Source: an uncultured Clostridia bacterium (GTDB taxonomy: Bacteria > Bacillota > Clostridia > Oscillospirales > Oscillospiraceae). Taken from it: 64,000 nucleotides of DNA. Shown piece after piece: positions 1 to 64,000 of the stretch; position 1 is the first letter of the stretch; the number at the start of each line of letters is the position of its first letter. The notes under the pieces were generated by a model. That model ran no database searches. It saw nothing but the letters and a program-made list of their open reading frames with translations, and was not told the DNA's origin. The position numbers were made by a program, and so were the translations under genes. The stretch is taken from positions 15,944 to 79,943 of the forward strand of contig CALADI010000016.1 in NCBI GenBank assembly GCA_937890525.1. Reading direction: 5' to 3'.

Positions 1-855
1 GCGCAAACCCAAGCCCGACTATCTGCCATCCTGCGGCAGGAAATGAATGTATCTTCCGGGCTGATGAACCGGCTGAAATGGGAGGATCGGATCTTGGTCA
101 ATGGCGTCCCTCAGCGCACCAACTATGGGGTGCAGCAGGGAGATGTGGTGAGCCTGCTTTTGGACGAACCGGAGCCGGAGTATCCGGCGGAGGATCTGCC
201 CCTAGAGATCCTGTATGAGGATGAACACATTCTGGCGGTGGATAAACCGGCGGGGATGCTGATCCACCCCTCCCGGAGCCGGGACACCGGGACGCTGGCC
301 AATGGGGTGGCGGGGTACTACCGCCGCACGGGGCAGAAGTGTGCCTTCCACCCGGTGACCCGGTTGGATCGGGATACCTTTGGGGTGGTTTTGATTGCCA
401 AAAACTCCCACATCCACGGGCTGCTCAACGAGTACCACGCAAGGGGGGATCTGCATAAGACCTACCATGCTTGGGTGCTGGGCTGCCCGGAGCCGGAGCA
501 GGGACGGGTGGATGCGCCCATCCTGCGCTGTCCGCTGCCCAGCCTGCTGCGATACATCGACCCGGCAGGCAAGCCCAGCGTCACCGAATACCGGGTGTTG
601 GAGCGGATGGAAGATACGGCGTTGGTGGAACTGAAGCCCCTGACGGGCAGGACCCATCAGCTTCGCCTGCACTGCACCCATCTGGGCTGTCCCATTTTAG
701 GCGATCCTCAGTATGGCACGGAAGTGTCAAGGCAGGTATCCCGAGAAATGGGATTGGAATACCAGCGCTTGTGCGCCAAGCATCTGGAGTTTCTCCACCC
801 CATCACCGGGGTACCCATGGGGATAGAATCTGCCATGAATGCGGTAAAATATTGA
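1..855 (+). CDS. RluA/RluD-family pseudouridine synthase (5' end outside window)
   Basis: Frame 1 is open from base 1 (ARLSAILRQE precedes the first Met), so the S4-like N-terminus lies upstream. Family motifs present: HILAVDKPAGMLIHP, HPVTRLDRDTFGVVLIAK (catalytic Asp context), GRTHQLRLH. Confidence 0.85.
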   Translation, partial: AQTQARLSAILRQEMNVSSGLMNRLKWEDRILVNGVPQRTNYGVQQGDVVSLLLDEPEPEYPAEDLPLEILYEDEHILAVDKPAGMLIHPSRSRDTGTLANGVAGYYRRTGQKCAFHPVTRLDRDTFGVVLIAKNSHIHGLLNEYHARGDLHKTYHAWVLGCPEPEQGRVDAPILRCPLPSLLRYIDPAGKPSVTEYRVLERMEDTALVELKPLTGRTHQLRLHCTHLGCPILGDPQYGTEVSRQVSREMGLEYQRLCAKHLEFLHPITGVPMGIESAMNAVKY

Positions 856-865
856 GTTTTCTGTG

Positions 866-905
866 TAAAAAGTCCCTCCTGCGTTTTCGCAGGAGGGACT
901 TTGCT
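866..905. terminator. Bidirectional rho-independent terminator between convergent genes
   Basis: Perfect 13-bp stem agtccctcctgcg / cgcaggagggact with tttt loop, flanked by an A-run upstream and T-rich sequence downstream. Confidence 0.7.
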
Positions 906-907
906 GT

Positions 908-1654
908 TTAGGAGCGAGCCATTCCGTCTACGCTGAGCACCACGCCGGTGATATAGGATGCTTCGTCGGAAGCAAGGAAAACGAAGGCGTTGGCGATATC
1001 CACGGGCTGACCAAGCCGCCGCAGGGGGATCTGGCGGATCATGGGGTCGATGATCTCCTTGGGTACGGAACGCATCATGTCGGTTTCCGTGATCCCCGGC
1101 GCAACTGCATTGACCCGGATGCCCTTGGGACCCAACTCCCGGGCAAGGGATACAGTCAGGCCATTGACGGCGAACTTAGAAGCGGGGTAGGCGAAGCCGC
1201 TGGGCTGACCGGAGATGCTGACCATGGAAGAGGTGGACAGGATCACACCGCTTCCCCGGGCGATCATGCACTCCGATGCGGCCTTGGTGGCGTTGAATAC
1301 GCCCTTCACATTCAGATCCATGACCTTGTCAAAGGTCTCCTCGGTGTACTCCGTGAAAGGGGTGCTCTCGGAAACACCGGCGTTGTTCACCAGAATGTCC
1401 ACACAGCCGTATTGTTCGGTAGCTTCCCGGAAGGCGTTTCGAACGGATTCCAGACTGGAAAGATCCGGGGCGATGCCCGCCACGGTGGCATTGGGGTGGC
1501 GCTCCTTCAGAGCGGCAACTGCCTTCTCAGCGGATGCTTGGGTGCTGGCGGTGAGGATGACGGTGGCACCCTCGTCCAGAAAACGGTCTGCGGTGGCAAA
1601 GCCGATGCCTCGGCTGCCGCCGGTGATGATGGCAACTTTATTCTCAAGTCTCAT
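908..1654 (-). CDS. Short-chain dehydrogenase/reductase (FabG-like 3-oxoacyl reductase family)
   Basis: TGGSRGIG Rossmann motif, NNAG, catalytic YPASK (YxxxK). GGAGG RBS about 7 nt upstream of the ATG. Confidence 0.85.
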   Translation of the reverse strand: MRLENKVAIITGGSRGIGFATADRFLDEGATVILTASTQASAEKAVAALKERHPNATVAGIAPDLSSLESVRNAFREATEQYGCVDILVNNAGVSESTPFTEYTEETFDKVMDLNVKGVFNATKAASECMIARGSGVILSTSSMVSISGQPSGFAYPASKFAVNGLTVSLARELGPKGIRVNAVAPGITETDMMRSVPKEIIDPMIRQIPLRRLGQPVDIANAFVFLASDEASYITGVVLSVDGMARS

Positions 1655-1736
1655 AGGAAGAACCTCCGTGTGTTGTATTTGTCCTTAGGATACACCCGCA
1701 GATGAGAAAAATCCGTGACCAAGTCACATAGCTGCC

Positions 1737-1779
1737 GAAAAACAGAACCCCCGCAGACAGCGGTGCTGCCTGCGGGGGA
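1737..1779 (-). terminator. Terminator downstream of tpiA
   Basis: On the minus strand the stem cccccgcag / ctgcggggg is followed by ttctgttttt. Confidence 0.6.
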
Positions 1780-1793
1780 GATGGTATGAAAGA

Positions 1794-2570
1794 TCAAGCG
1801 GTGGGCTGGTTGGCAGCCTGAATGATCTGCAGGAACTTCTCGGGAACCAGAGAAGCGCCGCCGATGAGACCGCCGTCGATGTCGGGCTGAGCCAGCAGCT
1901 CGAAGGCGTTCTTCTCGTTCATGGAGCCGCCGTAGAGGATGGAGATGGCACGGGCGTTCTTGGAGCTGTACAGCTTGCGAACCACGGTGCGGATGTGCTC
2001 ACAGACCTCCTCAGCCTGCTCGGGGGTAGCGGTCTTGCCGGTGCCGATGGCCCAGATGGGCTCGTAGGCGATGACGACCTTGCGGATCTTGTCCTCGGAC
2101 ACGCCCTGCAGGCCGGACTTGATCTGCATAGCGATCCACTCGGCGGTGATGCCGGACTCACGCTGCTCCAGAGTCTCGCCGCAGCACATGATGGGGATCA
2201 GACCGGCTTCCAGAGCGGCCAGAACCTTTGCGTTGACATCGGCATCGGTCTCGCCCATGGCACGGCGCTCGGAGTGGCCGATGATGACATACTTACAGCC
2301 GGCGTCAACCAGCATGCCGGTGGAAATCTCGCCGGTGTAGGCACCGCTGGCGTTGGCGTTGCAGTTCTCGGCGCCGATGCCCACGCGGGTCTCACGCATA
2401 GCGCGCACGGCAGCGGGGATGCACACGGCGGGGACGCACAGGGCAACATCGCACCAGCGGCCCTTGGGCATCATGCCCTTGAATGCGGTCATGAATTCCT
2501 TGGTCTCGCTGGGGGTCTTGTTCATCTTCCAGTTGCCGGCGATGATGGTCTTACGATACTTTCTGTTCAT
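1794..2570 (-). CDS. tpiA: Triose-phosphate isomerase
   Basis: AGNWKMN, IIGHSERR and AYEPIWAIGTG motifs. AGGAG RBS. Confidence 0.95.
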   Translation of the reverse strand: MNRKYRKTIIAGNWKMNKTPSETKEFMTAFKGMMPKGRWCDVALCVPAVCIPAAVRAMRETRVGIGAENCNANASGAYTGEISTGMLVDAGCKYVIIGHSERRAMGETDADVNAKVLAALEAGLIPIMCCGETLEQRESGITAEWIAMQIKSGLQGVSEDKIRKVVIAYEPIWAIGTGKTATPEQAEEVCEHIRTVVRKLYSSKNARAISILYGGSMNEKNAFELLAQPDIDGGLIGGASLVPEKFLQIIQAANQPTA

Positions 2571-2609
2571 GGTGGATTCTCCTTGTTCTATCTTGGTTAC
2601 ATACAGACA

Positions 2610-2633
2610 CTATGCCGGGGTGCCCCGGCATAG
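2610..2633 (-). other. Intercistronic GC hairpin between pgk and tpiA (no U-tract)
   Basis: Perfect palindrome ctatgccgggg tg ccccggcatag in the 92-nt pgk-tpiA spacer. It is not followed by a T-run on the coding strand, so an mRNA stability/processing element or weak attenuator fits better than a full terminator. Confidence 0.4.
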
Positions 2634-2662
2634 CATCAGAGAAAAACTCGGTGGATATCAGA

Positions 2663-3862
2663 TCACTTGTCCTGCAGGCAGGCGATGCCGGGCAGCTCCA
2701 GACCCTCCAGGAACTCCAGAGAAGCGCCGCCGCCGGTGGAGATGTGGGTGATCTTGTCAGCGAAGCCCAGCTGCTCACAGGCAGCAGCGCTGTCGCCGCC
2801 GCCGACGATGGTCACAGCCTCGGAATCGGCCAGAGCCTGAGCCACAGCGATGGTGCCCTTTGCCAGAGTGGGGTTCTCGAACACGCCCATGGGGCCGTTC
2901 CAAACCACGGTCTTGGCAGCCTTGGCAGCAGCGGCGAACTCGGACTGAGCCTTCTCGCCGATGTCCAGACCCATCTTGCCGGCGGGGATGGCGTCCGCCA
3001 TCACGGTCTCGACGGAGATCTCAGCATCGATGGGGTTGGGGAATGCGTCAGCGACCACCACATCCACAGGCAGCAGCAGCTTCACGCCCTTGGCCTCGGC
3101 CTTAGCCATCATCTCCTTGCAGTAATCCAGCTTCTCGTTGTCCACCAGAGAGGAGCCCACATCGTAGCCCTTGGCAGCCAGGAAAGTGAAGGCCATGCCG
3201 CCGCCGATGATCAGGGTGTCGACCTTCTCCAGCAGGTTGTTGATGACATTGAGCTTGTCGGAGACCTTGGCGCCGCCCAGAATGGCGACAAAGGGACGCT
3301 CGGGGTTGGCCAGAGCCTTGCCCATGATGCCGACTTCCTTCTCGACCAGGAAGCCACAGACGGCGGGCAGGTAGTCAGCCACACCGGCAGTGGAGGAGTG
3401 GGCGCGGTGGGCAGTGCCGAAAGCGTCGTTTACGAAAATGTCAGCCAGGCTGGCCAGCTGCTTGGACAGCTCGGGATCGTTCTTGGTCTCGCCCTTGATG
3501 TAGCGGGTGTTCTCCAGCAGCATCACATCGCCGTCCTTCAGAGCGGCGGCCTTAGCCTGAGAATCCTCGCCTGCCACATCGGCAGCCATGATGACTTCCT
3601 TACCCAGCAGCTCGCTGAGACGGTCAGCGACCACCTTCAGGCTCAGCTCGGGCTTCCACTCGCCCTTGGGCTTGCCCATGTGGGAGCAGAGGATGACCTT
3701 GGCGTTGTGCTCGATCAGGTACTGGATGGTGGGCAGAGCAGCGACGATCCGCTTGTCGCTGGTGATCTTGCCGTCCTTGGTGGGGACATTGAAGTCACAG
3801 CGGCACAGAACGCGCTTGCCGGCTACATCGATGTCCAGGATAGACTTCTTATTGTAGTTCAT
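2663..3862 (-). CDS. pgk: Phosphoglycerate kinase
   Basis: Full-length 399 aa. N-terminal RCDFNVP motif and typical Pgk hinge and C-domain sequence. GGAGG RBS. Confidence 0.95.
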
Positions 3863-3887
3863 GATGATTCCTCCAAATTACTGGGGA

Positions 3888-4370
3888 TTAACCCCGCATT
3901 TTTCCAAAATCCTGCAAACCGGGAAACTCTAACTGGCGGAGCGCTTCGTAGACCGTGATGGCCACGCTGTTGCTCAGGTTCAGGCTGCGGGCCTGAGCAC
4001 GCATGGGCAGGCGGATGCATTCATCATGGTGCTCAGCAAGGAAAGACTCGGGCAGCCCCTTGGTCTCTTTGCCGAAGAACAGATAGCAGCCGTCTTCAAA
4101 GCGTGCTTGGGTATACGAGCGGGGCGCTTTCGTGGAAAGGCACCACATCTGGCGGACATCGTTCTTTTGGAAGAAGTCCTCCAGATTTTCGTAATCCAGA
4201 ACCTCCACCATATGCCAGTAATCCAAACCGGCACGGCGGACAGCCTTCTCTGAAATGTCAAAGCCCAACGGGCGGATCAGATGCAGTCTGGATCCCGTAG
4301 CGGCACAGGTCCGGGCGATATTTCCGCAGTTCTGCGGGATCTCCGGTTCTACCAATACAATATTCAGCAC
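3888..4370 (-). CDS. trmL: tRNA (cytidine/uridine-34 2'-O)-methyltransferase, SpoU/TrmL family
   Basis: 160 aa. IPQNCGNIARTCAATG, LFFGKETKGLPE and SLNLSNSVAI motifs. GTG start with GAGGTG RBS. Confidence 0.85.
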   Translation of the reverse strand: MLNIVLVEPEIPQNCGNIARTCAATGSRLHLIRPLGFDISEKAVRRAGLDYWHMVEVLDYENLEDFFQKNDVRQMWCLSTKAPRSYTQARFEDGCYLFFGKETKGLPESFLAEHHDECIRLPMRAQARSLNLSNSVAITVYEALRQLEFPGLQDFGKMRG

Positions 4371-4435
4371 ATCTTGACACCTCAGATCTGGAATGGGATC
4401 CGCAGAGGGGATTTCTGCGGTTTGCTTACCTGCTT

Positions 4436-4464
4436 ATTGTAAGTCAATTAGTTGATAAAATCAA
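4436..4464 (-). promoter_or_regulatory. Putative sigma-A promoter for trmL-pgk-tpiA
   Basis: Minus strand reads TTGATT, 17 nt, TACAAT inside an AT-rich spacer, about 65 nt upstream of the trmL GTG. Confidence 0.35.
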
Positions 4465-4643
4465 TCAGAAAATACGGAATTTTTCGATTATTACATACTA
4501 TCCACATAAAATGTAGGGGGTCGGTCGATATTTTGGTGAAAATGCCATTCACATTCTGCAAGAGTATCAAAAATGGGAAAAGAGATTTGTGCAAAAGGGA
4601 GAGATCCGCCGGGGAAACGGGAAAACCGTCCCGCAAGAGATAC

Positions 4644-4673
4644 AAAAAGCCGACTCTTGATCGAGCCGGCTTT
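4644..4673 (-). terminator. Terminator downstream of the small lipoprotein gene
   Basis: Minus strand aaagccggctcg...cgagtcggcttt hairpin (one bulge) followed by ttttgt. Confidence 0.55.
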
Positions 4674-4679
4674 GGGTGT

Positions 4680-5018
4680 TTAGGCAATGCGGATCTGCTC
4701 CACCGTGATGTGGGGCAGACCGTTGTAGTCCGTCACATGCTTCACATAATCGTATTCCACGGTGATCTTGTCCCCGACGGCAAGGACATCCTTTCCGTCG
4801 ATGGAGGAATAGGTGATCTGGACTTGAGTTTCGGTATCGTAGTGACTGTCGCCCTCGGTGACGAGGATGCGGCAGGACTGACCGTCCATATATTCTACTG
4901 TCCCGGTTATGGTGGATCCGTACAGATCCAGCGTGGGCAGGGTAGGTGCAGAGCCGCAGCCGGAAAACAGCCCAAGGATCAGCGCCGAAAGGATCAAAAG
5001 CAGGGAGAATTTACGCAT
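4680..5018 (-). CDS. Small secreted lipoprotein, function unknown
   Basis: Signal peptide with lipobox LFSGC. GAGGTG RBS. No family recognised. Confidence 0.6.
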   Translation of the reverse strand: MRKFSLLLILSALILGLFSGCGSAPTLPTLDLYGSTITGTVEYMDGQSCRILVTEGDSHYDTETQVQITYSSIDGKDVLAVGDKITVEYDYVKHVTDYNGLPHITVEQIRIA

Positions 5019-5147
5019 GGAAGTTCACCTCATAGATAGACTGCCTATATGATAGGATGTTTTGGCGAAAAAAGCAAGGAGGAACTTGCGCTTTTTGCAA
5101 AGAGAAAGAAAAATTCCGCCGTCCCCCTAGGAAACCCCGGCGCATTG

Positions 5148-5156
5148 TGCTATAAT
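5148..5156 (+). promoter_or_regulatory. Extended -10 element upstream of thiI
   Basis: TGcTATAAT located 32 nt upstream of the thiI ATG. No convincing -35 element. Confidence 0.4.
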
Positions 5157-5187
5157 GCAACAAAAATGGTACGATGGAGGAACCAAT

Positions 5188-6381
5188 ATGAAAGAGATCT
5201 TTTTGCTGAAGCTGGGTGAGGTGGTGCTCAAGGGCGCCAACAAGCGCCAGTTTGAGAGCCGGCTTCGGGCCAATGTCCGCCGCCGGATGAAGCCCTTCGG
5301 GGAATTCGATGTGTATATCATGCAGTCCACCGTCTATGTGGAACCAATGAACGAAGCGGCGGATGTGGACGGGGCATGGGAGGCCTGCAACAGCATCTTC
5401 GGCGTGGTGCGGCTGTGCCGTTGCCGTCCCTGTGAAAAGGACATGGATGCCATTTTTGCCACCATTGAGGAGTATCTGGGGGCGGATCTGGACTGCGCCA
5501 AGAGCTTCAAGGTGGAGTCCAAGCGCTCGGATAAGTCCTTCCCCATGAACTCCATCGCCATCTCTCAGGAGATCGGCGGGCGGCTGGCAGAGGCGCACCC
5601 GGATTGTCTGGTGGATGTCCACCACCCGGAGTACACGGTGTATGTGGAGATCCGGGATCTGGCGGCCTATGTCCACGGTCCGGCGCAGCCCGGTGCAGGC
5701 GGACTGCCCACCGGTGTGGGCGGCAGAGCCATGTGTCTGCTCTCCGGCGGCATCGATTCCCCGGTGGCGGCATATATGATGGCCAAGCGGGGCATGGAGA
5801 TCGAGTGCGTCCACTTCTTCTCCTATCCCTATACCTCCCAGCTTGCCAAGGATAAGGTGCTGGAGCTTGCCCGTCTGGTCACCCGCTATTCCGGCAGAAT
5901 GACCGTGAATGTGGTCAGCTTTACCCAGATCCAAGAGGCCATCCGGGACAATTGCCCGGAGGAGTATTTCACTCTCATCATGCGCCGGTTCATGATGGAT
6001 ATCGCCCAGCGCCTTGCCAAGCGGGACGGCTGCGGCGCGCTGATCACCGGCGAGAATCTGGGTCAGGTGGCCAGCCAGACTATGGAAGCCATGACCGTCA
6101 CCGGCGCTGTGGTGGACATCCCCATCTTCATGCCCTTGGTGGGTATGGACAAGGAGGAAATCGTCACCATCGCCCGGAAGATCGGCACGCTGGATACGGC
6201 GATCCTGCCCTATGAGGACTGCTGCACCGTCTTTACGCCCAGACATCCCAAGACCAAGCCCACGCTGGGGCAGGTGCTCCATGCCGAGCGGGATCTGGAT
6301 CGGGAGGAGCTGATCCGTCAGGCGCTGGAATCCGTGGAGCGGATCGGGGTGAAGTACGATGAGACAGAGCCTTTCTGCTGA
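5188..6381 (+). CDS. thiI: tRNA 4-thiouridine(8) synthase ThiI
   Basis: Start moved to the ATG preceded by GGAGGA (MKEIFLLKLGEVVLKG). THUMP-type N-terminus and PP-loop LLSGGIDSPVAAYMM. Confidence 0.9.
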   Translation: MKEIFLLKLGEVVLKGANKRQFESRLRANVRRRMKPFGEFDVYIMQSTVYVEPMNEAADVDGAWEACNSIFGVVRLCRCRPCEKDMDAIFATIEEYLGADLDCAKSFKVESKRSDKSFPMNSIAISQEIGGRLAEAHPDCLVDVHHPEYTVYVEIRDLAAYVHGPAQPGAGGLPTGVGGRAMCLLSGGIDSPVAAYMMAKRGMEIECVHFFSYPYTSQLAKDKVLELARLVTRYSGRMTVNVVSFTQIQEAIRDNCPEEYFTLIMRRFMMDIAQRLAKRDGCGALITGENLGQVASQTMEAMTVTGAVVDIPIFMPLVGMDKEEIVTIARKIGTLDTAILPYEDCCTVFTPRHPKTKPTLGQVLHAERDLDREELIRQALESVERIGVKYDETEPFC

Positions 6382-6832
6382 GGTGCTGGAGCGCCTGAAA
6401 GGAAAGCGGCTTGCCACGGCGGAGAGCCTCACCGGCGGCGGGATCGGCAGCGCCATCACGGCGGTGCCCGGTGCGTCGGCGGTCTATGCCGGGGGGATCA
6501 TCAGCTATACAAACCATGTGAAGCATAAGCTGCTGGGGGTTTCTGAAGAACTGCTGACCCGGTTCGGTGCAGTTTCCGCCCCGGTGGCAGAAGCCATGGC
6601 GCAGGGGGCACGCAGGGCGCTGGATGCCGACATTGCGGTGTCCGTCACCGGGCTTGCAGGTCCCGATGGGGACGAATTCGGTCACTGCGTGGGCACGGTG
6701 TTCATCGGCTATGCAGACGCACAGACGGTATGCTGTGAGGAGCATCATTTCAGCGGAGACCGCCAGCAGATCCGGCAGCAGACCATTGATGCCGGGCTGG
6801 AACTGATCCTGCGGCAGAACACCTGCGGATAA
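6359..6832 (+). CDS. CinA C-terminal-domain protein (PncC-type nicotinamide-nucleotide amidohydrolase family)
   Basis: ESLTGGGIGSAITAVPGAS and VSVTGLAGPDG motifs. 23-nt overlap with the thiI stop. Confidence 0.85.
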   Translation: MRQSLSAEVLERLKGKRLATAESLTGGGIGSAITAVPGASAVYAGGIISYTNHVKHKLLGVSEELLTRFGAVSAPVAEAMAQGARRALDADIAVSVTGLAGPDGDEFGHCVGTVFIGYADAQTVCCEEHHFSGDRQQIRQQTIDAGLELILRQNTCG

Positions 6833-6863
6833 TGGATCGATCCTATCTTTGATATAATACGCC

Positions 6864-6900
6864 AAACGGCGGCAGATGCTTACCATCTGCCGCCGTTTTT
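6864..6900. terminator. Bidirectional terminator between convergent genes
   Basis: 15-bp perfect stem aaacggcggcagatg / catctgccgccgttt with A/T runs on both sides. Confidence 0.75.
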
Positions 6901-6906
6901 GCATCT

Positions 6907-8286
6907 TTAGGAGGAGTATTTCCCCGGGGTGATGCCCACTTCCCGTTTGAATTTCTTGATGAAGTAGAAATAGTCGTTGAAGCCCACAGCTTCGCTCACC
7001 TCGTTCAGAGACATTTTCGTAGTTTTCAGCAGTTCCTTGGCCTTGTTGATCCGCAGTTCGGTGACATATTGGGTGTAGGTCAGTCCCGTTTCGCTCTTGA
7101 TCAACTGGCTGATGTAGGAGGAATTCAGGTGGAATTCCTCGGAGATCTTCTTCAGGGAGATGTCGCTGGCGTAATGCTCGTTGAGATAGCTGAGGATCTT
7201 CAGGAAACTCCCGGTGCCGGCAGAGGGCTGAGCTGGTGCAGCCACCCGCAGGGAACGGCTGAATTCCTCCAAAATATCGGATAAATGCAGGTATTCCGAC
7301 GCCAGCTGCTCGAATCCGTACAGATAGGCTTCCTCATCCCCGTTGTTTTGCAGGGCGGGGCACATGGCAATGTGATTCAGCAGGCGAAAGGCGGTGCGGA
7401 TATTCAAAATGGTGGAGCAGTTGGCAAGGCTCAATTCGTGGAGCCATGTTTTCATTCGCTCCGGGCTGGATTTGTAGGCATCAAACTGGCGGAACAGATC
7501 TTCTGACAGAGATTCTTCCACAAGTTGTGTACAAAGTGTGGGACTGCCGTTGATGAAATATTGCAGCGTCATCACCAGCACATCATCCACCGCACCGGCA
7601 AGGTGCTCCAGAGGGATGGGGGCATCGGGCAGACCGATGCCGCTGCGCCCTTTGGCGAAGGCGATGATCTTGGCGGCGGCGGAACGATTGAGGGGGTGGT
7701 CGGAAAAATACAGGTATTTGTGCTTGCCCACTTTGTAGGAGAGGGCGGCCCCCAGATCCTTTTCGATGTTATGTACCCCCACGGAGCCTGCCAGATAGAT
7801 CCGGTTTCCCTTCAGACCCAGATCCGAGAAGATCTGCGCCACCGATGGGGTGTCCCCCTCCTCGATCCGATCCAGCAGAGCGTCGGCACGGGTAGAGGCT
7901 TTGCTGTACCCTTTTCGGACGGCACGAACCAGTATCTGGGAAAGCTGGGTCACATCGATGGGTTTCAGACAGTAATCCAGCACTTGAAGTTCAATGGCCT
8001 GCCGGGCATACTCGAAGTCGCTGTATCCCGTCAGCAGGATGATGGCAAGATCAGAAGAAAAACGCCGCACCTGCCGGCACAGTTCCAGACCGTCCATGCC
8101 CGGCATACGGATATCCGTGATGAGAATGTCCACGGGATGGTCGGTGATGTAGTCCAGCGCCTCTTGCCCGTTGTGGGCGCAGGCGCACACTTGCAGACCA
8201 AGCTGTGCCCAAGGGACTGCCGTTTTCAGATGGTTGAGTATGTGGTTTTCGTCGTCAGCGATCAGCACTTTCATCATGATGGTCAT
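6907..8286 (-). CDS. Response regulator with AraC-type HTH output (YesN-like)
   Basis: Receiver domain (VLIADDE, DILITDIRMPGMDG) plus C-terminal AraC HTH (LNEVSEAVGFNDYFYFIKKFKREVGITPGKY). The true start may be one of the Met codons 3-4 codons downstream. Confidence 0.85.
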   Translation of the reverse strand: MTIMMKVLIADDENHILNHLKTAVPWAQLGLQVCACAHNGQEALDYITDHPVDILITDIRMPGMDGLELCRQVRRFSSDLAIILLTGYSDFEYARQAIELQVLDYCLKPIDVTQLSQILVRAVRKGYSKASTRADALLDRIEEGDTPSVAQIFSDLGLKGNRIYLAGSVGVHNIEKDLGAALSYKVGKHKYLYFSDHPLNRSAAAKIIAFAKGRSGIGLPDAPIPLEHLAGAVDDVLVMTLQYFINGSPTLCTQLVEESLSEDLFRQFDAYKSSPERMKTWLHELSLANCSTILNIRTAFRLLNHIAMCPALQNNGDEEAYLYGFEQLASEYLHLSDILEEFSRSLRVAAPAQPSAGTGSFLKILSYLNEHYASDISLKKISEEFHLNSSYISQLIKSETGLTYTQYVTELRINKAKELLKTTKMSLNEVSEAVGFNDYFYFIKKFKREVGITPGKYSS

Positions 8287-10081
8287 TCCTCTTTTCTTCG
8301 ATAACAGGCAGGCGCAGCGTTACCTGCGTGCCCTCTCCCAATGTGCTGGCAAGGGTTAGTCCGTAAGGCTCCCCGTAGTTCAGCCGGATCCGATTGTGGA
8401 CATTCAGCAGTCCCACATGGGTGACGGCATGCCCCGTGGCAGGCTGAAGCAGCGCCTGCTGAAGCTGGGTCAGCTTGTCCTGGGGGATGCCTACGCCGTC
8501 GTCGTAGACATGGATCAGCAGATCCCCTTCGTCCAGCCGTGCGCCGATATAGATGGTGCCGCTGCCGGTTTTTGGCTCAATGCCGTGGCAGATGGCGTTT
8601 TCCACCAAGGGCTGGAGCAGCAGCTTCATCACCGGCAGCTGGCGGACATTGTCCCGGACGCTTTCCAACACATTCAGCCGGTCGGGGAAACGCATTTTCT
8701 GAATGGTCAGGTAAGCGCGGGTGATCTCCAATTCGTCTGCCAGAGGGATCATGGGAGCGCCCTTGATGTTGTGGCGGAGCAGTTTTCCCAGAGCGCCGGC
8801 GGCATCGGCGATTTCGGGCACATGGCGCTCGGCGGCCAGAGCCTGAATGGTTTCCAGAGTGTTGTACAGGAAATGGGGATTGATCTGGCTTCGCAGATAG
8901 TCCAGCTCCGCCTGCTTCAATCCCAGCCGGGTCTCGTACAGTTTTACCGTGGCTTCCTGAAGCTGATGGTTCAGGCGCACCTGCTTTTCCTGCATGGCGT
9001 TGAAGGATTGGCTGACCCGGACGATCTCCTCACAGCCGTCCAGTTTTAGGGGCGGCAGTTCCTCAGACAGGGGGGACACCGTGGCAAGGTCGATGTGGTG
9101 GGACAGACGGCTCAGCGGGCGGACGATGCTGCGCAGGATCAGGTGCATCAAAAACAGGATCAGGACCAGCGTTGCCACGGTGATGCCCACCAAAATGGCG
9201 GTGGAGCCGATCACATCGTGATTCAGTTCGTGACGGTTCATCACGCTGACCATAAACAGCCCGGTGTCATCCAACTGCTGGGAATGCACCAGAAAATCCG
9301 GTGTCTCGAACCGGAGACTGCGGTACCATTCAGATCCCAAGGTGTCGGCGGCCTGGTCGGTGATCTGGTCGGTGATATCCTGACTGCAGTTGAAAGAGAA
9401 CACACGCTCATGCTGATCCACCAGCAGGAAGTAGGTGGAGGTTCGGTCGGCGGTGGGCAGGGTGATGGAGGAGCGGGCAGGGTCGATGGACAGAATGATG
9501 CAGCCAAGATAACTGCCATAAAGCGAAGGATCGTGCATACCATATACATTGTGGCCGAACACCAGCCGCATGGAGGGATCCTTCTGCTGAGAGATCAGCG
9601 CAGAGCGGTATAGACCAAAGCAGTAGGAGCCGTAGGTTCCCTGAAGCTGATCGCTGAAATCACGCAGGGTATCTGCGTCAAAATAGTTAGACCAAGCGAT
9701 GGCAGGCGAGCAAAGGGCGATCTCCGAAAGATCCCGGTTCATCAGACTGTAAGAAGTGAACTGGGAACGCAGGGATGCCAGATACTTGGGCGTATCGGAG
9801 GAGTAGGGAGAATGAAGCATTTTCTCGATGGTTTCGTCGAAGAGCAGGCTGTTGGACAGGGCGTCCATTCGCTCAAACAGAAATTCGATCTCGGAATTGA
9901 ACTTCTGGGCGGTGTGAGAGGCATAGGACTCGGCGTTCTTCATCATCAGCTTGTCGATCACGCTGTAGCACAGCACGCTCAGCGCCAATCCCACCGCAAG
10001 CAGGCAGTACAGCACAAAATGGAATTGCTTTTTGATGGGTTTGTGAAAAATCGGCACGGCAGACCAGTCCTCCTTATGCAA
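8255..10081 (-). CDS. Sensor histidine kinase, YesM/LytS-type (His_kinase + HATPase)
   Basis: Two TM segments flanking a roughly 250-aa extracytoplasmic domain, a HAMP region, H-box YLRSQINPHFLYNTL and a C-terminal ATPase domain. Overlaps the regulator gene. Confidence 0.85.
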   Translation of the reverse strand: MHKEDWSAVPIFHKPIKKQFHFVLYCLLAVGLALSVLCYSVIDKLMMKNAESYASHTAQKFNSEIEFLFERMDALSNSLLFDETIEKMLHSPYSSDTPKYLASLRSQFTSYSLMNRDLSEIALCSPAIAWSNYFDADTLRDFSDQLQGTYGSYCFGLYRSALISQQKDPSMRLVFGHNVYGMHDPSLYGSYLGCIILSIDPARSSITLPTADRTSTYFLLVDQHERVFSFNCSQDITDQITDQAADTLGSEWYRSLRFETPDFLVHSQQLDDTGLFMVSVMNRHELNHDVIGSTAILVGITVATLVLILFLMHLILRSIVRPLSRLSHHIDLATVSPLSEELPPLKLDGCEEIVRVSQSFNAMQEKQVRLNHQLQEATVKLYETRLGLKQAELDYLRSQINPHFLYNTLETIQALAAERHVPEIADAAGALGKLLRHNIKGAPMIPLADELEITRAYLTIQKMRFPDRLNVLESVRDNVRQLPVMKLLLQPLVENAICHGIEPKTGSGTIYIGARLDEGDLLIHVYDDGVGIPQDKLTQLQQALLQPATGHAVTHVGLLNVHNRIRLNYGEPYGLTLASTLGEGTQVTLRLPVIEEKRNDHHDESADR

Positions 10082-10273
10082 TGTGCGGCACTATTATAGC
10101 ACCTTTTCTGCACAGAGAGAATGGAAAAAAGGAAGCTGAACCTAAAAATTTTCCATAATTTCACGAACGGAATTGACATTGTCAATAAAAATCTGCGGTT
10201 CATCCATTTTTGCTTTGTAAACTATATGAATTTCTCCATACCCAAAGGGCATAGCGGGCGCTATAATAAGGCC

Positions 10274-11257
10274 ATGAAAAACAAACGGGCGCAACGCCCG
10301 GGGGAGGGAATGGAATTGAGCGAATTGGCCAAGCAGCAAAGGTCGCCCATGCGGCGGATGCTGCACCGGATCCGAAACGACTGGCTGCTGTATGTGCTGC
10401 TGCTTCCGGTTCTGATATGGTATGTGGTCTTCTGTTATCTGCCCATGGGCGGCATTACGCTGGCGTTCCGAAACTACCGGTACGATATGGGTATGTGGCA
10501 CAGCCCGTGGGTGGGGCTTCAGCATTTCAAAACCATGTTCGCAGACAGCGAGTTCTGGCGGGCATTCAAGAACACGCTGGTGTTCAGCATCGGAAGATTG
10601 ATCTTCCATTTTCCGATTCCCATTATCGTGGCGATCCTGCTCAATGAGATCCGCCACCCGGGGGTAAAGAAATTCTTCCAGACAGTATTCACTTTCCCCC
10701 ACTTCATTTCGTGGGTGGTGCTGTCGGGTATCCTCATCAACATGTTTGCCTCCAACGGCATCATCAACCAGATCCTCGGCGCACTGGGCTTCGAGCAGGT
10801 GGCGCCCCTCATGTCCCAAAGCTCGTTCCGTCCTTTTATCTGGATCTCCAATATCTGGAAGGAATTTGGCTGGGACTCCATCATCTACATGGCGGCGCTG
10901 ACCAGCATCGATCAGCAGCTCTACGAGGCTGCCAGCATCGACGGTGCCAACCGGTTCCAGAAGATGCTCCATGTGACATGGCCCGGCATTCGGGGAACGG
11001 TCTGCATCATGCTGATCCTTCAGATCGGCAGCATCATGGGCGGTGCATCCTTCGATCAGATCTTCAACCTTTATTCCTCGCCCGTCTATCCCGTTGCGGA
11101 TATCATTGATACTTATGTTTACCGTCAGTCCTTCAGCGTTGGTACCAACTTCGGCTATACCACGGCCATTGGTTTGCTCAAATCCGTGATCGGTGTGATC
11201 ATGGTGTGGAGCGCCAATAAGGTCACCACCAAGATGGGCGAAGACGGACTGTTTTAA
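10274..11257 (+). CDS. Carbohydrate ABC transporter permease (LplB/YesP-like)
   Basis: Polytopic membrane protein with the family's conserved N-terminus (WLLYVLLLPVLIWYVVFCYLPMGG). The track ORF starts at 10121, but the first 51 codons look non-coding (AT-rich, promoter-like). The start could also be 10310. Confidence 0.8.
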   Translation: MKNKRAQRPGEGMELSELAKQQRSPMRRMLHRIRNDWLLYVLLLPVLIWYVVFCYLPMGGITLAFRNYRYDMGMWHSPWVGLQHFKTMFADSEFWRAFKNTLVFSIGRLIFHFPIPIIVAILLNEIRHPGVKKFFQTVFTFPHFISWVVLSGILINMFASNGIINQILGALGFEQVAPLMSQSSFRPFIWISNIWKEFGWDSIIYMAALTSIDQQLYEAASIDGANRFQKMLHVTWPGIRGTVCIMLILQIGSIMGGASFDQIFNLYSSPVYPVADIIDTYVYRQSFSVGTNFGYTTAIGLLKSVIGVIMVWSANKVTTKMGEDGLF

Positions 11258-11271
11258 GGGAGGGCGCGGAT

Positions 11272-12153
11272 ATGAGACTCAAGCGAAAGCGCAGCTTCAC
11301 AGGGTTTGACCTGGTGCTGTATGCGGTATTTGGGGTCTTGGCGCTGATCACGCTGTACCCGTTTTACAATGTTTTGATCGTGTCGCTGTCCAACACAGTG
11401 ACCAGCGCAAAGTATTCCCCCTACCTTTATCCCCATGTATTCGATCTGACGGGATATAAGGCCATCATCAAAGATGAGTACTTCTTCCGATCCCTCGGCA
11501 CGACCCTGTTCGTCACGGTGGTGGGTACCAGCCTGAACATGATCTTCTCCGTGACGGCAGCCTATGTGCTCAGCAAAAAGAGACTGGTAGGACGGAACTT
11601 CTTCCTTAGTGCGATCCTGTTCACCATGCTGTTCTCCGGCGGACTGATCCCCACCTATCTGGTGGTGTGCGATCTGGGGCTGACCAACAGCGTGTGGAGC
11701 ATGATCCTGCCCACCATGATCAGCACATACTACCTCATCATCATGAAGAACTATTTTGCCAGCCTTCCGCCCAGTTTGGAGGAAGCCGCCCGCATCGACG
11801 GTGCCAACGACTTCACCATACTGACCCGGATCTATGTGCCCATCTCCAAGCCCTTCATGGCGACCTTCGCCCTGTTCTATGCGGTGGAGAGGTGGAACGG
11901 CTGGTGGGAAGCATTCCTGTACATCAACGATAAGAACATCAAACCCTTGCAGATCTATCTTCGGGATATTCTGGTCAGCTTCAACACCCAGCTGGGCAGC
12001 CAAGCGCAGAATATGCTCTCCGGCGACAAGGTGTTCGTCCAGTCCGTGCAGATGGCGGCCATTGTGGTCACCATGGTCCCGATTCTGTGTCTGTATCCGT
12101 TCCTGCAGAAGTATTTTGTAAAAGGTGTCATGATCGGCTCCGTCAAGGAGTGA
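11272..12153 (+). CDS. Carbohydrate ABC transporter permease (LplC/YesQ-like)
   Basis: EAA-loop region SLEEAARIDGANDFTILTRIYVPISKP, six predicted TM segments. Confidence 0.85.
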   Translation: MRLKRKRSFTGFDLVLYAVFGVLALITLYPFYNVLIVSLSNTVTSAKYSPYLYPHVFDLTGYKAIIKDEYFFRSLGTTLFVTVVGTSLNMIFSVTAAYVLSKKRLVGRNFFLSAILFTMLFSGGLIPTYLVVCDLGLTNSVWSMILPTMISTYYLIIMKNYFASLPPSLEEAARIDGANDFTILTRIYVPISKPFMATFALFYAVERWNGWWEAFLYINDKNIKPLQIYLRDILVSFNTQLGSQAQNMLSGDKVFVQSVQMAAIVVTMVPILCLYPFLQKYFVKGVMIGSVKE

Positions 12154-12189
12154 CAGAGCCGTGAATAAAATTAAAAAGGAGAGTTGGAC

Positions 12190-13818
12190 ATGAAAAAAGC
12201 AAAACGATTCTTGGCATTGACCCTGACTGCGGCAATGGCGCTGGGTATGCTGGCCGGCTGCGGCGGCTCCGGCGGCGATGAGACCACGGCCCCCCAGACA
12301 TCTGCGGTGGAGACCGGCGGCGCAGCTGCTGCCACCGAGCCTCAGGAAAAGGTAGAAATCAGCATCGCCATCTGGGGCGCAGAAGACGGCCTGGCGAATC
12401 CTGACGATCCCGTGCTGAAGAAGATCGAAGAAGAGACCGGCGTCCATCTGGTTCCCCAGAATGTGACATGGGACGACGCAGAGCAGAAGATCCAGCTGTG
12501 GGCCACCAACGGTCAGCTTCCCGACCTGTTCGCCGGCGACTTCGTGGGCAAATCCTTCTTCACCAACTGGGTGGAGCAGGGCGTCATCCGTGCGCTGCCC
12601 GATGATCTCAGCGCTTACCCCAATCTGGCTGAGCATATGCAGATGGAGCGTGCTCAGGCTGCTGCAAGAGACGGCAAGTTCTACATGATCCCCCGTACCA
12701 CCTACGGCGACATCAGCTACAGCGTGCTGGACCGCAATGTGGTCTACCGCTGGGATCTGGCACAGGCTGCCGGTGTCACCAAGGAGCCCGAGACCTATGA
12801 GGAGTTCTGCGACATGATCAAGAAGATCATCGCTGCTGACCCCGAGGGCAAGAGTGTCTCCGGTATGACTCAAGCGCTGCCTGAGCTGATCGGCGGCTTC
12901 GTCTACCCCTATGCCGGTATCATCGACAAGAAGTGGGTAGCCGACGAGAACGGCAAGTTTGTTCCCAGCTACTTCGCAGACAGAGATGCTCTGGTTCAGG
13001 CCATGCAGTTCGGTCGTGATATGTACACCGACGGTGTGATCGAGAAGGATATCGCTCTGGCAAAGCTGGAGACCAGCAAGGAAAAGTATCTGCAGGGTCA
13101 GAGTGCGGCCATGGTATTCGCATGGTCCGGTCCTGCCGGCCTGTACAACAATGTGGTTCGTGACTACGAGGCTCTGTACGGCGAGGGCAGCTTCCTGGAG
13201 GATAACCGCATCGCAAAGCTGTACCCTTCCGCTGATGGTAACAAGTACTACTTCGTGGACACCGAGGCATGGTCTGAGACCTACATTTCCTCCAAGGTGG
13301 ACGACGAGAAGATGGCAGGCATCTGCCGCTTGTTCGACTACCTCTACTCCGAGGAAGGCAGCCGTCTGGTATTCTGCGGCTTCGAGGGCGAGGACTATGA
13401 TCTGGTAGACGGCAAGGTCGTCATGAAGGACGGCGTGGTTCTGGGCGACAAGTACACCTACTGCAATGTGAACTCCAACATGAGCAGTCTGGCTATGTGG
13501 AATCCCGAGGCTTGGGACTCCTCCTTCCCCTCCACCATCCCCGCTGAGTACCGTGCGCTGAACGAAGCACGCCACGAGGATGCTGTGAAGAACGGCACTC
13601 TGCCCCAGTACTATGACAGCGTGATGTTCCTGTCCACCCCGCTGAAGGACGCTTTTGTGTACAACACCAACGACGATCTGCTTCAGATCATGATGGGCAC
13701 CGACCCCGTGGATCAGATGGTGGATGAGCTGCTGGCGAACTACGAGAGCAAGGGCCTGTCCAAGATGCTGGAGGAGGTCAACACCGTTGCCGCTGAGCAG
13801 GGCATCAAGGCAAAGTAA
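12190..13818 (+). CDS. Extracellular solute-binding lipoprotein (LplA-type, large family-1 SBP)
   Basis: Lipobox MLAGCGGSGG. About 540 aa, typical of LplA-like oligosaccharide binders. ATG 8 nt after GGAGAG (the track start at 12184 is a TTG). Confidence 0.85.
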   Translation: MKKAKRFLALTLTAAMALGMLAGCGGSGGDETTAPQTSAVETGGAAAATEPQEKVEISIAIWGAEDGLANPDDPVLKKIEEETGVHLVPQNVTWDDAEQKIQLWATNGQLPDLFAGDFVGKSFFTNWVEQGVIRALPDDLSAYPNLAEHMQMERAQAAARDGKFYMIPRTTYGDISYSVLDRNVVYRWDLAQAAGVTKEPETYEEFCDMIKKIIAADPEGKSVSGMTQALPELIGGFVYPYAGIIDKKWVADENGKFVPSYFADRDALVQAMQFGRDMYTDGVIEKDIALAKLETSKEKYLQGQSAAMVFAWSGPAGLYNNVVRDYEALYGEGSFLEDNRIAKLYPSADGNKYYFVDTEAWSETYISSKVDDEKMAGICRLFDYLYSEEGSRLVFCGFEGEDYDLVDGKVVMKDGVVLGDKYTYCNVNSNMSSLAMWNPEAWDSSFPSTIPAEYRALNEARHEDAVKNGTLPQYYDSVMFLSTPLKDAFVYNTNDDLLQIMMGTDPVDQMVDELLANYESKGLSKMLEEVNTVAAEQGIKAK

Positions 13819-13853
13819 TTCACAATAGATCCACACAGGAAACAGGAAACCGA

Positions 13854-13889
13854 GGGGGTGGGGCATCTTCGCCCCACCCCCAGTTTTTT
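13854..13889 (+). terminator. Intra-operon terminator/attenuator after the SBP gene
   Basis: 11-bp perfect stem gggggtggggc / gccccaccccc followed by agtttttt. The next gene's RBS follows 6 nt later. Confidence 0.7.
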
Positions 13890-13904
13890 GCGGAGGTTAA
13901 TCAG

Positions 13905-15554
13905 ATGTCAGCCATACCATTTTTCGGCGCAATCAGCGCCAAGGAAACATTTTTTTACCCGGATACCCCCTGCGGGGAATTACCGGAGCATCTGCGGATC
14001 GCAATGCCCCGAAACGCAAGACCGGGGATCCAGATCCTGCTGCGCTCGAATGAGGAGACAGAGCAGATCGAGCTGGTGAGCAGTCAATTCACGGGGGAAT
14101 ACTTCTGTATGCGGTCGATCCCGGTGGAGTACAACACGGGCAACGGAGAGGATCAGGGTGGCGCTATGGTGCTGGAGCAGCGTCCCGAGCGAAGACCTTC
14201 CTATGCCACCAAACTGGCGCCGTTTTGGGTATATGACTGCCTAGAGCCGGTGCCGGAGGGCACCATCACCGTCCGGGATGGTCTTGCGGCGGCTTATGTT
14301 TGTCTGATCCCCGGGGAAAACCTTCAGCCGGGGGATTACAGCGCAATGCTGCGGCTGGGCGGATATGCGTGCCGTCTTGAGATCCGGGTCTATGATGTGA
14401 CCATCCCGCTGGACAGCTTCCCGGTGACCAACTGGTTCAGTCTGGATGCCATCGAGCGGTTCCACCATGTCCAGCGGGGCACGGAGGAATTCTACGGCAT
14501 GGTTCGCCGGTATGCCCGTGCCATGCGGCGGATCCATCAGACCATGTTCTACATAGAGCTGGATGAAAGCTGCGTGGTCAGCCGGGATCCCTATCGGTTT
14601 GATTTTGAGCCCATCCGCCCCCTGATCCAATGCTTCTTCGACGAGGGAATGCAGACCATGGAGCTGGGCACACTGCTGAGCCGGGGCTTCCTGCCCGATG
14701 GAATGCCGGATATGTATACCGACAGCTTCAAGTGTGCCATGGCACCGGATGTTCCCATCGATTCGCCCCAAGGTTATGAGATCACGGTACGATTTGTGCA
14801 AAGTTTGGCGGCGTTCTTGGAAAAATACGGCTGGAAGGACAAAGTGGTGTTCCACATCCATGATGAGCCGGACATCCACACCAAGGACAGCGGGACTCTG
14901 GATGCCCGGAAGCGGCAGTATTTCCTCGCCGCCAGCATCCTGCGAAAGTATCTGCCCAATGTTCGGGTGATCGAGGCGGTCTCCTCTGCCCAGTTCCGGG
15001 GCGGGGTGGATATCTGGGTGCCCGGCACGCCGGGGTACGAGGAAAACAAAGATGCCTTTGACCGCCTGATCGCCTTGGGCGAGGAGGTCTGGGCCTATGT
15101 ATGCTGCGGCCCAGAAGGGCATTGGCTGAATCGATTCTTGGATTTTGCGCTGCTGAAAGGGCGGCTGCTGTTCTGGGGCTGCGCCAAGAACCGGCTGGGC
15201 GGGTTCCTGCATTGGGGATTTAACCAGTTCCAGATGGGCATGGATCCTTTCCGGGGGACGAGCTGCCCCAATCACACGGGCATCGGCACCAACTTCCCCT
15301 GCGGGGATGCTTTCATTGTCTACCCGGGGACAGACGGCCCATGGCCGGGGATGCGGATGGAAGCCGCCCGCCGGGGTGCGGAGGACGCATCTATGCTTCG
15401 GCTGCTGCGGGATGCAGATCCTGCCGGTCACGACGAGTTGGTAGCCCGGGTGTTCCGCAGCAACACCGACTATGACGATGACCTGGATCGCTTTGACCGG
15501 GTATACGAGGAGCTGCTGCAAAGACTGGAGCAGCTGGGCGCATCACATCCGTAA
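13905..15554 (+). CDS. Cytoplasmic DUF4091-type (GH123-like) putative glycoside hydrolase
   Basis: No signal peptide. The C-terminal half resembles the DUF4091 region as I remember it (VWAYVCCGPEGHWLNRFLDFALLKGRLLFWGCAKNRLGGFLHWGFNQF). Assignment is from memory of the family, not a search. Confidence 0.55.
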   Translation: MSAIPFFGAISAKETFFYPDTPCGELPEHLRIAMPRNARPGIQILLRSNEETEQIELVSSQFTGEYFCMRSIPVEYNTGNGEDQGGAMVLEQRPERRPSYATKLAPFWVYDCLEPVPEGTITVRDGLAAAYVCLIPGENLQPGDYSAMLRLGGYACRLEIRVYDVTIPLDSFPVTNWFSLDAIERFHHVQRGTEEFYGMVRRYARAMRRIHQTMFYIELDESCVVSRDPYRFDFEPIRPLIQCFFDEGMQTMELGTLLSRGFLPDGMPDMYTDSFKCAMAPDVPIDSPQGYEITVRFVQSLAAFLEKYGWKDKVVFHIHDEPDIHTKDSGTLDARKRQYFLAASILRKYLPNVRVIEAVSSAQFRGGVDIWVPGTPGYEENKDAFDRLIALGEEVWAYVCCGPEGHWLNRFLDFALLKGRLLFWGCAKNRLGGFLHWGFNQFQMGMDPFRGTSCPNHTGIGTNFPCGDAFIVYPGTDGPWPGMRMEAARRGAEDASMLRLLRDADPAGHDELVARVFRSNTDYDDDLDRFDRVYEELLQRLEQLGASHP

Positions 15555-15595
15555 AAATTCGTGGAGAAATTCCAAACGCCGAAAGGAGCGAGAAT

Positions 15596-17377
15596 ATGAA
15601 GGTCAACTTGTCGAAAAACTGCAAAAGACTGGCTTGCGCTGCCATGAGCATGGTACTGTGCGCTGCGGCGGCTGTCCCCATGGGCGTTCACGCCGAATCG
15701 GGATCGCAAGAGAACTGGACCATGGTGTTCAACGAAGAGTTTGACGATCCTGTTTTGGATCAGAGCAAGTTCTCCGATTCCTATCTGCCCCATTGGACGA
15801 CCACGGAGCAGAGCATCGCCCACTACGACCTGTACGACGGCATGATCTCTCTGAACATCGAGAAAGACACCCAAGGCCCGTGGTGGGCAGATGCAGGGGT
15901 CCAGAAGGTGTCCAGCATTCAGACGGGAATGCGGGACGGGATGCACCTGTTCTGGGATAGCTGCACCGTGCTGGATCACCACCGGGCGGTGACCAATTTC
16001 GAGACGAAATACGGCTATTTTGAACTCCGGGCCAAGGTTCCCGGGGACGGCGGACTGCACAGCGCATGGTGGATGATCGGAAACGAAAGCGCTGCCCATG
16101 AGACCGCCGAGATCGACATCTTTGAGATCTGCGGTCCGGACTGCAAAACCGACAAGAGCCGGGTGCGGGTGTCGGTGCATCCGTGGAAAGACAAAGATCT
16201 GCATGAGCAGTCGCTGGATTATTACCCCAAGTGCAATGTTACCGACGATTTCCATGTCTATGGCTTCGAGTGGCGCCCGGAAGGTATGAAGTTCTATTTC
16301 GACGGCGAATTGGTCAAGCAGACCAGCCAATCCCCCGACTATAAGATGACCACTCTATTGGGTATCTACGAGAATGATGCCCCCCTGTGGAGCGGTACGC
16401 CGGATTACAACAGTCAGTACCCCAAGCGCTTTGAGATCGACTATTTCCGTGCCTACAAAACTGACGAGATGCTCCAATGGGATGCCGAGGAGAACCGTCT
16501 GCCCGCGGATGGGGAGAATCTGGCGCCCTACGCCGTGGCAGGCGGGGCACAGGACTGGAGCTGGCAGAGTCCCCCCAGCAATATGATCGACAACGACGCC
16601 TATTCTGCCTTCCAGAGCAACGAAACCCCCGGCTTCCCCCAGTACCTCTATCTAGACTGGGACGAGAGCAGAACCTTTGATACCTTTGTGATGAAGACAG
16701 CCTATGGGCAGCAGCAGGCTCCTACGGAATGGACGCTGGAGGTATCTGCGGACGGGCAGAGCGACTGGACTCCGGTGGCTTCCTCCGGTCAGGTGCAATG
16801 GCAGAGCAATGACTGGCATGTGGACAGTCACACCATGACCTTTGACCCGGTGCAGGCCAAGGCGCTGCGCATCCGCATCGACAGCGCAAATCTGGAGTGG
16901 AACCACTATGCCATCAACGAGATCCAAGTGTGGAACTCCGGGACTGCCCCGGTGGGTGTGAATGTGGCATCGGAGACCACCTCGGAGTGGAACAGTCCCA
17001 ACGGAGGACTGCTCACCGATGGGGACCGCTACGCTGCGGCCCAGAGCAAGGACCGCCCCGGGTTCCCGGAGCCCATCGTCCTGCGGTGGACTAGACCGGT
17101 GTCGCTGAACCGGGTGGATCTGTACAGCTGGTATGCCCGCCATCAGGCGCCCACCAGCGTATCGATCCAAGTGTCCTGTGACGATGGCGCTACATGGCAG
17201 GAAGTCCTGCCCCAGACGGCGCTGGAATGGATGTACGAGGACGAGACATTGGAGTGCAGCAGCTTGTCCTTTCCGCGGGTGGATGGGGTGACGCAGTTGA
17301 AACTGACCGTCCATGATGGAAATCTAAAATGGAAGCACTTTGCCATCAATGAACTGGAAGCCTATTTGGAATCATAA
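15596..17377 (+). CDS. Secreted GH16 endo-glycanase with two C-terminal F5/8-type-C (discoidin/CBM32-like) modules
   Basis: Signal peptide (AAAAVPMGVHA/ES). GH16 catalytic motif EIDIFE (ExDxxE). Two roughly 140-aa repeats ending HYAINEIQVWN and HFAINELEAYL. Confidence 0.8.
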   Translation: MKVNLSKNCKRLACAAMSMVLCAAAAVPMGVHAESGSQENWTMVFNEEFDDPVLDQSKFSDSYLPHWTTTEQSIAHYDLYDGMISLNIEKDTQGPWWADAGVQKVSSIQTGMRDGMHLFWDSCTVLDHHRAVTNFETKYGYFELRAKVPGDGGLHSAWWMIGNESAAHETAEIDIFEICGPDCKTDKSRVRVSVHPWKDKDLHEQSLDYYPKCNVTDDFHVYGFEWRPEGMKFYFDGELVKQTSQSPDYKMTTLLGIYENDAPLWSGTPDYNSQYPKRFEIDYFRAYKTDEMLQWDAEENRLPADGENLAPYAVAGGAQDWSWQSPPSNMIDNDAYSAFQSNETPGFPQYLYLDWDESRTFDTFVMKTAYGQQQAPTEWTLEVSADGQSDWTPVASSGQVQWQSNDWHVDSHTMTFDPVQAKALRIRIDSANLEWNHYAINEIQVWNSGTAPVGVNVASETTSEWNSPNGGLLTDGDRYAAAQSKDRPGFPEPIVLRWTRPVSLNRVDLYSWYARHQAPTSVSIQVSCDDGATWQEVLPQTALEWMYEDETLECSSLSFPRVDGVTQLKLTVHDGNLKWKHFAINELEAYLES

Positions 17378-17387
17378 GACAGGGGGA

Positions 17388-18884
17388 ATGTGTGTGAAGA
17401 TCCCATATTTGCCGGAGGAGGTCTGGTTTGGCGGCGCTGTGACAGATGGCGTGGCGCAGCCCTATACCGCCGCTTTCCGTGGAACGCTGGATCTGACGGT
17501 GAATCGGACGCCGAACCAGATGACGCCGATCCTGCTGTCCACGGCAGGACGGTGGTTGTACCATCTCAAGGGGATGACGGTGTCCTTTGCCGAGGACGGC
17601 ATCCGTTGCAGCGAGGGCACCCAGCTCCACCACGGGGGAAGCTGCCTGAAAGATGCCTATCTGGACGCTGTGAAGACGGCATTCCCCTTTGAACGGGGAA
17701 TGCCCGATGAACGGCTGTTCCGTGGGCCTGTGTACAACACCTGGATCGAGCTGATCTTTGGTCAGCGGCAGGAGCGGATCTTAGCCTATGCCCAAAATCT
17801 GTTGAATGCGGGAATGCCCGCCGGGGTGCTGATGATTGACGACGGATGGAGCGATTACTACGGGAAATGGGAATTCTCTCCGGGGAAATTCCCAAATCCG
17901 GGGCAGATGCTCAGCCGCCTAAAGGAAATGGGATTTGCGGTGATGGTGTGGGTGGTGCCCTTTATCACCGCTGACACCGTGGAGTACCGGGATTTGCGGG
18001 ACAGGGGGCTGCTGGTCTGCGACAGCACGGGGCAGGTACACATTGCCCGGTGGTGGAACGGCTGCTCGGCGGTGCTGGATATGACCAAGCCGGAAGCCTG
18101 CGCTTGGCTTCGGGAAAAGCTGGATGCGCTGATGGCACTGGGGGTGGAAGGATTCAAGTTTGATGCCGGAGACCCCGACTTCTACCCGGAGGATATCGAT
18201 GTAACGCCGTCGGAACACAGCCAAAGCTGGACGGATTTCGGCTCAGCTTACAAACTCAATGAATTCCGCTCCAGCGAATCCGCAAGCGGTCTGGCGCTGA
18301 TGCAGCGCCAATGCGACAAAGATCACAGCTGGAACGAACGGGGACTGGAAGCCCTGATCCCCGATGCCATCGTCCAGAGCATGACAGGGTACCCATTTCT
18401 GTGCCCGGATATGATCGGCGGGGGAGAGTATCTCAGCTTCCGCGATCTTCAGGTTTTTGACGAGGAACTGGTGGTGCGCTGGGCGCAGATCGCCGCATTG
18501 ATGCCGGTGATGCAGTTTTCCGCCGCACCGTGGCGTGTCCTCTCGCCGGAGAATTTTGCCCGGGTCATGGATGCCGTAGCAATGCGGAAGCGGTATCAGA
18601 GCCACATCGACCGGGCATTGGGCGAATGCGTCCGTGGGGGCGGCCCAGTCCTGCGCCCCATGACCTATGAATTCCCGGAGGATCTAGCCTGCCGTGATAT
18701 CATGGATCAGTTCATGCTGGGTTCTGAGGTGCTGGCGGCGCCTATCACGAAAAAGGGCTGCACCAGCCGGCAGGTCTACCTTCCTGTCGGAGTATGGCGG
18801 GAAGTTTCCACCGGCGCTGTGGTCAGCGGTGGACAAATGGTGCAAACCCAGTCGGATCTTCCGGTATATGAGCGGGTGAAGTAA
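17388..18884 (+). CDS. Cytoplasmic GH31-family glycosidase
   Basis: The barrel region parallels YicI-type GH31: WEFSPGKFPNPGQMLSRLKEMGFAVMVWVVPFI, and nucleophile context GVEGFKFDAGD (compare GVDCFKTDFGE). No signal peptide. Start chosen after the GH16 stop; a GTG at 17394 is also possible. Confidence 0.65.
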   Translation: MCVKIPYLPEEVWFGGAVTDGVAQPYTAAFRGTLDLTVNRTPNQMTPILLSTAGRWLYHLKGMTVSFAEDGIRCSEGTQLHHGGSCLKDAYLDAVKTAFPFERGMPDERLFRGPVYNTWIELIFGQRQERILAYAQNLLNAGMPAGVLMIDDGWSDYYGKWEFSPGKFPNPGQMLSRLKEMGFAVMVWVVPFITADTVEYRDLRDRGLLVCDSTGQVHIARWWNGCSAVLDMTKPEACAWLREKLDALMALGVEGFKFDAGDPDFYPEDIDVTPSEHSQSWTDFGSAYKLNEFRSSESASGLALMQRQCDKDHSWNERGLEALIPDAIVQSMTGYPFLCPDMIGGGEYLSFRDLQVFDEELVVRWAQIAALMPVMQFSAAPWRVLSPENFARVMDAVAMRKRYQSHIDRALGECVRGGGPVLRPMTYEFPEDLACRDIMDQFMLGSEVLAAPITKKGCTSRQVYLPVGVWREVSTGAVVSGGQMVQTQSDLPVYERVK

Positions 18885-18890
18885 AAAGAA

Positions 18891-18930
18891 TGCGGCAGTC
18901 TGCCATGGGCAGACTGCCGCAATTTCAAAT
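18891..18930 (+). terminator. Terminator of the glycan-utilisation operon
   Basis: 14-bp stem tgcggcagtctgcc / ggcagactgccgca followed by atttcaaat. Confidence 0.6.
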
Positions 18931-18972
18931 CAAAAACAACAGGCGTGCATCCGTGGGGAAGCACGCCTGTTT
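18931..18972 (-). terminator. Terminator of the LRR-protein gene
   Basis: Minus strand aacaggcgtgc...gcacgcctgtt hairpin followed by gtttttgatttg. Confidence 0.6.
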
Positions 18973-18982
18973 TGCGATGAGG

Positions 18983-20704
18983 TCAGGTGGGATCGTAGTT
19001 GACTACTACACCCATGTCGATCAATCCCGTAAGGGAATCCACGGCAACGCCGGTGCCGTACACATTGACCTGAGAGATCAGCGGACAGCTTGTCAAGGTG
19101 CTGACATCAGTCAGCTCTGCATTGTAGTCCAGGAACACATCATTCAGATTGGGCATGCCCCCCAGCGCGCTGATGTCGGTGAGCTTGTTATAGTCGCCCA
19201 CAATGCGCACCAGCAGGCTTTCGCTGCCCAGATTGGGAATGGAGGTGACTTGGTTGTTGGCAAAACTCAATTCCGTCAGGGAGGAGATCCCGGAGATCCC
19301 TTCCAGCGTGGTGATCTGGTTGTTGGACACATCCAGCTTGGACAGGGAGGTGCAGCCGGAAAGTCCGTTCAGATTGGTCAGCGCATTGTTGGCGGCAGAG
19401 AGATCGGTGAGGGACAGCAGCTGCCCTGCGGGGCTGATGTCAGAGACGGCGTTGCCGTTGAGATACAGCTTGTTCAGTCTGGTGCAGGATGCCACAGGGG
19501 CGATGGAAGTCAAGGCATTTCGGGAGACATCCAGCACCGAAAGGACAGTCATCCCGGAAAGGGGGGTCAGATCCTTCACGGCATTGCCGGACAGGTACAG
19601 CTCCTCCAGCCCGGTGAGTCCAGATAGGCGGGACAGATCCCCGATGGCATTATCTGACAAGTCCAGAGCCACAAGAGAGGTAAGACCAGCCAGATCATCC
19701 AGCGAGGAAAGCCCAGAGCCGGAGATGGTCAGCTTCTCCAGAGACTTCATATTTTCCAATACAGACAGGGGAGCGGAGAGGATGCAGTTACGGATGACCA
19801 GTTCCTTCATCTGTCCCATACCCGCCAGCATCCCGAGGTCTGCAATGCTGCGTCCCTCGATGGTCAGCTTTTCCAGCGTGACAAAGTAGCGAAGATCCTC
19901 CAGTGTGGTGACCTCCGCCGGAACGGTGAGTTCCGTGATGGTCCACAGATCCTTGGTGCTGATGACTGCATCAGCGTTGAGGGAGAGCTGGGAACGAACC
20001 AGCGCATCCATGGCAGGATCGGCAAGAGTCACATCCTCGATGACACCGCCGATGGTATAGTTGAAGATGGAGATGGGGCTGACCAGACCATTCTCCGCCA
20101 CGCTGATGGCGTAGACCTTGGTCTCGCCGCCCTCAAGGGAGACAACTCCGCTGCTGGGCTGGGCGGCGGTGGAGGGGTAGCGCCCGTCGGTGGTCACATA
20201 CAGGGTGCCGCCGCTGCCGGAGATATTGGCGGTAACATATTCCGAATAGAAGCCCGGCGCCAGATCCACCGTGGGGGCAGCCGGGCGCATGGCGTCCAAC
20301 TCTGCCTTGATGGCGGCATCGGGGATGCTGTCCAGCATGGTCACGGCATCCAGCAGCTTGTCCTGCTCCACAAAGGTTTGGCTCAGCGCTACATACAGGT
20401 CTGCGGAGGCACCCTTGGCGATGGCGTTGGTGAGGGTGTACTCGGCTTTGGTGTAGTTGCCGGCAGAGCGGTAAATGTCCGCAAGCTCAATGGCAACATC
20501 CTGATTTTTGTCGGAAAGCTGATAGCTGAGATTGTAAAACCATGTGGCGGTGCTGAAGTGACCGTTCTTTGCGCTGTTGCGGGCTTGGGCGTTGAGAAAA
20601 TCCTGTACGGTGGAGCGGTCATAGACCAGCATATACCATACGGCACTGCTGATCAGCAGCCCCACAAGCAGCAATGGAATGATCCATTTCATAACTCGTT
20701 TCAT
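18983..20704 (-). CDS. N-terminally anchored surface protein: TPR-like region + chitobiase/FN3-associated-like domain + about 13 leucine-rich repeats
   Basis: One N-terminal TM segment (WIIPLLLVGLLISSAVWYMLV). An internalin-like 22-residue LRR periodicity (LxxLxxLxLxxNxIxDlxxLxg) covers the C-terminal 300 aa. Confidence 0.75.
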   Translation of the reverse strand: MKRVMKWIIPLLLVGLLISSAVWYMLVYDRSTVQDFLNAQARNSAKNGHFSTATWFYNLSYQLSDKNQDVAIELADIYRSAGNYTKAEYTLTNAIAKGASADLYVALSQTFVEQDKLLDAVTMLDSIPDAAIKAELDAMRPAAPTVDLAPGFYSEYVTANISGSGGTLYVTTDGRYPSTAAQPSSGVVSLEGGETKVYAISVAENGLVSPISIFNYTIGGVIEDVTLADPAMDALVRSQLSLNADAVISTKDLWTITELTVPAEVTTLEDLRYFVTLEKLTIEGRSIADLGMLAGMGQMKELVIRNCILSAPLSVLENMKSLEKLTISGSGLSSLDDLAGLTSLVALDLSDNAIGDLSRLSGLTGLEELYLSGNAVKDLTPLSGMTVLSVLDVSRNALTSIAPVASCTRLNKLYLNGNAVSDISPAGQLLSLTDLSAANNALTNLNGLSGCTSLSKLDVSNNQITTLEGISGISSLTELSFANNQVTSIPNLGSESLLVRIVGDYNKLTDISALGGMPNLNDVFLDYNAELTDVSTLTSCPLISQVNVYGTGVAVDSLTGLIDMGVVVNYDPT

Positions 20705-20857
20705 AAGTTCTGCTCCATTTCTGGGTATAGTATGGCGATATTATACTAAATCACGAAAAAAATGTCAAGAAGTGCGAACTATATGGCATAGATCCACCGG
20801 AAAATCGGCAGATTTCATGGCTGAGGAGGGATAAAATGAACATTGGAGGTGAGGCAA

Positions 20858-21844
20858 ATGAAAAAGCAGCTTTTGGCTGCGTTCCTATGCGGTCTGGTGA
20901 TCCCGCTGTCTTTGATCGCCGTGGGGATGGAGTCTAAAACCGGGCAGATCCCCCTGCCTTCGGGAGAGCCGGAGCAGACGCAAGCCCAGATCCAGTCCCA
21001 GGAGGAGTACGACACACAGACGGTGGTTGCCGTGGAACAAGACGGGCAGAGCGCCGCAATGCCCCTTAGGGACTATCTGGTGGGGGTGGTGCTTGCGGAG
21101 ATGCCGGCGGACTTCCAGCCGGAGGCGCTTCAGGCGCAGGCGGTGGTGGCAAGAACCTATACCTGCAAGCGGGCGCACAATGCAAAGCATGACGATGGTG
21201 CGGTATGCACCGATCCCGGCTGCTGTCAGGGGTATCGGAGCACGCAGGACTATCTGGATCAAGGGGGGACGCAGGCGCAGATCGACCGGGTGTGTCAGGC
21301 GGTGGAACAGACGGACGGCATGGTGCTGACTTATCAAGGAGAGTTGATCGATGCCACCTACTTTTCCTGCTCCGGCGGCAGCACCGAAGATGCGGTGGAG
21401 GTATGGGGACAGGATGTACCCTATTTGCAGGCGGTGGAAAGCCCGGGAGAGGAACAGGCACCCCGATACCGGGAGCGGCTGTATTTCACCCCGGAGGAAT
21501 TCGTGCAGCGCACAGGCTGTGCTGGGGGGCAGGATCCGCAGGAGTGGTTCGGCGCCGTTACCTATACCGATGGCGGCGGTGTGGATACCATGGAACTATG
21601 CGGGCAGATCTATTCCGGGGTGGAGCTTCGCAGTCTGCTGGGGCTGCGGTCTACGGTCTTTACCATGACGGCAGAGGATGGGCAGATCGTGGTGGACACC
21701 CGGGGGTTCGGACACCGGGTGGGCATGAGCCAGTATGGGGCGCAGGCCATGGCACAGCAGGGCAGTACCTGGCGTGAGATCCTCAGTCATTACTATCAAG
21801 GGACAGAAGTGATCCACATGAAAAAATTTGAAAATAGGGGTTGA
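20858..21844 (+). CDS. spoIID: SpoIID/LytB-family lytic transglycosylase (stage II sporulation protein D)
   Basis: AQAVVARTY, YFSCSGGSTEDA and HRVGMSQYGAQAMA motifs. ATG at 20858 follows GGAGGTGAGG (the track start at 20843 is a TTG). Confidence 0.85.
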   Translation: MKKQLLAAFLCGLVIPLSLIAVGMESKTGQIPLPSGEPEQTQAQIQSQEEYDTQTVVAVEQDGQSAAMPLRDYLVGVVLAEMPADFQPEALQAQAVVARTYTCKRAHNAKHDDGAVCTDPGCCQGYRSTQDYLDQGGTQAQIDRVCQAVEQTDGMVLTYQGELIDATYFSCSGGSTEDAVEVWGQDVPYLQAVESPGEEQAPRYRERLYFTPEEFVQRTGCAGGQDPQEWFGAVTYTDGGGVDTMELCGQIYSGVELRSLLGLRSTVFTMTAEDGQIVVDTRGFGHRVGMSQYGAQAMAQQGSTWREILSHYYQGTEVIHMKKFENRG

Positions 21845-21869
21845 CAAACGGAACATGGTGGGCTATAAT
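21841..21869 (+). promoter_or_regulatory. Consensus sigma-A promoter for tRNA-Gly
   Basis: TTGACA, exactly 17 nt, TATAAT. The -35 hexamer contains the spoIID TGA stop codon. Confidence 0.7.
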
Positions 21870-21897
21870 ATGTCATGTTCCGTCAAGGAAAGCCCAT

Positions 21898-21973
21898 GCG
21901 GGTGTAGCTCATCCGGTAGAGCGCCACCTTGCCAAGGTGGAGGTAGCGAGTTCGAGCCTCGTCACCCGCTCCA
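21898..21973 (+). tRNA. tRNA-Gly (anticodon GCC), CCA encoded
   Basis: Manual cloverleaf fold. Acceptor GCGGGTG/CACCCGC, D-arm GCTC..GAGC, anticodon stem CCACC/GGTGG with loop TTGCCAA, T-arm GCGAG TTCGAGC CTCGT, discriminator T, then CCA. Confidence 0.95.
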
Positions 21974-21975
21974 TA

Positions 21976-22006
21976 GACCACAGCGATTTTCGCTGTGGTC
22001 TTTTTC
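21976..22006 (+). terminator. tRNA-Gly terminator
   Basis: 10-bp stem gaccacagcg / cgctgtggtc followed by ttttt. Confidence 0.8.
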
Positions 22007-22035
22007 TATATTCTGAAGCCGTAAAGAAGCAACAA

Positions 22036-22085
22036 AAGGCAACAAAAGCGCCCTCCCAGATCCCCGCGTGGGGTCTGGGAGGGCG
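22036..22085 (-). terminator. Terminator of the transglutaminase-like lipoprotein gene
   Basis: Long GC stem cgccctcccaga(t)cccc / ggggtctgggagggcg. On the minus strand it is followed by cttttgttgcctttt. Confidence 0.6.
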
Positions 22086-22090
22086 TATTA

Positions 22091-23200
22091 TCATTCCGTC
22101 GCTGTCCCGGTTGCCGGGGGAACAGGTGTCCCGCCGGCGGGGTAAGCATCATAATCCCATACATACGCCTGCATCATGGCATCATCCATCAGCACTAGGC
22201 TGCCGTTCTCGGCGCTGCGGAGCAGATCCACATGATAGTATACGCCGCCGCATTGGACCAGATTCCAATGGCGGCTCTCCCCGTCAAAGGTGCCGGAGAC
22301 GCTCTGGCACTCCAGTCCCGCCTGACGGCACATGGCAGAGTAGACCTGAGCAAATGCCTTGCTGTCACCCACGCCATGACACAGCAGTGAGTACGACGGC
22401 GTCAGAGAAGTCTCCAGCCGGTACTCAAACCGCTCCATCAAGAAGGTGAAAAGCTGGGAGAACTTGGTCTGATCGTCGGCTTCTCCGCTGACATAGAGGG
22501 CGGCAGAGGAAAACACAGGCTTCACCTGCTCCTGCATTTGGTGCAGGCTGTCCCGGCTGTTCTGATAGGTGAATGCCAGTTCGATCACCCGGGCATCTCC
22601 TTGGTCGGGATAGGTCTGCACGGAGACTTGGGGCAGTTCCATCACCACATCGGGATGCAGTCCGGCGTAGTCGGTGATCCATTGCACCAGATCCGTTTCC
22701 TGGTATCCGGTGACCAGCAGCACCAGAGCGCTGCGGTGATGGTCCAAGGCATCCGCAATGAGCGCCTGTGCCCCCGGAATGCCGTATACGGTGCGGATCC
22801 GGTCGATCTCGGCGCGGGTGTGCCGGTAGGTGAGCTTGACGGAGATGGCATCCTGCCCGCCGGTGGCGCCGAACTCATAGTCGATGGATTCCACCGAGTA
22901 TGCCCCGATGGGGTGGGAGGTGTGGATATAGTTTTTGGCGCGGATCATGTCCTTGCGTACATCGTCGGTCTTGTAGTGATCCAGATGGAACACCGCTTCT
23001 GAAGCACCGGAGTCGATCATGCCGATGAGGGCGCCCCGCAGGTCGATATAGTCTGCAATGGCGGGGATCTTCTGATCTGATCCGTCGGAATATCCGATTT
23101 GGTGGGGGGTGACGGAGACAAAGCTGCCGTCCAGCCAGCCGCAGCCGCCGCAGCAAAGGACGGTCATCAGCACAGCCATCAGTCCGGCGATTCGTTTCAC
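22091..23200 (-). CDS. Exported transglutaminase-like (Cys-His-Asp) protein
   Basis: GTG start chosen just after the upstream gene's stop (VKRIAGLMAVLMTVLCCGGCG: signal peptide with lipobox-like Cys cluster). The C-terminus has a transglutaminase-core pattern (LLCHGVGDSKAFA ... HWNLVQCGGVYYHVD). Start is uncertain; an ATG at 23179 is the alternative. Confidence 0.65.
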   Translation of the reverse strand: MKRIAGLMAVLMTVLCCGGCGWLDGSFVSVTPHQIGYSDGSDQKIPAIADYIDLRGALIGMIDSGASEAVFHLDHYKTDDVRKDMIRAKNYIHTSHPIGAYSVESIDYEFGATGGQDAISVKLTYRHTRAEIDRIRTVYGIPGAQALIADALDHHRSALVLLVTGYQETDLVQWITDYAGLHPDVVMELPQVSVQTYPDQGDARVIELAFTYQNSRDSLHQMQEQVKPVFSSAALYVSGEADDQTKFSQLFTFLMERFEYRLETSLTPSYSLLCHGVGDSKAFAQVYSAMCRQAGLECQSVSGTFDGESRHWNLVQCGGVYYHVDLLRSAENGSLVLMDDAMMQAYVWDYDAYPAGGTPVPPATGTATE

Positions 23201-23216
23201 GGCATCACGCCCTTTC

Positions 23217-24080
23217 TTACAGCGAATTGTGGGAATAACGGGCGAAGCCGTCACCAAGGACTTGGTGGGCTTCCTGCACGATGATGAAGGCATCGGGGTC
23301 GATGGAGACCACCAGTTCCTTCAGCTCGGCAAGCTGGCGCTTCTTCACCGCTGCCAGCACCACCTTGGTATCCTTCTGGGAGTAGTAGCCCTGCCCATAG
23401 AGGTAGGTGACGCCCCGATCCAGATTATCGCAGATGGCGGTGGCAATGGAGGCATAGTCCTTGCTGATGATCAGCGCCACCTTGGAATAGTCGAAGCGGT
23501 AGACCACCGCATCGATCACCTGACTGGTGGCCAGCACGGCGATCAGGCTGTAGAGCATATTGGATACATCGTGGAACACGATGCCGGTGAGCCCCGCCAC
23601 CACAAAGTCAAAGAGGAAGGAGATCTGCCCGATGGGCATATTGCGGTAGCGGGATTTCAGCAGCCGGACGATGATATCCGAGCCGCCGGTGCTGGCATTG
23701 GCGGTAAAGACGATGCCAAGACCGGCGCCGCCCAGCACGCCGCCGTAAAGCGCAGCGATGATGGGCTCCACCTCGGGGGTGGGGATCATGCTGAACAGAT
23801 CCAGAAACGCAGACAGGGCAAAGGTACCGATCAAAGATCCCGCGAAGAATTTCATGCCGATCTTCTTGCCCCCTACAAAAAACAGCGGCAGGTTCAAAAG
23901 TGCCGTGACCACGCCTACCGTTCCGAAGGGGAACAGGCGAATGATGATCATCGCCAAGCCGGAGATGCCGCCGGAGTTCAGACCGTTGGGTTCCAGAAAT
24001 AGGTCGAAGGCAAAGGCAAAGACGGCACAGCCCAGAAGGATTTGCCCGACCCAGAGAATGGCAGAAGTGGTTTTTTTCAT
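23217..24080 (-). CDS. YitT-family membrane protein (DUF161 + DUF2179)
   Basis: Polytopic N-terminus with the repeated GG(I/T)SG-type motif (LNSGGISGLAMI, STGGSDIIV) and a soluble C-terminal domain typical of YitT proteins. Confidence 0.8.
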   Translation of the reverse strand: MKKTTSAILWVGQILLGCAVFAFAFDLFLEPNGLNSGGISGLAMIIIRLFPFGTVGVVTALLNLPLFFVGGKKIGMKFFAGSLIGTFALSAFLDLFSMIPTPEVEPIIAALYGGVLGGAGLGIVFTANASTGGSDIIVRLLKSRYRNMPIGQISFLFDFVVAGLTGIVFHDVSNMLYSLIAVLATSQVIDAVVYRFDYSKVALIISKDYASIATAICDNLDRGVTYLYGQGYYSQKDTKVVLAAVKKRQLAELKELVVSIDPDAFIIVQEAHQVLGDGFARYSHNSL

Positions 24081-24091
24081 AGGAGCCTCCT

Positions 24092-26341
24092 TTACATACG
24101 AATGCTGATCTGCTGCTCGGGGGCGTCCTCAGGCTTGAGGATGGCGCCGGCAGCGGGGAGGGTTTTGGCACGATATCGGGATTCGTTGACGATGCCGCTT
24201 TCCGACAGGGGGCAGGCGAAGTCAAACGCGGCTTTCTTCCGCAGGGACATGAGCCCCACGCCGATGGTGGATCGGGTGGTCTTGGGCATGAGCAGCGCCG
24301 AGGAGAAGATCAGCGCCCGTCCGTCGGTGGAGTAGGCAGCGATCTGCTGGTCGGTGTCCATGGAAAGCACAGTCCGCAGGGGGCTCTTGTCGGAATAAGC
24401 GCCGGTGAGCTTTTTGCGGTTGGTCTTGGTCTCGTAGGCGCTGAGGGGCACCTTAGCCACCTTGCCGTTGGCGAAGAAGAACAGCACGAAGCCGGTGTAA
24501 TCCCCAGCCGGGATCACGCTGACGATGCTCTCGCCCTGATCCATGGCCAGCTTCGTGGGCAGGAAGTCGCCCAAAAGGGATGCCTTGGAATCCTCAAAGT
24601 CGGAAAGCCGGGTCTTGTAGCATTGGAACCGGTCAGTAAACACCAGCAGCTCCGCTCGGTTGGTGGTTTCGATGGTGAAGTCCAGACTGTCCCCCTCTTT
24701 GAACTTCTGTTCACCGGACATCCGAAGACTCTGGGGGGTGATCTTCTTGAGATACCCCTGCTTGGACACGAACAGGTGAACGGGGTAGTCCGGGATCTCA
24801 TCAGCTTCCTCGGTGTCGAAAGGATCTTCCTCGGTCTGGTACACCAGCTCGGTCTTCCGGGGCTGACCGTATTTCTTGATGACCTGCTGCAATTCGCCGA
24901 TGATGACCTTTTGTAGGCGGCGGGTGCTTTTCAGCGTCGCTTGGAGGTCGGCGATCTCCTGTTCCAGATCCTCGATGGCACGGGTCTGCTTCAGGATGTA
25001 TTCCCGGTTGATGTTGCGCAGCTTGATCTCAGCCACGAAATTCGCCTGCACTTCGTCGATGCCGAAGCCGATCATCAAATTGGGCACGACCTCGCTTTCC
25101 AGTTCGGTCTTGCGGATGATGTCCACGGCTTTGTCGATGTCCAGCAGGATCCGTTCCAGACCCTTGAGCAGGTGCAGCCGGTCGGACTTCTTCTGGACTT
25201 GGAAATAGATCCTGCGCCGGACGCATTCCGTCCGCCATGCAGTCCACTCATCCAGAATTTCTCCCACGCCCATCACCCGGGGCATTCCGGCGATGAGGAT
25301 GTTGAAGTTGCAGGCGAAGCTGTCCTGCAAGGGGGTCATGCGGAAGAGCTTGGCCATCAGCTTGTCCGGCTCTGCGCCCCGCTTCAGGTCGATGGTCAGC
25401 TTCAGACCGCCCAGATCCGTCTCGTCCCGCATATCCGAGATCTCCTTGATCTTACCGGCCTTGATGAGGTCGGCCACCTTGTCCATGATGACCTCGGTAG
25501 AGGTGGAGTAGGGGATCTGGTAGATCTCGATGAGGTTGCCCTCTTTGAGGTAGCGCCACTTGGCCCGGAGCCGGAAGCTGCCCCGCCCGGTGGCGTAGAT
25601 CTCCCGCACCTGGGCTTCGTCGTACAGCAGCTCACCGCCGGTGGAGAAGTCGGGACCGGGCATGGTTTCCAGAATGTCATGCTCCGGGTTTTCCATCAAG
25701 GCGATGGCGGTCTTGCACACCTCCGCCAGATTGAACGAGCAGATGTTGCTGGCCATGCCAACGGCGATGCCCTGATTTGCCGATACCAGCACATTGGGGA
25801 AGGTGGTGGGCAGCAGGGACGGCTCTTTCATGGTGGCGTCGTAGTTGTCCACCATGTCCACGGTGTCGGAATCGATGTCCCGGAACAGCTCGGCGCAGAT
25901 GGGCTCCAGCTTGGCTTCGGTGTATCGGGAGGCGGCATAGGCCATATCCCGGGAGTAGACCTTACCGAAGTTGCCCTTGGAGTCCACAAAGGGGTGCAGC
26001 AGCGTCTCGTTGCCCCGGGCCAGACGCACCATGGTCTCGTAGATGGCGGCGTCGCCGTGGGGGTTCAGGCGCATGGTCTGACCCACGATGTTGGCAGATT
26101 TCGTCCGGGCGCCGTTGAGCAGATTCATCTTGTACATGGTGTACAGCAGCTTCCGGTGGGAGGGCTTGAAGCCGTCGATTTCCGGGATGGCACGGGACAC
26201 GATGACGCTCATGGCGTAGGGCATATAGTTGATCTCCAGCGTTTCGGAGATGGGCTGCTCCACGGTGGAGCCTACCAGCCCCATGATCCCTTCCGTGGAG
26301 ACCTTCTTCTTTTGGTTGTTATCCTGTTTTTTCTTTGCCAT
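24092..26341 (-). CDS. parC: Type IIA topoisomerase subunit A (ParC-like)
   Basis: 749 aa. Catalytic Tyr context [11 protein letters not shown]-terminal winged-helix/tower region and a C-terminal beta-pinwheel-size domain. The ParC versus second-GyrA assignment rests on size and synteny only. Confidence 0.8.
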
Positions 26342-26353
26342 GGTCTGATTCCT

Positions 26354-28333
26354 TTACGAGATATCCGCCAGATCCAGATATCTGGCGCCGTTTTCCGCAA
26401 TGAAGTTCTTCCGCTCGGAAAGATTGTCCCCCAGAAGTACATCAAAGTAGTGGGAGGTGCGCTCGGCATCCTCGGGCATGACCTTGATGAGCCGGCGGGT
26501 CTCGGGGTTCATGGTGGTCATCCACATCATCTCCGGGTCGTTTTCACCAAGACCCTTGGAGCGCTGGATGGAGACTTTTTTGCCCTCCAGCTTTTTCAGA
26601 ATATCCACCTTCTCCTGCTCGTTGTAAGCAAACCATGTTTGATCCTTGCAGGTGATTTCGAACAGGGGGGACTCTGCGATGAACACATAGCCGTTGCGGA
26701 TGAGGGTGGGGCACAGCCGGTAGAGCATGGTCAGCACCAGCGTGCGGATCTGGAAGCCGTCCACATCGGCATCGGTACAGATGACCACCTTATTCCAGCG
26801 CAGGTTGTCCAGATCGAAGGAAGACAGCTCCTTCGCTTTCTTGCCTTGGATCTCTACCCCGCAGCCCAAGACCTTCATCAGGTCGGTGATGATGGGGGAG
26901 GCGAAGATCTTGTGATAGTCTGCCTTCAGACAGTTGAGGATCTTGCCACGGATGGGCATGATGCCTTGGAATTCCGAATCCCGGGACAGCTTCACCGAGC
27001 CCAGAGCGGAATCGCCCTCGACGATGTACAGCTCCCGCTTGGCGGTATCCCGGCTGCGGCAGTCCACGAATTTCTGCACCCGGTTGGCGATATCCACCGA
27101 GCCGGACAGCTTCTTCTTCACGCTGGATTTGGTCTTTTCGGCGGATTCTCTTGCCCGCTTGTTGACCAAGATCTGCTCGGCGGCCCGGTCGGCGTCCTGC
27201 TTGCACTCCAAGAACCAGACCTGAAGCTGATCCTTCAAGAAGGCGGTCATAGCATCCTGGGTGAACTTGGAGTTGACACTCTTTTTGGTCTGATTCTCAA
27301 AGCAGCCGATGGTGGAGAAACAGTTGGTGATGATGACAAGAGAGTCCAGAATGTCCTGAAACAGGATCTTGCTCTCGGTTTTGGTGTATTTATTATTGTC
27401 CTTCAGATATTTGTCGAAGGCGGCGGTGAAGGCAGAACGCACCGCTTTGTCCGGGCTGCCGCCGTATTCCAGCCAGCTGGAATTGTGGTAGAATTCGGTG
27501 TGGCTGAGTTTCTTGGAGAAGCAGAAGGACACGGTGATCTTCAGCTTCATCTCCGGGCGGTTCTCGGCGTCCCGACCCCGGCGCTCGGTTTCCCAATAGA
27601 CGGGCATGGTGAAGGCGTCGTCCCCCACCAGCTCTTCCAGATATTGCTTGATGCCGCCGTCATAGCGGAATTCTTCTGTTTCGAACTTGCCTCCGGTCTG
27701 ATTGCGGAAGCGGAAAGTGATCCCGGGGTTCACCACAGCCTGACGGCGCATCACATCCCGGTAATACTCTGCCGGAATGTTGATGTCAGTAAAGATCTCC
27801 CGATCCGGCTTCCAATGGAAGCAGGAGCCAGTCTTTTTCCGGTCGGTAGGTTCTTTGGTCAGACCGCCGATGTTGCGTCCCTTTTCGAAATGAAGGGTGT
27901 ACTTGAACCCGTCCCGGTGGATCACCGCATCGAAGAAGGAGGAGGCATACTGGGTGGCACAGGAGCCAAGTCCGTTCAAGCCCAGAGAGTATTCGTAGTT
28001 TTCGCCGTTTTCGCCGTATTTGCCGCCGGCGTACATTTCGCAGAACACCAGTTCCCAGTTGAACCGCTGTTCTTTTTCGTTGTAGTCCACCGGGCAGCCC
28101 CGCCCGAAATCCTCTACCTCCACAGACTGGTCGGCGTAGCGGGTGACGATGATGGTATCGCCGTGTCCCTCCCGTGCCTCGTCGATGGCGTTGGATAGGA
28201 TCTCAAATACTGCGTGCTTGCAGCCTTCCAGATCATCCGAGCCGAAAATGACCGCCGGGCGCTTTCGCACCCGCTCCTCGCCCTTGAGCATGGAGATGCT
28301 GGAATTGCCGTATTGTTGCGTTTTTTTAGCCAT
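26354..28333 (-). CDS. parE: Type IIA topoisomerase subunit B (ParE-like)
   Basis: Start moved to MAKKTQQYGNSSISMLKGEERVRKRP. GHKL ATPase region and TOPRIM motif ELYIVEGDSALGS. Confidence 0.8.
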   Translation of the reverse strand: MAKKTQQYGNSSISMLKGEERVRKRPAVIFGSDDLEGCKHAVFEILSNAIDEAREGHGDTIIVTRYADQSVEVEDFGRGCPVDYNEKEQRFNWELVFCEMYAGGKYGENGENYEYSLGLNGLGSCATQYASSFFDAVIHRDGFKYTLHFEKGRNIGGLTKEPTDRKKTGSCFHWKPDREIFTDINIPAEYYRDVMRRQAVVNPGITFRFRNQTGGKFETEEFRYDGGIKQYLEELVGDDAFTMPVYWETERRGRDAENRPEMKLKITVSFCFSKKLSHTEFYHNSSWLEYGGSPDKAVRSAFTAAFDKYLKDNNKYTKTESKILFQDILDSLVIITNCFSTIGCFENQTKKSVNSKFTQDAMTAFLKDQLQVWFLECKQDADRAAEQILVNKRARESAEKTKSSVKKKLSGSVDIANRVQKFVDCRSRDTAKRELYIVEGDSALGSVKLSRDSEFQGIMPIRGKILNCLKADYHKIFASPIITDLMKVLGCGVEIQGKKAKELSSFDLDNLRWNKVVICTDADVDGFQIRTLVLTMLYRLCPTLIRNGYVFIAESPLFEITCKDQTWFAYNEQEKVDILKKLEGKKVSIQRSKGLGENDPEMMWMTTMNPETRRLIKVMPEDAERTSHYFDVLLGDNLSERKNFIAENGARYLDLADIS

Positions 28334-28436
28334 AAATTCAAACCTGCCATAATTATCCAGTAATATTCTATATATTATATGCAATTTTCCCCCGGAAGTC
28401 AATCGATCCGCCAGGGAAGACCCGTGCAAATGGGTA

Positions 28437-28469
28437 CAAAAAAATCCCTTCCCGCCGGGAAGGGAATTT
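28437..28469 (-). terminator. secG terminator
   Basis: Minus strand aaattcccttcc...ggaagggatt hairpin followed by ttttttt. Confidence 0.6.
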
Positions 28470-28481
28470 ATTTGTGGTCGA

Positions 28482-28712
28482 TCACACCAGACTCAGAGCC
28501 AGAGTCAGCAACAGCCATACAGCGGCGATCCACTTGGTGGAGGATGCCAGCAGATGATCCGCACCGCCCTTGGCATTCTTGCTCATGTAGGAATCGGAAT
28601 TGCCAGCGATGGCACCGGAAAGACCGGCCTCCTTGCCGGACTGCACCAGAACAACACCGATCAGGGCGAGACTGGCCAGAACTTCCAGAACTGTCAGAAT
28701 GGTTTCAAGCAT
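28482..28712 (-). CDS. secG: Preprotein translocase subunit SecG
   Basis: 76 aa with two TM segments. Central motif VLVQSGKEAGLSGAIAG is typical of SecG. Confidence 0.85.
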   Translation of the reverse strand: MLETILTVLEVLASLALIGVVLVQSGKEAGLSGAIAGNSDSYMSKNAKGGADHLLASSTKWIAAVWLLLTLALSLV

Positions 28713-28947
28713 CGAAAATAACCTCCCTCCACGCTACGGCAGAACCGCCGGAATGGGCGAATTCGAATCCGTTTGCGGATAATAAATAACATTAGCCTGT
28801 TTAATATAGCACACAAATCCCGGTAAGGCAAGAGCGTTTTTTTCAAAACAGGCTGTATTTGATAAAAAAAGAGCGATTGAAAGCGATTTTGTAGCTTTGC
28901 ACAATTCTACGATGAAATCTGACCTAGAATTATGCAAGTAAACACTT

Positions 28948-28986
28948 CCAAATCAATGTACCCCGGACGGGATCCGTCCGGGGTAC
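28948..28986 (-). terminator. Terminator closing the apbE-rnfCDG operon
   Basis: 13-bp stem gtaccccggacgg / ccgtccggggtac immediately after the stop of the 147-aa membrane protein gene. The downstream T-tract is only moderate (attgatttgg). Confidence 0.5.
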
Positions 28987-28992
28987 GCAGGA

Positions 28993-29436
28993 TCAAAGCA
29001 GGATGCCGGCAAAGCACTGGCATGCCAGCCACAAGGACAGGGCGCTGATGAATACGGCACCGTGAGCCTTGGGACCGGAGTTGACCCGATCCATCATGGA
29101 CTGGAACAGCCATGCAAGTACCGTGAAGGTAACGCCGCCGATGACGGCCAGCTTCAGCACATCCATCCCATGGACATAGCCTGCGGCCATGGGAAGCAGT
29201 CCGAAGGTCAGCGCCGACAGGAGTCCGACGCACACATAGCACCGCCGAGCGCCGGGGGCGAGGTAGTGCTCTGCCACCAGAACCATCAGTGACAGCGCCG
29301 CCAGATTCGGGATGTTGATCTGGGGCAGGATCACGATGGGAGCAAAGGTATTGACCAGTACGAACACCAGCATGGTCGCCGTTACGCCGGCGCACAGCAG
29401 GATGTTCAGCAGAAAAGGCTTATTCTTCATAACCAT
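28993..29436 (-). CDS. Polytopic membrane protein of unknown family, translationally coupled to rnfG
   Basis: The ATG overlaps the rnfG TAA stop (TAATG), with GGAGG 8 nt upstream. About 4-5 hydrophobic helices. No resemblance that I can see to RnfE, RnfA or RnfB. Confidence 0.6.
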   Translation of the reverse strand: MVMKNKPFLLNILLCAGVTATMLVFVLVNTFAPIVILPQINIPNLAALSLMVLVAEHYLAPGARRCYVCVGLLSALTFGLLPMAAGYVHGMDVLKLAVIGGVTFTVLAWLFQSMMDRVNSGPKAHGAVFISALSLWLACQCFAGILL

Positions 29437-29975
29437 TAACCTCCCCAAGATGTTGCGCTGGAAGAAGTATCCGCGCCGGTGACGAAGGCCACGGCGGAAT
29501 TGACACCCCGGGCGATGGCCTTGGAGGTGACGGTGGCGCCGGTGAGAGCATCCACATTGGTGCCGATCTCGGCAGAGCCGTCGGTGTTCAGGAACTGCAC
29601 CAAGAATTTGTAGTCGGTGAGGGCCTGCGCACCGAGACCGTAAGTCTCCTGCATCTGCTGGACCTGCATACCGGTCACGAGACCGTCATTGCTGACGCCG
29701 ACCAGCATGGCGATGTCCCCGGCATAGCCGTGGGGCACCACAAAGACGGCGTAGCCCGCATCGGACTTATAGGTGGAGCGGATGGTTTCGTCCTCTCCGG
29801 TGTACTCCTCAAGAGTGAACTCGGTGCTGCCGGGCAGAACGGTCTGCATCCGGTTGAGCAGGTACGCCTGCTCGTTGCTTTCCCGCAGACCTGCGGTGGC
29901 AGTGGTGACGCCGAACACCAGCAGGGCGCACAGGGCGATGATGACAATGGGAGTCAGCAGCTTAGACAGTTTCAT
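29436..29975 (-). CDS. rnfG: RnfG/NqrC-type FMN-binding subunit
   Basis: Start moved to MKLSKLL (GGAGG RBS). N-terminal TM anchor. FMN_bind domain with canonical flavinylation motif NVDALTGATVTSKA. Confidence 0.8.
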   Translation of the reverse strand: MKLSKLLTPIVIIALCALLVFGVTTATAGLRESNEQAYLLNRMQTVLPGSTEFTLEEYTGEDETIRSTYKSDAGYAVFVVPHGYAGDIAMLVGVSNDGLVTGMQVQQMQETYGLGAQALTDYKFLVQFLNTDGSAEIGTNVDALTGATVTSKAIARGVNSAVAFVTGADTSSSATSWGG

Positions 29976-30919
29976 GCCTGACCTCCTTTCTTGGCGGTGC
30001 CGAAACGGCGGGGGGCAGTATAGCGGTCCAGCGCCCAAGTCAGGGCGTTCATCAGCAAAATGGCGTAGGTAACACCCTCGGGATACAGACCGAAGTAGCG
30101 CAGCACCACCGTCAGCACGCCGCAGCCGATGCCGTAGAGGATCTGCCCCTTGGCGGTGACAGGGGAGGTGGCGTAGTCCGTTGCCATGAAGATGGCACCC
30201 AGCATCACACCGCCGCCGGTCAGGCTGTAGAGCATCCAAGCGATGGGGTTGCCGGTCTTAGAGAAGATCAGAGTCAGCACCGCTACGGTTCCCAGATATG
30301 CCACGGGGATCCGGGGGGAGATGACCTTGCGGATCACCAGATAGATGCCGCCCAGGATCAATGCGGCTGCGCTGACCTCACCGATACAGCCGGGGATATT
30401 GCCCAGGAACATATCCATCAGGCTCTCCTCGGGCAGAGCGGGCATGACCATGTGGTGCAGGGGGGTGGCAGCGGTGACACCGTCTACGCCCAGCGCGTTG
30501 AACCGAACCATGGAAACCGGCCAGATCACCATCATCAGCGCACGGGCGGTGAGGGCGGGGTTGAACACATTCTGTCCCAGACCGCCGGCCATCAGCTTGA
30601 CCACCACAATGGCGAACACGCTGCCCAGCGCCGCCTGATACAGGGGGATGGAAGCGGGCAGGGTCATGGCCAGCAGCAGTCCGGTGACCATGGCGGAGCA
30701 GTCCGGCAGGGTGTTACGCTTCTTGGTCAGCAGGGCGTAGAGCCATTCTGCGCCCATGGCGGACAGAATGCTCACCGCCACCACCAGCAGGCTGCGGGTG
30801 CCCAGCACCCATGTACCCACCGCCAGAGCAGGCAGCAGGGCGATGCACACATCCAGCATCAATCGGCTGGAGCGGAAATCCCCACGAATATGAGGAGAGG
30901 AAGCGACGGTTAGATTCAT
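29972..30919 (-). CDS. rnfD: RnfD/NqrB-type membrane subunit
   Basis: N-terminal SSPHIR motif, polytopic, flavinylation-site context VDGVTAATPL. 4-nt overlaps with both neighbouring genes. Confidence 0.85.
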   Translation of the reverse strand: MNLTVASSPHIRGDFRSSRLMLDVCIALLPALAVGTWVLGTRSLLVVAVSILSAMGAEWLYALLTKKRNTLPDCSAMVTGLLLAMTLPASIPLYQAALGSVFAIVVVKLMAGGLGQNVFNPALTARALMMVIWPVSMVRFNALGVDGVTAATPLHHMVMPALPEESLMDMFLGNIPGCIGEVSAAALILGGIYLVIRKVISPRIPVAYLGTVAVLTLIFSKTGNPIAWMLYSLTGGGVMLGAIFMATDYATSPVTAKGQILYGIGCGVLTVVLRYFGLYPEGVTYAILLMNALTWALDRYTAPRRFGTAKKGGQA

Positions 30920-32226
30920 TTGCTGTTTGCCTCCTTGATCATTTGTTTGCCCTTGCGGAAGGACTCCACCAACGGCAGCTTTCCGGGGCAGGTAAAGGCG
31001 CAGCTTCCGCAGCCCATGCAGTCCATCAGATTCAGACGCTCCAGTTCATCCGTGCGTCCGGCGTTGACATAGCGGTACATGTACAGCGGCTGCAGGTGCA
31101 TGGGACATACGCTGACGCACTTGCCGCAGCGCAGGCACACCGGATTCTCGGCGGCGCCGTTGCGGTCTTTCAGCAGGCAGAGGATGGAGTTGGTGGCCTT
31201 CACCACGGGAACGGACAGGTCGCTCTGAGCGATGCCCATCATTGGGCCGCCGCTGATGACCCGCTCGGTGCGGTCATTCAGCCCGTTGGCGGCCTCGATC
31301 AGATCCCGGAAGGGCGTGCCGATGCGCACCACGAAGTTCTGGGGAGAGGTGATGGCCTCGCCGGAGATGGTGACGATGCGCTGGATCAGGGGCATGCCCA
31401 GACGGACAGCCCGGTAGATCGCCGCAAAGGTGGATACATTAAAGACGGCGCACCCCACGCTGACCGGGAGCTGTCCCGGAGGGACTTCCCGCCCGGTGAC
31501 GGACTGGATCAGCTGCTTTTCGGAACCCTGGGGGTAGCGGGTGGGCAGGATCAAGATCTCGATCTCCGGGAAAGAACCGGAGAGGGACTTGATCTTCTCG
31601 ATGGCGGCGGCTTTGTTGTCCTCCACCGCCAGAACCACACGCTCGGGCTTGAGCACATGGCGCAGGATCATCATGCCCTCCAGCACATGCTCGGGGTTGG
31701 TGCGCAGCAGGGTATCGTCGGCGGTGATGTAGGGTTCACACTCGCAGGCGTTGGCGATCAGGGTGTTCACATGCCCCATGGAGGACAGCGCCTTCACATT
31801 GCCGGGGAAGGCTGCGCCGCCCATGCCCACGATGCCGGCTTCCCGGATGGTGTGCAGGATCTGGTCAGCGTCCAGTTCCTCGGTGGGTGTCTGGCAGAGC
31901 TGATACTCGATGGTGTTGTCCTGAAAATCGTTGTCGATGACGATGGCGTTGACCATCTGACCGTTGGGATGGGGACGGGGCTCTACGGCGGTGACGGTGC
32001 CGGACACGGAAGCGTGCACGGGGACACACAGACCTTCGCCGTCACCGATCTTCTGCCCGCGCAGTACCTTGTCTCCCACCTTTACCAAAGGCTTACAGGG
32101 AGCGCCGATGTGCTGGGACAGGGGGATGATGACCTGCCGGGGGATCACCGGGTCGGCAGGATTGGCATTTGCGGAAAGCTCCTTGCGGTATGCAGGATGG
32201 ATCCCGCCAAAAAACAGGTGTTTCAT
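30916..32226 (-). CDS. rnfC: RnfC-type NADH-binding Fe-S subunit
   Basis: RnfC_N barrel-sandwich N-terminus (GGIHP..K), SLBB/51-kDa-like region (GIVGMGGAAFP) and two ferredoxin motifs (CLRCGKCVSVCP, CMGCGSCAFTCP). Confidence 0.85.
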   Translation of the reverse strand: MKHLFFGGIHPAYRKELSANANPADPVIPRQVIIPLSQHIGAPCKPLVKVGDKVLRGQKIGDGEGLCVPVHASVSGTVTAVEPRPHPNGQMVNAIVIDNDFQDNTIEYQLCQTPTEELDADQILHTIREAGIVGMGGAAFPGNVKALSSMGHVNTLIANACECEPYITADDTLLRTNPEHVLEGMMILRHVLKPERVVLAVEDNKAAAIEKIKSLSGSFPEIEILILPTRYPQGSEKQLIQSVTGREVPPGQLPVSVGCAVFNVSTFAAIYRAVRLGMPLIQRIVTISGEAITSPQNFVVRIGTPFRDLIEAANGLNDRTERVISGGPMMGIAQSDLSVPVVKATNSILCLLKDRNGAAENPVCLRCGKCVSVCPMHLQPLYMYRYVNAGRTDELERLNLMDCMGCGSCAFTCPGKLPLVESFRKGKQMIKEANSK

Positions 32227-32248
32227 AGCTTCACCTCGTTCACTTTCT

Positions 32249-33283
32249 TTAGGTTCGGATCAGATCCCGGAAGCCGGGACTGTAATACTGCTCTCCTTGG
32301 GCGTCTACCCACATGGCATGGGCATCGAACTGGTCAAGGAGCGCCTGCCCCTGTTCCAGCGGAAGGACGAACAGGGCGGTGGATAGGGCGTCGGCCACGC
32401 CGGAATCCGGGCACACGATGGTCACAGACCGCCAGTATGCCGCCGGATACAGGGTGTCCGGGTCGATGATGTGGTGGTAGGGCACGCCGTCCACCACATA
32501 GTAGCGCTGGTAATCGCCGCTGGTGACCACGCTGCCGCCGGTCACATACAGGGTGTGCAGATAGCGGCTTGAATCGTCGGGGTCGGTTACCCCTACCACC
32601 CAAGGCGTCCCGCTGGGATCCTTGGGCCCGGTGGCGCACACATTGCCCCCTACGCTGATGAGCAGCCCGGTAGGTGCATCTTCGCAGACCCGCTGCGCCG
32701 ACCAACCCTTGGCCACCGCCCCCACATCCAGCCGGGCTTGGGGATCGGTGAGGAATACGGTGGAGGCGGCTTCGTCGATGACCAGACAGTCAAAGCCGGC
32801 ATGCTGGGCTGCGGCGATCAGATCGTCCTCCGGCGGGAGTGCGGCATGCGCCGGATCATCCAGCCCCGCGTCTCTTGCGTCGTGCCACAGCGCCAGCACG
32901 CTGCCCATGGTCACATCCACCCTGCCGTCGGTGGCTTCCCAAAGGGCTTTGCAGTCATTCAGCAGATCGATGATCCGCCGGTCTACCGTGACCGGGGCGA
33001 TCCCCGCCTGATCGTTTACGGTTTTCAGATTGTGGATGCCCTCATACTGGTTGTACACATCAAATAGCTGGTGGTATTCCAGGAGGGCATCGTGGATGGA
33101 CTGGGCTTTCTTCTGAAAAGTGCCTTCGTCGGCGTCTTTTCCCACGATGGTGGTCACGGTGTCGAATAGATCCAAAAAGGTAGCCTGATACTGGGTCTGC
33201 TCCTGGGCCTTGCCGGAGCATCCGGCAAGGTTCAGGGCAAGGATCAGACTCAGAGCAAGGATCACAGATTTACGCATGGTCAT
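32249..33283 (-). CDS. apbE: FAD:protein FMN transferase ApbE, lipoprotein
   Basis: Lipobox LNLAGCSG, then the typical ApbE start (TFLDLFDTVTTI; canonical proteins have MGT here) and conserved regions VAKGW and TSGDYQRY. Confidence 0.85.
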   Translation of the reverse strand: MTMRKSVILALSLILALNLAGCSGKAQEQTQYQATFLDLFDTVTTIVGKDADEGTFQKKAQSIHDALLEYHQLFDVYNQYEGIHNLKTVNDQAGIAPVTVDRRIIDLLNDCKALWEATDGRVDVTMGSVLALWHDARDAGLDDPAHAALPPEDDLIAAAQHAGFDCLVIDEAASTVFLTDPQARLDVGAVAKGWSAQRVCEDAPTGLLISVGGNVCATGPKDPSGTPWVVGVTDPDDSSRYLHTLYVTGGSVVTSGDYQRYYVVDGVPYHHIIDPDTLYPAAYWRSVTIVCPDSGVADALSTALFVLPLEQGQALLDQFDAHAMWVDAQGEQYYSPGFRDLIRT

Positions 33284-33311
33284 AATACGAGCGGTGCGCC
33301 TGCGGGAAGGA

Positions 33312-34379
33312 TCAGTTCCCGGCAGCCTTGGCGATCAGAGCCTGGAAGCCGCCCACGGCGATGGTGACGGAGGTGGCGAGGTCTGCATCGGTGGGAGCGG
33401 TCTTTTCGTTCACGGCGATCCCGGCAACATCAGCGGGGGTCTTGCCGGTGACATAGGCGGCGAAGGAAGCAGCCTGCTCGTTCCACTCGGCGATGGCGCT
33501 GCCCCATGCTTTCATGCCGTAGTCCTCGCCAAGCTGGTTCTTGGTGAGCAGGGGGGCAGTCAAATCGGTGGTGATGGCGCCAGCGGCGTCAAACTCCGCC
33601 TTGCCCTGCAGGGAGTCGATATAGCAGGAGGTGATGGTGTCGCCGTTCATGGTCATGGCGGTCACATCGGTGTCCAGCTGAGCAAGACCCTTGGTCTCGC
33701 CGTCGGCAGGGGTGCTCTTGGCGGTGCTGCTGATGGATGCAAGCTTCAGTACATCCCCGGACTGGGCGCCCAGATGGGCAGCGTTGGCAACGGCGGACTC
33801 GATGGCGGACACGAAGCCGCCCAGATAGATGGTAGCGGTGGAAGCCAGATCGGCATCAGCGGCCATGCCGGCTTCGGTGATGGCACCGCTACGGAGCTGC
33901 TCGACGGTTTTGCCCTGTGCGTAGGCGGCAAGAGCGGCGACCTGCTCGTTCCACTCATACTTGGCACCGCCGTAGGCCTTCATGCCGTAGGCTTCACCCA
34001 GTTCGTTCTTGGTGGAGATGGGGGCGGACAGATCGGAGGTGATCTTACCTGCGGCGTCGAACTTCACGGAAGCGGGGACGCTGTCGATGATGCAGGACTC
34101 GATGACGCCGTCATCGGTGACGGTAACGGCCGCCAGAGTGATATCGTACTTGATCTCACCTTCGGCATCGGCGGAAGCGCTGACGCTGTCGGAGATGCTG
34201 GGAATGATGGCAAGACCGGTCTTGACGGCGCCGGATGCCGGGGCGGCGGTGGGGGCGTCGGTCTCAGCGGGAGTGGTGGATTCGATCACGGGGCTGTAGA
34301 CCACCGTGGTGCCGGTGCAGCCGGCCAGCAGTGCCAGCATCATGGCCAGCACCAGGGCGATGGAAATTTTCTGTTTCAT
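33312..34379 (-). CDS. Lipoprotein made of two tandem FMN_bind-like domains
   Basis: Lipobox LLAGCTG. Two roughly 130-150-aa repeats (aa about 75-205 and 231-355) sharing TKNxLGExYGMKA, EWNEQ, GKT and DADLA(S/T)(T/S)(A/V)TI..GGF. The domain order mirrors the FMN_bind fold signature. Confidence 0.7.
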   Translation of the reverse strand: MKQKISIALVLAMMLALLAGCTGTTVVYSPVIESTTPAETDAPTAAPASGAVKTGLAIIPSISDSVSASADAEGEIKYDITLAAVTVTDDGVIESCIIDSVPASVKFDAAGKITSDLSAPISTKNELGEAYGMKAYGGAKYEWNEQVAALAAYAQGKTVEQLRSGAITEAGMAADADLASTATIYLGGFVSAIESAVANAAHLGAQSGDVLKLASISSTAKSTPADGETKGLAQLDTDVTAMTMNGDTITSCYIDSLQGKAEFDAAGAITTDLTAPLLTKNQLGEDYGMKAWGSAIAEWNEQAASFAAYVTGKTPADVAGIAVNEKTAPTDADLATSVTIAVGGFQALIAKAAGN

Positions 34380-34495
34380 TTCTAAACCTCCTGATTTCTT
34401 TTATTTCGTCTTATTATAAAAATGAAAGCCGTTTAATAGTGTATAATATGTTGCTTAATGTCTACTTACATATCCATTAATAATTGTTAAGATAG

Positions 34496-34527
34496 CAAAA
34501 GCCGGCGGCCGGACTTTGGCCGCCGGC
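34496..34527 (-). terminator. Terminator after the histidine kinase gene
   Basis: Minus strand gccggcggcc / ggccgccggc stem followed by ttttgc. Confidence 0.6.
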
Positions 34528-34532
34528 ATGGT

Positions 34533-35555
34533 TCAGCCGGGGGAGGAAGGGGGTTGGCGGGGGAGGGTGACGAAGAAGGTCGTCCCAACTCCCGGAGTGG
34601 ACTCCACACGGATGTCCCCGTGGTGATCTTCTACCACTTGAGCGGCGATGGCCAGCCCCAGCCCGGTGCCTTTTCCGGACTCCTTGGTGGTGAAGAAAGG
34701 GTCGAAGATGTGGGGCAGGATCTCCGGGGGGATGCCGCAGCCGGTATCGGACAGGCGGATGTGGACGCAGGTCTGGTCGAACCATGTATCCACATGCAGC
34801 GTCCCGCCCTCCGGCTCCATGGCGTGGAAGGCGTTGAGGATCAGATTCAAAAGAAGCTGAGCGATCTGGATCTCGTTGGCAGGGATCCGCTGATCCCAGC
34901 AGTTCAGCCCCAGCTTCACCTGCACCTGCTCCGGGCGGGCGGGGGCAGCCGCTTCCAGAGTTTTTCGAACCAGATCATCCGGAGAAATGGGGCGGATGAC
35001 ATCCCCGGAGCTTTTGCGGGACAGGTCGGACAATCGGGAGATGATCTGCTTTGCCTTGCGCGAAGCCGTGTAGATCTCCAGAATGTTGTCGTATAGCTCG
35101 GTTTCCTCGGGGGGCAGCTTTTCCAGCGCCATCATGGAGTAGCCCATGATGGGGGTGAGCAGGTTGTTGAATTCGTGGGCGATGCTGGAGGTCATGGTGC
35201 CCAGAGTCTCCAGCCGTTGGTGGTGGGCAAGCTGCTGCTGCTTGCGGATCAGTTCGTCCATGGCGGCATTCTTCTGCTCCAGATCCGTGATCTTGCTTCG
35301 GCTGCGGCTGAGTCTGCGGCTGAGCGTCAGCACCATGCCAAAGATGCCGGCGAAGATCAGCCCCAGATCCGCGGCGAGCCGCAGAGCGACGGCGTGCAGG
35401 GGCTTGCGGATCTGGTCAAAATGGGCGTAGTTTGCCATGACACGCTCAAAAGAGCGGCAGACATGGAAGCACAGACATACGCCCGTAATGACCAATAGGA
35501 CGGAAATGCCCATCCCAACGGCAAGGAACAGCCGGGAACGGTTGGTACGATTCAT
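34533..35555 (-). CDS. Sensor histidine kinase with a minimal extracytoplasmic loop
   Basis: Two TM segments separated by about 30 aa. H-box SIAHEFNNLLTPI, N-box LLLNLILNAFHA, G-boxes DTGCGI and GTGLGLAI. Confidence 0.85.
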   Translation of the reverse strand: MNRTNRSRLFLAVGMGISVLLVITGVCLCFHVCRSFERVMANYAHFDQIRKPLHAVALRLAADLGLIFAGIFGMVLTLSRRLSRSRSKITDLEQKNAAMDELIRKQQQLAHHQRLETLGTMTSSIAHEFNNLLTPIMGYSMMALEKLPPEETELYDNILEIYTASRKAKQIISRLSDLSRKSSGDVIRPISPDDLVRKTLEAAAPARPEQVQVKLGLNCWDQRIPANEIQIAQLLLNLILNAFHAMEPEGGTLHVDTWFDQTCVHIRLSDTGCGIPPEILPHIFDPFFTTKESGKGTGLGLAIAAQVVEDHHGDIRVESTPGVGTTFFVTLPRQPPSSPG

Positions 35556-35567
35556 GGGAATACCCCC

Positions 35568-35596
35568 TTGTCAAGCGGGTGATTTTTGATTATACT
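35568..35596 (+). promoter_or_regulatory. Putative promoter of the response-regulator gene
   Basis: TTGTCA, 17 nt, TATACT, about 40 nt upstream of the ATG in the divergent HK/RR spacer. Confidence 0.4.
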
Positions 35597-35635
35597 ATCA
35601 TAAATAACGGATCGATGTAAAGGGGGGATGGAGAA

Positions 35636-36319
35636 ATGTCAGACCGGGTGCTGATCGTGGACGATGACGAATCGGTGCTGAATATGCTCTATAAGGCGAT
35701 CCGAAGCTGCGGCTTGGAAGCAAAGACCGCGCCCAGCGGGGAGCGTGCCTTGGAGATGACCGCTCAAGAGCGGTTCGATCTGATCCTTCTGGATGTGAAT
35801 ATGCGGGGGATGGACGGATTCCAAGTGGTAGAGGCCCTGAGAAACCGGGGTTCCAAGACCCCCATTATCATTGTCAGCGGCAGGAAAGAGGATTATGACA
35901 CCCTGTATGGCTTGGATATTGGAGCGGATGACTATGTGACCAAGCCCTTTAATCCGGTGGTGCTGGGGGCGAAAGCCAAGGCGCTGATCCGCCGCAGCAA
36001 GGGCAGTATGCCCGGCGGGAGTCTCATCATTTCTGCCGGACCCTTCCGCTATAACACCAGCACGCTTCGCTTTTATAAAGATGGACAGGAGATCGTGCTG
36101 TCCTCCAAAGAAAATGCTATGATGAAACTGTTCATCGACAATGTGAACCGGATCTTCTCCAAGGATATGCTCTACGAGCTGATCTGGGGGGAGGCCATCA
36201 TCGACGAAAACGCCATCATGGTCTATATCAACCGCCTGCGTCAGAAGATCGAGGAAGATCCCTCCAAACCCCGCTATATCCAGACGGTGCGGGGGCTGGG
36301 GTATCGGTTCGTGGTCTGA
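35636..36319 (+). CDS. OmpR/PhoB-family response regulator
   Basis: Receiver domain (VLIVDDDE, LILLDVNMRGMDG, K in VTKPF) plus winged-helix output (YIQTVRGLGYRFV). Confidence 0.9.
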   Translation: MSDRVLIVDDDESVLNMLYKAIRSCGLEAKTAPSGERALEMTAQERFDLILLDVNMRGMDGFQVVEALRNRGSKTPIIIVSGRKEDYDTLYGLDIGADDYVTKPFNPVVLGAKAKALIRRSKGSMPGGSLIISAGPFRYNTSTLRFYKDGQEIVLSSKENAMMKLFIDNVNRIFSKDMLYELIWGEAIIDENAIMVYINRLRQKIEEDPSKPRYIQTVRGLGYRFVV

Positions 36320-36343
36320 GACGCAACATAGAAAGGAAACATT

Positions 36344-36991
36344 ATGGGATTTCATTACGATTGGGATTTTCCTCTGCAATTTGTGTGGCTGCTGCTCTGG
36401 GGCGCAGCAGGGGTGACGGCTTTTGTCATCGGGATCGGAATTTGGCTGGTTAAGGCATGGTCGGTATACCGCATTGCCCGCCGCCGGGGGCTGAACAATG
36501 CGTGGCTGAGCTGGCTGCCTGTGGGACGGGATTGGATCTTGGGATCGATTTCGGATCAATACCAGTATCTCGTCCGCGGCAGAGTTCGCAACCGGCGCAA
36601 AGTGCTGGTGGGATTCTCCATCGCATCGTGCTGCACCGTTGTGATCGGTCTGATCTACGGCGTCTGGCTGCTGATGGATACGGCACTGACCATGGCGATG
36701 TATGGAGCGATGCCCGGATATACCCCGAATACGCTGCTGTTCCTGCCGCTTTTGCTGCTTGTAGGTGCTGCGGTGGAGATCGCGGCATATGTGCTGCGGT
36801 GCATCTGCAAATATGACCTGTACCGCTCCTGTGAGCCGTCCAGCGCCGTGCTGTATCTGGTGCTGGGCATCCTGTTTTCTCTGTGTGATGCCGTGTTCCT
36901 CTGGCTGTGCCGGAATAAGGATCAGGGCATGCCCCCCAGAAAGCCGGACCATCGTGCTTATCAGGAGCAGGCTGACCCCACCTATCTGTAA
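36344..36991 (+). CDS. Membrane protein of unknown function, co-transcribed with the response regulator
   Basis: 24-nt gap after the RR gene. Four or more hydrophobic segments. No motif recognised. Confidence 0.6.
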   Translation: MGFHYDWDFPLQFVWLLLWGAAGVTAFVIGIGIWLVKAWSVYRIARRRGLNNAWLSWLPVGRDWILGSISDQYQYLVRGRVRNRRKVLVGFSIASCCTVVIGLIYGVWLLMDTALTMAMYGAMPGYTPNTLLFLPLLLLVGAAVEIAAYVLRCICKYDLYRSCEPSSAVLYLVLGILFSLCDAVFLWLCRNKDQGMPPRKPDHRAYQEQADPTYL

Positions 36992-36994
36992 CGG

Positions 36995-37042
36995 ACAAAA
37001 ATCAGTCCTCCGTACTGCCGAAGCGGTACGGAGGACTTTTTA
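36995..37042. terminator. Bidirectional terminator between convergent genes
   Basis: 12-bp stem agtcctccgtac / gtacggaggact with an A-run upstream and ttttt downstream. Confidence 0.7.
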
Positions 37043-37080
37043 CACATTATGGGTCAGATCCGGGAGAATCGTTTCGCAGA

Positions 37081-39099
37081 TCAGGCCTTTTTCTTCTTGG
37101 TCACCACAACGACCACCACGCCGATGACCAGAACCACCACCACGACGATGGCAACGATGGCGCCGGTGCTCAGACCGGAGGATGCATTCTGTTCAGCAGG
37201 CTCGGTGGCGGGCTGGGTGGCAGGCTCGGTAGCAGGCTCCGTGGCAGGCTCAGTGGGCTCTTCCCGCTGGGCGGCTTCCATTGCGATTCTGCCGCTGCCG
37301 TTGGCGGTGCCGTAATCCACGGTCAGACCGGGATACTTGGCACTCAGGGGAGAGTTGGATGCTTCCACAACGCCGTTGGGGAATGCCTGCACATAGTTGG
37401 CAAGCACCATGTAGTCTTCCATCACATAGTCCAGAACATTCACGGCACCGTCAAACATGCTGAAGCCGTCGCCCATATCCCGCAGGGTGTAGTTGTAGCC
37501 GGCAATGTTGTACTTGGCGGCAAGATCCAGATCATCCCATGCGCCGGTCTCCTTGTTGTAGATCTTCACATCGTGGACCCGGTAGCCGCCGGTGGGAGCG
37601 CCGATCCATACGCCCTTGTCATCCTTCTGGGTGGAATCGGGCCACTCGGTATCGATCTTGTAGGTCAGACCGGAAACCTGCAGGAAGCCGCCGCATTCCT
37701 CGCCGGTGCCGGCGGTACGGGCGCCCCACTCCAGAGCGTCCAAGATCTGCTGACCGGTGACGGTTTGCAGACATGCCACATTGCCGAAGGTGTGGATGCT
37801 CTTGCAGGTCAGGTAGGAGATATCGCCGGTGATGGCCTTGTTCCGGACGCCGCCGCCGTTCATCACGGCAACATCCACATCCAGATCCATGTTGTCAAAC
37901 AGATAGTACAGGGCATCTGCGCAGAAGTCGCCGGTGTTGGTCTCCTGACTGCGGACCAGACGGGCGTCGCCGTCATAGTTGTCCAGCGTCAGAGCGGTGG
38001 AGCCGATGACCACGCCCAGTTCCTCATTGACCTGTGCGATCCACTCGTCCTTGAGGGCCTGCACATCGTCATCGGGGTCGTACTCGAATTCGCCGGGGAT
38101 CACATCACAGGCCAGCTCGTAGCCCACGATCTGAGTCTCCTCGTTGCCCTTGTCATCCTTCTTGGGATTGCCGTTTTCGTCCAGAACCGGCTCGGTCAGG
38201 GCGTTGGCGGTGAAGAAGCCGTTCTCCACGGTGCCGTCGGCGTGGAGAACCACGACACCGATGTTGTCAAAATAGGAGCCGGTCTGCGCTACCACCACAG
38301 GCTTGCCTTCCTTGTCGTTCACCACATTGCCGACCAGCTCGGAATGGGAGTGACCGTCAATGAAAGCATCGAAGCCGGAGGTATTGGCAATGGTGGAGGT
38401 GCTGGTCCAAGGCTCGGAGGAGGGATCTACGCCCAGATGCCCCAGACCGACGATCTTGGTGGCGCCTTCTGCCTTGGCGTCGTCGATGGCCTTCTGCACG
38501 CTGGCGTACAGGTCGGCGCCGTCCTCGCCGCCGGCAATGCCGTAGATGTAGTTGCCCTGCTCATCCTGGAAGTAGGCGGGGGTGGACTTGGTGAAAGATT
38601 CGGGGGTCAGAACGCCCACGATCGCCACCTTCTCGGTGCCGCAGTCGAAGATCTTGTAGCTGTCCAGCACATTCTCGCCCCGGACGCCGTTGGCTTCTTC
38701 GTAGAAGTTGCAGTCGAGATAGGGGAATTCTGCCCACTCCTGCAGCGCCTTGCAGCCGTCCATGCCGTAGTCAAACTCATGATTGCCCAAGCTGGCCGCG
38801 TCGTATTCGGCGGCGTTCATCAGGTCGATCACATGCTTGCCCTTGTCCATGGAACCGAAAGCGGTGCCCTGAGCGTGGTCGCCGGCATCTACCAGCAGCA
38901 CATGCTCGTATCTGTCTTCGAGCTGATCCTTGATGTCAGCAAGGATGTCATAGCTCAGCGGGCCGTCGATGTAGCTGTGGACATCGTTGGTGTGCAGGAT
39001 CACGATGTCGTCAGACTTGGCATCTTCGGCCATGACGCTGGGGATCATCAGACTAAGCAACATGACCAGAACCAGCATCACGGAGATTTTTTTACGCAT
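37081..39099 (-). CDS. Surface-anchored bifunctional metallophosphatase/5'-nucleotidase
   Basis: Signal peptide. Metallophosphatase motifs ILHTNDVHS, DAGDH and GNHEFD, plus a 5'-nucleotidase C-domain. The C-terminus has a (T/Q)EPA repeat linker, a hydrophobic helix and KKKKA. Confidence 0.85.
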   Translation of the reverse strand: MRKKISVMLVLVMLLSLMIPSVMAEDAKSDDIVILHTNDVHSYIDGPLSYDILADIKDQLEDRYEHVLLVDAGDHAQGTAFGSMDKGKHVIDLMNAAEYDAASLGNHEFDYGMDGCKALQEWAEFPYLDCNFYEEANGVRGENVLDSYKIFDCGTEKVAIVGVLTPESFTKSTPAYFQDEQGNYIYGIAGGEDGADLYASVQKAIDDAKAEGATKIVGLGHLGVDPSSEPWTSTSTIANTSGFDAFIDGHSHSELVGNVVNDKEGKPVVVAQTGSYFDNIGVVVLHADGTVENGFFTANALTEPVLDENGNPKKDDKGNEETQIVGYELACDVIPGEFEYDPDDDVQALKDEWIAQVNEELGVVIGSTALTLDNYDGDARLVRSQETNTGDFCADALYYLFDNMDLDVDVAVMNGGGVRNKAITGDISYLTCKSIHTFGNVACLQTVTGQQILDALEWGARTAGTGEECGGFLQVSGLTYKIDTEWPDSTQKDDKGVWIGAPTGGYRVHDVKIYNKETGAWDDLDLAAKYNIAGYNYTLRDMGDGFSMFDGAVNVLDYVMEDYMVLANYVQAFPNGVVEASNSPLSAKYPGLTVDYGTANGSGRIAMEAAQREEPTEPATEPATEPATQPATEPAEQNASSGLSTGAIVAIVVVVVLVIGVVVVVVTKKKKA
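37197..37260. repeat. Imperfect 12-nt tandem repeat (about 5 copies) inside the 5'-nucleotidase gene
   Basis: Plus strand reads caggctcggtgg cgggctgggtgg caggctcggtag caggctccgtgg caggctcagtgg. It encodes EPTEPATEPATEPATQPATEPA. Confidence 0.8.
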
Positions 39100-39286
39100 T
39101 TTACTTTCCTCCCTAAATAGTAGTGGATAGGCCCAAATGACCTAACCCCATTCTACACAGCTTTGCATAGAAAAGCAAGCCGTATATTTGTAAAGGCTGT
39201 GTAGATTTTACAACAGCATCCCGTGATGCGGGTGTGATAGAACCCACTGCGCTGGACACACTAGCAGCAGAAGGGAGGTGGAGATC

Positions 39287-39523
39287 ATGCAGATCGGTCG
39301 TATCGCAGGTCAGGTGAACCTGCAAAGCGCCTTCGGCGCGCCGGCACGGTGGGTGCAGGTGCGGACAGAGGATTCCATGGTGACAGCCCGGGATCTGGTA
39401 GGGGCAAAAAACGGAGATCTGGTGCTGTTTTGCACCGGAGATCCGGCAAGGCTGGTGTCGCCGGACTGTCCTTGTGACGCAGCCGTTGTAGGCGTGGTGG
39501 CAGACGGCGGAAATTGTGGTTGA
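39287..39523 (+). CDS. EutN/CcmL-family (BMC vertex pentamer-like) small protein, orphan
   Basis: 78 aa. The pattern matches the family: MQIGRIAGQV..., VGAKNGDLVLF, ARL....PCDAAVVGVVAD. ATG 8 nt after AAGGGAGG. Confidence 0.6.
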   Translation: MQIGRIAGQVNLQSAFGAPARWVQVRTEDSMVTARDLVGAKNGDLVLFCTGDPARLVSPDCPCDAAVVGVVADGGNCG

Positions 39524-39549
39524 CAAAACGGGAAAAATAGGGATATAAT
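39520..39549 (+). promoter_or_regulatory. Promoter of the metG T-box leader
   Basis: TTGACA, 18 nt, TATAAT. The -35 hexamer contains the TGA stop of the EutN-like ORF. Confidence 0.6.
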
Positions 39550-39555
39550 AGCATC

Positions 39556-39800
39556 ACAATTCCACAAAAAGGCAGTGAAGAGAAGAGTAGCTTTGCCAAA
39601 GCGGACAGAGAACCCCGGCAGCTGGGAAGGGGGACGCAGGAGCAGGGGGAACATGGTCTCGGAGCCGACCGGTCGATAGGTAGGCCGGTACGGGTGCGCC
39701 CGTCACCGCGCGAAGAGGCATCCTTCCGGGGATGCGAAACAAGGTGGTACCGCGTCAATTCTGTCGCCCTTGAGTGATTCAAGGGCGGTTTTCTTTTTTA
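39556..39800 (+). promoter_or_regulatory. T-box leader (tRNA-Met specifier) with terminator/antiterminator
   Basis: Stem I elements (GTGAAGAGAAGAGTA, AGAGA bulge, distal GCTGGGA). AUG codon in the context ggaacATGgtc. Conserved T-box sequence AAACAAGGTGGTACCGCG at 39737-39754. Terminator stem cgcccttga/tcaagggcg followed by gttttctttttt (39765-39799). Confidence 0.85.
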
Positions 39801-39812
39801 GGAGGATCTCAT

Positions 39813-41762
39813 ATGTGTGAAAAATGCAAAGGCAACTACTACATTACCACACCCATCTACTACCCCTCGGCAAAGCTGCACATCGGTCACAGCTACTGCA
39901 CCGTAGCCACTGATGCTATGGCCCGCTACAAGCGGCTTCAGGGCTACAATGTGATGTTCCTGACGGGAACCGACGAGCATGGTCAGAAGATCGAGGACAA
40001 GGCCAAGGAATCTGGCGTTACCCCCCAGCAGTTCGTGGATGATATCGTGCTGGGCGACCGGGGCGTGCTGGATCTGTGGAAGCTGATGAACATTTCCTAC
40101 GACCGGTTCATCCGCACCACCGACGATTACCATGTGGCGGCCATCCAGAAGATCTTCAAGAAGATGTACGACAAGGGTGATATTTACAAGGGTACCTACA
40201 AGGGCAAGTACTGCAAGCCCTGCGAGTCCTTCTGGACGGAGAGCCAGCTCAAGGACGGCAAGTGCCCCGACTGCGGCCGTGAGGTTCAGGACGCCGAGGA
40301 GGAAGCATACTTCTTCCGTCTGTCCAAGTATGCCGACCGGGTGCAGGATCTGCTGGAGAACACGGATTTTCTGGAGCCCAGAAGCCGGGTCAACGAGATG
40401 GTCAACAACTTCATCAAGCCCGGTCTGGAGGATCTGTGCGTATCCCGCACCAGCTTCACCTGGGGCGTGCCGGTGGACTTTGACCCCGGCCATGTGGTCT
40501 ATGTGTGGATCGACGCCCTGTTCAACTACATGACGGCGCTGGGCTTTGAGAATGACAAGTATGACGATCTGAGCAAGTTCTGGCCGGCGGATGTGCATTT
40601 TGTGGGCAAGGAGATCGTCCGCTTCCACTCCATCATCTGGCCCGCCATGCTCATGAGTCTGGATCTGCCCCTGCCCAAGAAGGTCTACGGTCACGGCTGG
40701 CTGAACTTCAACGGAGAGAAGATGTCCAAGTCTCGGGGCAATGTGGTGGATCCCTATGTGCTGGCGGAGCGCTTCGGTGTGGATGCCCTGCGGTTCTTCC
40801 TGCTGCGCACCTTCCCCTTCGGCTCTGACGGCAACTTCACCAACGAGCTGCTGATCTCCACCATCAACACCGACCTTGCCAATGATCTGGGCAATCTGGT
40901 CAGCCGTACCGTGGCCATGGCCCAGAAGTACTTCGGGGAACATCTGCCTGCTCAGCAGACCGAGGATCCTGCGCTGGATGCACCGCTGATCGAGATGGTG
41001 TCCACGCTGCGGGACCGTTATGAGGAGCAGATGGAGCACTATGCTTTCCAGAATGCTCTGAACGAGATCTTCAAGGTCATCTCCCGTGCCAACAAGTATA
41101 TCGATGAGAATGCACCGTGGGTGCTGGCTAAGAGCGAGGAGAACCACCCCCGTCTGGCCAGAGTGCTGTACAATCTGCTGGAGACTGTGCGAATCTGCGC
41201 CGGCCTGCTGACTCCCTTTATGCCTGCCACCGCTGAGGAGATCAACCGCCGTCTGGGCAGCCCCGCTGCGGATTGGGACAGCCTGAACCGCTATGGTATC
41301 CTGCCGGCGGAGGCTGCTACTGTCGCGGGCCCTGTGCTGTTCCCCCGGATCGATATGGAGAAGGAACTGACTGCGCTGGAGGAGCTGTCCGCTCAAGCGG
41401 CAGAGCCGGAGGAAGATCCTCTGCCCGAGCCCCTGCCCCAGATCGACTTCGAGACCTTTGAAAAGGTGGAGATGACGGTGGTGAAGGTGGTTGCCTGTGA
41501 GGCGGTGAAGAAGAGCAAAAAGCTGCTGAAGTTCACCCTGAATGACGGAACCAAGCAGCCCCGGCAGATCCTGTCCGGCATTGCCCAGTTCTACAAGCCG
41601 GAGGAACTGGTGGGCAAGACGCTGGTGGCGGTGACCAATCTGGCGCCCCGGAAGATGATGGGGCAGGAGAGCTGCGGCATGCTGCTGAGCGCAGAGCGTG
41701 GGGACAAGCTGAATCTGGTGATGTTGGATGATGCCATTCCCGCCGGAAGCCGTCTGGTGTGA
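39813..41762 (+). CDS. metG: Methionine--tRNA ligase with C-terminal tRNA-binding domain
   Basis: Start at the ATG after GGAGGA (downstream of the leader terminator). HIGH (KLHIGHSY), Zn knuckles (CKPCESF, CPDCGRE), KMSKS, and a C-terminal Trbp111/EMAP-like domain. Confidence 0.95.
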   Translation: MCEKCKGNYYITTPIYYPSAKLHIGHSYCTVATDAMARYKRLQGYNVMFLTGTDEHGQKIEDKAKESGVTPQQFVDDIVLGDRGVLDLWKLMNISYDRFIRTTDDYHVAAIQKIFKKMYDKGDIYKGTYKGKYCKPCESFWTESQLKDGKCPDCGREVQDAEEEAYFFRLSKYADRVQDLLENTDFLEPRSRVNEMVNNFIKPGLEDLCVSRTSFTWGVPVDFDPGHVVYVWIDALFNYMTALGFENDKYDDLSKFWPADVHFVGKEIVRFHSIIWPAMLMSLDLPLPKKVYGHGWLNFNGEKMSKSRGNVVDPYVLAERFGVDALRFFLLRTFPFGSDGNFTNELLISTINTDLANDLGNLVSRTVAMAQKYFGEHLPAQQTEDPALDAPLIEMVSTLRDRYEEQMEHYAFQNALNEIFKVISRANKYIDENAPWVLAKSEENHPRLARVLYNLLETVRICAGLLTPFMPATAEEINRRLGSPAADWDSLNRYGILPAEAATVAGPVLFPRIDMEKELTALEELSAQAAEPEEDPLPEPLPQIDFETFEKVEMTVVKVVACEAVKKSKKLLKFTLNDGTKQPRQILSGIAQFYKPEELVGKTLVAVTNLAPRKMMGQESCGMLLSAERGDKLNLVMLDDAIPAGSRLV

Positions 41763-41776
41763 TGCAATTTTGAATC

Positions 41777-41808
41777 AAAGACCGCAGACGATGCTCTGCG
41801 GTCTTTTG
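41777..41808 (+). terminator. metG terminator
   Basis: 12-bp stem aaagaccgcaga / tctgcggtcttt followed by tgaaa. Confidence 0.7.
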
Positions 41809-41825
41809 AAACTGCGAGGAAAAAC

Positions 41826-42680
41826 ATGAAGGCTGATTGTCACATTCATATGCTGCTGGACGGGCAGGACTGGCGCGGGGCCATCGACGGTCACCGCAGC
41901 CAGCCGGATCGGGATCTGATCCGCTGCCGCCTGCGGCAGTATGCGGAGGAAGGGTTCACCTATTTGCGCGATGGCGGAGATCGATGGGGTGTAGGTGCTG
42001 CTGCCCGGGAGATCGCTCCGGAATTCGGCATTACCTACCGCACCCCGCTGTCTCCCCTGTGCCGGGCGGGGCACTATGGGGCGTTTATCGGAAAAAAGTT
42101 TGAAAATCTCAAAGGATATGCCAGACTGGTAGGGGAGACCCGTCAGCGGGGCGGGGATTTTATCAAGATCATGATCTCCGGGCTGATGGACTTCGACCGG
42201 TGCGGTGTGCTGACCGAGGAGGGACTTGCCCCGGATGTGATCGCAGAGATGATCCATATCGCCCATGAGGAGGGGTTTGCGGTAATGGCGCATGCCAATG
42301 GTGCCAGAACCATCGAGGCCGCCGCCTGTGCCGGGGTGGAATCCATCGAGCATGGAGCGTATCAAGATGATGCTTCCATGCAGGCGATGGCAGAAAACGC
42401 AACGGTCTGGTGCCCGACCCTGTCCGCCATTGGCAATCTTCGGGGCAAAGGACGCTTCGACGAGGAGCAGGTGGAACAGATCTACACAGGGGCTGTGGAA
42501 AATGTCCGCCGCTTCGTCCAAATGGGTGGGATCGTTGCCCCCGGTTCTGATGCCGGTGCGTGGGCGGTGCCCCATGTTTCCGGAAGCGGGGACGAGTACC
42601 GTCATCTGGAATATGCCTTGGGGGAGGGGGCAGATCCTGCTCTGCTTCGTGGTGTGCGAACCATTCGAGACAAATTCTGA
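41826..42680 (+). CDS. Amidohydrolase-superfamily metal-dependent hydrolase
   Basis: N-terminal HxH (DCHIHM), later MAHANG and SIEHG, and C-terminal GSDAG: the typical metal-ligand pattern. Confidence 0.75.
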   Translation: MKADCHIHMLLDGQDWRGAIDGHRSQPDRDLIRCRLRQYAEEGFTYLRDGGDRWGVGAAAREIAPEFGITYRTPLSPLCRAGHYGAFIGKKFENLKGYARLVGETRQRGGDFIKIMISGLMDFDRCGVLTEEGLAPDVIAEMIHIAHEEGFAVMAHANGARTIEAAACAGVESIEHGAYQDDASMQAMAENATVWCPTLSAIGNLRGKGRFDEEQVEQIYTGAVENVRRFVQMGGIVAPGSDAGAWAVPHVSGSGDEYRHLEYALGEGADPALLRGVRTIRDKF

Positions 42681-42763
42681 ACAGATTGACGAAATTGGGC
42701 ATAATCACGGATTTCACCGGGGAGCGCCGGGAAATTTATACATCTGTTTGTGAAGGCTTTTAT

Positions 42764-42792
42764 TTGACGAATCGACGGATCTGTGATACTAT
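42764..42792 (+). promoter_or_regulatory. Promoter of the pur operon leader
   Basis: TTGACG, 17 nt, TACTAT. Confidence 0.5.
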
Positions 42793-42807
42793 CTTGTTGT
42801 AAATAAT

Positions 42808-42926
42808 GTTTCGGACGACTGACGGAAATTGGTGGGTCACCACCGGGAAATCCGAAACGGAGCAAAATGCCGACCGTCTGGGCGCACTTGTCTTTCGGGA
42901 CGGGTGCGCCCTTTATGCGTTTTTTA
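42808..42926 (+). promoter_or_regulatory. ZTP (pfl-motif) riboswitch with intrinsic terminator expression platform
   Basis: P1 gtttcgga/tccgaaac. Core GACGACTGACGG...GGTGGGTCACCACCGGGAAA. 3' subdomain CCGACCGTCTGGGCGCA, where GACGG/CCGTC can form the pseudoknot (covarying with consensus GGCG/CGCC). A 13-bp terminator stem (42880-42911) uses the GGGCGCAC of the aptamer 3' end and is followed by tttatgcgtttttt. Confidence 0.7.
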
Positions 42927-42937
42927 AGGAGGACTTT

Positions 42938-43435
42938 ATGAAGAAAGTAGCGATCATCATGGGCAGTGACTCGGATCTGCCTGTTGTGCGCAAGGCTGCC
43001 GACACGCTGGCTGCCTTTGAGGTGCCCTACGAGGTGCATGTGTATTCTGCCCATCGGACTCCTATGCAGGCCCAGCAGTTTACTGCTTCCGCCCGGGAGA
43101 ACGGATTCGGCGTCATCATCTGCGCCGCAGGCATGGCCGCCCATCTGGCCGGCGCCGTCGCCGCCAACACCACTCTGCCCGTCATCGGCATCCCCATGAG
43201 CTCTGCCAATCTGGGCGGGATGGATGCCCTGCTGTCCACGGTGCAGATGCCCAGCGGTATCCCTGTGGCCACGGTAGCCATCGGCGGTGCGGTGAATGCG
43301 GCGCTGCTGGCCATGCAGATGCTCGCCATCAGCGATGCCGACTTGGCAAAAAAGCTGACAGACAAGCGGCAGGCGGACATGGAGGGCGTGCTTGCAAAGA
43401 ACGCCGCCGTGGAAGCAGAATTCAACCATAAATAA
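42938..43435 (+). CDS. purE: N5-carboxyaminoimidazole ribonucleotide mutase
   Basis: Start at [16 protein letters not shown] after AAGGAGGA. SAHRTP and AGMAAHLAG motifs. Confidence 0.9.
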
Positions 43436-43477
43436 GGAAAACCACCATATTATCACTACAGAAAGAGGTCATTTATC

Positions 43478-44167
43478 ATGGAAAACCTGAAGCTCGTTTA
43501 CACCGGAAAAACCAAGAATGTGTACGCACTGGACAACGGCAACTATCTGCTGAAGTTCAAGGATGACTGCACCGGCAAGGACGGTGTGTTCGATCCCGGT
43601 GAGAACAGCGTGGGTCTGACCATCGAGGGTGTGGGCGATGTGAACCTGCGGATGTCCATCTACTTCTTCGAGAAGATCAACGCTGCCGGGATCCTGACCC
43701 ACTATGTCAGCGCAGACCTGGCCAACACCACCATGGAAGTGCTGCCCGCCAAGGTATTCGGCAAGGGTCTGGAAGTCATCTGCCGCTACAAGGCTGTGGG
43801 TTCCTTCTTCCGCCGCTACTCCGATTACTGCGAAGAGGGTGCAGACCTGCCCGCCTATGTGGAGACCACCTTTAAGAACGACGCCAAGGGCGATCCTCTG
43901 GTCACCAAGGATGCTCTGGTGGATCTGGGCGTCATGACCGCTCAGCAGTACGATGACCTGAAGGATATGACCCAGCGGATCACCAAGATCGTGGCTGACG
44001 ATCTGAAGGAGAAGGGCCTGGATCTGTATGACATCAAGTTTGAGTTCGGCTACGACGATCAGGGCCGGGTGATGCTCATCGACGAGATCGCCTCCGGCAA
44101 TATGCGTGTTTACAAAGACGGCAAGTATGTGGATCCCATGACTCTGAACAAACTGTTTTTTGCTTGA
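43478..44167 (+). CDS. purC: SAICAR synthetase
   Basis: [12 protein letters not shown]-terminus and a length of 229 aa typical of PurC. Confidence 0.9.
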
Positions 44168-44205
44168 GAATAAGAATGGAACGGAAGGCTGAAAGGAGCT
44201 AGAAA

Positions 44206-45255
44206 ATGGAACATAACAACTCCCATTCCGCCAGCTATGCGGCTGCGGGCGTGGATATTGTGGCAGGCTACCGCTCGGTGGAACTGATGAAGAAGCATAT
44301 TGCACGCACTAAGAATGAGGGCTGTCTGGACGATGTGGGCGGCTTTGGCGGCTGCTTCGGACTGAATCTGACCGGCATGGAAGAGCCGGTGCTGGTCTCC
44401 GGCACCGACGGCGTGGGCACCAAGCTGAAGATCGCCATGATCCTGGACAAGCACGATACCATCGGCATCGACTGCGTGGCCATGTGTGTCAACGATGTGA
44501 TCTGCTGCGGCGCAAAGCCCCTGTTCTTCTTGGACTACATTGCCTGCGGCAAGAATGTCCCGGAGCGGATCGCAGAAATCGTAGGCGGCGTTGCGGAAGG
44601 GTGTGTTCAGTCCGGCTCCGCGCTGATCGGCGGCGAAACGGCAGAGCATCCCGGCATGATGGCTGAGGATGACTACGATCTGGCGGGCTTCAGCGTGGGC
44701 ATCGTCGACAAAAAGAAGATGATCGACAACAGCAAGATGGCGGTCGGGGATGTGGTCATTGCCCTGCCTTCCACCGGCGTCCATTCCAACGGCTTCAGCC
44801 TTGTGCGGAAGGTGTTCGATGTGGAAAACAACCCCCATCTCACCGAGCCCTGTGAGGAACTGGGCGGCGCTTCCATCGCTGAGACCCTTCTGACCCCCAC
44901 CCGGATCTATGTCAAGCCCATGCTGGCACTGTTTGAGCAGGTTCAGGTCAAGGGCGTGAGCCATATCACCGGCGGCGGCTTCTACGAGAACATTCCCCGT
45001 GCCATCCCCGATGGTTTGGGCGCAAAGATCGACAAGTCCGCCATTCGTGTGCTGCCCATCTTCGACCTGATCGCCAAGACCGGCAATATCCCGGAGCGTG
45101 ACATGTTCAATACCTACAACATGGGTGTGGGCATGAGCGTGGTGGTGGCGAAGGAGGATGCAGAGCGTACTCTGGAGATCCTGCACGCCAACGGTGAAGA
45201 TGCCTATGTGATCGGCGAGATCGTGGCTTCCGAGGAAAAGGTGATTTTGGAGTGA
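44206..45255 (+). CDS. purM: AIR synthetase
   Basis: SYAAAGVDI, GTDGVGTKLK, DCVAMCVNDV. Confidence 0.95.
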   Translation: MEHNNSHSASYAAAGVDIVAGYRSVELMKKHIARTKNEGCLDDVGGFGGCFGLNLTGMEEPVLVSGTDGVGTKLKIAMILDKHDTIGIDCVAMCVNDVICCGAKPLFFLDYIACGKNVPERIAEIVGGVAEGCVQSGSALIGGETAEHPGMMAEDDYDLAGFSVGIVDKKKMIDNSKMAVGDVVIALPSTGVHSNGFSLVRKVFDVENNPHLTEPCEELGGASIAETLLTPTRIYVKPMLALFEQVQVKGVSHITGGGFYENIPRAIPDGLGAKIDKSAIRVLPIFDLIAKTGNIPERDMFNTYNMGVGMSVVVAKEDAERTLEILHANGEDAYVIGEIVASEEKVILE

Positions 45256-45866
45256 AAACCAGAATTGCGGTGTTTGTTTCTGGGGGCGGAACCAATCTCC
45301 AAGCCTTGTTAGATGCAGAGGAGGCCGGGCACATCCCCCATGGGGAGATCGCCATGGTGGTCTCCAACAATCCCGGCGCCTATGCGCTGGAGCGGGCACG
45401 GCAGGCAGGGGTCCCCGGCGCGGTCATCACCCGCAAGGAGTTCCCGGTTCAAGCGGACTTCGAGCGTCAGCTTCAGTCGGTTCTGGAACTGGGGGGCATC
45501 GATATGATCGTTCTGGCTGGGTTTATGTGCATCCTCTCCGGGGATTTCACGAAGAAATGGCCCGGTCGGATCTTGAACATCCATCCAAGCCTGATCCCCG
45601 CCTTCTGCGGGGAGGGCTTCTATGGGCTTCATGTCCATGAAGCTGCTCTGGCGCGGGGGGTAAAGATCACCGGTGCTACGGTGCATTATGTCAACGAGAT
45701 CCCCGACGGCGGGCCCATTGTGGCACAGCGTGCGGTAGAAGTCCGTGACGATGACACCCCGGAAACCCTCCAGCGCCGGGTGATGGAGCAGGCGGAGTGG
45801 ATCCTGCTGCCCCAAGCTGCTGAACAGGTGGCGTGCAAGCTGTATAACGAGAGAAAGGGTCATTGA
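45252..45866 (+). CDS. purN: GAR formyltransferase
   Basis: GTG start overlapping the purM stop (GTGA). IAVFVSGGGTNLQAL, NIHPSLIP. Confidence 0.9.
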   Translation: MKTRIAVFVSGGGTNLQALLDAEEAGHIPHGEIAMVVSNNPGAYALERARQAGVPGAVITRKEFPVQADFERQLQSVLELGGIDMIVLAGFMCILSGDFTKKWPGRILNIHPSLIPAFCGEGFYGLHVHEAALARGVKITGATVHYVNEIPDGGPIVAQRAVEVRDDDTPETLQRRVMEQAEWILLPQAAEQVACKLYNERKGH

Positions 45867-45867
45867 T

Positions 45868-46566
45868 ATGTTTGATCTTGCAAATCTTTTGAAGGAAAAT
45901 GCCTACCCCGGTCGGGGTATCGTGCTGGGGCGCAGCGAGGACGGCTCCAAGGCGGTGATCGCCTATTTTATCATGGGACGCAGCGTCAACAGCCGCAACC
46001 GGGTGTTTGTCAAGACCGACGACGGCATCCGCACGCAGGCTTTTGACGAGAGCAAGATGGTGGATCCGTCCCTCATTATTTACCACCCGGTTCGGGTGCT
46101 GCCCCAAGGCACCATCGTGACCAACGGAGACCAGACCGATACCCTCCGGGATACCATGGCGGCGGGGCAGGGCTATCTGCCGGCGCTGATGCAGCGCAAG
46201 TTTGAGCCGGATGCCCCCAACTACACTCCCAGAATCTCCGGAGTTGTGTTCCCCGAGGGCAGCTATATGCTGTCCATTCTGAAGAGTTTTGACGGAGATC
46301 CTTCCTGCTGTGTGCGTAATGTGTTCACCTTTGATGCCCCCAAGGCGGGAGTGGGACACTTCATCCACACCTACCAGAGCGATGGTGATCCGCTGCCCTC
46401 CTTTGCCGGAGAGCCGGAGCAGGTGGCACTCACCGGTGACATTGATGCATTCACCCAGATGATTTGGGAGAACCTGAACGAGCAGAACAAGGTCAGCCTG
46501 TATACCCGTTACATCGACCTGAAGGACGGTTCTGTGGAAGAGCGGATCGTCAACAAAAATCAGTAA
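45868..46566 (+). CDS. IMP cyclohydrolase, PurO-type (stand-alone)
   Basis: NAYPGRGIVLG...IAYFIMGRSVNSRNR N-terminus typical of the archaeal/clostridial PurO-like cyclohydrolase. It sits directly upstream of the AICARFT-only gene. Confidence 0.8.
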   Translation: MFDLANLLKENAYPGRGIVLGRSEDGSKAVIAYFIMGRSVNSRNRVFVKTDDGIRTQAFDESKMVDPSLIIYHPVRVLPQGTIVTNGDQTDTLRDTMAAGQGYLPALMQRKFEPDAPNYTPRISGVVFPEGSYMLSILKSFDGDPSCCVRNVFTFDAPKAGVGHFIHTYQSDGDPLPSFAGEPEQVALTGDIDAFTQMIWENLNEQNKVSLYTRYIDLKDGSVEERIVNKNQ

Positions 46567-46579
46567 GGAGAAGCCCCAA

Positions 46580-47764
46580 ATGAATGAGTTTGCTTTGAAG
46601 TACGGCTGTAACCCCAACCAGAAGCCTGCACGGATCTATATGGCAGACGGCAGTGAACTGCCCATCGAGATCCTCAACGGCCGCCCGGGTTATATCAACT
46701 TTTTGGATGCACTGAATTCGTGGCAGCTTGTCAAGGAACTGAAGGAAGCCACCGGGCTGTGCGCCGTCACCTCGTTCAAGCATGTGTCTCCCACCTCTGC
46801 CGCTGTGGGGAAGCCTCTGCCCGAGGATCTGAAGAAGGCTTGCTTCGTAGACGATGTGGAGGGACTGGACGGCAATCCGCTGGCCTGTGCCTATGCCCGT
46901 GCCCGGGGAACGGATCGGATGTGTTCCTTCGGTGACTGGGTCGCCCTGTCGGACGAGTGCGACGCAATGACCGCAAAGCTCATCTCCCGGGAGGTCTCCG
47001 ACGGCGTCATCGCCCCCGGCTACACCGAGGAGGCTTTGCAGATCCTCAAGACCAAGCGCAAGGGCAGCTACAATGTGGTGCGGATCGACCCGAACTATGT
47101 TCCTGCGGAGCAGGAGACCAAGATGGTCTACGGCATCACCTTCCAGCAGGGAAGAAATAACTTCAAAATCGACCAGAGCCTGCTGGAGAACATTGTGACC
47201 AAGAATAAGGATCTGCCCGAGAGTGCCAAGATCGATCTGGTCGTCTCCCTCATCACACTGAAGTACACCCAGTCCAACTCCGTGTGCTTTGCCTATGACG
47301 GGCAGGCCATCGGCGTAGGCGCCGGCCAGCAATCCCGGATCCATTGCACCCGGCTTGCCGGCACCAAGGCAGACACTTGGTTCCTGCGTCAGCATCCCAA
47401 GACACTGGCACTTCCTTTCCGGGAAGATCTGAGCCGCCCCAACCGGGACAATGTGATCGACGGCTACATCAACGGCAACGAGGAGGATGTGTGCGCTGAC
47501 GGCAACTGGCAGAAGTACTTCACCAGTCAGCCGGAGCATCTGACCCCGGAGGACAAGCAGGAATTCCTTTCCTCCCGTCAGAATGTGGCGCTGGGTTCCG
47601 ATGCATTCTTCCCCTTCTCCGACAACATCCAGCGTGCGGGGAAATCCGGCGTGCGCTACATCGCTCAGCCCGGCGGTTCCATTCGGGACGATCTGGTAAT
47701 CGAAGAGTGCGACCGTGAGGGCATGGTCATGTGCTTCACGGGGATGCGGCTGTTCCACCACTAA
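46580..47764 (+). CDS. purH: AICAR formyltransferase (PurH C-terminal domain only, no MGS/IMPCH domain)
   Basis: LKYGCNPNQ, SFKHVSP, GAGQQSRI and IAQPGGSIRD motifs. Only 394 aa. Confidence 0.85.
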   Translation: MNEFALKYGCNPNQKPARIYMADGSELPIEILNGRPGYINFLDALNSWQLVKELKEATGLCAVTSFKHVSPTSAAVGKPLPEDLKKACFVDDVEGLDGNPLACAYARARGTDRMCSFGDWVALSDECDAMTAKLISREVSDGVIAPGYTEEALQILKTKRKGSYNVVRIDPNYVPAEQETKMVYGITFQQGRNNFKIDQSLLENIVTKNKDLPESAKIDLVVSLITLKYTQSNSVCFAYDGQAIGVGAGQQSRIHCTRLAGTKADTWFLRQHPKTLALPFREDLSRPNRDNVIDGYINGNEEDVCADGNWQKYFTSQPEHLTPEDKQEFLSSRQNVALGSDAFFPFSDNIQRAGKSGVRYIAQPGGSIRDDLVIEECDREGMVMCFTGMRLFHH

Positions 47765-47851
47765 AACCATATGCGGTATCCTTTCCCAATGGCGCTTTTG
47801 CGTCATTGGGAATACCCGTCTTTATAGAATCACAAAAAAACTGAGGTAATT

Positions 47852-49111
47852 ATGAATATTATGCTGATTGGCGGCGGTGGACGGGAACATGCCATCCTCC
47901 GCGGTCTGAGACAGAATCCGGCGGTAGAAACGGTCTATGCCCTGCCCGGAAACGGCGGTATGGCGCAGGAGGCGGTCTGCACCGGCATTGGGGCGACGGA
48001 TCTGGATGGGATCGTCGCATTTGCAAAGGAACATCCTGTGGATTATGCGGTGGTAGCGCCGGACGATCCTCTGGTGCTGGGCTGCGTGGATCGGCTGACG
48101 GAACTGGGGATCCCCTGTTTCGGGCCCAGCGCAAAGGCTGCCATCATCGAAGGCAGCAAGGCATTTTCCAAAGATTTGATGAAGAAATACCATATTCCCA
48201 CGGCGCAGTATGAGATCTTTACCGAGCTGGAGCAGGCGCTTGCGTATCTGGACGACGCACCTATCCCCACGGTCATCAAGGCCGATGGTTTGGCGCTGGG
48301 CAAGGGTGTCATCATTGCCCAGACAAGACAGGAAGCCAAGCAGGCGGTGACGGATATGATGGCGGGGGGCAAGTTCGGTAAGAGCGGCACCACCGTGGTC
48401 ATTGAGGAATTTCTGGAAGGACCGGAAGTTTCCGTGCTGGCCTTCACCGATGGCGTGTGCGTCAAGCCCATGGTATCGTCCATGGATCACAAGCGTGCCA
48501 AGGACGGCGATGAGGGACTGAACACCGGCGGCATGGGTACCGTGGCGCCCAATCCCTACTACACCCCCCAGATTGCCCAGCGCTGCATGGACGAGATCTT
48601 CCTGCCTACCATCCGTGCCATGGAGCAGGAGGGAAGAATGTTCAAGGGTTGCCTGTACTTCGGTCTGATGCTCACCAAGGACGGTCCCAAGGTCATCGAG
48701 TACAACTGCCGCTTCGGAGATCCCGAGACGCAGGTGGTGCTGCCGCTTCTGGAGAGCGACCTGCTCACCGTGATGCAGGCCTGCACCAACGGCACATTGG
48801 AAAAGACCCCTGTGGCGTTTTCTGACAAATCCGCCTGCTGTGTGGTCACGGCTTCTGCCGGATACCCGGAAAGCTATGCCAAGGGATACCCCATCACCAT
48901 GACGGATGAAGCCAAGGCACACACCTATGTGGCGGGTGCGAAATTGGAAGGGGATCGGCTGGTCACCTCCGGCGGCAGAGTCACCGGCACCACGGCGGTG
49001 GCAGATACGCTGGAAGAAGCCATCCGGCAGGCTTACTGCATCGCAGACGGTGTGGTATTTGAGAATGCTTATCGAAGAAGTGATATTGGTCAGCGGGCGC
49101 TGAAAGCCTGA
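47852..49111 (+). CDS. purD: GAR synthetase
   Basis: NIMLIGGGGREHA and the ATP-grasp core. 419 aa. Confidence 0.95.
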   Translation: MNIMLIGGGGREHAILRGLRQNPAVETVYALPGNGGMAQEAVCTGIGATDLDGIVAFAKEHPVDYAVVAPDDPLVLGCVDRLTELGIPCFGPSAKAAIIEGSKAFSKDLMKKYHIPTAQYEIFTELEQALAYLDDAPIPTVIKADGLALGKGVIIAQTRQEAKQAVTDMMAGGKFGKSGTTVVIEEFLEGPEVSVLAFTDGVCVKPMVSSMDHKRAKDGDEGLNTGGMGTVAPNPYYTPQIAQRCMDEIFLPTIRAMEQEGRMFKGCLYFGLMLTKDGPKVIEYNCRFGDPETQVVLPLLESDLLTVMQACTNGTLEKTPVAFSDKSACCVVTASAGYPESYAKGYPITMTDEAKAHTYVAGAKLEGDRLVTSGGRVTGTTAVADTLEEAIRQAYCIADGVVFENAYRRSDIGQRALKA

Positions 49112-49127
49112 CAGCTAGGAGGAAGCA

Positions 49128-52100
49128 ATGGTTTATCGTATTTTTGTAGAGAAGAAACCCGCTCTGGCAAAGGAAGCACACGACCTGCTCCACGAGGTCA
49201 ACGAACTGCTGGGCATCGGCAGCCTCACCGGTGTGCGTGTCATCAACCGCTATGATGTGGAGAATATCGACGAAGAACTGTTCCGCTCTGCGGTGAACAA
49301 TGTGTTCTCTGAGCCTCAGGTGGATCAGGTGTCCACCGAACTGGACGCAGAGGGCACGGTTTTTGCGGTGGAGTATCTGCCGGGTCAGTTTGACCAGCGG
49401 GCGGATTCTGCTGCCCAGTGCATCCAGATCATCTCTCAAGGAGAGCGTCCCGCCGTCCGCACCGCAAAGGTGTATGTGCTGGAGGGGACTCTCAGCGATG
49501 CAGAACTAGCAGCCATCAAGAAGTATGTCATCAATCCTGTGGAAGCAAGAGAAGCAGCCATGGAAAAGCCGGAGACTCTGGCGGTGTCCTACACCGTGCC
49601 GGAGAAGGTGGCCGTGGTGGAGGGCTTCTTGGATCTGGATCGTGCCGGGCTGGAGGACATGGTGCGCAAGCTGGGGCTTGCCATGGATGCAGATGACATC
49701 GCCTTCTGCCAGCAGTATTTCCGCAGCGAAAACCGCTGCCCCACCATCACCGAGATCCGCATGATCGATACCTATTGGTCCGATCATTGCCGCCATACCA
49801 CCTTCAACACCACCATCGACGAGGTGAAGTTCGCCGATCCTCTGCTGCAAAGCGCCTATGAGGAGTATCTTCAGACCCGTCAGGAACTGGGACGGACCAA
49901 GCCCATCAACCTGATGGACATCGGCACGCTGGCAGGCAAGTATCTGCGGAAAAACGGGTATCTGGCAAAGCTGGACGAGTCTGAGGAGATCAACGCCTGC
50001 ACCGTGCACATGACGGTGACGGTGGACGGCGAGGAGCAGCCTTGGCTGCTGCTGTTCAAGAACGAGACTCACAACCACCCCACGGAGATCGAGCCTTTCG
50101 GCGGTGCAGCTACCTGTATTGGCGGCGCCATCCGTGACCCTCTGGCCAGCCGTGCCTATGTCTACGGCGCTATGCGTGTTACCGGTGCGGCAGATCCCCT
50201 CAAGAGCGTGGCTGAGACCATGCCCGGCAAGCTGCCCCAGAGAAAGATCGTGACCACGGCTGCGGCGGGATACTCCTCCTACGGCAACCAGATCGGTCTG
50301 GCTACCGGCATGGTGGACGAACTTTACCACCCCGGCTATGCCGCTAAGCGCATGGAGATCGGCGCTGTGGTTGCGGCTGTTCCCGAGGATCATGTCCGCC
50401 GGGAAGTCCCTGCTCCCGGGGATCAGGTCATCCTGCTGGGCGGCCGTACCGGTCGTGACGGCTGCGGCGGCGCTACCGGCTCCTCCAAGAGCCACACCGT
50501 AGAATCTCTGGAAAGCTGCGGCGCAGAAGTCCAGAAGGGCAATGCTCCGGAGGAGCGCAAGCTGCAGCGGCTGTTCCGCAACGGTGAAGCCACCCGGATG
50601 ATCAAGCGTTGTAACGACTTTGGCGCCGGCGGCGTGTCCGTAGCCATCGGCGAACTGGCGGACGGCCTGAACATCGACCTGAACAAGGTGCCCAAGAAGT
50701 ACGAGGGTCTGGACGGCACCGAACTGGCCATTTCCGAATCTCAGGAGCGCATGGCTGTGGTTGTGGAAGCCAAGAATGTGGCGCGGTTCTTGGAACTGGC
50801 GGCGCAGGAGAATCTGGAGGCTACCCCGGTTGCCGAAGTCACCCGGGAGCCCCGTCTGGTGATGCATTGGAACGGGGAGACCATCTGCGATGTCAGCAGA
50901 GAGTTCCTCAATTCCAACGGCGCAGAGAAGCACATCACGGTGGAGCTGGAGCCTGCCAGCGAGTATGAGCAGACCATCACCGGCACTTTTGCTCAGAACA
51001 TGGATCGTGTGGCGCAGGATCTCAACACCTGCTCCAAGCGGGGCTTGTCCGAGCGGTTCGACGCCACCATCGGCGCAGGCACCGTGCTGATGCCCTTCGG
51101 TGGCAAGCACCAGCAGACCCCCATTCAGGCCATGGTCCACAAGGTCAGTCTGGAAAAGGGACACACCGATGACTGCTCTGTGATGAGCTGGGGCTACAAT
51201 CCCTTCGTCACCGAGCACAGCCCCTACCACGGGGCATATCTGGCGGTGGTGGAGTCTGCGGCAAAGCTGATCGCCACCGGCGCAAGCTATGAGGATGTGT
51301 ATCTGACCTTCCAAGAGTATTTCCACCGTGTGGGTCACGACTCCAAGCGCTGGAGCCAGCCTGTGGCGGCGCTGCTGGGTGCCTTCAATGCCCAGATGGA
51401 TCTGAAGATCGCAGCCATCGGCGGCAAGGACTCCATGTCCGGCACCTTTGAGGATCTGGATGTTCCTCCCACGCTGGTGTCCTTCGCCGTGACCACGGAG
51501 AAGGTGCAGAATATTGTTTCCAATGAGTTTAAGCAGGCTGGGCACACCGTGTGCCTGTTGAAGCCGGAGTATGACGAGAATGGTCTGCCGGTGGCAGAGT
51601 CTCAGCTTGCTCTGTTTGACTATGTGACGGAACTGCTCCGCAGCGGCAAGGCGGTCAGCGCCTACACCCCCGGCATGGGCGGTGTGGCAGAAGCCGTGAT
51701 GAAGATGGCCTTCGGCAACGGCTTCGGCTTTGATTTCGACTCCACTCTGACCATGGAAGAACTGTTTGGCCTGTGCTACGGCAGCTTCGTGCTGGAAATG
51801 TCCGGCGAGGCCGAGGGCAAGGTGCTGGGTCAGATCACCGACCGGGGCGCATTTACCTATGGCGCAGAGACCGTGGATGCCCGGAAGCTGCAAAAGGAAT
51901 ACGAGGACAAGCTGGAGAGCGTCTACACCTGCAACATTGCCGATGTGTCCACCCCGGTGGAGAATGTGTCCTATGAAGCTGGGGTGAAGGCTGCGCCTGC
52001 GGTCAAGACGGCAAAGCCCAAGGTGCTGATCCCGGTGTTCCCGGGCACCAACTGTGAATATGACTCTGCCAAGGCCATGGAGGATGCGGGAGCAGAAGCG

Positions 52101-52814
52101 GAGATCTTCGTGATCCGCAATCTCACCGCCGACGCCATTGCCGAAAGTGTGGAGCAGTTTGCCCGCAAGCTCAGCACCTCTCAGATGGTGTTCATCCCCG
52201 GCGGCTTCTCCGGCGGCGACGAGCCCGACGGCTCCGGCAAGTTCATCACCGCCTTCTTCCGCAACGCTGCGGTGAAGGAGCAGGTGGAGAATCTCTTGGA
52301 GCGCCGGGATGGTCTGATGCTGGGCATCTGCAACGGCTTCCAGGCTCTCATCAAGCTGGGCTTGGTTCCCTACGGCAAGATTTTGGACGCAGATGCCGAA
52401 TTCCCCACCCTGACCCACAATGTCATCGGCAGACACCAGTCCAGACTGGTGCGCACCAGAGTGGCATCCAACCTCAGCCCGTGGCTGTCCGGCACCAAGG
52501 TGGGGGATGTGTTCACTGTGCCCATCTCCCATGGTGAGGGCAGATTCCTTGCCGATGAGGCGCTGGTGCGGGAGCTGGCTGCCAAGGGTCAGATCGCGAC
52601 CCAGTATGTGGATCTGGAGGGCAATGCTACCACCGATGTGCATTTCAATCCCAATGGCTCCATCTTCGCCATCGAGGGCATCACCTCTCCCGACGGCCGT
52701 GTTCTGGGTAAGATGGGTCACTCCGAGCGCAAGGGCAACGGCCTGTACAAGAATGTGCCCGGCGAATTCGACATGAAGCTGTTCGAGTCCGCTGTCCGCT
52801 ATTTCAAAGGATAA
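49128..52814 (+). CDS. purL: FGAM synthase, single-chain large type
   Basis: 1228 aa. FGAM synthetase core (HNHPTEIEPFGGAATCIGG) and a C-terminal type-1 glutaminase (LGICNGFQAL, PISHGEGRF). Confidence 0.95.
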   Translation: MVYRIFVEKKPALAKEAHDLLHEVNELLGIGSLTGVRVINRYDVENIDEELFRSAVNNVFSEPQVDQVSTELDAEGTVFAVEYLPGQFDQRADSAAQCIQIISQGERPAVRTAKVYVLEGTLSDAELAAIKKYVINPVEAREAAMEKPETLAVSYTVPEKVAVVEGFLDLDRAGLEDMVRKLGLAMDADDIAFCQQYFRSENRCPTITEIRMIDTYWSDHCRHTTFNTTIDEVKFADPLLQSAYEEYLQTRQELGRTKPINLMDIGTLAGKYLRKNGYLAKLDESEEINACTVHMTVTVDGEEQPWLLLFKNETHNHPTEIEPFGGAATCIGGAIRDPLASRAYVYGAMRVTGAADPLKSVAETMPGKLPQRKIVTTAAAGYSSYGNQIGLATGMVDELYHPGYAAKRMEIGAVVAAVPEDHVRREVPAPGDQVILLGGRTGRDGCGGATGSSKSHTVESLESCGAEVQKGNAPEERKLQRLFRNGEATRMIKRCNDFGAGGVSVAIGELADGLNIDLNKVPKKYEGLDGTELAISESQERMAVVVEAKNVARFLELAAQENLEATPVAEVTREPRLVMHWNGETICDVSREFLNSNGAEKHITVELEPASEYEQTITGTFAQNMDRVAQDLNTCSKRGLSERFDATIGAGTVLMPFGGKHQQTPIQAMVHKVSLEKGHTDDCSVMSWGYNPFVTEHSPYHGAYLAVVESAAKLIATGASYEDVYLTFQEYFHRVGHDSKRWSQPVAALLGAFNAQMDLKIAAIGGKDSMSGTFEDLDVPPTLVSFAVTTEKVQNIVSNEFKQAGHTVCLLKPEYDENGLPVAESQLALFDYVTELLRSGKAVSAYTPGMGGVAEAVMKMAFGNGFGFDFDSTLTMEELFGLCYGSFVLEMSGEAEGKVLGQITDRGAFTYGAETVDARKLQKEYEDKLESVYTCNIADVSTPVENVSYEAGVKAAPAVKTAKPKVLIPVFPGTNCEYDSAKAMEDAGAEAEIFVIRNLTADAIAESVEQFARKLSTSQMVFIPGGFSGGDEPDGSGKFITAFFRNAAVKEQVENLLERRDGLMLGICNGFQALIKLGLVPYGKILDADAEFPTLTHNVIGRHQSRLVRTRVASNLSPWLSGTKVGDVFTVPISHGEGRFLADEALVRELAAKGQIATQYVDLEGNATTDVHFNPNGSIFAIEGITSPDGRVLGKMGHSERKGNGLYKNVPGEFDMKLFESAVRYFKG

Positions 52815-53058
52815 ACGGGATCAAGGTCAGCAGAATGATCCCCGGTACGCCGAGAAAGCCGACGATGCAGGCGGTCACGAAGTTGATGGGATAGAAGATT
52901 CCCGTGAACCCGGAGATCAGATTCAGCAGCCATAGGCAGGCGAATCCGGCAAGGGAATTGATTGCCAGCTTCCAGATCCACTTCACCTGAGCGGCGCACA
53001 GCCGCAGGAAGCCGAAGATCAGCCCGGCGGGGATCAACAGTCTGAGAAAATTTTCCAT
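52804..53058 (-). CDS. bofA: BofA-family pro-sigma-K processing inhibitor
   Basis: Start moved to MENFLRLL after GGAGG. 84 aa with two TM segments. INSLAGFACLWLLNLI and GVPGIILL patterns typical of BofA. Confidence 0.7.
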   Translation of the reverse strand: MENFLRLLIPAGLIFGFLRLCAAQVKWIWKLAINSLAGFACLWLLNLISGFTGIFYPINFVTACIVGFLGVPGIILLTLIPFIL

Positions 53059-53407
53059 AGTATCCTCCGTATGAAATGGCGTTGACCGGGGTAAGATAGC
53101 ATCGGACGGAAGCACACAGGTACAAGCCATATGACGATATTGCGTACATGAGTGATTCTGTCAAGTGTGTCTTACGGCGGCCGCGTAAAGATGCGAATAG
53201 GCGGGGGATATCACCCGCCGGTACATCATAGGATATTTTCCCGACGAAATCCCAAGAAACCACTCCCCATAGGAATCATCCCCCGTCTGTCATGGGTGCA
53301 TCCGCTCCCACGGCAGGCGGGGGATCTGCCGTTTATGAAAGCCCCGGCTGCGCCAGAGATTTCCTTGTATGATGGAAGGAAATCGGGTTGTCTGCCGGGG
53401 GAAACTG

Positions 53408-53416
53408 TGCTATAAT
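53408..53416 (+). promoter_or_regulatory. Extended -10 element upstream of the dnaD-like gene
   Basis: TGcTATAAT 43 nt upstream of the ATG. Confidence 0.35.
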
Positions 53417-53458
53417 GTTATGACTTGACGAAAACAAAGGAAATGGGAAGGTGACGAG

Positions 53459-54340
53459 ATGACTGTAACGGAGTTGAATCTGCCCCGGGAGGATGTCAGA
53501 AAGCTTCTGGCCGCCTCCAGCGGTGATGCAGCCATGCTCTATATGTACATACGCTGCGGTAATGACCCCTGCGAGGCGGAGACTGCGCTGGGGATGAACG
53601 GGGTGCGCTTCGGCTGTGCCAGCGCTACGCTGCGCCAGTTGGGATTGTGGCCTACGGAGAAGCAGACCATGATCCACTGCGGCGAGCGCCCCAACTATTC
53701 TGAGCGGGATGTGACCGAGGCAGTGGAGTCGGACGGTACCTTCCGTTCGCTGTACGGGGAAGTCCAGCGGGTGCTGGGCAAGACCCTGAATACCGAGGAG
53801 CTGAAGATCCTGCTGGGGTTCACTCGCTATCTGGGTCTGCCCCCGGATGTGATCTCCGTGCTGGTGAATTACTGCAAGGATCGGCTTCGCCAGCGGGGAA
53901 GCAACCGCAATCCCTCGCTGCGTACCATCGAGAAAGAGGCCTATGCATGGGCAGAGCGGGGCATCGACACCATGGAGGAGGCGGCAGCCTTTATCCAGAA
54001 CCAGAATGTGTACAACAGCTCCATGGCGCACATCAAGCATCTGGTTCAGATTCGGGGACGGCGTCTGACTGCCGCAGAGGAGCGCTATGCCCAGAGCTGG
54101 GCGCAGATGGGCTTTGACGATGCGGCCATTACCATGGCCTATGAGCGCACCTGCATCAATACCGGCGGACTGAAGTGGCCCTATATGAACAGCATCCTCA
54201 AGCGTTGGCACGAGGCGGGACTGCACACCGCCGAGCAGATCGAAGCCGGCGACCGGGGCAAGGCACCGGTAAAGCAGGAGCGCCGGGAGCTGGATGAGGA
54301 TGAGCTGGCGGCCATCGCCAGAATGATGCGGGAGGAATGA
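53459..54340 (+). CDS. DnaD-domain replication initiation / helicase-loading protein (B. subtilis DnaB/DnaD-like)
   Basis: DnaD-domain pattern (LKILLGFTRYLGLPPDVISVLVNYC ... TIEKEAYAWAERGIDTMEEAAAF), followed by a second similar segment. Confidence 0.7.
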   Translation: MTVTELNLPREDVRKLLAASSGDAAMLYMYIRCGNDPCEAETALGMNGVRFGCASATLRQLGLWPTEKQTMIHCGERPNYSERDVTEAVESDGTFRSLYGEVQRVLGKTLNTEELKILLGFTRYLGLPPDVISVLVNYCKDRLRQRGSNRNPSLRTIEKEAYAWAERGIDTMEEAAAFIQNQNVYNSSMAHIKHLVQIRGRRLTAAEERYAQSWAQMGFDDAAITMAYERTCINTGGLKWPYMNSILKRWHEAGLHTAEQIEAGDRGKAPVKQERRELDEDELAAIARMMREE

Positions 54341-54343
54341 TCC

Positions 54344-55321
54344 ATGGCATATAGTTCGGAAGTGGTACGCAGGGCGCGGGAGCGTCTGGCTCAGGCCAAG
54401 GAAGACCGGGACCGGGAAAACCGAGCCCATCTGGAGCAGGCGTATCAGACTGCTCCCAGACTCAAAGAGATCGATCGGCAGCTTCGTGTGACCATGGCCA
54501 AGGCGGTTCAGTCCGTATTTGCCGGAGGGGACGCCCAAGCGCTGATGGAGCAGGCAAAAAATGAGAACCTGTCGCTTCAGCAGGAGCGCCAATGGATCTT
54601 AGATACCACCTTTGAGGAGGGATTTCTGGACGAAACCCCCATCTGCCCCGTGTGCGGGGGCAGCGGCTATGTGGGCAGCACCATGTGCGAATGCTTACAG
54701 GAACTTTGCCGTCAGGAGCAGAAGAAGGAACTGACCTTCCTCAGCGCCGGGCGGGAGAGTTTTGACCAGTTTCGGCTGGATTACTACCCGGATAAAATCG
54801 ACCCCCGGCTGGGGATCTCCCCCCGGGTGGTGATGGAAAAGACCTACCAGACCTGCCGCAGATATGCCCACGGCTTCGGCATGAAGTCGGGAAATCTGCT
54901 GTTTTCCGGCAATACCGGCCTGGGGAAAACCTATCTGTCCGCCTGTATCGCCAGAACCGTGGCGGATCGGGGGTTCAGTGTGGTGTACGAGAGTGCGGGA
55001 CACCTGTTTGCCTGCCTGGAGCGGGCAAGGTTTGACGCCACCGACGCCAACCGTGCCGCAGCGGCAAAATACGACGCCTGCGATCTGCTCATCATCGACG
55101 ATCTGGGCACGGAGCTGGCAGGGCAGTTTGTGACGGCATCGCTGTACAGCCTCATCAATGACCGGCTTCTCGGCTCCAAGCCCACCATCATTTCCACCAA
55201 TTTGACGGTGGATGAATTGTGCAGCCGGTACAATCCCCAGATCGCTTCCCGACTGCGGGGGAGCTACCGCCGGGTAGCGTTTGTGGGGGATGACATTCGT
55301 TTGCTGAAGAATCGAGGGTAA
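54344..55321 (+). CDS. dnaI: DnaI/DnaC-type helicase loader ATPase
   Basis: Zn-binding CPVCGGSGY...CEC. Walker A GNTGLGKTYL. Walker B LLIIDDLGTE. 3-nt gap after the dnaD-like gene. Confidence 0.8.
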   Translation: MAYSSEVVRRARERLAQAKEDRDRENRAHLEQAYQTAPRLKEIDRQLRVTMAKAVQSVFAGGDAQALMEQAKNENLSLQQERQWILDTTFEEGFLDETPICPVCGGSGYVGSTMCECLQELCRQEQKKELTFLSAGRESFDQFRLDYYPDKIDPRLGISPRVVMEKTYQTCRRYAHGFGMKSGNLLFSGNTGLGKTYLSACIARTVADRGFSVVYESAGHLFACLERARFDATDANRAAAAKYDACDLLIIDDLGTELAGQFVTASLYSLINDRLLGSKPTIISTNLTVDELCSRYNPQIASRLRGSYRRVAFVGDDIRLLKNRG

Positions 55322-55322
55322 T

Positions 55323-55979
55323 ATGAAGCATAGGGGAATCATTTGGGATCTGGACGGAACACTGCTTGACACCTTGGAGGATCTGATGGATGCGACCAAC
55401 CATGCGCTGGTCGTCTTCGGCTGTCCCACCCGGAGCAAGGAGGAGATCCGCCGCTTTGTGGGGAACGGGGCTGAATTGCTGATCCGCCGGGCGCTGCCGG
55501 GGAAACCCAATGACCCGGATCCCATGCAGGTGCTTGCCTGCTTCCGGGAATACTATGACGCCCATTGCCGGGTCAAGACAGCCCCCTATCCCGGGATCAT
55601 GGAGCTGCTGCGGGGGCTGAAGGAGCAGGGGTATGCTATGGCGGTGGTGTCCAACAAGCCGGACTCTGCGGTGAAGATCCTCTGCGACGATCATTTCCCG
55701 GGACTGTTCTGCGCCGTCACCGGGGAGGTGGACGGCTGCCCTCGCAAGCCTGCGCCGGATCTGGTGTTCCGGGCGGTGAGAGCGCTTGGGCTGGAATGTG
55801 GGGACTGTGTCTATGTGGGCGACAGCGAGGTGGATGTTCATACGGCACGCAATGCGGACATGGACTGCATCAGCGTGGTGTGGGGCTTCCGTGACCGGGA
55901 TTTCCTGCGGGAGCAGGGGGCTGAGCATCTGTGCCAAAGTCCGGCGGATTTTCCGGGACTGCTGAAGGAAATGGAGTAA
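55323..55979 (+). CDS. HAD-superfamily phosphatase (phosphoglycolate phosphatase-like)
   Basis: Motif I WDLDGTLLDT, motif II VVSNK, motif IV VGDSEVD. Confidence 0.8.
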   Translation: MKHRGIIWDLDGTLLDTLEDLMDATNHALVVFGCPTRSKEEIRRFVGNGAELLIRRALPGKPNDPDPMQVLACFREYYDAHCRVKTAPYPGIMELLRGLKEQGYAMAVVSNKPDSAVKILCDDHFPGLFCAVTGEVDGCPRKPAPDLVFRAVRALGLECGDCVYVGDSEVDVHTARNADMDCISVVWGFRDRDFLREQGAEHLCQSPADFPGLLKEME

Positions 55980-55985
55980 GAGAAC

Positions 55986-56564
55986 ATGGCCAATGAATTC
56001 TATGCCCTGATGGGCAGAATGCGCTATATCACCCGGTGGGGGCTGATGCGGAACACTTTTTCGGAGAATATCTCTGAACACAGCCATCAAGTGGCGGTGC
56101 TGGCCCATGCGCTGGCGCTGATCCGGCGGGAGATCTTGGGACTGGAAGGACCGGATCCCGACCGGTGCGCTACGGCGGCGCTGTATCACGATGCATCGGA
56201 GATCCTCACGGGAGATCTGCCTACTCCCATCAAGTATTACAATCCCCAGATCCGTCAGGCCTACAAGCAGGTGGAGCGGATCTCCGGGGAGAAGCTGCTG
56301 ACCATGCTTCCCCAGCAGCTTCGTGATGCCTACCGCCATCTGGTGCTGGAGGATGACGAGACGGTGAACCCCATCGTAAAGGCGGCGGACAAGCTGTCGG
56401 CATACATCAAATGCGTGGAGGAGCAGAAAGCGGGGAATTCGGAGTTCGACTCCGCCGCCAAGCAGACCATGGATGCCATGGTGCAGATGCACCTGCCGGA
56501 ATTGGATTGGTTCATCCGGGAGTGCCTTGGTGCGTTCAGCAAGAATCTGGACGAGTTGGATTGA
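55986..56564 (+). CDS. yfbR: HD-domain 5'-deoxynucleotidase (YfbR-like)
   Basis: RWGLMRN..ENISEHSHQVAVLAH and LYHDASEILTGDLPTP. Confidence 0.8.
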   Translation: MANEFYALMGRMRYITRWGLMRNTFSENISEHSHQVAVLAHALALIRREILGLEGPDPDRCATAALYHDASEILTGDLPTPIKYYNPQIRQAYKQVERISGEKLLTMLPQQLRDAYRHLVLEDDETVNPIVKAADKLSAYIKCVEEQKAGNSEFDSAAKQTMDAMVQMHLPELDWFIRECLGAFSKNLDELD

Positions 56565-56587
56565 ACCGCCTGTTTCAACAAAAGCAC

Positions 56588-56616
56588 AAAGCCGTGGGAG
56601 TTACCCACGGCTTTTG
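56588..56616 (+). terminator. Terminator after yfbR
   Basis: Stem aaagccgtggg / cccacggcttt followed by tgg. Confidence 0.75.
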
Positions 56617-56740
56617 GCGTATACGGCGGTAAGTGTAAACATTGTTTGAAATCTGTATCCCATCCTTGTTTTTATCGAGGATACATGATACACTAATAAA
56701 GAATTTGACCCGGAAAACCGGAGAAAAGGGGAATCGACAA

Positions 56741-58240
56741 ATGAAATGTAATGAATGCGGCGCCGAGCTGGAAGAGGGCGTGATCATCTGCCCCGCCTGC
56801 GGCAAGGAGAACATTCCGCAGACCGAGGAGGTTCCTGCCCAGCAGCCTGAGCAGCAGACCGAAGAGACTGAGCAGGAAACTGCCGTGGCACAGCCTGAGC
56901 AGACGGATGATGTGCTGCCTGAGCATGAGACTGCATCGGAGCAGCCGGAGCAGAAGCAGAAACTCAGCGGCGGTAAGATCGCTCTGCTGGTGATCTTGGC
57001 AGTTGCCGCCATTGCGGTAGTCGCTGCGCTGATCGTGGGCGGCTTCTCCGGTGGCAAAGACAACCCAGAGACCACCGCTCCCACCACCCAGACCACGCCG
57101 CAGGAGACCACAGCGCCCACCATTCCTGAGGATGGAAACCCGGACGATGTGACCTGCAAGGGCACCTACACCGCTGAGGGTGAAGAACTGACGAAGCAGA
57201 TGGATCAGGTGGTTGCCACCCTGGAGGGGGAGGAACTGACCAACGGAGAGCTTCAGGTATTCTACTGGATGCAGTTCTACGACTTCATGCAGACCTATGG
57301 TCAGTACGCACCCATGTTTGGGCTGGATATGAACACCCCCATGGATATGCAGAAGAGCATGGATCAGGAGCTGACATGGCAGCAGTTCTTCCTGCGGGAG
57401 GCGCTGAACTCTTGGAGAAACTACAAGGCGCTCTCTCTGAAGGCAGAGGAAGAGGGCTTCGCCATGGATGCTGAGCTGACCAAGCGCCTGCAGCAGCTGC
57501 CGCAGGATCTGGAAGCTACCGCTCAGAAGGCGGGCTTCGAGAGTGTGGAAGCGATGATCCAGTCGGATATGGGCCCCGGTGCTACATTCTCCGATTACGA
57601 GGCCTATATGAACGACTACTACAAGGGATTCTCCTTCTATGGTCACAATGTGGATAAGATCCAAGTGTCGGACGAGGATGTGGCGGCCTTCTTTGAAGAA
57701 CACGCACAGGAATACAACGAAAAGGGTCTGAAGAAGGACGAGACAAAGACGGTGGATGTGCGCCATATTCTGGTGAAGCCCGAGGGCGGCACCACGGATG
57801 ACAGCGGCAAGACCACCTATTCCGACGAGGAATGGGCAGCCTGCGAGAAGAAGGCACAGGAGATCCTGGACGAGTATCTGGCGGGGGATCAGACCGAGGA
57901 GCGGTTTGCAGAACTTGCAACCAAGTATTCTGAGGATCCCGGCTCGGCGTCCAAGGGCGGATTGTACACCGATGTCTACAAGGGACAGATGGTGGCACCT
58001 TTTGAGGAGTGGTCTTTCGACGATGCACGCAAGGCGGGAGACTATGGTCTGGTCAAGACGGACTATGGCTACCATGTGATGCACTATGTGGACAGCCGTC
58101 TGGTGTGGTATACCACTGCCAAGAAGGATCTGCTGGTGGAGAAGGGCAATGAATTCCTTCAGAGCGTGGTGGATGACTACGCCTATGAGGTGGATTACAG
58201 CGCCATTGCTCTGGGTCTGGCAAATCTGACCAAGGAGTAA
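56741..58240 (+). CDS. Zinc-ribbon / TM / parvulin-type peptidyl-prolyl isomerase fusion (PrsA/SurA-like)
   Basis: Start at MKCNECGAELEEGVIICPACG (CxxC...CxxC). Acidic Q/E/T-rich linker, one TM segment (IALLVILAVAAIAVVAALIV), and a C-terminal PpiC domain (VRHILV ... GGLYTDVYKGQMVAPFEEW ... YGYHVMHYV). Confidence 0.75.
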   Translation: MKCNECGAELEEGVIICPACGKENIPQTEEVPAQQPEQQTEETEQETAVAQPEQTDDVLPEHETASEQPEQKQKLSGGKIALLVILAVAAIAVVAALIVGGFSGGKDNPETTAPTTQTTPQETTAPTIPEDGNPDDVTCKGTYTAEGEELTKQMDQVVATLEGEELTNGELQVFYWMQFYDFMQTYGQYAPMFGLDMNTPMDMQKSMDQELTWQQFFLREALNSWRNYKALSLKAEEEGFAMDAELTKRLQQLPQDLEATAQKAGFESVEAMIQSDMGPGATFSDYEAYMNDYYKGFSFYGHNVDKIQVSDEDVAAFFEEHAQEYNEKGLKKDETKTVDVRHILVKPEGGTTDDSGKTTYSDEEWAACEKKAQEILDEYLAGDQTEERFAELATKYSEDPGSASKGGLYTDVYKGQMVAPFEEWSFDDARKAGDYGLVKTDYGYHVMHYVDSRLVWYTTAKKDLLVEKGNEFLQSVVDDYAYEVDYSAIALGLANLTKE

Positions 58241-58246
58241 AATTCA

Positions 58247-58278
58247 CGGGGTATATCTGCGGATATACCCCGTTTTTA
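58247..58278 (+). terminator. Terminator after the PPIase gene
   Basis: 11-bp stem cggggtatatc / gatataccccg followed by ttttt. Confidence 0.8.
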
Positions 58279-58299
58279 CCAAACAAAGGAGGATGCAAC

Positions 58300-58827
58300 A
58301 TGGATTTTATGGAAATCGCTCAGACGAGACAGAGCTGCCGGGCTTACGATGGGTCAAGACCCGTGGAGACGGAAAAGCTGGAACGCATCATGGAAGCGGC
58401 ACGGCTTGCCCCCTCTGCCTGCAATGCACAGCCCTACCACTTCATCGTGTGCCGGGGGGAGACTGCCGCACAGGTGGCGGCGGCGACCCAAGGGATGGGA
58501 ATGAACAAATTTGCAAGTCAAGCGCCTGTGATGGTGGTCATTACCGAAGCGCCTTACAACCGCACCGCCGCAGTGGGGGCAAAGGTGAAGTCCAACGATT
58601 ACCGCTCCATCGACATCGGTATTGCCACCGCCTATCTCACCGCCGAAGCGGCAGCGCAGGGCTTGGGAAGCTGCATCCTGGGCTGGTTTGACGACGGCAA
58701 GATCCGAAAGATCTGCGGAACCGACGATACCGTTCGGCTGGTGATCGCCTTGGGCTACGCCAAGGAAGGTGACCCCCTTCGTACAAAGAAGCGTAAGGAT
58801 GCCGAAGAATTGATTTGCTACCGATAA
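58300..58827 (+). CDS. Nitroreductase-family protein
   Basis: RQSCRAY...LERIMEAARLAPSACNAQPYHFIV is the classic nitroreductase N-terminus. Confidence 0.8.
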   Translation: MDFMEIAQTRQSCRAYDGSRPVETEKLERIMEAARLAPSACNAQPYHFIVCRGETAAQVAAATQGMGMNKFASQAPVMVVITEAPYNRTAAVGAKVKSNDYRSIDIGIATAYLTAEAAAQGLGSCILGWFDDGKIRKICGTDDTVRLVIALGYAKEGDPLRTKKRKDAEELICYR

Positions 58828-58868
58828 AAAGACTGCCGGGAAATCCATGAGGTTTCCCGGCAGTTTTC
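58827..58868. terminator. Bidirectional terminator (nitroreductase / purF-like convergent pair)
   Basis: 12-bp stem actgccgggaaa / tttcccggcagt, with aaaaa upstream and tttctt downstream. Confidence 0.7.
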
Positions 58869-60290
58869 TTATTCTTTTCCTGTCCAGCAGTAGGTGCAGA
58901 CCTTCTCGGGATCCAGCCCGATGGCTTCCAGCGCACCTTCCAGACTTTGATAGCCCAGAGAAGCGAAGCCAAACTTCTCACAGATGGCCTTGAGCATACA
59001 TTGACCACGCTGGGTGTTGGCATCGGCGTACTCATCCAGATGCTTCTGTCCTTCGTCGCCTTCCAGTTCCTGCACGGTGCTGCGGGTGAGCAGCTCCATT
59101 TCGGACTTGGAGCTGGAGAAGTTCAGGAACTTGCACCCATACATGATGGGAGGGCAGGCCGAACGCATGTGGACTTCCTTAGCACCGCTTTCGTAGAGGA
59201 ACTCCACGGTCTCCCGAAGCTGAGTGCCCCGGACGATGGAATCGTCCACGAACAGCAGCTTCTTGTCCTGGATCAGTTCCGGCACGGGGATCTGCTTCAT
59301 CTTTGCCACCTGGCTGCGCATGGCAGGGTTAGATGGCATAAAGGAGCGGGGCCAGGTGGGGGTGTATTTCACAAAGGGACGGGCGAAAGGGGAGTTCCCG
59401 GCGTTGGCATAGCCGATGGCATGGGGAATGCCGGAATCCGGCACACCGCACACATAGTCCACATCCTGTGCAAGCCCCCGCTCGGCATCGTGACGGGCCA
59501 TGATCTCGCCGTTGCGGTAGCGCATCATTTCCACATTGACCCCCTCGTAATTGGAGTTGGGGTAGCCGTAATAAGTCCAGAGGAAGCCGCAGATCTTCAT
59601 TTCCTTTCCGGCGGGGGAGAGTACTTGATATCCATCGGCATCGATGCGGACGATCTCCTTGGGGCCCAGCTCGTAGCAGTCCTCGTATCCCAGTTTGTGA
59701 TAGGCAAAGGATTCAAAGGAAACGCAGTGCCCCTGCTCGCTCTTACCCACCAGCACGGGCAGACGGCCCAGCTTGTCCCGGGCAGCGATGATGTACTCGC
59801 TGGTCATAATGAGGATGGTGGCGGAACCCTCAATGAGGGACTGGGCATGGAGGATGCCGGAAACCAGATCGTCCGCCTGATTGATCAGGGCAGCCAGCAG
59901 TTCGGTGTCATTCACCTTGCCGGAGCTCATGGCCATAAACTGGTGATTGTGGTCGGAGAAATAGGTCTGGATCAGGCTGTCGGCATTGTTGATGACACCC
60001 ACACAGCAGATGGCATACAGCCCCAGATGGGAGCGCACCAGCAGAGGCTGGGGGTCCCGGTCGCTGATGCAGCCCATGCCGATCATGCCCCGGAAATCTT
60101 CCATATCTTTCTCAAACTTGGTGCGGAAAGGGGTGTTTTCGATGCTGTGGATCTGACGCTGGAAGCCTTCGTCCTCGTCATACAGCACCATGCCCGCCCG
60201 ACGGGTGCCCAAATGGGAGTGATAGTCTACTCCGAAAAAAACATCCATTGCCACATCATGCTTGGCAATGGCGCCAAAGAAACCGCCCAT
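58869..60290 (-). CDS. purF: Amidophosphoribosyltransferase-like protein lacking the N-terminal Cys nucleophile
   Basis: Colinear with B. subtilis PurF. PRTase motif LLFVDDSIVRGTQL. The four Fe-S Cys positions are retained (ICGFLWTYYGYP, MYGCKF, CTYCWTGKE). The N-terminus reads MGGFFGA where PurF has (M)CG(I/V)FG. The symbol is given for family only. Confidence 0.8.
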   Translation of the reverse strand: MGGFFGAIAKHDVAMDVFFGVDYHSHLGTRRAGMVLYDEDEGFQRQIHSIENTPFRTKFEKDMEDFRGMIGMGCISDRDPQPLLVRSHLGLYAICCVGVINNADSLIQTYFSDHNHQFMAMSSGKVNDTELLAALINQADDLVSGILHAQSLIEGSATILIMTSEYIIAARDKLGRLPVLVGKSEQGHCVSFESFAYHKLGYEDCYELGPKEIVRIDADGYQVLSPAGKEMKICGFLWTYYGYPNSNYEGVNVEMMRYRNGEIMARHDAERGLAQDVDYVCGVPDSGIPHAIGYANAGNSPFARPFVKYTPTWPRSFMPSNPAMRSQVAKMKQIPVPELIQDKKLLFVDDSIVRGTQLRETVEFLYESGAKEVHMRSACPPIMYGCKFLNFSSSKSEMELLTRSTVQELEGDEGQKHLDEYADANTQRGQCMLKAICEKFGFASLGYQSLEGALEAIGLDPEKVCTYCWTGKE

Positions 60291-60642
60291 GAATCATACC
60301 TCCTGAAGCCCTTACTCCCCAGCTTAGAAACACTGGGGCAATATATCATAAGATTATTTTACTTGCTCTTTGCCGGGATGGCAATAGACAAACGGAACAA
60401 AAACACCGGGTATTTTCCCGGTAAATACATGAAACTGTATATTTCGGCGACATTGTCCGATATAAGAGGTTTTATGGGGAGCGATGTCGAATCCAGGCAT
60501 CGTGTGCATGGACATCCAACTGAAGCCGGAATGTAAGAAATGTGTAAAGCGGGGATTTTTGTAGGCATTGGACTGGACATTTTGCTGGAATCAAGTATAA
60601 TAGAATGGGTATAAAGCCAAAGAGAAAAACGGGAGGCGCGCT

Positions 60643-61962
60643 ATGAAGCTCAACACCAAACGAACCTACCTGATGGGATTTGCATTTTTATCCATCTGTG
60701 CCTTTTGGCAAATGTACGACAATCTTGTGCCGCTGATGCTGACCAACACCTTTCACATTAACGAGGGGCTGTCCGGTCTGATCATGGCGGCGGATAACCT
60801 GCTGGCACTGTTCCTGCTCCCTCTATTCGGCGGGATCTCCGATCGGTGCACCAGCCGCTTGGGCAAAAGACGCCCTTTCATCCTTTTCGGTACATTGGCG
60901 ACGGTGACGCTGATGATGGGGCTGCCTCTGCTGGCAGACAGCTATCATGCTGCCCCGTCGGCGGCAAAACTGGGCGGCTTTATCCTGCTGCTGGCGATGC
61001 TGCTGTTCGCCATGGGCACTTACCGTTCCCCGGCGGTGGCACTGATGCCGGATCTGACCCCCAAACCCCTGCGCTCCAAGGCCAACGCCATCATCAATCT
61101 GATGGGGGCTGTGGGCGGTGTGCTGTATTTGCTGATCACCACTTTCCTGTATACCACCAAGTCTGATGAATATATCAGCTATCTGCCCCTGTTTGCCATC
61201 GTGGGCGGGATCATGCTGGTATGTCTTGTGATTGTGATGGTCTTTGTCAACGAGCCTAAGCTGGCACAGCAACAGCAAGCCTACGAGAAGGCGCATCCTG
61301 AGGACAACCTGATGGAGGTCACAGAGCATGGCGAGCATATGCCCAAGGATGTAAAGCGCAGCTTGGGATTCCTGCTGCTGTCCATTGCCCTATGGTACAT
61401 CGCCTACAACGGAATTACGACATGGTTCACGGTGTATGCCCAGAAAATGTGGCATATGTCCTTGGGGCAGGCCAACATGTGTCTGACGGTGGCCACTGCC
61501 GGTGCCATTGTCAGCTATATTCCTGTGGGGGCCGCCGCCAGCCGGTTTGGCAGACGCCGTACCATCCGCTTTGGCACGGTCCTGTTGGCAGGCTCTTTTG
61601 CCGCCGGATTCCTGTTCACGCTGCAATCGGATCATTTCTCCCCGATCCTGTTCGTCTTGTTCCTGCTGGTGGGGCTTGCTTGGGCGGCCATCAATGTGAA
61701 CAGCCTGCCCATGGTGGTGGAGATGTGCAAGGGGACAGAGGTAGGCAAATTCACCGGCCTATACTACACCTTCTCTATGTCCGCTCAGATCATGACCCCG
61801 GTGGTGGCGGGCTTCCTGCTGAAGAATGTGGGTTACAAGACCTTGTTCCCCTATGCGGCGTTGTTTGCTGCGGCGTCCTTCGTGACCATGGGCATGGTGA
61901 AGCACGGCGATCACAAAGTGGAGCGGAAGAAGGGCCTGGAGGCATTTGACATTGACGATTGA
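60643..61962 (+). CDS. MFS transporter (SLC45/GPH-related type)
   Basis: 12 predicted TM segments. Conserved loop GGISDRCTSRLGKRRPFILFG between TM2 and TM3. Confidence 0.8.
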   Translation: MKLNTKRTYLMGFAFLSICAFWQMYDNLVPLMLTNTFHINEGLSGLIMAADNLLALFLLPLFGGISDRCTSRLGKRRPFILFGTLATVTLMMGLPLLADSYHAAPSAAKLGGFILLLAMLLFAMGTYRSPAVALMPDLTPKPLRSKANAIINLMGAVGGVLYLLITTFLYTTKSDEYISYLPLFAIVGGIMLVCLVIVMVFVNEPKLAQQQQAYEKAHPEDNLMEVTEHGEHMPKDVKRSLGFLLLSIALWYIAYNGITTWFTVYAQKMWHMSLGQANMCLTVATAGAIVSYIPVGAAASRFGRRRTIRFGTVLLAGSFAAGFLFTLQSDHFSPILFVLFLLVGLAWAAINVNSLPMVVEMCKGTEVGKFTGLYYTFSMSAQIMTPVVAGFLLKNVGYKTLFPYAALFAAASFVTMGMVKHGDHKVERKKGLEAFDIDD

Positions 61963-61980
61963 GAAGGTGCAGAGAAAATC

Positions 61981-62790
61981 ATGAAATGGCTGTTGGTTGC
62001 GCTGCCTTTGATCCTTGCGGCGCTGTATGTACTGTCCCTGCGGGGACGGGTGGGACACCCGGGGCTGGAAAAGCTGCGGGGATGGAATTATGCCCACCGA
62101 GGACTCCATGGAAACGGAATCCCCGAAAATTCGCTGGCCGCATTTCAAGCGGCAGCTGACCATGGATATGGGGCGGAATTTGATGTACATCTTCTGGCAG
62201 ATGGCGGACTGGGCATCATGCACGATTCTCAGCTGAAGCGCATGACCGGGGCAGAGGGAAAAATCGAATCCCTCACCACCGGGGAACTGGCGAATTACCA
62301 TCTGGATGGTACCTCGGAGGTGATCCCCACCCTCCAGCAGGTTTTGGAGATCTTTGACGGAAAAGCGCCTCTGGTGATCGAGCTGAAAACGGACAACAAT
62401 GCTGCAGCTCTGTGTCAGCGGGTGTGCCAAGTGCTGGACGATTATCATGGCGTATACTGCTTGGAATCCTTTGACCCCCGGTGTGTGCTCTGGCTCAGAC
62501 GCCACCGCCCGGATCTGATCCGGGGGCAGCTTTCCTACAACTTTCAAGCAGATCCCAAGAGTCCGCTGCCCGGGGTCCTCAAGTTCCTGCTGCGGTACAA
62601 TATGGAGAATTTCTTGACCCTGCCGGATTTTATCGCCTACCAATTTGAGGATCGGCAGGTTTTGAGCAACCGGCTGTGCAGAAAACTCTGGAAGATCTGC
62701 GGTGTCTCGTGGACGCTGAAGAACCGCCAGCAGTATGATACTGCCATAGAAGAGGATTGGATCCCCATCTTTGAAGGATTTGAACCTTGA
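61981..62790 (+). CDS. Glycerophosphodiester phosphodiesterase-family protein with N-terminal TM anchor
   Basis: GDPD signature YAHRGLHGNGIPENSLAAFQAAADHGYGAEFDVHL. Confidence 0.8.
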   Translation: MKWLLVALPLILAALYVLSLRGRVGHPGLEKLRGWNYAHRGLHGNGIPENSLAAFQAAADHGYGAEFDVHLLADGGLGIMHDSQLKRMTGAEGKIESLTTGELANYHLDGTSEVIPTLQQVLEIFDGKAPLVIELKTDNNAAALCQRVCQVLDDYHGVYCLESFDPRCVLWLRRHRPDLIRGQLSYNFQADPKSPLPGVLKFLLRYNMENFLTLPDFIAYQFEDRQVLSNRLCRKLWKICGVSWTLKNRQQYDTAIEEDWIPIFEGFEP

Positions 62791-62799
62791 ATCCATTCC

Positions 62800-62830
62800 C
62801 CCCCCGAAGCGCCGCTTCGGGGGGATTTTG
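62800..62830 (+). terminator. Terminator after the GDPD gene
   Basis: Stem ccccccgaag / cttcgggggg followed by atttt. Confidence 0.75.
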
Positions 62831-62895
62831 CATAAGAACGCCAAAACTGTACAAACTGATCCCTATAATTGGCTTGGGATCAGGAGGGGTAGATT

Positions 62896-64000
62896 TTGGA
62901 CAAGGATCGCAAGGAAACGGGGAAAGCTGCTCCCTTTGGCATGCGGGACAAGGTGGGATATCTGCTGGGAGATCTGGGCAATGACTTCACTTTTCTGCTG
63001 TCATCGGGATTTTTGATGAAGTTCTACACCGATGTGATGGGTGTGGACGGATTTATGGTGGGGTTGGTGATGACTGTAGCCCGGTTCGTGGATGCATTCA
63101 CTGATGTGGCCATGGGGCGGCTGTGTGACCGCAGCCGGGTGACATCGGCAGGAAAATTCAAACCATGGCTGAGACGGATGAGCGGCCCGGTGGCGGTGGC
63201 ATCCTTTCTGATCTACCAGAGCGGTCTGGCCAACAGGAGCATGGGGTTCAAGGTGGCATGGCTCTTTGTCACATATATTCTGTGGGGTTCGGTGTTCTAT
63301 ACTGCTGTAAACATCCCCTATGGTTCTATGGCATCTTCGGTGTCACCGGATCCCGGCGACCGGCAGAGCCTGTCCACCTATCGCAGCATGGGCGGTACGC
63401 TGGCAGGGGTGATCGTGGGGGCGGGGATCCCCATGGCGGCCTATGACACTCAGCAGGGGAGAGCGGTGCTGAATGGTTCTCGCTTTACCGCCATTGCCGG
63501 GATCTTCTCGGTGCTGGCGGTGGTCTGCTACCTGCTTTGCTACCATCTGACCACCGAGCGGGTGCGTCCCCGCAACGATGTTCAAAACAGGGATTCCATT
63601 GGATCTATGCTGAAGGATGCTCTCGAAAATCGGGCGCTGATCTCGGTGATCGCCGCATCTGTGGTGATGCTGCTGGCCCAGCTGACCATGCAGTCCATGG
63701 CAAATTATGTCTATCCCAACTACTACGGCAATACTGCTGCCCAGTCTGCATCCACCCTTGTGATGCTGGTGGCGATGCTGGCGGCGGCCGCTTGCGCCAA
63801 GCCCCTTGCTGCGGCGGTGGGGAAGGCAGAATTGAGCGGGGCGGCGTCCCTTTTTGCCGGGGCGGTGTGCGTGGTGCTGTTTTTTCTCAGACCCAGCAAT
63901 GTCTGGGTCTATGTGGGACTCACCACCCTGAGCTGGCTGGGGCTGGGGATCTTTAACATGGTGTCCTGGGCGCTGATCACCGATGTCATCGACGATCAAG
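62896..64000 (+). CDS. GPH-family glycoside/pentoside/hexuronide:cation symporter (3' end outside window)
   Basis: Not in the ORF track because frame 1 stays open to the window end. TTG start 7 nt after AGGAGGGG. My hand translation gives KVGYLLGDLGNDFTFLLSSGFLMKFYTDVMG, ARFVDAFTDVAMGRLCDRS and GKFKPW, typical of MelB/YicJ-type carriers. Confidence 0.75.
   Translation, partial: MDKDRKETGKAAPFGMRDKVGYLLGDLGNDFTFLLSSGFLMKFYTDVMGVDGFMVGLVMTVARFVDAFTDVAMGRLCDRSRVTSAGKFKPWLRRMSGPVAVASFLIYQSGLANRSMGFKVAWLFVTYILWGSVFYTAVNIPYGSMASSVSPDPGDRQSLSTYRSMGGTLAGVIVGAGIPMAAYDTQQGRAVLNGSRFTAIAGIFSVLAVVCYLLCYHLTTERVRPRNDVQNRDSIGSMLKDALENRALISVIAASVVMLLAQLTMQSMANYVYPNYYGNTAAQSASTLVMLVAMLAAAACAKPLAAAVGKAELSGAASLFAGAVCVVLFFLRPSNVWVYVGLTTLSWLGLGIFNMVSWALITDVIDDQ

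Follow-up and report, generated by a model that had tools for sequence, protein, structure and literature searches.

An RnfC-RnfD-RnfG operon lacking RnfE, RnfA and RnfB in uncultured Oscillospiraceae: a possible electron conduit between NADH and the cell exterior

What can an operon carry out that encodes homologues of RnfC, RnfD and RnfG, together with an ApbE and an exported lipoprotein, and leaves out RnfE, RnfA and RnfB? Such an operon lies in a 64-kb stretch of DNA (the window) from an uncultured member of the Oscillospiraceae. The preliminary description reported six tightly packed minus-strand genes at 28993-34379, which gene calls and family searches confirm. The operon runs from a two-repeat lipoprotein through a lipoprotein ApbE, RnfC, RnfD and RnfG to a 145-aa membrane protein, here M145. 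The successive junctions are gaps of 28 and 22 nt, two 4-nt overlaps and a gap of 5 nt. Terminator-like hairpins flank the genes, as described earlier; they lie at 34527-34501 (the one ending the upstream kinase gene) and 28986-28958. The operon and its adjacent features are:

28958..28986, minus strand: terminator-like hairpin closing the operon (13-bp stem, 10 G-C pairs)
28993..29430, minus strand: M145, 145 aa with five predicted transmembrane helices, a self-contained family
29436..29975, minus strand: RnfG, 179-aa membrane-anchored extracytoplasmic FMN_bind subunit (FMN_bind E=4e-16; motif DALTGATVTS)
29972..30919, minus strand: RnfD, membrane subunit with the covalent-FMN threonine (PF03116 E=1e-110; motif VDGVTAATPL)
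30916..32226, minus strand: RnfC, cytoplasmic subunit binding NADH, FMN and two [4Fe-4S] clusters (TIGR01945, 523 bits)
32249..33283, minus strand: ApbE, FAD:protein FMN transferase and lipoprotein (PF02424 E=2e-61; lipobox LAGC)
33312..34379, minus strand: exported lipoprotein of 355 aa (lipobox LLAGC)
34380..34500, minus strand: AT-rich promoter region with a conserved box, a -10-like element and a ribosome-binding site
34533..35555, minus strand: histidine kinase, candidate regulator (HisKA and HATPase_c domains)
35636..36319, plus strand, divergent: OmpR-type response regulator, candidate regulator of the operon (Response_reg and Trans_reg_C domains)

The last gene had been given 147 aa. 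The likeliest start is the ATG at 29430, which yields 145 aa, since 86 homologues measure 144-146 aa and a ribosome-binding site (GGGGAGG) is present.

RnfE, RnfA and RnfB are absent from the locus, as first noted. The tblastn queries (E. coli RsxA, RsxE and RsxB plus clostridial RnfA) find no match in the 64-kb window, nor at 60 related loci and the roughly 10 kb around each, and the same queries recover all three genes in 43 canonical loci of Oscillospiraceae. The related loci come from 45 species-representative genomes, metagenome contigs and ENA/NCBI contigs, and their hosts are uncultured gut and rumen Oscillospiraceae. The arrangement is no decayed one-off and not due to chance: it recurs in these 60 loci, with the gene order kept in 52. 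Three of the eight deviating loci lack apbE and five lack upstream genes. Overall, apbE is found in 54 of the 60 and is missing from three otherwise complete loci.

Profile searches against Pfam and NCBIfam uphold the family assignments of ApbE, RnfC, RnfD and RnfG, and the cofactor sites of the three Rnf subunits are intact, every Fe-S cysteine and flavinylation threonine being conserved across loci. RnfC carries the RnfC_N, Complex1_51K, SLBB and Fer4 domains and two CxxCxxCxxxCP motifs, scores far above the TIGR01945 cut-off of 246 bits and shares 40% identity with E. coli RsxC. Its eight cluster cysteines are all kept (49/49 sequences). RnfC sequences from these loci form a monophyletic clade apart from canonical RnfC. 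RnfD reaches 291 bits on TIGR01946 (cut-off 207), has no fused NAD-binding domain and retains its flavinylation threonine in 52 of 52 sequences. The G-A-T of RnfG is likewise kept in 53 of 53, and the subunit has nevertheless diverged from the RnfG model. It scores only 69.7 bits on TIGR01947, below the cut-off of 102, and three further RnfG proteins of the same operon type score 61-70 bits against 92-116 for six canonical Oscillospiraceae RnfG, a deficit of about 40 bits. In two sister loci (L068 and L071) RnfG is a 578-aa protein with three FMN_bind domains (E=4.6e-54).

The exported lipoprotein consists of two repeats of about 150 aa that match each other (hhalign E=3e-51), and some related loci encode versions with three or four repeats. 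Its union with RnfC, RnfD, RnfG and ApbE holds as a conserved module. Each repeat has an invariant cysteine (C96 in repeat 1, C252 in repeat 2) and a flavinylation-like motif with a conserved threonine, DLASTAT (T183) and DLATSVT (T339), the motif being conserved across 45 loci. The earlier label FMN_bind-like stands in part, as a remote and transitive homology through a single structure, and not as a direct match to FMN_bind. Pfam and NCBIfam searches with the lipoprotein return no match, its AlphaFold2 model (pLDDT 88.7) gives nothing significant in Foldseek, and an hhalign comparison with the local RnfG family yields a probability below 1%. The repeat profile (A3) does match PDB 2kzx (E=9.4e-8), and the matched 2kzx fragment scores 26.1 bits on Pfam FMN_bind (cut-off 22). 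In the alignment the conserved threonine falls on the SGAT threonine that carries the flavin. The lipoprotein motif reads D-L-x-[STA]-[ST]-[AV]-[TS], the canonical one D-x-x-[ST]-G-A-[ST]; both repeats deviate where the latter has Gly, and repeat 2 deviates at its Ala too. Motif changes from G to A and from A to V leave about 50% of flavinylation (review PMC12052999).

M145 had been called unrelated, which is probably wrong. Its family comprises 371 representatives, mostly of about 145 aa with some shorter and longer fragments, and has two near-invariant motifs, R-C-Y-x-C and Q-C-F-x-G. An hhalign comparison of 59 M145 with 31 canonical RnfA sequences gives a probability of 70.9% (E=3.8e-5), and none of 100 shuffles reaches the real score. 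With RnfE in place of RnfA, the probability drops to 0.35%. The AlphaFold2 model (pLDDT 79) has five helices, and its top Foldseek matches in the PDB are RnfA chains 8ahx_A (E=0.8) and 7zc6_A (E=2.1), neither of them significant. The predicted inside/outside topology is that of RnfA minus helix 1. By sequence comparison, M145 is therefore probably a remnant of RnfA helices 2-6, without helix 1 and with neither of the canonical cluster cysteines. M145 and RnfA/RnfE are mutually exclusive (co-occurrence in 0 of 103 loci). With helix 1 and the cluster cysteines gone and no RnfE as partner, this kinship does not turn the system into an ordinary Rnf. The cysteines C64 and C67 are missing from some members, which makes a redox role for M145 doubtful.

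Upstream of the lipoprotein gene, a ribosome-binding site (AGGAGG, 34387-34392) is preceded by a conserved box, CTTAACAATTATTAATGG, at 34474-34491, with a second ATTAAG at 34454-34459. Box, spacing and -10 element recur in 13 of 15 aligned promoters (the window and 14 related loci, all with the two-component system adjacent), even where the encoded proteins are only 44-60% identical. The kinase has two transmembrane helices with hardly any loop outside, as in intramembrane-type sensors. Among the 38 loci whose upstream sequence extends over 3 kb or more, 14 have the kinase upstream of the lipoprotein gene and no farther than 1.5 kb from it. The response regulator is 72-90% identical across loci, the structural genes being less conserved. 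In 13 of the same 38 loci, homologues of eetA/eetB are found directly upstream; EetB (Pfam PF07456) is an FAD-export component (PMC9973259). The genes conserved beside the operon include no terminal reductase and no other acceptor.

The explanation that we hold to be somewhat more probable than the contrary is that the operon encodes a half-Rnf, an Rnf derivative keeping only the branch from NADH to the outer face and probably linking NADH and the cell exterior. RnfC would draw electrons from cytoplasmic NADH through FMN and then two [4Fe-4S] clusters, RnfD would take them across the membrane, and the covalent FMN of RnfG would receive them outside. From RnfG they would pass to the lipid-anchored protein with its two to four divergent FMN_bind-like repeats, if these are flavinylated as the motifs suggest, and from there to an extracytoplasmic acceptor. 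We infer the assembly of the subunits, this outward direction and any ion coupling. The path, proposed earlier, is consistent with the published electron path of Rnf and also fits the sister loci, in which RnfG has two extra FMN_bind domains. ApbE, itself a lipoprotein, would attach the covalent flavins, and the eetA/eetB homologues that share the operon in many relatives may act in FAD export, their role in Listeria. What would have been lost is the return branch to the cytoplasm, made up of RnfE, RnfB and the RnfA/RnfE [2Fe-2S] cluster. M145 would be its sole leftover, most likely with a structural role beside RnfD and RnfG. At loci with the two-component system next to the operon, the OmpR-type regulator probably turns the operon on through the conserved TTAAG-type box. 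The preliminary interpretation thus survives in its conserved module of RnfC, RnfD, RnfG, ApbE and lipoprotein without RnfE and RnfB, and gives way on the unrelatedness of M145 and the labelling of the lipoprotein.

The operon could alternatively supply RnfC, RnfD and RnfG to an ordinary ferredoxin:NAD+ pump whose RnfE, RnfA and RnfB are encoded elsewhere, with the lipoprotein as a mere side branch off RnfG and M145 as an accessory or assembly factor. The absence of RnfE, RnfA and RnfB covers the 64-kb window and about 10 kb around the 60 loci, and RnfC and RnfD are still far over the Rnf family cut-offs. Moreover, bifurcated paths have been proposed for Rnf with multi-flavinylated RnfG (Meheust et al., PMC8238504), and papers on Ca. 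Faecousia report both the presence and the expression of an Rnf complex (PMC12541428, PMC11338639), which PMC12541428 names as a whole and not by subunit. A split Rnf is nonetheless unlikely. All 43 canonical Oscillospiraceae loci have their on-contig rnf genes contiguous and in the order rnfCDGEAB, whereas a terminator after M145 closes the half-Rnf operon in more than 50 loci. The separate RnfC clade and the drift of RnfG from its model also speak against it, and an RnfA-derived gene without cluster ligands in the operon is hard to square with a need for intact RnfA.

Two further readings keep the conduit and change its use. The flavin chain might maintain the redox state of the envelope, feeding surface enzymes encoded elsewhere or detoxifying oxygen and oxidants at the surface, when switched on by the adjoining envelope-sensing two-component system. 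The intramembrane-type kinase and OmpR-type regulator adjacent in 14 of 38 loci, the conserved promoter box and the lack of an acceptor gene agree with this role, and many ApbE systems with such roles are listed by Meheust et al. (PMC8238504). With a partner reductase linked to the operon in none of the 60 loci we find it rather improbable, and only the identity of the acceptor separates it from the main explanation. Electrons might also flow inward: reduced carriers outside the cell, or partner organisms, would feed the lipoprotein flavins, and RnfG, RnfD and RnfC would pass the electrons on to NAD+, whose reduction would support an acetogenic lifestyle. The direction of flow is fixed by nothing in the sequence, the canonical physiological flow runs from RnfG through RnfD and RnfC to NAD+ (review PMC12174285), and the hosts are described as hydrogen-dependent gut and rumen acetogens (PMC12541428). 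But the step from flavin to NAD+ runs uphill in energy if neither a low-potential donor nor the ion gradient drives it, and the characterised Gram-positive systems with ApbE and multi-flavin lipoproteins all export electrons (PMC8238504, PMC9973259). Uptake is accordingly a very unlikely function.

The proposed half-Rnf would fall within flavin-based extracytosolic electron transfer, which is already known as a process. With canonical Rnf (RnfCDGEAB; 7ZC6, 8AHX, 9ERI) it shares homologues of RnfC, RnfD and RnfG with their cofactor ligands, the C-D-G operon order, the need of ApbE for covalent FMNs and, probably, the origin of M145. It differs in lacking RnfE, RnfB and a canonical RnfA, in its diverged RnfG and in the added multi-repeat lipoprotein. 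Canonical RnfA gives two Cys ligands to the membrane [2Fe-2S] cluster, whereas M145 has neither. Since RnfE, RnfB and canonical RnfA are missing from the operon, the system by itself cannot link ferredoxin with NAD+. The NQR/RNF-like systems (Meheust et al. 2021, PMC8238504; Huang et al. 2024, PMC11334425) embody the same idea of a partial Rnf/Nqr, whose single transmembrane path leads one way, with NAD(P)H as donor and an extracytosolic FMN domain as recipient. They consist of two subunits, of which one joins an RnfD-like domain, without the flavinylated Thr, to an NqrF-type NAD-binding domain (PF00175) and the other is RnfG-like; most are from Actinobacteria and the candidate phyla radiation (CPR). 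The half-Rnf of Oscillospiraceae has instead a separate Fe-S RnfC as NADH input, keeps the RnfD Thr and adds the lipoprotein and M145. The likeness to flavin-based extracellular electron transfer in Listeria (Ndh2, demethylmenaquinone, EetA/EetB, FmnA, FmnB, PplA), noted earlier, is strengthened by the upstream eetA/eetB homologues. Both have an ApbE-type flavin transferase, a lipoprotein of repeated flavin-type domains, NADH as the likely source and a Gram-positive cell. The membrane is crossed through Ndh2 and quinone in Listeria and would be crossed through RnfC and RnfD in the half-Rnf, whose lipoprotein repeats, unlike those of Listeria, are missed by the FMN_bind model and have a non-canonical motif. 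An outward branch to external acceptors is also found in Rnf with multi-flavinylated RnfG and in the Rnf of Methanosarcina, which works with the multihaem cytochrome MmcA. In these the full Rnf is kept and the outward path comes on top of it, whereas the half-Rnf is without the ferredoxin-side inward branch.

The operon studied here, referred to as half-Rnf, occupies positions 28993-34379 of the minus strand and encodes a lipoprotein, ApbE, RnfC, RnfD, RnfG and the small membrane protein M145.

Features of the operon and of the hairpins that border it
34527-34501, minus strand: hairpin closing the upstream histidine-kinase gene
33312-34379, minus strand: lipoprotein, 355 aa; no Pfam or NCBIfam model matched
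32249-33283, minus strand: ApbE; PF02424, E=2e-61
30916-32226, minus strand: RnfC; TIGR01945, 523 bits against a cut-off of 246
29972-30919, minus strand: RnfD, 315 aa; PF03116 alone, E=1e-110
29436-29975, minus strand: RnfG, 179 aa; FMN_bind, E=4e-16, with a TGAT motif
28993-29430, minus strand: M145, 145 aa; no Pfam or NCBIfam model matched
28986-28958, minus strand: operon-ending hairpin, 13 bp

Judged by these profile searches, ApbE, RnfC, RnfD and RnfG are solid family assignments and correspond to those of the preliminary description; the lipoprotein and M145 matched nothing in either database even at E<=10. RnfD carries no fused NqrF-type NAD-binding domain (PF00175) according to Pfam. 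Along the operon the genes are separated by 28 nt and 22 nt, overlap twice by 4 nt and are separated by 5 nt before the last one. Downstream of the hairpin at 34527-34501 come the promoter region, which is AT-rich, and a ribosome-binding site, AGGAGG. The picture of six packed genes between two hairpins was thus upheld, and only the length of the last product, given previously as 147 aa, needs correction. Its start is most likely the ATG at 29430, giving 145 aa, because the lengths of the homologues and a GGGGAGG ribosome-binding site agree on this codon. Housekeeping genes flank the operon (secG, topoisomerase IV/gyrase-type subunits and a 5'-nucleotidase). The latter, at 37081-39099 on the minus strand, encodes an exported 5'-nucleotidase/metallophosphoesterase with C-terminal TEPA-type repeats and a membrane anchor. 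Very long ORFs also run opposite real genes, for example 24941-28198 on the plus strand (1085 aa), opposite the topoisomerase genes. Long antisense ORFs are a usual artefact of high-G+C DNA.

The components that distinguish this operon from the canonical rnfCDGEAB locus are RnfE, RnfA and RnfB. Searches by tblastn with two clostridial RnfA sequences and with RsxA, RsxE and RsxB of E. coli gave no match in the 64-kb window, nor in 60 related loci with about 10 kb on either side. RnfA and RnfE, the PF02508 pair whose four Cys bind the membrane [2Fe-2S] cluster, had no tblastn or Pfam match in the window or in these 60 loci. The positive control came from a metagenome scan with RnfC as the seed, which yielded 80 loci. 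Among them were 43 canonical loci in which the same queries detected rnfE, rnfA and rnfB right behind rnfG, and in one of these Pfam identified an RnfB-type gene and two Rnf-Nqr genes. M145 was found together with RnfA/E in none of 103 classifiable loci. RnfE, RnfA and RnfB are really missing at the local level, as had been proposed.

The arrangement is not a peculiarity of one genome. A homologue search with M145 returned 45 loci in species-representative genomes. All of these genomes are MAGs from the guts of humans, ruminants and other animals, with labels such as Oscillospiraceae, Faecousia and Clostridia. Further loci were drawn from ENA/NCBI assemblies and metagenomes, and the 60 loci having both RnfC and M145 formed the conservation set. 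The order lipoprotein, ApbE, RnfC, RnfD, RnfG, M145 is kept in 52 of these 60, so that the neighbourhood is indeed conserved; ApbE alone is missing in three, and the upstream lipoprotein gene, or the lipoprotein and ApbE genes together, in five. In a neighbour-joining tree the half-Rnf RnfC sequences are monophyletic, with no RnfC from a canonical locus inside the clade. The cofactor sites are also maintained: all eight cluster Cys of the two [4Fe-4S] motifs of RnfC (49/49 sequences), the covalent-FMN Thr of RnfD in ...A-T-P-L (52/52) and the G-A-T of RnfG (53/53). RnfG is nevertheless divergent in overall score. The window's protein reaches 69.7 bits against TIGR01947 (cut-off 102), and the RnfG of three other half-Rnf loci score 61-70 bits versus 92-116 bits for six canonical Oscillospiraceae RnfG. 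Such low scores agree with a partner on the membrane's outer side having changed.

In two metagenome loci, L072 and L111, a canonical rnf operon seemed to be linked with ApbE or the lipoprotein; both were discarded as chimeric assemblies. Each contig appears to change within rnfC from a half-Rnf part, with ApbE and the beginning of RnfC, to a canonical rnf operon. L111 has 99% identity to a half-Rnf locus and turns into a canonical-type RnfC partway through rnfC; for L072, on the same contig as locus L144, the match to a canonical locus (98%) begins only at position 858. Matches to another contig at 98-99% were found only for the canonical part of L072 and only for the half-Rnf part of L111. 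Both are read from these alignments as assembly chimeras, which hint that the two locus types are present in the same samples. Such contigs could mislead annotation.

M145 had been regarded as an unrelated membrane protein, a claim that is probably incorrect. Its family is self-contained, with 371 representatives at 50% identity; most are close to 145 aa long, and a few are shorter or longer fragments. M145 itself has five predicted helices. The motifs R-C-Y-x-C and Q-C-F-x-G are near-invariant, the first two Cys being missing in some members. HMMER comparison of M145 with PDB sequences gave 0 matches, and the top PDB matches by Foldseek were RnfA chains, not significant. A first hhalign comparison, with a six-sequence RnfA/E alignment, gave a probability of 2.7%, a score reached by 2 of 200 shuffles, and was suggestive only. 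When 59 M145 sequences were compared with 31 canonical Oscillospiraceae RnfA, the probability was 70.9% (E=3.8e-5, score 37.0), and none of 100 column-shuffled controls reached this score (maximum 25.1); against RnfE the probability was 0.35%. The alignment is confident in its core, where the two C-terminal helices of each protein are paired, and in full it places M145 residues 12-143 onto RnfA 46-191, a region read as RnfA helices 2-6. M145 lacks RnfA helix 1, as well as the Cys of GICPF and TTNC that ligate the RnfA membrane [2Fe-2S] cluster. The positive-inside pattern suggests that its N-terminus is inside and its C-terminus outside, which is presumably the topology that RnfA would adopt on losing helix 1. 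An RseC or NqrM-type maturation factor was also considered and rejected, given the lack of a Pfam match and the five transmembrane helices. M145 is probably an RnfA remnant kept for structural reasons, neither an unrelated protein nor a working RnfA.

The lipoprotein is built from two repeats, each some 150 aa long (hhalign of repeat versus repeat, E=3e-51), and its AlphaFold2 model is confident, with a pLDDT of 88.7. Foldseek of the whole model against the PDB returned nothing significant and no FMN_bind structure. An IscU-like identity, raised by insignificant alpha+beta Foldseek matches (E~0.1), was rejected because only one Cys is conserved per repeat. Direct comparison of the repeats with the local RnfG family by hhalign was negative (probability <1%), and the FMN_bind link rests on a bridge through PDB 2kzx. 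The single-repeat profile matches 2kzx with E=9.4e-8, the aligned part being the repeat's C-terminal half, and the matched 2kzx fragment passes the Pfam FMN_bind threshold (26.1 bits versus 22). The alignment places DAISGATI of 2kzx over DLASTATI in repeat 1 (T183) and DLATSVTI in repeat 2 (T339). Across 45 loci the consensus is D-L-[AS]-[ST]-[ST]-A-[T/S]-I in repeat 1 and D-L-x-[AST]-[ST]-V-[T/S]-I in repeat 2; the closing Thr/Ser is kept in 45/45 in both repeats and the Gly is replaced. The published ApbE flavinylation motif is D-x-x-[ST]-G-A-[ST], in which G-to-A and A-to-V changes left about 50% flavinylation (PMC12052999). The RnfG sequence DALTGAT fits this motif and RnfD has DGVTAAT. 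The lipoprotein repeats are best regarded as divergent FMN_bind-like domains with a plausible, putative flavinylation site. The term 'FMN_bind-like' applied to the lipoprotein at the outset thus stands as regards the two repeats and a remote relationship through 2kzx, and fails as regards a direct FMN_bind match.

Not all lipoproteins of the family have the same repeat count: 55 loci have two repeats, L008 (lipoprotein gene at 1648-3192) has three, and L053 (4025-6079) and L054 (about 4085-6079) have four. The three- and four-repeat lipoproteins resemble the multi-flavinylated proteins described for Gram-positive bacteria. A large protein database searched with the 2kzx fragment gave three matches, whose genomic context was uninformative. 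Elsewhere, at L055:7772-8487 in a Clostridiales MAG, 2kzx relatives appear as a pair of short neighbouring ORFs. The match of each ORF to the lipoprotein repeat is confined to the C-terminal half, and the pair may be a fragmented gene.

Flavin domains are also added to RnfG in some relatives. The GC-rich half-Rnf loci L071 (5457-7193, plus strand) and L068 encode an RnfG of 578 aa with three Pfam FMN_bind domains bearing canonical SGAT motifs (E=4.6e-54), and its C-terminal region shows a weak but colinear match to the lipoprotein repeat model. In L071, M145 is without the R-C-Y-x-C cysteines and the lipoprotein motif is D-I-T-[TS]-G-C-T. A closed ferredoxin-to-NAD+ loop offers no evident use for the extra RnfG domains; outward transfer would account for them. 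Enough upstream sequence is available for 38 loci, and in 13 of these a NusG_II gene and a PF07456 gene directly precede the lipoprotein gene. PF07456 is EetB, the FAD-binding ECF-type component required for PplA flavinylation in Listeria, whose gene is usually accompanied by eetA (PMC9973259). We infer that the NusG_II gene is a putative eetA homologue. Genes for EetA and EetB are absent from the 64-kb window.

In the window, a two-component system adjoins the operon:

Regulatory features upstream of the operon
34533-35555, minus strand: histidine kinase with a minimal sensor, adjoining the operon
35636-36319, plus strand: divergent OmpR-type regulator, adjoining the kinase
34474-34491 and 34454-34459, minus strand: promoter boxes

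In 14/38 loci the lipoprotein gene has the kinase gene directly upstream of it, and the regulator gene accompanies the kinase gene wherever the contig extends that far. The loci with the two-component system share a box upstream of the lipoprotein gene, CTTAAyAAtTATTAAG followed after about 14 nt by ATTAAG and then by a -10 element, and this pattern persists in loci whose proteins share only 44-60% identity. These boxes are likely candidate binding sites of the OmpR-type regulator. Riboswitch control was considered, and Rfam found no riboswitch at the operon. Directly downstream of the regulator gene, at 36344-36991 on the plus strand, a 215-aa membrane protein without a Pfam match is encoded; in locus L001 a similar unannotated gene of 206 aa (2410-3030) adjoins the regulator. 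Farther along the plus strand are a T-box leader (39566-39774, RF00230, 101.7 bits), ahead of the ORF 39774-41762, and a ZMP/ZTP riboswitch (42805-42890, RF01750, 65.3 bits). A minus-strand ORF at 39798-41396, overlapping 39774-41762, has no Pfam match.

In the Rnf complex, the path runs through RnfB, RnfA/E [2Fe-2S], RnfG-FMN, RnfD-FMN/riboflavin, RnfC Fe-S, RnfC-FMN and NAD+ (PMC12174285). As read from its genes, the operon retains exactly the NAD(H)-to-RnfG-FMN segment of this path, to which flavin-type domains outside the membrane are added. Because only this segment is kept and external flavin-type domains are added, the most economical reading would be a one-way conduit between cytoplasmic NADH and the cell surface. 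ApbE would load this conduit with flavins and, in the relatives with eetA/eetB, the export pair may supply FAD to ApbE. The direction of flow, the acceptor and any ion coupling are inferred; no acceptor gene is conserved adjoining the operon in the related loci.

Ca. Faecousia have been described as acetogens that have an Rnf complex, whose subunits the papers do not detail (PMC12541428, PMC11338639). The window's species is present on contigs of 2.0-2.2 Mb, to which none of 18 RnfA clusters from the closest canonical loci maps; these clusters represent Oscillibacter, Dysosmobacter, Vescimonas, Neopoerus and other Oscillospiraceae. A bolder reading, which we regard as unlikely, holds that in Ca. 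Faecousia and related uncultured Oscillospiraceae half-Rnf would be the sole Rnf-derived machinery, and that the 'Rnf complex' of surveys would be a reversible, regulated wire between NAD(H) and surface flavins, passing electrons to or from extracellular carriers or partner organisms. If true, it would alter models of the energy conservation and hydrogen economy of these bacteria. The organisms concerned are prevalent uncultured gut and rumen Oscillospiraceae, abundant putative acetogens scored as Rnf-positive by gene-orthology surveys, and the rnfC, rnfD and rnfG of half-Rnf could inflate such calls. Two families without a Pfam model, the lipoprotein repeat and M145, gain a testable functional context. 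The operon may also represent an evolutionary intermediate, in which RnfE and RnfB were lost and RnfA, probably M145, decayed to a five-helix remnant. It bears on which Rnf parts serve assembly and which serve electron transfer and ion coupling.

No paper on an RnfCDG-only operon was found in the literature. That a truncated Rnf/Nqr might serve one-way flow has been proposed in print before. Half-Rnf shares with canonical Rnf the RnfC with an NADH/FMN domain and two [4Fe-4S] motifs and the RnfD Thr, but it has neither the RnfA/RnfE pair nor RnfB at the locus. In the scheme of Meheust et al., a cluster counts as RNF if it contains RnfB (PMC8238504) and as 'NQR/RNF-like' if it has an RnfD-NqrF fusion with PF00175 (PMC8238504; PMC11334425). 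The RnfD of half-Rnf, in contrast to the latter systems, has no such fusion, and by gene content the operon fits neither definition. In the flavin-based extracellular electron transfer of Listeria, ApbE/FmnB stands beside a multi-domain flavinylated lipoprotein (PplA). Half-Rnf has ApbE, and the repeats of its lipoprotein, whose flavinylation is putative, link to FMN_bind only through 2kzx; domains of Ndh2 or demethylmenaquinone synthesis were not found among the genes of the locus. If the proposed mechanism holds, half-Rnf would be a third route feeding Gram-positive surface flavins, besides Ndh2 with quinone and the RnfD-NqrF fusions, and one that arises by halving an ion-pumping respiratory complex.
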